A stretch of DNA of 20,000 bases from Psammoneis japonica (Eukaryota). The position numbers and the translations under genes were made by a program. Under the pieces are notes generated by a model that was not told where the DNA came from, made no database searches, and saw nothing but the letters and a program-made list of their open reading frames with translations. The stretch spans positions 183,249 through 203,248 of the forward strand of contig QPGO01000152.1 in the NCBI GenBank assembly GCA_008632985.1, in the 5' to 3' direction. Positions 1-20,000 of this stretch are shown here, one piece after another; the stretch's first letter is position 1, and each line of letters begins with the position of its first letter.

Positions 1-365
1 TAAGCTACGGCACTGACGGGAGCTCCGTATAGTTCTGGGATCAAGGGAGCGACAGGATAATAACAACCAGGTGGGACTGATGCTTCTGGATTAGCGAGTT
101 GCTGCTGTTGATCTAGCATTTCTGGATGATGATTCCAGTCACCGTACGAATCCGGGTGGTATTCTTGCAGCTGCGGAGCATACTGGTACCCAGAATCATC
201 ATAATACGCCTCCCCTCCACCCATTCCTGGCTGACTCATATACTGGGGTGGTTGTTGAGCTCCATAGTATGCATCATGATGATCTGCGGGGTTGTTGTTG
301 GGCGGATAGTATGCACCTCCACCGCCGACGTTGTTTGGGTCAAAGTTGGAAGCGTTGGCGTTCAT
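1..365 (-). CDS. 5' portion of a protein-coding gene running off the left edge; low-complexity Y/G/P/Q-rich N-terminus, possibly PAN2 deadenylase subunit
   Basis: Stop-free minus frame from ATG at 365 to the window edge: MNANASNFDPNNVGGGGAYYPPNNNPADHHDAYYGAQQPPQYMSQPG...PPGCYYPVAPLIPELYGAPVSAVA. It is not in the ORF track, presumably because no stop is reached. The last residues resemble the start of the PAN2 WD40 region as I recall it, which is weak evidence. The final partial codon 'TA' could be Tyr or stop. Confidence 0.6.
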   Translation of the reverse strand, partial: MNANASNFDPNNVGGGGAYYPPNNNPADHHDAYYGAQQPPQYMSQPGMGGGEAYYDDSGYQYAPQLQEYHPDSYGDWNHHPEMLDQQQQLANPEASVPPGCYYPVAPLIPELYGAPVSAVA

Positions 366-1211
366 GTTTCGTGAAACTTCGACCCCAACAATTTCCTAAT
401 CACAAATAGACCTTGGATGGAAAAGAGAACTTGCAGTGTTAAACCATCCAGCCGCCATTTAGTAGTCGCAGCCTCAAGATCCTCCGTTGCTCGTTGCTCA
501 TGGGTGTCTGGAGTCTTCGATCACTAAATCAAGCTTCATGTAGAACTCACGTAATTTTTGTACCATGAGTGGATCTTTCGTATTAAGCTACAGAGAATTC
601 CCGGAATTCGGAATCCAAACTATCACAACTGAGAACTGTGTGCGCGCGAAACGCACACAATCTGTGCGGCCCATCTATCTTCCCCTCAATTTCCTTTTCC
701 CCTTCCTTTTCCACCCTCAATTCCTCCCTACATCCACAACTCCTCCACATCCAGTTCGTTTCTTCCTCCAACAACCTCTTTTCTCTTGTGCCCAACCAAA
801 TAAAGATTATGCCAGGTAAGGCATGACAGGGCCTAGAGTACAAAAATATAATGTGTGAGACAGAAACATCAGGCCATTTCTTCCGGTCATTTCATATTAG
901 TCATTGTGCACCAGTTTGAAAGAACTTTCCTGTGTCACGTAACGGAATAGCATTTGTCCAGTGCAAGAACTCATCTTTATTTTATTATTTAGTATCTATA
1001 TAAAATTTAATGATGAAAATGACCGAAAGATTTCTCCGTAAGCAGTTTTGAACACACATGATTCTCCGTGCGTTGAAGTTCACTCCGAGCGTGGAGCGAA
1101 ATCGTGACCGTGACCGTGACACCTTGGCAAGTACACACAACGTGAGATGAGCACTCTCTCACTTCTCCCGAGGATCGCCTCAGTGTCAGAGATAGAGATC
1201 GAGAGGATACC

Positions 1212-4200
1212 ATGAGCGACATTGAAGTTGAAAAAGCCGTTTCGACCGAGGAGGGTGCCATGAATGGCTCCACCTCCTTGTTGGTGGAGGTCACGGATCT
1301 CGACGCCTTTCAAGGAGACACGCTAGAAGCAAAGATTGACAGTTTCATCGATGCTCATGGGATTGCCATGATTGCCAAGACGCACTGTCCCTTTTGTCTC
1401 GATGCCAAGGAGTTTCTGGCGGAGACTATGGGAGCCCGTGTGCACGTGATTTCCATCGATACGCATCCTGAAGGCGGCGAGATCTTTAAGATTGTCAAGG
1501 ACAAGACCAAGCACGCGACTGTGCCCGTCATTTTTATTAAGGGAAGGTTTGTTGGAGGCTGTGACGATATCAAGGCTCTTGACGCCAAGGACGAACTCGA
1601 AGACATGATTGGTGACCTTGTCGAGCATCCCAAGACGATTGGTACGGACACTCTCGAAACGGCCAAGCTTACTCCCAAAAGCCGCGGAACGGCTCGGAAT
1701 CCTCCTTTCTGGTTTCCGAACGTTGTCAACAATGTAAGTACGAGCTTGGAGTGCTCTATACTGTGCTGGCAAAGTCGTATCGCTGGTACTCACGCACGTT
1801 ATGTTTCTCCTCTTTTCAGTACGTTGTGAGGCTCACTGGTCTTCAAGTGTTTGGACTTTGCATTGTGAGCATGGTTTTCTACAAGGAGACCTGGGCACAA
1901 TACCTTGCTCCGGGCTTGCTTGTGGACTTTTGTCTACGCATGGTGGCTGGATCGTCGGTGTCGCCCTTGGGTATGATTGCAACCGTCGCTTCGGCACCCT
2001 TTCGCCCACAGTTTCGGCCAGGACCTCCCAAGCAATTTGCGGCGCTCTGCGGAGTATCCTTTACGCTCTTGGCTACCATTTTTTACTTTGTCGACTTTGA
2101 CGGTCGCGACATTGTCGCGGTTGTCATTCTTGGAATGTTGGCGGTTGCAGCTGGACTCGAGGCTTTCTTGTAAGTATTGAATGATTGATTGTGGTGTGGC
2201 TTTGTTTGGACTGCAGCTCACATAATTTTCGCTGCCGACTTTTTGGTTCTACCTACAGTGACTTTTGTTTGGGCTGTCTCTTCTTTAGCTATGGCATTCG
2301 GTTTGGGATATTTCCTGATAGTGTCTATCGTATTTACACGTCCTCCAAGCAAGAAGTCGAGGACAGCTGGGACTATATGTTTCAAGACTCTGGCGCTCCA
2401 AAGCCTGAAAAGGTGGATACCGATCCCACGAGCCCCGTTGCTCTCAAGTACAAGAAGAAGCTCGACGAATGGACCAAGGATGACTTTCACTTGGTTCGAA
2501 ACATGTCGGTTGGGTATTTTGCAATGCCGCTTGCCATTTTTGGACTCGCCACTGCCTTCAAGATTGGTTCAGAGTGGAATGAAGGCCTTCGTCAGCTTCA
2601 AAAGGAGAGCACTTCAACCTTTCAGGAGGTACCCGTTGCATGGTTTCAGACCTTCTCGGTAATTGGAGCTGTCGTGTTCATTATCTTCTTGGTCTTGTAC
2701 TGCATCCGCTTGTTTCAGTATCCCCACAAGTGTCAAACGGAATGGGAGTAAGTCAGGACAATCAAGCTGATCTCGTGTTCATTTGTGCCTGATACTCACA
2801 CTGTCCACACTGTTCTTGTCGTTGTTAGTTGTCCTCTCCGTTCTCCGAGCTTTGGAGCAATCACTATTTGTTTCATGTTAGGCGCTTTCTTGGTGTACGA
2901 CCAAATCAACGAAGATAACAACAACACGTCGACGTTTGCTCGTATTATTTTCTGGATGGGGGCTGTCGCGCAAGTCCTTTTGACCATTTCCAAGATGGGA
3001 GAGTGGATTGGGACTCGCCTTGAGCTTGAACACGTTCACCCTCATTGGATGATTCTTCCTGTTGGACTGTCCGTTGCAGCCCTGTGTGCTCCCATCATTC
3101 CCATGTTTGAGCAAGAGGAAGGCAACGAGGATAACCATGCGGAAGCCAACATTCTTGTTGGACGTTTCTTCTTTTCGTTTGCCTTTCTCATGTGGATCAC
3201 GCTTTTCGTCATTACGTTCTTCAAGGTGGCTACTACGCACAACTCTGACAACCGTATTCGTCACGGTGTTTTTATTTGGCTGGCGGCACCATGCATCATT
3301 GGTTTGGCGCAGGCCTCCATTTGCCTGTTGGAGGCTGAACAGGGGTTGAGGCCAGCTCAAGAATGCAGCAATGAATTCTCGAACTATTACTTTATTGGAA
3401 TGTTCTTCTTCCTTTCCTTCCTATGGGCGACTTTTCCGTACATTGGATTCTTTGGCAGGGACAAGTTCGGCATGGGATACTGGATTGAGTGCTTTGCATT
3501 TGACACTCTCGCAGCATGTTCTGCATTCTTTTACGCACTCAATGGATTCAACGCAAGCAAGACGCTCATGTACATTGGTCTTGTTGTGGCGTCAATTGCC
3601 AACATGGTGGCTTTGTGCCACACGATTGTCGCGATTATTCGTGGTCGTGGTGTATTTACTCCGGAAGTCAAGTGGGGACCTTTGTCCTTCATGAAGCTTA
3701 CCCACGAAGCGTTCCGTGGCAACATTGACAGACTTCGCACCCTTATTGACGCCGTGGATCTAAACGACAAGTCATCGCAAGGGGAAGCCAACCTTGGGTT
3801 ATTTGCTGCCTACTTCAATCGTTTCTGCATTGTTCACCATGAACACGCGAAACACGAAGATGAAGTGATCTTCAAGACCTTCAACGACTTCTTTAGTGGC
3901 CACACCAAGTTCTATAACGACGACCACGCGGCGGATCATATCAAGATGGAGGGCTGGCGCGAATCTTGCAACATGCTCTTGGATACGAATATGAGCAATG
4001 ACGTTCGTCAAGAGGCACTTGATTCCCTCAAAGCGGAACTCAACCCGTTCTTTGACCACTTTGAAGAACATCTCAGGGGCGAGGAAGCCAACCTCCAACC
4101 AATTGGAAGGAAGTACATTCCGCTTGAGCTCCAGAAGCAGATTTCACGTGAAGTGTTCCTCATTACGAGCGCTGAAAATTGGGAGGTCATTATTCCTTAT

Positions 4201-4475
4201 GTAGTGAACAATGTTCCGCGCCACTTGCAACGAGTGCGCTATCTCAAGGTCCTCCTTTGGGCGATGCCTGAGCGTGCCCAGCAGATTGGTGCAATCGTCT
4301 ATCGTAACTCCGATTCAGTTACCTGGGGTACGTGGCCACCTCTGAAAAGAATTCAATGCTTTCAACTTGAGGATCTTACCAACTGCTTTACTTTTTATCT
4401 CTTGCAGAACGTCTCAAGGTTGATGTTCCTGAAATGATTCCTCGTGCGGCTCCAGGTTGGAGGAGGTACTATTAG
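1212..4475 (+). CDS. Multidomain membrane protein, 975 aa: glutaredoxin + DUF4395-like TM domain + SLAC1/TehA (TDT family) channel + hemerythrin HHE domain; exons 1212-1733, 1820-2169, 2259-2747, 2829-4327, 4408-4475
   Basis: Four GT-AG introns (1734-1819, 2170-2258, 2748-2828, 4328-4407; donors GTAAGT x3 and GTACGT) join the four ORF-track pieces in phase. Total is 2928 nt, stop TAG at 4473-4475. Grx motifs: KTHCPFC, TVPVIFIKGRFVGGCDD. DUF4395-like motifs: FPNVVNNYVVR, GPPKQFAA, GLEAFFDFCLGC. TDT motifs: GYFAMPLAIFGLATAF, WLAAP, FGMGYWIECFAF. Hemerythrin motifs: THEAFR, HHEHAKHEDEVIF, DHAADH, HFEEHLRGEEANLQP. Confidence 0.9.
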
Positions 4476-4637
4476 GTTGGATGCTTAAAAGTTTGCCCTT
4501 GCACAATTCATGTACCCGTAGGAGTACGCATGAAAAGGAGCAATGGAAGCACCGCTTCCGTACTTCTTGTACCTCCTTGTACAAAGGATTGCGCGGATGC
4601 TTTCTGTATATATCTGTTAGGTTCAGTTTCCCTTATA

Positions 4638-7600
4638 TTAGTTTTTGTACCAATCCTCTCTAATGAACCTTGCGATTTCAATGATTTGGCCCAAGTTTGC
4701 TTCCCCCTCGTGTGTCTTCATGTGTGCAACATGTGACCTTTCATCACGGTATCGGACACGGCAAAATGGGCACAGGCGGTTCCTGATCAGCGTTTGACCT
4801 CCTTCAAGCATTTTCCTTCCTCGAGATACAACACGCAGCACCTCGGCAGTCGTTGATCTGGTCTGCTTTGCTTCTTTCGTCTTCTTCAGGACAGCTTCAA
4901 CCTTCCCAATCTGATACAATCGCAAGAAGTTCTTGTTGAAGATATTCTTCTCTGGCTCCCAAGTACATTCTTCCAGAGAAAATCCTTTCCATTTAATGAG
5001 ATACTCGTTGATCACTGTTCCTCTACCATTCTTCCTCTTTCGTTCGTCGAGGATACGTTCGGCTTGATATACATCGTCTCCAAACATCTCGAGCATCTGA
5101 TCCGCCTCAGAGGATGGATCTGAAGCAATCTCCGAAGACGATTCACGTTTATTAGATGATTCCTTTCGACTGCGACCTGGTACTTTTGGTGACCGAGATG
5201 ATAGACGTCTCTTCTTACTGTCGCCTCGTTGCTCAGCTCCCTTGCCCTTCGCATTTTCAGCCTCTTGCCGTCTTCTTTTTGCCCTTTCCGCGGGTGCTAT
5301 CATCAAGTGGTCGAATTCGTCAACGTCTAAGCAAACTTCCTTCTTCTCTTGCTTTGTGTTTTTTGAATCCACACCCCTCTTGTTTCGCACAGACTCGTGC
5401 TTGGAAGCGCGCTCTGATTGAGTGCTGGCAACGTCTGATTTTTCAGAATGGCTTTCACCTGTTTCTGCCTTCGAGACACTGTCCTCTTGTTCACCGGTTT
5501 CGTTCCGATTTGCATTTGCAGACATGATGGCAACTGCCTGTGATCCATCGGAAGGACTCGGTGTTCTTGAAGAAGCCCTCTTTTCTGCAGTATTCTCCTT
5601 TTGATCGCCGCCCACATCGTTTATACAATCTGCTGTATCAGCACCTAGATCTAGCTCAACTGTTGACTGTACACGAGATTTCGCGGCCTTCTTGCAATCG
5701 CTTGTCATGTCGCCGTCATCTGCTGCAGTGTTAGAAGCCGCCGACTTGCCATCATCTACCGTGGGATCATCAGAAGCTTTCTTGGGCATTGGCGAATGCA
5801 CAGCTTCACCGGCCTTTGTCGTCGCATCAACGGCAATAGTGCAATCATGAGAATTCTTCTCTGAAGTTGGTGATGGCACAGTTTCAAAGACTACAACCGG
5901 CGCATCTGTAACAGCGGCTTTATGATCGGAATCTTTCTCTGAAGTCGGCAACCGCCCAGTTTCAGAGAACTTAGGGCTAGCTGCTTTCGCATCAGCGGCG
6001 GCACTAACGCCCCCATCCTCGTCTAACCTTGGTGGCAGTACAGCTTGACAGGTATCGACAATGGCGTTTTCGTCGGGCTCTACAACCTCACAGCTCAACA
6101 CTGTGGAGTCCTTATTCTCGCCAGTATCGCATTCCAGCAAGTCGTTGCTCCCGGTGGTTATCTCGCAATCGCTCTTCTTAGACCCATATCCCGACTCCAG
6201 TCTGCATGGAGAGCCTTCGTCACTCCTTTTCTCCTCACACGCCAGTGTTGGTTCTTTTTCTTTGTAAGCAATGGTTCCAATTTCTTTTGGTTGCGCTATC
6301 ATTTCCTGGCATCTCAATCGTTCTCTCTCTTCCTTAAGCCGGAAATCAACGTCTCTCAGAAACTTTGAATGCACGGTGGGATGTGGACATTCACCAACAA
6401 TACGGAGTGAATCAGCGCGAAGCCAAATGGAAGCAGCGACAATAGAAGACCGTATAGGATGGCGTAACACTGTTCGAGCATCAGTGACCGTACGAGACGA
6501 CTCAACAATATTTTCCATTTGTAGCAACGGCCGGACCAATGCCTTCTGGCTGGCGGGGCAAACGGCGAGGATTACTCCGTATTGCAACTTGATCGGCTGG
6601 GAGTTCGACACGTAATCTTCCGCAACCGACTCAAAATCCGGTTTCCATGAGACGATAGAACCCAAGATCGTGTCACGCGGACTTGGTTCTTTCAGCGGCG
6701 GCTTCTCAGCCTCCCTGGCTAATACATGAGAAATCTTCCACGATGAGGCATCTTCACCGATCGCACCCATCTCAACAGCTGAAGAAATCGTTGACGAATC
6801 ACTTCTCGCCCGAATGATGAAGCCATCTTGCACTGTTTCTATGGCATCATGCCACTCATCGTTGCCTTCAAAGTCGTGTGTCCCGCATATTTCGCGAGCT
6901 TTGATGAGAGTCATGAGTAAGGATTTACATCCAAGCTCGCTGTTGGCCTCCTCTACTGCCTTGCGAAATAGACTCAAATCCCCTGTATAGTTTGCTGATG
7001 CTCCAACCAACTGGTTATAGGCAATTTCCTCGTAGTGTTGGAAGAACGGGAGAACAGCCGTAGCCCTGACACGATTAGACCCACTAATGCCATAGAATTT
7101 CACAACGTACGGGGTAGTTTCTGTTTGTCTTTTATTAGCCGCCCTCGGTTCCGAAACGATCATCACAATAGCAGGCCACCAATTATCTCTTCCTGGTAGC
7201 CCCTCTGCTGCGTTGCTTCTCCTTGCCCAACAAAGCTCTCCGACACTGAAATGGACTTCGGGAACTATTTTGTCGTTTACCTTGAGACTGGCTTGAACTG
7301 GCATAGCCCTGCGCTTTGTTTGGACTGGCAATTTATCGCGCGAAACCAACCCAAGAGCAGCCTCCCAGCTGTTATATCGGAAGTCTAATCCCATGTTCTC
7401 CGTCGATTGCTTTTCATTTCCGCTTTCGCCGCCGGTGGATATAGCCTTACTCTGCTCAATAACGAAACCATCGCATCCTTCTATTTCAACAACAGAGCTA
7501 ACGTCGGAATTGTAATTCAGACATTTGTGGCAGAACCAGTCACCCTCTGGAATTCTTCCTAGTGGTGGCTCGAGACACTTCGCATGAAAGAGGCAATCGC

Positions 7601-8903
7601 ACCCGTCACAAAGAAGAAGGTGTTCAGAGTCGAATCCACTCCGACATACTTCACATGCATTCGATCTAGCTTGATATTCGTATTCGCCATCTGAGCTTGC
7701 GTTTTCAAAGCTATCGTCCTTGAATACACCGCGAGCGCGACTTCTTCCGTTGCCCCTTCTGCGACCCGCATGTTTACTACGTTCTATGAAGCCCCGCGCA
7801 GTCCTCTGGATATTTATTTTCTTCGCCATCGCAACCATCGACGAAACAGGAGCTGAAAAATCAGGACATTCGACCTCATAGTGTCCCCATTTTTTGCAAA
7901 CTGAACACATCCTGAAAAAAGGCGACGCTACTGGCTGGTGAAATCTAGTCGAATTCATTGCTTTATCACGTTCTGCCCGCTGCCTCTCCCCTTTTGTGAG
8001 CCCCTCGTCTCTTTCTGCCCAGTTTGAGACACAAACAAGAGAGTATTCATTATAGACTAACGATAAAGGTGAAAATGACGAGGTCGATGACAATGACAGG
8101 GCCCGTTCGTTTTCTTTCTGGCGACCCAGAGCATTCTTTGAGCTGATATGAGATAATGCTTTCATTCCGTCCTCGGATTTCCGAAATCTCAAATAAACTT
8201 CACGTTCCAGCTCATCAAGCGTTCTTGAAGGGTTCTCTACCTTCTTTTTTTCTTGCTTCGTTCCGCATTCTTCCGACTGCTGAGTAGCACCACCAACTTT
8301 ATCGTTACTTTTCTTCCTTGTTCTATTGAACTTATTAAGCGCATACGGCACCAGGGAGAGCTCAGAAACTGTGGATCGACATTTTGAGTTTAGAGCTTCC
8401 TCTGTACATGCCGTTGTTGACAACTTGTCGTTATGACGATGTCGTCTAAGCATGCCCCGTTTCCGCCGTTTTTCAGAGTTGATCTCGAACAACTGCCTCG
8501 AGAAGCTTGTCCCTGTCTCTCTCGCCAAAGCAGAAAGACGTTCGGGGTCGCTTCGGAGGAATAAGCCAAGCAGCAACTCTTTGTGCCAGGCTCTTGTGTG
8601 ATGTTTCATCTCCTCCTCCTGCGTTCTTTGTCGCGGCTCTGCTCGCAGCAAAATACGATCATCATCGTGCCTTGTCTCGATGGATGGATTTACCTGCTGA
8701 TGCTGCTGGACCTCTTCTTTAGCGGCATCTACGAGAAGCCCATTCGTGTTCCTGGTGCCAGTGGCATCCGATTTGTTTTTATTCGCCATCGGCGTCATGC
8801 TGTTCAATTGGGCGGCGACCTCCTCAACTTCTTTTCGTTTTTCATCTTCACCAGCATCCAGCACCTCTCTTGGCGCTGCTGTTGCGTTGGTGCTCTCGTT
8901 CAT
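4638..8903 (-). CDS. Chromatin-reader protein, 1421 aa, single exon: CCHC zinc knuckle, PHD finger, PWWP domain, acidic disordered linker, chromodomain, C-terminal C2H2 finger
   Basis: Knuckle CSVCKKWGHYEVEC (~7865-7907). PHD CEVCRSGFDSEHLLLCDGCDCLFHAKCLEPPLGRIPEGDWFCHKC (~7521-7656). PWWP FSVGELCWARR...NWWPAIV...YVVKFYG (~7040-7255). Chromo YQAERILDER...EYLIKWKGFSLEECTWEPEKNI (~4940-5075). C2H2 CPFCRVRYRDERSHVAHMKTH. An in-frame TGA lies 5 codons upstream of the ATG. Confidence 0.9.
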   Translation of the reverse strand: MNESTNATAAPREVLDAGEDEKRKEVEEVAAQLNSMTPMANKNKSDATGTRNTNGLLVDAAKEEVQQHQQVNPSIETRHDDDRILLRAEPRQRTQEEEMKHHTRAWHKELLLGLFLRSDPERLSALARETGTSFSRQLFEINSEKRRKRGMLRRHRHNDKLSTTACTEEALNSKCRSTVSELSLVPYALNKFNRTRKKSNDKVGGATQQSEECGTKQEKKKVENPSRTLDELEREVYLRFRKSEDGMKALSHISSKNALGRQKENERALSLSSTSSFSPLSLVYNEYSLVCVSNWAERDEGLTKGERQRAERDKAMNSTRFHQPVASPFFRMCSVCKKWGHYEVECPDFSAPVSSMVAMAKKINIQRTARGFIERSKHAGRRRGNGRSRARGVFKDDSFENASSDGEYEYQARSNACEVCRSGFDSEHLLLCDGCDCLFHAKCLEPPLGRIPEGDWFCHKCLNYNSDVSSVVEIEGCDGFVIEQSKAISTGGESGNEKQSTENMGLDFRYNSWEAALGLVSRDKLPVQTKRRAMPVQASLKVNDKIVPEVHFSVGELCWARRSNAAEGLPGRDNWWPAIVMIVSEPRAANKRQTETTPYVVKFYGISGSNRVRATAVLPFFQHYEEIAYNQLVGASANYTGDLSLFRKAVEEANSELGCKSLLMTLIKAREICGTHDFEGNDEWHDAIETVQDGFIIRARSDSSTISSAVEMGAIGEDASSWKISHVLAREAEKPPLKEPSPRDTILGSIVSWKPDFESVAEDYVSNSQPIKLQYGVILAVCPASQKALVRPLLQMENIVESSRTVTDARTVLRHPIRSSIVAASIWLRADSLRIVGECPHPTVHSKFLRDVDFRLKEERERLRCQEMIAQPKEIGTIAYKEKEPTLACEEKRSDEGSPCRLESGYGSKKSDCEITTGSNDLLECDTGENKDSTVLSCEVVEPDENAIVDTCQAVLPPRLDEDGGVSAAADAKAASPKFSETGRLPTSEKDSDHKAAVTDAPVVVFETVPSPTSEKNSHDCTIAVDATTKAGEAVHSPMPKKASDDPTVDDGKSAASNTAADDGDMTSDCKKAAKSRVQSTVELDLGADTADCINDVGGDQKENTAEKRASSRTPSPSDGSQAVAIMSANANRNETGEQEDSVSKAETGESHSEKSDVASTQSERASKHESVRNKRGVDSKNTKQEKKEVCLDVDEFDHLMIAPAERAKRRRQEAENAKGKGAEQRGDSKKRRLSSRSPKVPGRSRKESSNKRESSSEIASDPSSEADQMLEMFGDDVYQAERILDERKRKNGRGTVINEYLIKWKGFSLEECTWEPEKNIFNKNFLRLYQIGKVEAVLKKTKEAKQTRSTTAEVLRVVSRGRKMLEGGQTLIRNRLCPFCRVRYRDERSHVAHMKTHEGEANLGQIIEIARFIREDWYKN

Positions 8904-9255
8904 CTTCGGTGTCGATCAGAATAGTAAGTTCCTCTCTAATATACAACAGCGCACTAGAGGCTATGCTCACACGACAGAACTCTGTGTGATCTTCACCCTC
9001 GCGCCAGAGCTAGAGTGGCGCGTACTCTAGAGTATTAGTGATAGAGTGTTACAGAAATCGAGATTTGCCGATAACAGCAGAGAGACAACGTTACACCGAC
9101 CAAATGAGTCGGGATGACTGCTTCCTGTAGTGCCTGGTGTCGTCACGGCAAAAACTCAAAAGGAAGACCTCCAAGAAAACTAAAGCGATTCGACGCAGCA
9201 AGGACTTTTAGGGTGGGGTAGGGCCTAGGTTGTCTTTCTCGGAGGGCGGGTGTAT

Positions 9256-9501
9256 CTAAAAACAAGAAGAAGAATAGGCGCGTAAAGAGAGAGGAAGAAG
9301 CACCGAAGGGATTAGAATGTGAATGTCAACAAAAAGTGCACAGCAGAGGAACGACGATCCATGGCATTGTCGAACCGGAATGAATCGCACGAAGAGAGCG
9401 GGGAATAGAAACACTCCCTTCGTCAGAAAAGACAATCCGCGCAACCGCGGGCCGGCTCGGCTCGGCAAAAAAATGACAGACGACACACGAGACAGACTCA
9501 C
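9256..9501 (-). other. Putative 246-nt spliceosomal intron in a non-coding context (5'UTR of the chromatin gene or a separate non-coding transcript)
   Basis: Minus strand shows a GTGAGT donor at 9501, a CTAAT branch-like motif near 9311-9315, a long pyrimidine tract and a TTTTAG acceptor ending at 9256. The upstream exon has only 4-7 codon ATG ORFs. Confidence 0.5.
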
Positions 9502-10110
9502 GATCGTATTCAGAAACCAATCGGCAGCTTCTATTAATTCCCTTGATAGTTCCACTTCCAGTGTGTATCGTCTACTCCTGTCGCGCTATTAACATGCAAG
9601 AAACTACTCTACTGCACCTAATAAGCACTCATTGGCGTTGAGTTTATTTCGCTGCGAAGTCACTTCCGAAAAAAAAAGCTACGTACAGCGCCGGCATCGC
9701 CCGAAATAAAGTGTCGCGTCTCTGGTGTCCGGAAGTACATTATTTACACCTACGTATCTGTAGGTTGTTGAGAAAATCTCATTTACAAGCAGAACATCTT
9801 GTCAACGACAAGTTGTACCATTTGGGACGTATGTACAAATGTACTTTACTTTGTATGAAATGATTTGTTATCTACATATCAAATATATATGAAGTATTTG
9901 TACCTTCTACGTCACAACTTAGTCGTCCATATGCCCCTCTTTAAATAATTCGACTGTAGGGAGGGCCTAGTAGGAATCTACGTAGAGCGCGAGCGAACCG
10001 TCGCCAATCAGCAACCATGAAAGACCATGGCAGAGCTGGAACTTAGTTACTACTTACTCGCTCGTCTGAAATCACCTTCCCACTCTCGATATCCATAAAA
10101 GGAAAGCATC

Positions 10111-11089
10111 ATGCCGCCAAGGCCAAGCGTACCAGTGTCTCATTCTCCAGGCTCTCGGCCCATGCAGCGAAACAGTTCTGCAGCGTCTGCGAACGGCGGT
10201 GGTGCAAACACAAACAAGACGAGCATCCGAAAGAAATCACAAAATGTCAAGGCATCCCTAGACGATTCCGCTACACGTTCCAAGTTTCAAAATGACAGTG
10301 GCACTTCAGTGCCCCAGTCTGAAACTGATAATTTAAACAGCGCCGCAATGGCAAACAGCAGCATGTTGGGCGCAACAGGGACGACCGGCATGTTCAGCGG
10401 TGGGATGATGATGGGATCTCCGTACGCTTCTCCATATGGATATGGAGGCATGATGCCTGGTGGGATGATGCCCGATATGGCCTTTTCTGGTTTGAATCGG
10501 TTTCTATTTGGTGTTCAGAGCGTCATTTTCTCACTGGGTCAAGCAGTTCAGGTGTGCGCGTGCTTGATCTATTTGTTCTTCGTTTTCTAGTTTGTTCTAG
10601 TTTCTTATGAATACATCGCCTCTTTTTTTTTTTAAGATAATGGGGATGAATACCCAGGCGCTACGTCAGCTACTAGACACAGCGAGTGCAATGTTTGATC
10701 ATGCGTTGGCAGCTTGGAAAGAAATGAGAGCGTTGGAAGTTGCCGCACATGCCTCCGAGTCGGAAGAAGACAAGAAGAAGAGAAGGCGACTGAAGACTCT
10801 GCGCTGGACCATGATGGTTGGTCTTTCTTATGCTCTCTACAAATTGATTCGTCGAGTACTTTTTCCCGCTAGGCGAAGGATGGGTGCTTTGGGGAATGGG
10901 TCGCATCACCTTCCGCTAGGTTATGATGGCAGTCGTATGCTTCATGGGGAAACAGCCGGTTATGGGAGCGGTGGCTACGGTAGCTATGGTAGCTCTCACA
11001 TGTTTCCATCCTATGGGGGAGGTGGAGGATATGCTTACAACAGTAGCCCGTATGGTCCAGGTAGTGGATCTTACCCCGGTTACTATTGA
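10111..11089 (+). CDS. PEX13: Peroxin-13-like peroxisomal membrane protein (SH3-less type), about 297 aa; exons 10111-10551 and 10637-11089
   Basis: An 85-nt intron (10552-10636, GTGTGC...polyT-AAG) joins two ORFs in phase 0. G/M/Y-rich segment followed by FLFGVQSVIFSLGQAVQIMGMNTQALRQLLDTASAMFDH, resembling the plant-type PEX13 core (…LIDQNTQAFH…), then a basic patch, a TM helix (LRWTMMVGLSYALYKLIRRVL) and a YG-rich tail. An alternative in-frame acceptor exists at 10600. Confidence 0.65.
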
Positions 11090-11607
11090 ATTACAAATTG
11101 TGTGGTATTTTACTGCGACAGCTCTAGAGGGAATGTTCCAGTCACGCGGTCTGTCACCAAGAATTTCAGAAGCATATATCGGGAGCAAGTTACTGAGAAC
11201 AGTCGTATCGAGGATCCTAGATCGTTCATGGAAGTCTGGCTGATATGACAACAAAACCCGCCGCAAGGGCATGTTCCGCTTTGATGACATTGTCAATCCA
11301 GTGGCTAAATCTACGACTAATTTCTTCGTTAAATCCGTCTAGCATTCCTCCTAATAGAATATTTTTCACTTTTTCTTAATGGGTCTTCTACGTTGCAATG
11401 CCAGTCTTGAGTTGTGATACATACACCCCCTGTACACGGCAGTCTGGCCATGTCTTCCGCCTTGGGACTATCGGGACGCACAAAAATAGAAGTACCTACC
11501 ATAGAGCGGCGGAAACGTCTATGGTACATAGTGGAGAAAAAGACTAGAAATCACAAAAGTCTCCTCGTTATGTCTATTCTGTTTCTCTTTTTTCTATTTT
11601 CTCCGAC

Positions 11608-13686
11608 TTAGAGGAAGGTCTCGTTGGCCGCTTCCACGACAGGAGGGGCGACGCGCGACTTGCCTGAAGCACTGCCACTTTCGTCCTTAGTAGTATCGTT
11701 CGACGCCTGGTGGACAAACACGTCTTGTTCCGCGCCTTGTTGGTTCTTCGCGTGATGCGAAGCCAGCTTGTAGATCATCTCGACGAGGCCGGAACGATAT
11801 TTCTCTGACCCGCCCGTCACATCATCAACTGCACGGAACAGAGAGATGGGTAACGTCAGCAAGATCAACGCAATAACAGATACGTCGTATGCTACGGCGG
11901 GCGAATAAAAAAACACGAGACTTACGGCTAAGCCTACTTGGACCACCTCCAACTTTGCCTCCATTGGCCACTTCGTAGAAATAAGATGGAAAAACTCAGG
12001 CTTGAATTCCACATTCTCGCTAATGAATTCTTCGATCCTACGATAGAATGATTTGAAGGAAGGAGGGAAACGCGTTTTGGCCTTAGCCCACTCTTCTGAG
12101 CTGACAAACTTGGGATGTTCTCGCTTTCTTTTCTTCCCGCTCTCTGATCTAGGATTCGAAACCGATTCCTTGTTGTCCTGCTGCTTGGGTTTCTCAGCCA
12201 CAGCTTGTTCCTTCGCAGCCTTCGCGGTTTCGATTGCTGCTTCTTGTCTCGCCTTGGCCATACTGCGAAGCTCAACAGCCACGGGATGATCCACAACCCT
12301 GTAGAACAGCATGTAGGCTTCGGCGCTCTTGACTTCTTGGTAGGAGGCTCGGGTAACACGTGCATCGTCCATCTTCCACCAATCGTTCTTCTTGCCGACA
12401 TTTCTCACATAGGAGATGTAATGGCCAGAATGGCTGTTCTTGCCAGCATGTACCACTACCGCAAAGAGACGGCACAAGATGGGCTTGCTCTTCTTCTGAA
12501 GCTCTTCCGTTAGGTAAGGACGAATGTCAAGGATCTCATCAAACTTGATATGGCCCTCAATCTTGGCAGATCCGGAGCCTCCATAATATTCGGCAGTGTT
12601 GCTACCGAGAAGTTGGCTAAGCTCGGATCGTCCAGTGCGACGTGTTGGGGGCTGGGAACCCCCACCTGCACCGCCCTTGTCTGACGAACCATATCGAAAA
12701 CGCTTGAGGTGAAGCGTCAAGATGGGAGGGATCGAGGCGAGTCGACTCTGCTTGGTAGCGCGACCCACCTTACCACACTTATCGCACTTGTAACCCGAAT
12801 CAAGAGACTCGGCTTTAGCAAAGCGTTGAAAGGCTTGCGACACATCCGCCAACGCCGAGGAGGGAGGAGGAGTCGAGGAGCGGGATGTCCTTACGTCACT
12901 TGATAGCGGAGTCACTTCAAGTCCAATGTCTTCAATCGGATCGATCTTGGAGCTGGATGTCTTGCAGGAACCACAGGTGACAGTTGATTTCACTGTACCT
13001 CTGAACAGCTTGAAAGGATATTCGTTTTCTACTTCGTTTTCCTTCTGATCTTCGTCTTGAGTGGAGTTCTGCGAGCTGTCCTTGTCGTTACTTCTCGCAC
13101 CAGCACAGCTCTTCTGCATAGCGTCAATCAACAGGCGAAGGAACTCGTGGGAATCTTCTTGGACCCCAAGTTTGAACCATGGCGCTACTTGAGATACGAA
13201 ACCATGAACAAAAGCGTGCGGAGCAATAGCATCTGCCTCTGGTTTCGATGCTGCTGTTGAGGCCGTGTTGACTGCAGGGTCGTGTACGCGTGCAAGATGC
13301 TGTTCCACTTCACACAGGGCACAAAACTGCAGATCTAAACCATCTTCACCATCACTACTGGCAGGACTCTTCCTTCCCGACCTTCGTGATTTACGAGTAC
13401 CCCCACTGGCTGCTTTCTTTTCTGGTGCTGTAACTGTGTTTCCTTCAGGACTCGGCTGCGGAGAAGCTCTGCTCTTCTTCTCCGCATTCTCCTTTGCAAT
13501 CGGACACGTGATATGATGAGGTTCATAATCCATCGCCATACACAATTCTGGAGCATGAGCCAGAGCTTGCAACACAGCATTCATGTAGCAAGTGCTTCCC
13601 AAATTGGTCATTCCCAATGCAACCTCTCGCTTTACCTCCGTTGGAGGCACGAATGCTGCAGACAACGACTCCTGCACTTGCACCAT
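11608..13686 (-). CDS. Ubiquitin carboxyl-terminal hydrolase (USP/peptidase C19, USP36/42-like); probable intron 11829-11925 and probable 1-nt indel just upstream of it
   Basis: Cys box GMTNLGSTCYMNAVLQAL, QEDSHEFL, LTLHLKRF, His box HAGKNSHSGHYISYV, WWKMDDARV, AYMLFY. The first ATG is at 13686; the ORF-track start at 13845 is a TTG. Confidence 0.92.
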   Translation of the reverse strand: MVQVQESLSAAFVPPTEVKREVALGMTNLGSTCYMNAVLQALAHAPELCMAMDYEPHHITCPIAKENAEKKSRASPQPSPEGNTVTAPEKKAASGGTRKSRRSGRKSPASSDGEDGLDLQFCALCEVEQHLARVHDPAVNTASTAASKPEADAIAPHAFVHGFVSQVAPWFKLGVQEDSHEFLRLLIDAMQKSCAGARSNDKDSSQNSTQDEDQKENEVENEYPFKLFRGTVKSTVTCGSCKTSSSKIDPIEDIGLEVTPLSSDVRTSRSSTPPPSSALADVSQAFQRFAKAESLDSGYKCDKCGKVGRATKQSRLASIPPILTLHLKRFRYGSSDKGGAGGGSQPPTRRTGRSELSQLLGSNTAEYYGGSGSAKIEGHIKFDEILDIRPYLTEELQKKSKPILCRLFAVVVHAGKNSHSGHYISYVRNVGKKNDWWKMDDARVTRASYQEVKSAEAYMLFYRVVDHPVAVELRSMAKARQEAAIETAKAAKEQAVAEKPKQQDNKESVSNPRSESGKKRKREHPKFVSSEEWAKAKTRFPPSFKSFYRRIEEFISENVEFKPEFFHLISTKWPMEAKLEVVQVGLAVSLVFFYSPAVAYDVSVIALILLTLPISLFRAVDDVTGGSEKYRSGLVEMIYKLASHHAKNQQGAEQDVFVHQASNDTTKDESGSASGKSRVAPPVVEAANETFL

Positions 13687-14380
13687 GATTTCCGACCTAG
13701 TCCTTCTCAGGACTTGCCTAGGAGGTGTAAGAAGCCTCGACAAGGGCCCCACGAACGAGAATCTCGACTGAGAACGACGGTTGCTGTCTAATGTGCATGC
13801 TTCTGAGCACACACTCACTCCTTGTTCCTGTTTCGATCGTTGCAAGCCGCTGTGGACGTGTGGAAGTGCGCAACGAACGCTTCGGTCGATCGTCGATTCT
13901 TGGCCTCTTTGGGCCTGTCCTACGTGGTTTGACTACCGAAGGCTACGTGGTGCCGTCGGATGGAGAAATTGGGCGCGGCCGGCAGTCCGATAAATAATGA
14001 CAGAAGGAAGACTTAAAGGCTCTGTTGGTATTACCCATACAGATACGTACAAAGTTAAACATTTTAATCCTCCTGTCTTAGGATAAATTCTTTCTCTTAG
14101 CCTTAAGTGACATAACGTCATATTCAACCGTCAACTGAAAATTCGCCGGCAGGCAAAAAAGTGAAAGTGGAGGACGACGGACTGGCAAGCAAGGTTCCGT
14201 CGAATTCTTGCGTTGATCCCTAAACGGTACTACTAGGGCCCTACTACTGCAATGTAAAGTCTATCTCTCTCTAGCTAGAGCAAGAATATGTATCACTAGA
14301 GACCTACACGCTAGACTTATCCTATAGGCCACTCCTCTCCCTCCGCCAGAGCTAGCCAGCGTCCTTCGTTGTGTAACAAG

Positions 14381-15567
14381 TCAGCTACTACAGTGGGCGG
14401 GGTCGGCGCTAGCAGCGTTCTCCACATTTTCAACCTTCGCGCCAAATTCTTCAACGTCCTTAAAGAATTTACTCGTCTCAACAATCTGTCCTTGCATTGA
14501 GAGGCCTACTTTGTGTATGGAACCGTCCAGCAATTGAACAATACACGCGGCCGCAGGAATGGCCGTCAACATGTAGGCATCTTCGTGAGACACAGTCATG
14601 CTATGAAGAACAGGTCTCCCACCCTTATTCCCGCGAGCATCCAGCTTCAGCATTGTTCCATAAGGAGGCGCTGAGAAGGTTGTCACTCCCCAATGAAACA
14701 TTTTTGCTATTCGACGTCTCCCTGCATTTGGAAACAATGAAATCCAAGCCCAAATAAGTGGTGACAGGACCCAGTCCACGAACCAGTTGAAACCTCCACA
14801 AAGAATCCAGTTTCTTTGAGTGAAGGATAAAGGGTCGGTAGCAATCGTAACTCTTCTAGAAACATTGGTATGCATTGCCGACGTCCAAACCTTTCGCCGA
14901 AATCGATTGTTTTTGGATTCATCATTCCCCACGCGCCAGGGTCTTTCCATTCACCGTCCTTGTAATATTCGCATTGAAAATCTTTGAACTCGTCAATAAA
15001 TTCCAACAAAGTTGAATCAGTTAGGTCTAGACTCGCCCAGTCGATGGCTATTACTGACCCAATGTTGGCAACTTCCAAGGAATCCAGCTTTGTTGCGACT
15101 TGACGAACCATTGCGGAAGGCAGACCTGGATGAAAGCCGCCCTCCGTCACAAAGCAAAGTCCAGCCTCCTTAATTTCATCTTCCATGGATTGGAGGATAC
15201 GCAGTTTGGATGTTGAATACTGCAAATCAAAATAATCGACCTTGTGCTCTATTGCTGTAGATGCAACGAGCGAAACATACTGCGAAGTACTTGATGCCAC
15301 CACAACTAGGTCGCACCCTCGCACAGCCTCGGAAAGAGATGATTTTTCAGATGCATCAGCATAAATGCCCTGTACGCGACACATACCACCAGTCGAAGAA
15401 TTCAGCGAATCTGCCGCCTCTTTTGCCTTTTCAATGTGGCGCCCTGCAAGAACGAGAAGAACGTTGGGTAGAGCTTGTAGAAGCAGTCTTGCGAGTGGCA
15501 GTCCCGCGCTTCCATAGCCCCCAAGGATTAAGATTTTGGTCTTTTTGTCTGAGAGTGATGTGGCCAT
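14381..15567 (-). CDS. Saccharopine dehydrogenase-like NAD(P)-binding oxidoreductase, about 395 aa if repaired; split by a 1-nt frameshift at ~14797 (assembly error or pseudogene)
   Basis: Rossmann motif ILILGGYGSAG, LVLAGR, VDYFDL, EGGFHPGLPS. ORF 14707-15567 runs to LKETGFFV and ORF 14381-14950 continues GGFNWFVDWVLSP...DAYMLTAIPAAAC. One missing base in TTT GT(N) GGA GGT restores a single frame, and there is no room for an intron. Confidence 0.8.
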
Positions 15568-15826
15568 TGGTTTGCTTTACATAGCGATACAATCTTGGTA
15601 CCGTCAACGTCCCTGTTGTTTAAGTTGCTCAAGATAGTGTTGCGTTGCGGCGTAGTTGTCGTTGTTCGTTGTCAAAAACAAAAGAAATGAGAACTCAAAA
15701 TATGACGAAAGAGTTTACCGCCTAAATGGCATAAATTGGAATTCATCTGCGGTCGCGTCTCGCGTCGACGCCACACCATGACAGGAGAAATTGAAGCAAC
15801 TTCAGCACCGCCATTGACAATAAACA

Positions 15827-16786
15827 ATGTCGGACTCAAAGAAAAAGACGACCTCTAGGAGAGACTCATCGTCTTCTACTAGCAACACCATGTCAAAGAA
15901 TGAACTCTACACCCCTCTCATGGCCTATGATCAGGATGAGAAAACAACCGAACATCCTTCGCTGTACATGTCAAACAGAAAAAGTGGAGTGCCCAATTCA
16001 TTACGAGAATCGTCCCTGGTAGAGTTCTGGCAACGTGTGAGCATAGATTACCACCGAAATGCCACATACCATGATGCAACAAACAACAGTTCTCGACCGC
16101 TTTCGAAAAAGGACGTAGAGGACAGAATACGACAACGTGCGCTGACGCTTACTGGCGGAGGCTTCAGCACATCACTCGGCCAAGGAGGCAACAAGAAAAA
16201 GAAACGGGCCATAAAGTCTCAGAGACCTGCTGGAACAAAATCAAAGCGTCAAATGAAGAAAATTATAGTGGCATCACGAATCGAAAGTAAGTCCATGGAG
16301 AGTAATCATAGCACAAAAAGTGGAGCTTTCAAATCGCCTAGCTCCGAAAAAGGGAAGGTTTGGTCTACCGAAGTTCTTCAGAAGCTTAACAGAATGTGGA
16401 TAAAATATGCACAGTCGCTACTTCCTCCCCGCCCGGAAAGAGAACCATTCTCAATACAAGACTACAGCAAATCTCTTTCCAATGGCTCTTATTCACGCTC
16501 TATGGCAGCTGCGGAACTGGTGGGAGCCAAGGTCGAGGTGACAGGGTGTGCTGCGCATCCTTCTCTCGTGGGAAAGTCTGGCATTGTGGTGGAAACTCCG
16601 AAAACTTGTTGGAAAGTTGCCATTTTCAGAACTCAAGAGAAAATGGCAGCTTCTCAGTCATCCGTAACGAGCTGGAAGGTATGTATTGTTCCAAAGCTCA
16701 ACTCGAAACTTGCGATACGAGTCCCCCTTCCCGCTTGCACAGGTCATTCAGTTGTTGTGACCATTTACGGGTGCTCGACAGCATAG
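15827..16786 (+). CDS. POP4: RNase P/MRP protein subunit p29 (POP4/RPP29), 319 aa
   Basis: C-terminal pattern LQKLNRMWIKYAQSLL...AAELVGAKVEVTGCAAHPSLVGKSGIVVET...IVPKLNS matches the Rpp29 motifs (LxxLWxxY, ADLHGA, PSxVGxxGI, IPK). The N-terminus is basic. The gene is divergent from the oxidoreductase gene across 259 bp. Confidence 0.8.
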   Translation: MSDSKKKTTSRRDSSSSTSNTMSKNELYTPLMAYDQDEKTTEHPSLYMSNRKSGVPNSLRESSLVEFWQRVSIDYHRNATYHDATNNSSRPLSKKDVEDRIRQRALTLTGGGFSTSLGQGGNKKKKRAIKSQRPAGTKSKRQMKKIIVASRIESKSMESNHSTKSGAFKSPSSEKGKVWSTEVLQKLNRMWIKYAQSLLPPRPEREPFSIQDYSKSLSNGSYSRSMAAAELVGAKVEVTGCAAHPSLVGKSGIVVETPKTCWKVAIFRTQEKMAASQSSVTSWKVCIVPKLNSKLAIRVPLPACTGHSVVVTIYGCSTA

Positions 16787-17266
16787 ACAAATGGGTTGCG
16801 GAATGTTGATCAGGTTGTGCATGTTAGGATCACTTTTTCGCCAGCTAGCCCGCCTACGCTGATAATCCAGAGCTTTGACAGCGCCGCTTCCATAATGTGT
16901 ACCGTAGCATCACAGGATCCTGTGAATGAAGTTGAGAAGAAGAAGCAAATCTCAGCGATATTCGTGGTGTGATGAAAGCCTACCGCACTATCTACTCTGC
17001 AAAGACGAGAGACAACTACAGGTACGGCCCTAAACAAACGGTGTGGGTAGCACATCTATTCCAGAGCTGTTCCTCTAATACAATTTATTCGGAAAATCTG
17101 AAACTAGAACCCCTAGTAAATCAGCAATGCGTAACCCAAGTGAAAGAACAAGTAACAACCTCATTGCATTATAAGTCCCAAAGAGACTATCACTCGCCCC
17201 AAAATCACATCCCAATCACACTCGTGACCAACCAAGAGGACCACATCCAGATTGCTAGCATTTCAT

Positions 17267-17733
17267 TTATTCGTCAGCAAGAGGAGGGGCAAGGTAAAGG
17301 ATCAATGCCGCAAGACTGGCAATTCCGAAAACAGGGAAGAGGGCTCCACCGAAGTCAGAGGAAGTCGATGCGACAAGGTTTGCAGTAGAGGCAACACTGC
17401 TGATAACCTCAGTACCTTCGACCATCATCTGGGGTGCCTCAGTTCGGGTGAATGCCGGGGAAGAGACTGAAGAGAGAATCGATCAAACGAACAAAGAAGA
17501 TAACGTGAGTTCTGAATCCAGTACATCGCAACTTTGACCTGACGACATGGATTGCAGGTACAATGAGTGCCACGTCTGCAGTGGATGGGTTTGCCTCCGA
17601 CGATCATGCCTTGAGGTCGACCCATCTATGAACTCATTTGTTTTCCTCACTCACCAGCAGCACGGTTAGCCGGGGCAACAAAGGCCGAGGCGACAGCCAA
17701 GATCATGGCAAAGACGAAAACAACGCGAACCAT
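17267..17733 (-). CDS. Small nucleus-encoded plastid-targeted single-TM protein, 92 aa; exons 17733-17655 and 17466-17267
   Basis: A 188-nt phase-1 intron (17654-17467, GTGAGT...CTCTCTTCAG) gives MVRVVFVFAMILAVASAFVAPANRAAVSSPAFTRTEAPQMMVEGTEVISSVASTANLVASTSSDFGGALFPVFGIASLAALILYLAPPLADE*. It has a signal peptide, ASA-F cleavage motif, transit peptide and C-terminal hydrophobic helix. Absent from the ORF track. Confidence 0.85.
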
Positions 17734-17957
17734 TTTCCTTGATATATATCCAACAATCGAATGCAACAAGAGGATGTGTGTGGCAATGGATTCGAGAAAG
17801 CAACTTCATCTCGTGCGTCAAGCACTTCGGTGTCGCCAGTATTGTTTCGCTGTAGAATCTACGAGCGATGGTTTGCCGATCTTCGAGTGCAACTTCCGGG
17901 TGTCTTCGGTTCAAACGTCAGCGGTCAGAAACGCGACAAGGATAGATTGACAGACGG

Positions 17958-18013
17958 ACCCAACAATTGTGTCCGCCCGCCCTTCCGTCCTCAGGGGTCA
18001 ATAATTGTTGGGT
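17958..18013. repeat. 13-bp inverted repeat (1 mismatch, 30-nt spacer) at the border of the degenerate repeat region
   Basis: ACCCAACAATTGT (17958-17970) versus ATAATTGTTGGGT (18001-18013). Confidence 0.6.
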
Positions 18014-18068
18014 TGTTGCCATCGACTGGTCGTGTGAAAATGGCACCGTGGGGACGTCATCCAAGCTT

Positions 18069-18946
18069 TCAAAAAGTCTCTTTATGGAACAGGAATGGGG
18101 CGGCTCCAGGCATGGCCTTAGCCATGATTCTCTGCTGCACGTTGCGCTGCAGGCTCTTTGCGGTCTTTTTCCAAAATGGCGAACAAGCTGATCTGTTTGC
18201 ATCCTCTGGTTTGGCAACAGTGACACCCGGCATCATTTTCTCACACAAGTCTTCCCTTCCGGTGGGGCTTCCTTGGTTGTTGAGCTCCACATCATGGTCT
18301 GACATCAAACAACTGCCCTTGTTGTTGCTCTTGTGCTCCATGCACCATGCTGCAAAGTTGTTTTTCAGGAGCATGTGGGCAAATGCCTTGGCACATGATG
18401 TGCCCAACCTTGTGTTGTCAGAGAGGCTTTTCTTCCAATGGATGTCTCCCATGGCTGGTTGCAACAAGCAGTCACAGAACACTGTCTGCAACACTGGATT
18501 CCACAGTTGATCCTGGAGTTGTTCCGGTGAAGGCAAGATGCATTTGTTCTTGTGCAGCATGCACAAGCACTGTGTCATCAGCAACAACATGTTCCTGATG
18601 TCAGCTTGTCATCTCCTCATCCACGACAATCCTTGGCAACAGCACTCACTGTCAAATTTGCTTTGCTGGGCCTAACGTGCATTGGATCGCTTGCTTCATT
18701 GCTGGCCAATCCTGGCACAACCTGTTTTGTTTCATTTTCATCCACAGGAAATGCAGGCATGTTTTTTGCTCTGCTTCCAGCAGGTCCACTGGCATTCTGT
18801 TCATCAGCATCAGCCCACAATTCTGGGCATGGTCTCTGCACAGCATGCCAGTTTCCTCCAACTGTCTCACATCAAAGACAAACGTGACACTGAGAAGCAT
18901 CTTTTCTTTGACATGGTCTCTCACCTTGACTGTGTCTCTGCCCACC
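18069..18946 (-). pseudogene. Fossil ORF of an uncharacterised, probably repeat-associated protein, broken by stops/frameshifts and interrupted by the mini-LTR insertion
   Basis: Minus-strand segments GRDTVKVRDHVKEKMLLSVTFVFD...LCRDHAQNC...LHFLWMKM (18652-18946) and LPSPEQLQ...AKAFAHMLLKNNFAAWCMEHK (18069-18590) read like a globular protein with His/Cys where Tyr might be expected. The two segments are in different frames. Confidence 0.5.
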
Positions 18947-19393
18947 TGCAGCATGCATGCAGACAAAAGGTCATTTTTGTCACGCCCTTTGTGACATTTA
19001 AAGGCTGCAACACGTCGCCGTGATGCATTGGCTCTCATCAGTGGCTGTGTGCTGCACTCCTCCCCATGTGTCACGCGTCCATGCAGCTCTTTGCTGACGT
19101 GCACTGACACTGCACGGTTTTGGCGGAACAGTGTGGGTGCGTGCGAAGGAACACACAGAACTGCACAGAGTTTTGCGCATTCGACAGTGATCAACGTTGC
19201 TGCAGACAACTCCCACTCAGGGTTTCGAACCCCTGGCCTCCTGCCCAATGGTTGCGATGAACCACTCCGCTGTGAATTCACAATGCAGCATGCATGCAGA
19301 CAAAAGGTCATTTTTGTCACACCCTTTGTGACATTTAAAGGCTGCAACACGTCGCCGTGATGCGTTGACTCTCATCAGCAGCTGTGTGTTGCA
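18947..19393 (-). mobile_element. Non-autonomous miniature LTR retroelement (TRIM-like), 447 bp; LTRs 18947-19056 and 19284-19393
   Basis: Two 110-bp direct repeats with TG...CA ends and 6 differences. A 4-bp target duplication CACC sits at 18943-18946 and 19394-19397, and the empty site GTGTCTCTGCCCACCTTCTTC is preserved at 19441-19461. A polypurine tract GGGGAGGAG (minus, 19065-19057) abuts the LTR and fixes the orientation. The 227-bp interior has no recognisable gag/pol sequence. Confidence 0.85.
19218..19272 (-). promoter_or_regulatory. tRNA-like Pol III internal promoter (A box + B box) inside the mini-LTR element
   Basis: Minus strand: CAGCGGAGTGG (A-box consensus TRGCNNARYGG, T>C at the first base) with a D-stem-like GCG...CGC, then GGTTCGAAACC (B box) within CAGGGG-TTCGAAA-CCCTG. 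There is no intact acceptor or anticodon stem. Confidence 0.55.
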
Positions 19394-19498
19394 CACCTTC
19401 TTCTGGATTGACGAGTCTCTGCACTTTGGTTGCCACAACTGTGTCTCTGCCCACCTTCTTCTGGATTGATGAGTCTCTGCACTTTGGTTGCCACAACT
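19394..19498. repeat. 58-bp-period tandem duplication in the host sequence; the first copy is interrupted by the mini-LTR element
   Basis: CACCTTCTTCTGGATTGA(C/T)GAGTCTCTGCACTTTGGTTGCCACAACT starts at 19394 and at 19452, with a single CG/TG difference. The 5' part of copy 1 lies at 18929-18946. Confidence 0.85.
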
Positions 19499-20000
19499 TT
19501 GTGTTGTTTTCTGAGGGGGTTGTTGTTTCATCAGTGCTCCTCCCAGTGCTGGTGGTGTGCACATTGCTGCCCGGCCATTTGCCGCCGCAATCTGGGGATT
19601 TCCCTGCATTTGCAAATGTCATGGCCTGAGCGTCAGACAGCCATCAATTTGCTTGTCATCACATGTTCACTGACACAATTTGAGCTCACTAACCTGAGTT
19701 TCAAAAACACAGCATTTGGCTGGGACTGAATGTTCAAAATGCCAATTTTTCAAATTCCGTTTCCCACAATTCCAACATTTGTGTCTGTCCAGCTGTGGGG
19801 CGTGCCGCTCTCAATCAGCTCTCACACCTGCACAACAATCTGATGTTAAAATCAACCAATTCACTTGCTTCCTGCAGTTCTCCCTTTGTTTTCATCAATC
19901 TTGGAATCCCCACCCTGCAATTTGATCCTTGCGCATGGTTTGTTCCTGCTGTTGCCAGTGCAAGCCTTGCTGAGTCAGTTGCGTCAATGTTGCTGCTGGT

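Follow-up and report, generated by a model that had tools for sequence, protein, structure and literature searches.

The window analyzed here, a 20,000-nucleotide stretch of the Psammoneis japonica contig QPGO01000152.1, carries at 1212-4475 on the forward strand what is almost certainly a single nuclear gene for a 975-residue polytopic membrane protein, in which a class-I glutaredoxin, a DUF4395 domain, a TDT/SLAC1 domain and a hemerythrin domain succeed one another in that order. The reading that we favor, with a probability of about 0.45, is that of an anion channel that is closed at rest and gated from the cytosol by a glutathione-dependent thiol switch together with a di-iron sensor of Fe/O2, where both the substrate and the gating are predictions from sequence. 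The protein is a member of a conserved, uncharacterized eukaryotic family.

Gene structure

The gene comprises five exons and four GT..AG introns, three of which open with GTAAGT and one with GTACGT, and all of which close with AG. The joined coding sequence of 2928 nt begins with the ATG at 1212 and contains a single, terminal stop codon (TAG, 4473-4475). Its N-terminus, encoded by exon 1, is acidic and devoid of a hydrophobic signal. The initial annotation had placed the coordinates, the length of 975 residues and the four splice junctions exactly, as judged from the open reading frames and the spliced translation; its joining of the pieces into one in-phase protein also holds, but their number rises from four to five with the inclusion of a 68-nt last exon that encodes conserved tail sequence. 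The parts of the gene are as follows.

1212-1733, forward strand: exon 1, with the start codon, the N-terminus, the glutaredoxin and the first DUF4395 motif, PFWFPNVVNN (open reading frame and sequence)
1734-1819, forward strand: intron 1, 86 nt, GTAAGT..CAG, interrupting DUF4395 close to its start; junction gap-free against relatives
1820-2169, forward strand: exon 2, DUF4395 helices 1-4 (Pfam, reading frame)
2170-2258, forward strand: intron 2, 89 nt, GTAAGT..CAG, phase 2
2259-2747, forward strand: exon 3, in which DUF4395 ends (FCLGC) and TDT helices 1-2 follow after a conserved ~80-residue linker
2748-2828, forward strand: intron 3, 81 nt, GTAAGT..TAG, phase 2, splitting the TDT domain between profile positions 65 and 71
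2829-4327, forward strand: exon 4, one open frame that covers TDT helices 3-10 and the hemerythrin as well as most of the tail
4328-4407, forward strand: intron 4, 80 nt, GTACGT..CAG, phase 1
4408-4475, forward strand: exon 5, 68 nt, the last 22 codons and TAG, part of the conserved C-terminal tail

The junctions were assigned from splice signals, reading frame and homology to relatives, and all four are free of gaps in an alignment to 49 full-length relatives. Retention of intron 4 would stop the frame at 4437, with loss of the conserved tail. All three domain boundaries fall within single exons (that between DUF4395 and TDT in exon 3, that between TDT and hemerythrin in exon 4), so that the fusion is independent of the splice model. 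These boundaries, a spliced frame without in-frame stops and the gap-free junctions all argue against an artefact of the gene model in which at least two neighboring genes have been falsely merged, as do the complete transcripts of relatives, which span the whole fusion rather than ending between its modules; we regard such a merger as extremely improbable.

Distribution and architecture of the family

Family members are found in diatoms, brown and green algae, a haptophyte, a labyrinthulomycete, ichthyosporeans and choanoflagellates, and in a FastTree tree the fusion to the TDT domain is kept across distant lineages. Precomputed Pfam assignments comprise all four families in 32 of the 49 full-length relatives and three in a further 14, in which hemerythrin is not flagged, and several of the relatives derive from transcripts marked ‘type:complete’. 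A full-text literature search, with subscription journals outside its scope, yielded no paper describing this architecture, in agreement with the initial annotation, which had considered it uncharacterized. The architecture is not peculiar to this genome: the family is widespread among eukaryotes and already present in public databases, where relatives bear automatic names such as ‘Glutaredoxin-C4’ and, from JGI, ‘tellurite resistance protein TehA-like permease/glutaredoxin’.

Searches for other architectures (longer DUF4395 proteins and TDT-hemerythrin proteins) brought up nothing beyond this eukaryotic family, as members or as fragments, and no bacterial fusion, the latter being weak evidence of its absence. 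Two proteins that appeared to consist of TDT and hemerythrin only (P0151 and P0158) open with the end of DUF4395 and were rejected as truncated gene calls, and P0148-P0150, which start within the TDT domain, were set aside as partial calls rather than a separate architecture. The whole-chain AF2 model of the relative P0003 (994 residues, pLDDT 90.2, pTM 0.88) suggests that the four domains adopt a defined mutual arrangement.

The four domains

All four domains named in the initial annotation score above the cut-offs of their Pfam families, and the CPFC motif (residues 59-62), the FCLGC motif (residues 293-297) and the H / HxxxE / H / HxxxE ligand set to which it had pointed are present. The features of the protein are located as follows.

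1368-1553, forward strand: glutaredoxin domain, residues 53-114 (Pfam, family profile against the PDB, Foldseek)
1386-1397, forward strand: glutaredoxin motif CPFC (sequence)
1518-1526, forward strand: glutaredoxin motif TVP (sequence)
1554-1568, forward strand: glutaredoxin motif GGCDD (sequence)
1704-2313, forward strand: DUF4395, about residues 165-309, a four-helix membrane bundle spanning introns 1 and 2 (Pfam, AF2 model of P0074)
2024-2053, forward strand: PPKQFAALCG, with C251, on the predicted cytosolic face
2263-2277, forward strand: FCLGC, on the predicted cytosolic face
2500-3612, forward strand: ten-helix TDT/SLAC1 domain, spanning intron 3 (Pfam, PDB profile, Foldseek)
3493-3495, forward strand: pore phenylalanine F676, within YWIECFAF (3478-3501)
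3682-4101, forward strand: hemerythrin HHE domain, residues 739-878, ~15 residues past the last TDT helix (Pfam)
4102-4475, forward strand: conserved C-terminal helical tail, PERAQQIG ... PEMIPR ... GWRRYY, spanning intron 4 (conservation)

The first domain (PF00462, E 8.1e-12, 45.6 bits against a cut-off of 22.9, from the exon translations) belongs to the class-I glutaredoxins by its modeled thioredoxin fold, CPxC motif, TVP cis-Pro and GG motif, and is a predicted GSH-dependent oxidoreductase. Searched against the PDB, a family profile finds the class-I glutaredoxins 5zvl (E 7.8e-29) and 3rhb (E 8.7e-27), and the AF2 model of P0003 superimposes on solved glutaredoxins with a Foldseek TM-score to target (TMt) of 0.84-0.91; the score against the NCBIfam model GRX_euk, 73 bits, is under the equivalog cut-off of 87.25. 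The fold, 33-38% identity, the CPFC/CPYC motif, the TVP cis-Pro and GG(C)DD are common to this domain and the class-I dithiol enzymes wheat Grx (5zvl), Arabidopsis GrxC5 (3rhb) and poplar GrxC1 (2e7p), from which it differs in being tethered to a membrane protein and in the occurrence of monothiol variants. The first active site cysteine is retained in 48 of the 49 relatives (the motif being CPFC in 34 and CPYC in 4) and no family member departs from the cis-Pro and GG motifs, but the second cysteine is missing in seven of the 49 (CPFS, CPAS, CPWT, CVFT, CAFS), which is consistent with a monothiol, glutathione-dependent mechanism.

DUF4395 (PF14340, E 4.2e-16, 59.9 bits against a cut-off of 24.5) is modeled with good confidence in the relative P0074 (AF2, pLDDT 90.5, pTM 0.81), and the charges of its loops fit an N-in topology that places the N-terminus, the loop between helices 2 and 3 and the CxGC motif all on the same, cytosolic side. 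CxGC or CxAC is retained in 47 of 49 relatives and is also found in bacterial DUF4395 proteins, and C251 is kept by most of the eukaryotic members. The ESM Atlas clusters nearest to the domain are themselves DUF4395 (scores 0.92-0.93). Foldseek detected no solved relative at E <= 0.001 (VKOR, the fold considered for comparison alongside DsbB, ranked 31 with E 1.8), and a wide VIA search found none with Z >= 8, the best score of 7.8 belonging to generic four-helix bundles, null results that do not in themselves establish a new fold. In PMC6886795, DUF4395 is mentioned in a bare table entry.

Compared with the stand-alone bacterial proteins, which are mostly from Actinomycetota and about 160-190 residues long, the eukaryotic DUF4395 domain has 29-34% identity and the same F-x-F-P-N, SPLG, PGPPK(R/Q)FA and F-C-x-G-C motifs, but lacks the second, C-terminal CxxC of the actinobacterial members and has the extra cysteine C251 instead. 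Among 80 bacterial loci kept from 594 that were confirmed, none encodes a glutaredoxin, TDT or hemerythrin domain within 4 kb (tblastn with the corresponding parts of the window), so that the partnership of glutaredoxin and DUF4395, seen in the fusion itself, finds no independent support in these loci, a point against the gating mechanism proposed below. The immediate neighbors, 76 proteins from the 38 loci with full flanks and a called open reading frame, are heterogeneous and none is conserved (Rce1-like in five of 38, a TPP enzyme in four, TauE in three and Ppx-GppA in three). A gene for a TauE/SafE ‘sulfite exporter’ adjoins DUF4395 in 3 of the 80 loci, in two of them co-directionally, and two of the three are close relatives. 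A complex prediction for the glutaredoxin and DUF4395 domains of P0003, run with neither alignment nor controls, returned a score of 0.00 that speaks neither for nor against binding.

The TDT domain is recognized by the Pfam model SLAC1 (PF03595) on both sides of intron 3, over profile positions 1-65 in exon 3 (E 5.2e-5) and 71-329 in exon 4 (E 4.3e-21, 75.9 bits against a cut-off of 27.9). A single-sequence search of the PDB with exon 4 gave only noise (best E 0.39), and profiles were needed: a TDT family profile matches SLAH3 (3.4e-30), SLAH1 (9.6e-30), TehA (2.1e-27 to 1.9e-25) and SLAC1 (2.3e-22) with closely spaced scores (107.6 to 81.7 bits), which makes assignment to a subfamily impossible. 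The curated NCBIfam cut-offs for TehA/tdt are not reached, scores against the tdt subfamily being 46.6-70.7 bits (P0003 70.7) versus 237.25. The domain is a divergent branch of the family, and its sequence does not reveal whether it operates as a channel or a carrier, which weighs against the channel reading favored here. The fold itself is well matched, the AF2 model of P0003, which is 62% identical, aligning with SLAH1, BdSLAC1 and TehA at TMt 0.83-0.87. F676 aligns with the phenylalanine of the W-x-x-x-F motif in SLAH3, SLAH1 and TehA and is retained in 49 of 49 relatives; this residue of TM9 is the pore gate in SLAC1 and TehA, and we take it to correspond to the pore-occluding F450 of SLAC1 and F262 of TehA.

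SLAC1-type channels are best known from the guard cells of land plants, where they are opened by kinases. With the plant S-type channels SLAC1, SLAH1 and SLAH3 (PDB 7wnq, 9m7s and 9m7r) the fusion shares the ten-helix fold over the whole domain (TMt up to 0.87), the phenylalanine of the TM9 motif W-x-x-x-F-P and, as a working principle to which it may be likened, regulation through cytosolic extensions. However, identity in the structural alignments is only 14-18%, and in place of the disordered, kinase-targeted termini of the plant channels the fusion has folded domains, glutaredoxin-DUF4395 ahead of the pore and hemerythrin after it; no plant homologue with this architecture was found among the homologue searches made. 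TehA (the Haemophilus influenzae homologue, PDB 3m71) has the same fold (TMt 0.84-0.85, 20% identity) and the same position of the pore phenylalanine, but its PDB chain of 314 residues is bare of accessory domains.

The hemerythrin HHE domain (PF01814, E 1.4e-7, 32.5 bits against a cut-off of 25.3) has a putative set of di-iron ligands on a four-helix bundle, modeled as four long helices at 762-894 of P0003. The candidate ligands, assigned from the motif pattern and the alignment with FBXL5, are H746, H868 and E872, retained in all 49 relatives, and H793, E797 and H820, each retained in 48. As the initial annotation had proposed, the domain is of the FBXL5 sensor type, the N-terminal hemerythrin-like domain of FBXL5 (PDB 3v5x, 3u9j) being its sole significant relative in the PDB (profile E 9.3e-5; next 0.56), with an alignment that spans the HxxxE / H / HxxxE region. 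The FBXL5 domain, an Fe/O2 sensor, has a regulatory role and does not serve to carry oxygen. In contrast to FBXL5, in which this module is coupled to an F-box ubiquitin ligase, the hemerythrin of the fusion directly follows a membrane pore, and it carries an additional conserved helical tail of ~100 residues that belongs to no known family (no Pfam match; best ESM Atlas score 0.78, under lead level). Hemerythrin is missing (Pfam, E <= 1e-4) from two of 28 scanned representatives, P0198 and P0283, whose chains stop 42 and 94 residues past the TDT match; as the other three domains are present in both, the hemerythrin appears accessory in character.

A proposed thiol- and iron-gated anion channel

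From this anatomy and its conservation we infer, with the initial annotation, that the channel may be controlled by, or coupled to, both thiol chemistry and a di-iron centre; the sulfite, nitrite and chalcogen oxyanions that the initial annotation put forward as substrates are likewise conjectural. The TDT domain would be the effector, a SLAC1/TehA-type anion pore for which nitrate/chloride-type anions or oxyanions of sulfur or selenium are the candidate permeants, and the conserved phenylalanine of TM9 leads the pore to be read as shut at rest, so that a conformational trigger is required. In plant SLAC1 this trigger is the phosphorylation of the cytosolic N-terminus; the fusion may instead rely on two sensors of its own, both facing the cytosol. 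One of these would be the DUF4395 bundle, with CxGC and, in most eukaryotic members, C251 at the cytosolic boundary of the membrane, whose cysteines the tethered glutaredoxin would write or reset, either through glutathione-dependent (de)glutathionylation or by reducing a disulfide, a catalysis for which its first cysteine is kept and its second would be dispensable. The other would be the FBXL5-like hemerythrin ~15 residues past the last pore helix, in which the occupancy or oxidation state of the iron, responding to Fe, O2 and possibly NO or H2O2, may alter the fold of the domain or its docking beneath the pore. Against gating stands the presence of the same pore phenylalanine in TehA, which is physiologically not signal-gated, and against a switch the consideration that the conserved cysteines at the membrane boundary could instead be metal-binding or catalytic.

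A bolder reading, at odds well below even, is that the fusion is the first ion channel to be directly gated by a hemerythrin di-iron centre and a tethered glutaredoxin, passing Fe/O2 and glutathione redox state on to anion flux without kinases, and that DUF4395 is a new membrane thiol-switch domain of bacterial origin that has been kept fused across several eukaryotic supergroups. The family suggests that many aquatic eukaryotes (diatoms, brown and green algae, haptophytes and heterotrophic protists) wire a SLAC1-type pore to sensors of glutathione redox state and of iron/oxygen, iron/oxygen and redox state being variables that limit ocean phytoplankton. For DUF4395, the glutaredoxin and the anion pore are the first partners that can be put to the test, and hemerythrin-based sensing would acquire a compact, single-gene system with a directly measurable output, current.

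An alternative, which we consider unlikely, is that the assembly processes oxyanions, the glutaredoxin and DUF4395 forming, at the transporter's inner mouth, a reductase driven by glutathione, the TDT domain moving an oxyanion of S, Se or Te (sulfite, selenite or tellurite) and the hemerythrin tuning the process to iron and oxygen. The TDT family includes TehA, associated with tellurite resistance, as echoed in the automatic JGI name, and the fungal sulfite efflux protein Ssu1; glutathione and glutaredoxin are known to act chemically on selenite and arsenate, and the TauE/SafE neighbors of bacterial DUF4395 would fit the same scheme. However, the TauE link is rare and comes in two of its three loci from close relatives, neither Foldseek nor VIA brought up a known reductase fold or motif for DUF4395, the pore phenylalanine kept in all 49 relatives is more suggestive of a channel with a gate than of a coupled carrier, and loss of the second glutaredoxin cysteine in seven relatives runs contrary to an obligatory dithiol reductase. 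A nitrogen-oxide module, with a RIC/YtfE- or NorA-like hemerythrin that binds NO or conducts NO/nitrite chemistry, a TDT domain that passes nitrate/nitrite in the manner of SLAH2/3 and a thiol module that answers nitrosative stress, appears improbable. PF01814 does include RIC/YtfE-type proteins, the nitrate-preferring channel SLAH3 is the top PDB profile match of the TDT domain, and nitrate handling and NO signaling matter in the algae that have the gene; but FBXL5, and not a RIC protein, is the one significant solved relative of the hemerythrin, the lead of SLAH3 over SLAH1, TehA and SLAC1 is slight, and the family extends to non-photosynthetic ichthyosporeans, choanoflagellates and a labyrinthulomycete.

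It is very improbable, finally, that the glutaredoxin and DUF4395 constitute a transmembrane or quinone-linked thiol relay akin to VKOR-thioredoxin or DsbB/DsbD, with the channel merely co-localized. That a thioredoxin-fold domain is tethered to a bundle of four membrane helices bearing a conserved CxxC-type motif, and that actinobacterial DUF4395 has a second C-terminal CxxC, would suit such a relay. The plant VKOR-thioredoxin fusion LTO1 likewise joins a thioredoxin fold to a small membrane domain of helices that carries a CxxC-type motif, but the likeness is one of analogy only, no relation of sequence or fold to these fusions having been detected. Moreover, the VKOR fold is unmatched at the Foldseek E-value and rank given above, and the conserved cysteines of the fusion all lie on the predicted cytosolic face, with no obvious path across the membrane. 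The retention of the TDT fusion in distant lineages is likewise at variance with a bystander channel and argues for a joint function.

Gene structure and domain content

The plus-strand stop-to-stop ORFs between 1146 and 4437 are spread over three different frames, and a combined ORF and splice reading from the ATG at 1212 resolves them into five exons and four introns, the latter all short and with canonical ends.

Table. Exons and introns of the channel gene.
1212-1733, +, exon 1
1734-1819, +, intron 1 (GTAAGT..CAG)
1820-2169, +, exon 2
2170-2258, +, intron 2 (GTAAGT..CAG)
2259-2747, +, exon 3
2748-2828, +, intron 3 (GTAAGT..TAG)
2829-4327, +, exon 4
4328-4407, +, intron 4 (GTACGT..CAG)
4408-4475, +, exon 5

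Joined by script, the exons total 2928 nt (975 codons plus one terminal TAG), which reproduces exactly the gene coordinates and protein length of the initial annotation; the splicing of its coding pieces into one frame also stands, the sole correction being that there are five pieces rather than four. Retention of intron 4 stops the frame at 4437, with loss of the conserved C-terminal tail. Pfam searches of the separate exon translations recover all four of the families that had been assigned by eye, and the profile coordinates of the two SLAC1 halves run on consecutively across intron 3.

Table. Pfam matches of the exon translations (E value; score, with cut-off in brackets).
Exon 1, Glutaredoxin, 8.1e-12; 45.6 bits (22.9)
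Exon 2, DUF4395, 4.2e-16; 59.9 bits (24.5)
Exon 3, SLAC1, profile 1-65, 5.2e-5; 23.0 bits (27.9)
Exon 4, SLAC1, profile 71-329, 4.3e-21; 75.9 bits (27.9)
Exon 4, Hemerythrin, 1.4e-7; 32.5 bits (25.3)

A mis-joined gene model is very improbable, since each of the three domain boundaries lies within a single exon, the introns interrupting the domains rather than separating them. Exon 1 contains the glutaredoxin (Grx) together with a PFWFPNVVNN motif that is common to bacterial stand-alone DUF4395 proteins (F and P invariant, alignment A4), exon 3 the last part of DUF4395 (with FCLGC), then a linker and TDT helices 1-2, and exon 4 TDT helices 3-10 and the hemerythrin. Also against mis-joining, a search limited to proteins of 875-2495 aa found 49 full-length relatives, several of them transcriptome ORFs labelled 'type:complete', and the four junctions are gapless and conserved in the alignment with these relatives (for example ...AVMW/ERLRVEVPEIIPRG..W.RYY at junction 4). 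The relatives are 27-63% identical to the window protein over exon 4; precomputed Pfam assignments list all four families in 32 of them, three in 14 (hemerythrin unflagged) and fewer in the remaining 3. Judged on sequence, the fusion is thus genuine and no artefact of the gene model.

Structure and conserved residues

Structure models were made of two relatives, P0003 and P0074, standing in for the window chain. The AF2 model of P0003 (994 aa, 62% identical over exon 4; 48-sequence alignment) has a pLDDT of 90.2 and a pTM of 0.88. Its TDT part is matched by Foldseek to SLAH1, SLAH3, SLAC1 and TehA (E from 7.4e-7; TMt 0.83-0.87) and its Grx part to class-I glutaredoxins (TMt 0.84-0.91). Family profiles searched against the PDB find SLAH3 (3.4e-30), SLAH1 (9.6e-30), TehA (2.1e-27) and SLAC1 (2.3e-22) for the TDT region and a wheat Grx (7.8e-29) for the glutaredoxin, while the profile of the hemerythrin plus tail has the FBXL5 hemerythrin as its only significant match (9.3e-5; next 0.56). 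DUF4395 alone, modeled in P0074, is a four-helix membrane bundle (pLDDT 90.5, pTM 0.81), for which structure searches with this model found no convincing solved relative.

Conservation was counted over the 49 relatives (48 in some of the alignments). The class-I Grx is, by sequence, catalytically equipped, with strict constraint on the first Cys alone: this residue is kept in 48/49 relatives, and the second is gone in 7/49 (CPFC in 34/49, CPYC in 4/49, another dithiol form in 3/49). The Grx cis-Pro and GG are invariant. In DUF4395, PGPPKQFA is conserved, C251 is present in most members and CxGC or CxAC in 47/49, forming a conserved cysteine cluster at the predicted cytosolic end of the membrane bundle, which adjoins the Grx. 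The pore domain, of SLAC1/TehA type, has K448, E452, R598 and F676 invariant; this conserved Phe aligns with that of the W-x-x-x-F motif in SLAH3, SLAH1 and TehA, the residue that occludes the pore in SLAC1 (F450) and in TehA (F262). The FBXL5-like hemerythrin begins 15 residues past the last pore helix and has a full candidate di-iron ligand set (H746, H868 and E872 in 49/49 relatives; H793, E797 and H820 in 48/49).

The loop charges of DUF4395 (K+R 4, D+E 0 ahead of helix 1; K+R 2, D+E 0 between helices 2 and 3; an acidic loop between helices 3 and 4) are consistent with an N-in topology. The termini of SLAC1, itself a TDT protein, are cytosolic, and the two together would place the Grx, C251, the CxGC motif and the hemerythrin on the cytosolic side. 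The N-terminus of the window protein is acidic, without a signal-like hydrophobic stretch.

Distribution of the family

By the source names of the records, the family includes diatoms (Helicotheca, Ditylum, Seminavis, Stauroneis, Epithemia, Fistulifera, Amphiprora), a pelagophyte, brown algae (Scytosiphon, Nemacystus, Cladosiphon), the xanthophyte Tribonema, the labyrinthulomycete Mucochytrium, the haptophyte Chrysotila, green algae (Myrmecia, Pyramimonas, Chlamydomonas sp. UWO 241), the ichthyosporeans Pirum and Creolimax, the choanoflagellates Diaphanoeca and Stephanoeca, and the amoebozoan Mayorella, whose record is without the Grx part. In a FastTree analysis of the window model and 50 relatives, the window protein is nested in a diatom clade (25 rows, support 100), and the green-algal, brown-algal and ichthyosporean groups are each separate. 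The choanoflagellate proteins P0029 (Diaphanoeca grandis) and P0033 (Stephanoeca diplocostata) fall within an ochrophyte/haptophyte clade (35 rows, support 99), apart from the ichthyosporean pair, and are 44-49% identical to the window protein over exon 4, compared with 27-31% for the ichthyosporeans; this placement could stem from the transfer of an algal gene or from prey sequences contaminating the transcriptomes.

A phmmer search with the DUF4395-region fragment P0074 against 1.84 billion cluster representatives gave 555 matches at E <= 0.001 (179 at E <= 1e-10), the best 150 of which are mainly fusions of this kind or fragments of them. Among 28 of these 150, picked for odd lengths or positions and scanned with Pfam, 11 long proteins combine DUF4395 with TDT, Grx or both; two of these (P0198 and P0283) have no hemerythrin at E <= 1e-4, and the short proteins are mostly DUF4395 alone. 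One protein, P0248, has two glutaredoxin stretches ahead of DUF4395-TDT, and another, P0192 (645 aa, possibly truncated), consists of CRAL/TRIO, Grx and DUF4395.

The relatives are already public in databases under automatic names, and no description of the four-domain architecture was found in the full-text literature outside subscription journals, in line with the initial annotation, which knew of no characterised protein of this kind. The window protein is therefore a member of an existing yet undescribed family, a variant of the TDT/SLAC1 channels. DUF4395 is named in two papers of that literature; in one of them, PMC6886795, it is a bare table entry.

Bacterial stand-alone DUF4395 proteins (P0282, P0287, P0292) share 29-34% identity with the eukaryotic domain as well as its motifs, FCxGC included, and possess an extra second CxxC at the C-terminus. 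Of 594 loci confirmed in prokaryote genomes, 80, mostly Actinomycetota, were kept. No sequence related to the Grx, TDT or hemerythrin of the window protein was found within 4 kb in any of the 80, the neighbors are heterogeneous among the 38 loci whose flanks are complete, and a TauE/SafE 'sulfite exporter' gene adjoins DUF4395 in 3/80 (L028, L029, L071), so that, as regards a connection with anion exporters, the bacterial context is at best faintly suggestive. In 5/38 loci (L011, L013, L017, L018, L019), all Jatrophihabitans-like, the actinobacterial DUF4395 gene is followed by one for an Rce1-like CAAX protease.

Proposed mechanism

The function, which we infer in its entirety, is tentatively that of a pore effector gated by a Grx-DUF4395 thiol switch and a di-iron sensor (probability about 0.45). 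The TDT pore would serve as effector, with the remaining three modules as sensors: the Grx, acting on DUF4395, would constitute a glutathione-dependent thiol switch, and the hemerythrin a di-iron sensor of Fe/O2, possibly of NO or H2O2. Plant SLAC1 takes kinase input, which these two devices would here replace. The same modules might instead process oxyanions of sulfur, selenium or tellurium by coupled reduction, which we consider unlikely; a nitrate/nitrite-NO module is a more doubtful proposition again, and a VKOR-like thiol relay slightly more so.

Neighboring sequence

The neighbors of the channel gene are ordinary eukaryotic nuclear genes.

Table. Other genes in the window.
4638-8915, -, Chromo/PHD/PWWP protein, one uninterrupted 1425-aa ORF (PHD finger E 1.5e-9, PWWP 7.9e-7, Chromo 7.2e-16)
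11611-13932, -, UCH ubiquitin hydrolase (deubiquitinase; E 1.4e-50)
14710-15576, -, saccharopine-dehydrogenase-like, NADP-binding domain (E 3.5e-10)
15824-16783, +, RNase P/MRP subunit p29 (E 4.2e-7)

The first, whose product is probably a chromatin reader, runs toward the channel gene's 3' end, and ~160 nt separate the two stop codons. An open-ended ORF at 3-395 (-), with abundant Q, P, G and Y and no Pfam match, is either non-coding or the low-complexity end of a gene that continues beyond the window. The plus strand is strongly purine-skewed (GC skew 0.16, AT skew 0.34) at 9001-9500, immediately upstream of where the Chromo/PHD gene starts on the minus strand, and a tandem repeat of 58 nt (2.2 copies, matches 89%) occupies 19382-19506.

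Follow-up and report, generated by a model that had tools for sequence, protein, structure and literature searches.

Organisation of the locus

The DNA analysed here, the window, is a 20,000-nt stretch of the genome of the diatom Psammoneis japonica. Its last 1,880 nt (positions 18121-20000, the zone) are repeat DNA in which the dinucleotide TpA (TA) is almost absent. The left part of the zone carries a minus-strand open reading frame (ORF; 18069..18608) for which 100 homologues were found at E<=1e-3 (best E 1.4e-16), and BLASTP of this ORF against the protein P0121 gave 5e-29 at 40% identity. In relatives, the homologous accessory gene and a 1,204-1,355-aa ORF with a Plavaka transposase domain are arranged head to head; Pfam PF18759 scored 33.1 and 36.7 bits at two loci (cut-off 26.3) and 23.7 bits, below the cut-off, at a third. 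Among 33 related loci, 9 have the transposase upstream of the accessory gene; of the 9 loci that offer at least 1,500 nt of upstream sequence, 8 have it. The two genes are 64-1,150 nt apart. Judged by this homology, the left part is a predicted truncated copy of the accessory gene of a Plavaka-type DNA transposon. The family (roughly 290 aa) has neither a Pfam domain nor a known function. It resembles the Plavaka/CMC (CACTA-Mirage-Chapaev) transposons in this gene neighbourhood. In the window itself, however, such an element is represented neither by a transposase nor by terminal inverted repeats or a target duplication. tblastn of four relatives' transposases against the window returned nothing below E 0.06. 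Upstream of the accessory gene, the window extends for about another 1.4 kb.

Other searches of the zone for coding sequence gave little. A Pfam search of 16 zone ORFs at E<=1 returned only noise, with the best match far below its cut-off, and codon-position scoring of the zone reading frames gave a weak signal. A word-based protein search with the window ORF returned no match in a database without the organism's own proteins (UCH best match 60% identical). Viral contigs searched with the accessory-protein alignment yielded 0 confirmed matches.

The middle of the zone is occupied by a high-copy element (18948..19393) with a summed contig depth of 78,000-142,000, compared to 58 in unique DNA. 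Contig ends are loose at 18947 and 19393, with flanks that differ from each other, and the insert is missing from one contig, in which 18921 is connected directly with 19461. The element is thus inserted into the transposon remnant, and may be SINE- or TRIM-like in class. Searches for tRNA (ARAGORN) and Rfam families gave nothing at the gathering threshold, and no tRNA at E<=10 in 18900-19520. A tRNA-derived SINE would have a tRNA-related head with Pol III A and B boxes; near 19220-19270 on the minus strand there are a GGTTCGAAACC-like B box and an AGCGGAGTGG-like A box. The 115-nt terminal direct repeats suggest a TRIM-like element as an alternative to a tRNA-derived SINE; the differences between the two repeat copies include CG/CA twice and a TG/CA swap once. 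A metagenome scan with a 24-nt stretch of the element gave 0 matches. The right part (19399..20000) had no Pfam or transposase match and is probably the region between the accessory and transposase genes, with the transposase lying beyond the window.

Table 1. Features of the TA-poor zone, with positions in the window
Feature	Position	Strand	Basis
179-codon open frame; predicted Tyr-less, C-terminally truncated accessory-protein copy at residues about 20-138	18069..18608	-	homology search
TpA-erased zone, CpG-poor, CA/TG-rich; open at the window end	18121..20000	.	TA 5 versus 115.5
Core of accessory-protein homology	18201..18539	-	tblastn E 5e-18 (L009 protein), 1e-17 (L008 protein)
Conserved Tyr to His, CAT; TAY to CAY	18294..18296	-	Tyr in 33/34 homologues
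Conserved Tyr to His, CAC; TAY to CAY	18333..18335	-	Tyr in 22/34 homologues
Two conserved Tyr to Cys, TGT (18474-18476) and TGC (18468-18470); TAY to TGY	18468..18476	-	Tyr in 33/34 and 27/34 homologues
Direct repeat D1 copy 1, 115 nt	18947..19061	+	94% identical to copy 2
High-copy interspersed element, about 446 nt, with terminal direct repeats and CACCT on either side	18948..19393	.	depth, contig ends
Direct repeat D1 copy 2	19284..19398	+	repeat comparison
D2, two tandem units of about 58 nt, host element	19390..19502	+	repeat comparison
Low-copy TA-free right part without recognisable coding	19399..20000	.	depth 108-266; TA 2 versus 38.0

TA is nearly absent from the zone

The zone contains five TA dinucleotides (18673, 18999, 19336, 19690 and 19847), compared to 115.5 expected from composition (observed/expected, o/e, 0.04). 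CG is also depleted (42 versus 114.0, o/e 0.37), and both CA (215 versus 105.5, o/e 2.04) and TG (223 versus 124.8, o/e 1.79) are in excess. In 20,000 mononucleotide shuffles of the zone the TA count was 115.5 +/- 8.0 with a minimum of 85, placing the observed count at z = -13.8. At the TA rate of the remaining window, 74 would be expected (Poisson P(<=5) = 1e-25). No other 1,880-nt window within 1-18120 fell below a TA o/e of 0.40 (median 0.58), and the zone contains the four longest stretches without TA in the entire window (554, 354, 337 and 326 nt). Each of the three sub-blocks was TA-poor (1/51.5, 2/25.4 and 2/38.0 observed/expected), with copy numbers differing about 1000-fold between them. 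Our recount thus reproduced the five positions given in a preliminary description of this DNA, its count of 10 TA within 17041-17160, its statement that all five survivors stand in TAA, and the strong TG/CA enrichment that it noted.

The contexts of the survivors are CCTAACG, TTTAAAG (twice), ACTAACC and GTTAAAA. We do not claim a context rule from these five sites, because a single repeat, present twice, supplies two of them, and at 19096 the TGA of the window is TAA in other copies. GC-biased gene conversion was rejected as a cause of the TA loss, because AA, AT and TT are not depleted in the zone (o/e 1.24, 0.90 and 1.10).

The border of the TA-poor zone coincides with the onset of repeat DNA

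To the left of the zone, the last TA is at 18119. In the flank 17001-18120, 37 TA compare with 71 expected, an o/e of 0.52 that is close to the median of the window. In a public sequencing run, summed contig depth was 58 up to about 18144 and 467-141,731 beyond, so that repeated DNA begins at about 18145-18180, within about 60 nt of that last TA. At this one locus, the TA erasure is therefore restricted to the repeat DNA of the window, in line with the earlier proposal that the process acts on repeats. A 23.5-kb contig of unique depth spans the border (16001-18393) with 2 differing letters in 2,393 nt. The preliminary description had asked whether raw reads support the sequence; this contig reproduces it as far as 18393, although the public run may be the assembly's own sample and its support is therefore not independent.

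A sequencing or assembly artefact, such as systematic miscalling at a modified base, is barely credible as a source of the TA-poor sequence. The supporting runs do come from one sample of one study, perhaps the assembly's own data. However, the k-mer contig crosses from TA-normal flank into the zone at unique depth, the changes are coherent at the codon level with a real protein family, and other copies show ordinary polymorphism that includes TA at some sites.

Relatives indicate that TA was ancestral

The homologous coding DNA of relatives in other organisms has an ordinary TA content (o/e 0.48-0.77) in 33 of 33 cases, and their loci (83,123 nt) contain no 400-nt window with a TA o/e below 0.14. 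For these relatives, the possibility raised beforehand that family members are TA-free by intrinsic composition does not hold. The window ORF contains 0% Tyr compared to a family median of 4.6%, and 8.9% Cys+His compared to 3.5%. Of the family-consensus Tyr residues, 0/9 are kept, compared to 33/54 of the other consensus residues (Fisher p 0.0006). At the seven core Tyr columns the window has CAG, ACA, TGT, TGC, TTT, CAC and CAT. Four of these differ from a Tyr codon by one transition and encode Cys or His (TGT, TGC, CAC and CAT; Table 1); the other three (CAG, ACA and TTT) are not explicable as single TA transitions.

The same was seen with dinucleotides. None of six consensus TA sites is kept in the window copy (three became CA, two TG and one TT), compared to 58 of 113 for all non-TA consensus dinucleotides, CG included (Fisher p 0.028). 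Consensus CG sites were likewise kept in 0/4, with three turned to TG and one to CA. These comparisons draw on a small polarised sample of 6 TA sites and 9 Tyr columns in one fragment, with proteins 24-47% identical from other organisms as outgroups. Collectively, the TA-normal relatives, the lost Tyr residues and the consensus TA sites that became CA or TG argue that TA was the ancestral state and that its conversion took place on both strands. As read from this comparison of homologous sequences, the direction of change is shown to be TA to TG/CA, as the preliminary description had it. The near-equal numbers of CA (215) and TG (223) show that both strands are affected.

Variation between copies of the repeats

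Comparisons between copies rest on the 40 listed of 356 variant places in the contig tables. At three TG sites of the high-copy element in the window, 19093, 19096 and 19175, other copies have TA, making up 45%, 43% and 37% of depth, respectively. The 40 listed places include nine adjacent CA/TG swaps, and 6 of the 8 listed swaps with unequal contig counts had an excess toward residual TA rather than CG. From their similar depths, we infer that adjacent changes in the contig tables are coupled. CpG is retained in 99-100% of depth at 19085 and 19179 of the same element, and CpG decay alone would therefore be too slow to give near-50:50 swaps. In the left part, a CA/TG swap occurs once among the 12 listed variants and no variant restores TA by itself, and among these 12 no independent TA conversion of single copies was seen. 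The copies of the left part (5-30 at >=80% identity) seem to share the TA-free state, suggesting that much of the erasure predates their last duplication.

A TA-free state that is shared between copies would also be expected of an intrinsic or selected composition without any mutator, favoured for instance as an escape from a nuclease that cuts at TA, from insertions targeted to TA or from RNA decay specific for UA, and the TAA context of all five surviving TA would fit such selection. We nevertheless consider this very unlikely. The window copy has lost near-invariant Tyr residues (present in 33/34, 32/34 and 33/34 homologues) together with its C-terminal half, and is therefore not a maintained gene. 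Moreover, the non-coding parts and the unrelated insert are TA-free to the same degree, the relatives are TA-normal at all 33 loci, and TA o/e elsewhere in the window stays at or above the minimum given above.

Comparison with known mutational systems

Methyl-CpG decay cannot remove TpA, and the CpG loss of the zone therefore does not account for its TA loss. The zone resembles the product of such decay in its low CG o/e and in the loss of all four consensus CG sites, but its TA loss is far more complete than its CG loss (o/e 0.04 versus 0.37). Fungal RIP changes C to T mainly at CpA, which creates TpA and lowers GC. As in the RIP of ascomycetes, dinucleotide-specific transitions appear to have ruined repeated or mobile DNA and left a sharp compositional island. 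The direction is however opposite, since the zone has lost TpA and its CpA/TpG are doubled, and the process is distinct from RIP, as previously proposed.

APOBEC and ADAR editing in animals acts on cDNA or dsRNA intermediates and is strand-biased. The zone would, like the products of this editing, be a genomic fossil of context-dependent, deaminase-driven hypermutation in mobile elements, but it differs in being a DNA transposon with both strands equally affected. To our knowledge, ADARs are known only from animals. An ADAR-like A-to-I editing of the element's RNA, followed by reverse transcription and insertion, is extremely unlikely here. The 5' U preference of ADAR-type enzymes suits TA to TG, as the authors of the work on Bigelowiella natans discussed next also note (bioRxiv 10.64898/2026.01.13.699255), and the high-copy insert could be a retroelement. 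In contrast, the host element is the remnant of a cut-and-paste DNA transposon without an RNA intermediate, and editing of one strand predicts TG only on the sense strand, rather than the near-equal CA and TG observed.

The preliminary description could not say if a TpA-directed process of this kind had been described. It was in 2026, in the chlorarachniophyte B. natans (Mettrop et al. 2026, bioRxiv 10.64898/2026.01.13.699255). According to that preprint, 231 mutations arose in a pair of integrated viral regions of mutation-accumulation lines; 230 of them were A>G or T>C, every one of these 230 at TpA, and the local de novo rate was raised about 1000-fold, with the process active in some lines only. 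The B. natans genome also contains TpA-poor, CpA/TpG-rich clusters, and its low-TpA coding sequences are enriched in RT and DDE domains (bioRxiv 10.64898/2026.01.13.699255). The diatom zone, itself a predicted transposon remnant, parallels these low-TpA sequences rich in transposase (DDE) and RT domains, and shares the loss of TpA with gain of CpA and TpG, the change of TA to TG/CA on both strands, and the sharp local contrast of foreign or mobile DNA. Of these features, the zone presents TA to TG/CA changes (few, in one fragment), a TpA-poor and CpA/TpG-rich composition, and unaffected neighbouring host DNA (at one locus). The zone signature thus matches a TA-specific hypermutation so far reported only in one unrelated alga.

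There are also differences between the two. B. natans is a rhizarian and the diatom a stramenopile. In B. natans the targets are giant-virus and virophage inserts, whereas here the affected DNA comprises the remnant of a DNA transposon and a short high-copy element, and the NCLDV region has a Rho of 0.45 there compared to a near-complete erasure (o/e 0.04) here. The diatom zone is also strongly CpG-depleted. Mutation was measured in real time in B. natans; here, the end state is read from sequence alone. Our literature search found no report of TpA-specific hypermutation or of a RIP-like dinucleotide signature in diatoms, and the word 'diatom' has 0 occurrences in the main text of the preprint (bioRxiv 10.64898/2026.01.13.699255).

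Proposed origin of the TA-free zone

We propose that the zone is probably dead mobile DNA that has undergone TpA-specific transitions at the DNA level, by a targeted hypermutation of the B. natans type. The zone would be the truncated remnant of a Plavaka-type (cut-and-paste) transposon carrying a short high-copy insert. In the diatom lineage, TpA-specific transitions would have turned TA into TG (A to G) or into CA (T to C, the equivalent on the opposite strand), running nearly to exhaustion, with ordinary CpG decay superimposed. As in the case measured in B. natans, this process may be a hypermutation targeted at silenced or foreign DNA. The likeliest chemistry would be an enzyme that deaminates adenine to inosine behind a 5' T, on either strand of the DNA, and the main alternative a mutagenic modification at the palindromic TpA step.

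In that alternative, a symmetric base modification on the TpA of silenced DNA (5hmU made by thymine hydroxylation, or a modified adenine) would mispair at replication, so that TA would turn into CA/TG in the manner of methylated CpG, which becomes TG/CA. TA, like CG, is a self-complementary YpR step, each of the two has collapsed to CA/TG within the zone, and the strand-symmetric outcome fits as well. In dinoflagellates, which also belong to SAR, 5hmU made by a TET/JBP enzyme is concentrated on transposable elements and aids their silencing (PMC11572971). The text of that paper has 0 occurrences of 'TpA', so it gives no TpA preference for 5hmU (PMC11572971). A base mark and adenine deamination leave the same letters behind and are inseparable on that basis; we regard the base mark as rather unlikely.

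Returning to the targeted hypermutation favoured above, we tentatively suggest a broader possibility, to which we give somewhat less than even weight. Diatoms may share with Bigelowiella a DNA mutator directed at TpA, or else a base mark placed symmetrically on TpA, that is old, possibly SAR-wide (stramenopiles, alveolates and rhizarians), and chromatin-targeted. It would operate beside cytosine methylation and would have gone to completion on diatom transposons, leaving TA-free 'fossil' DNA.

Implications

Until 2026, the textbook cases of hosts mutating their invaders were fungal RIP and animal APOBEC/ADAR editing. To these, one preprint then added the case of a single chlorarachniophyte, with an A>G/T>C process specific to TpA (bioRxiv 10.64898/2026.01.13.699255). 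The diatom zone would be the end state of the same signature, with transposons in place of viruses as the affected DNA and with lost Tyr codons giving the direction of change. If the signature is genome-wide, the TpA process would be no oddity of one alga, and repeat annotation and the dating of transposable elements in these genomes would need correction, because hypermutation inflates divergence. If our reading is true, the enzyme would be tractable through its presence or absence across diatom genomes, comparative genomics and diatom genetics, and TA-free islands would allow silenced foreign DNA to be recognised across whole genomes, from sequence alone, in the diatoms, which are major primary producers of the ocean.

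TpA is nearly erased from repeated DNA at the end of the window

Dinucleotides were counted in window positions 18121-20000 (the zone), a stretch that is still TpA-poor at the window end. Five TA were found against 115.5 expected from base composition (observed/expected, o/e, 0.04), at exactly the positions named in the preliminary description, whose ten TA in 17041-17160 and excess of TG and CA were likewise reproduced. CA reached 215 against 105.5 expected (2.04) and TG 223 against 124.8 (1.79), showing that both strands were used equally. CG was reduced to 42 against 114.0 (0.37), a loss that would fit the cytosine methylation of diatom transposons. The sum of the YpR steps (TA, CG, CA and TG) was close to that expected and consisted almost entirely of CA or TG. 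AA, AT and TT were not depleted, which rules out a general drift from A/T towards G/C as the cause of the TA loss. When the zone was shuffled 20,000 times, TA averaged 115.5 (sd 8.0) and never fell below 85 (z -13.8); the TA rate outside the zone predicts 74, giving a Poisson probability of 1e-25 for the observed five. TA o/e in other 1,880-nt windows within 1-18120 was never below 0.40 (median 0.58), and the zone contains every one of the window's four longest TA-free gaps. This depletion is real and far from random. Each of the five surviving TA precedes an A, the TAA context already described, and they are too few for a claim of protected context; the TTAA palindrome holds three of them, two being copies of one repeat.

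The diatom is gene-dense; Pfam matches in the window are to glutaredoxin, a SLAC1 channel, a chromo/PHD/PWWP protein, a UCH hydrolase and others. The UCH protein has its closest named relatives in Nitzschia, Epithemia, Cylindrotheca, Seminavis and Mayamaea (46-55% identity). The SLAC1 channel is spread over two adjacent frames at 2751/2752, suggesting an intron or frame break. The chromo/PHD/PWWP frame encodes a multi-reader chromatin protein 9 kb from the TA-free repeat, with no shown connection to the erasure.

The last TA before the zone is at 18119, and repeated DNA begins within ~60 nt of the zone start, which, for this window, is in keeping with the earlier proposal of a mutator that acts only on repeat or silenced DNA. 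Copy number differs ~1000-fold between the three blocks of the zone, yet each is TA-poor (1 TA against 51.5 expected, 2 against 25.4 and 2 against 38.0, left to right). Within this window the erasure is restricted to mobile DNA. One unique-depth contig spans the border between the normal flank and the zone, reaching 18393 with two differences, so reads support the zone sequence, a check named in the preliminary description; these reads may be the ones from which the assembly was built.

Features of the window and summed depth of contigs from four public runs (one sample, one study) placed on 16001-20000
Feature	Position	Strand	Detail
SLAC1-type anion channel, then hemerythrin HHE domain	2185-4437	+	same frame (Pfam)
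PHD, PWWP and chromo domains	4638-8915	-	one open frame, 1,425 codons (Pfam)
Transposon-gene remnant ORF	18069-18608	-	179 codons
Short high-copy element	18948-19393		a 115-nt direct repeat at each end, the two 94% identical
Surviving TA	18673, 18999, 19336, 19690, 19847		dinucleotide count
TA in other copies, TG in window	19093, 19096, 19175		45%, 43% and 37% of depth; among variants listed
Summed depth	up to ~18144		58
Summed depth	18145-18948		315-1,727
Summed depth	18949-19350		78,000-142,000
Summed depth	19351-19484		15,606
Summed depth	19485-20000		108-266

The left block carries a remnant of a Plavaka-type accessory gene

A search of 1.84 billion representatives gave 100 homologues of the remnant ORF at E<=1e-3 (best 1.4e-16, 41% identity; BLASTP 5e-29 against the homologous protein P0121). 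These are proteins of ~270-335 aa on environmental contigs of 1-6 kb, with a conserved, tyrosine-rich N-terminal domain; Pfam found no domain in them. A scan of metagenome contigs with the homologue alignment gave 33 loci of the gene. In the relatives' loci its head-to-head neighbour is an ORF of 1,204-1,355 aa bearing a Plavaka transposase domain (PF18759, cut-off 26.3 bits; two loci score 33.1 and 36.7, and a third stays below the cut-off at 23.7). By tblastn, 9 of the 33 loci have the transposase upstream; of the 9 loci with at least 1,500 nt of sequence on that side, 8 have it. Plavaka-type cut-and-paste DNA transposons therefore carry this family as an accessory gene. Family members of ~290 aa, unannotated on environmental eukaryote contigs (L008, L009, L019, L022, L025, L027-L030), share an N-terminal CxxC, the Tyr-rich domain, KKKRK and a GWS motif; they form a conserved transposon accessory gene of unassigned function.

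The window copy aligns only to the first 110-145 residues of its relatives, at 18201-18539 (tblastn E 5e-18), and ends abruptly near the repeat border. No transposase was detectable in the remaining 1.4 kb of the zone. Since the gap between the two genes reaches 1,150 nt in relatives, the transposase gene of the remnant would sit past the window end.

TA was ancestral and was converted to TG and CA in the window copy

The homologous coding DNA of the relatives had a TA o/e of 0.48-0.77 in all 33 loci, and no 400-nt window across their 83,123 nt fell below 0.14. Tyrosine codons (TAY) give the clearest reading of polarity, a check requested in the preliminary description. In columns with agreement among at least half of 34 homologues, none of nine consensus Tyr survives in the window copy, against 33 of 54 non-Tyr residues (Fisher p 0.0006); stricter column thresholds gave 0/6 against 27/41 and 0/4 against 20/31. 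At seven core-domain Tyr columns its codons are CAG, ACA, TGT, TGC, TTT, CAC and CAT, four of them exactly one TA->TG or TA->CA step from TAY and three not. Tyr makes up 0% of its residues (family median 4.6%), and Cys plus His 8.9% (3.5%). In a codon alignment of 29 non-redundant loci, none of six consensus TA was retained (three became CA, two TG, one TT), compared with 58 of 113 non-TA dinucleotides, CG included (Fisher p 0.028). None of four consensus CG was retained either (three became TG, one CA).

These comparisons, with small counts and distant outgroups, are consistent with a TA->TG/CA direction, as the preliminary description had proposed, and contradict an intrinsically TA-free family. 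Conserved tyrosine codons demonstrate this direction. Three homologues from other organisms (P0207, P0216 and P0177) have Cys or His at several conserved Tyr columns (NCYHYEC, CCYCY-M and ----YYC). Tyr->Cys is an uncommon replacement in working proteins, and in these other species the copies may have undergone partial TA conversion.

Copies of the high-copy element differ by probable CA/TG swaps

The high-copy element of the middle block is an insert with CACCT on either side. At 18947 and at 19393 other contigs continue into differing sequence, and an insert-free junction from 18921 to 19461 is present in one contig. Its minus strand carries motifs resembling what we take to be the Pol III A and B boxes; neither ARAGORN nor Rfam found a tRNA in it. 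It may be SINE- or TRIM-like. Its summed contig depth in the four runs from one sample is ~1,300-2,400x that of unique DNA, which places it with the most abundant repeats in the genome.

The 356 variant places comprise 266 transitions and 90 transversions; the statements that follow concern the 40 that were listed. At least nine places in the high-copy element show CA<->TG swaps by adjacent paired changes at one dinucleotide, their coupling being inferred from depths. Contig counts were unequal at eight of the listed swaps; the surplus points to residual TA at six of these and to residual CG at two. CpG at 19085 and 19179 is retained in 99-100% of depth, so CpG decay is slow in this element, and it is an unlikely source of the near-50:50 swaps. 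In the left block, which is moderately repeated, all 12 listed variants are transitions, with one CA/TG swap and none restoring TA alone. Its 5-30 copies seem to share the TA-free state and most of the erasure therefore seems older than their last duplication, which counts against independent mutation of each copy in place.

Mechanism and precedent

The zone is transposon-derived DNA in which TpA was converted to TpG and CpA, and the TA loss is directional. RNA editing followed by reverse transcription is excluded for the part whose host element is a DNA transposon. The signature is probably the product of targeted DNA-level hypermutation; the chemistry that would fit best is deamination, on either strand, of adenine to inosine where the preceding base is T. 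The main alternative, by analogy with methyl-CpG, would be that the palindromic TpA step carries a mutagenic modification; in dinoflagellates 5hmU marks and silences transposons, according to PMC11572971.

The preliminary description was unsure whether such a "reverse RIP" had been reported; it is in print for Bigelowiella natans (bioRxiv 10.64898/2026.01.13.699255). According to the main text of that preprint, two integrated viral regions in mutation-accumulation lines mutate ~1000x the rest of the genome, and 230 of their 231 mutations are A>G or T>C, all 230 at TpA. It also reports 124 genomic clusters of TpA-poor, CpA/TpG-rich windows and 324 low-TpA CDS enriched in RT and DDE transposase domains. 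Its authors likewise hypothesise adenine deamination and name an ADAT2-like candidate. Our literature search returned no report of TpA-specific hypermutation in diatoms, which the preprint's main text does not mention. Of the four features that define the B. natans process, the window shares three; the fourth is the mutation rate, measured in B. natans only. Together, these results place the window with what is probably the same kind of process, described only in 2026, and would extend it to a diatom lineage, to new targets (one a DNA transposon, the other a short interspersed element), and to near-complete erasure.
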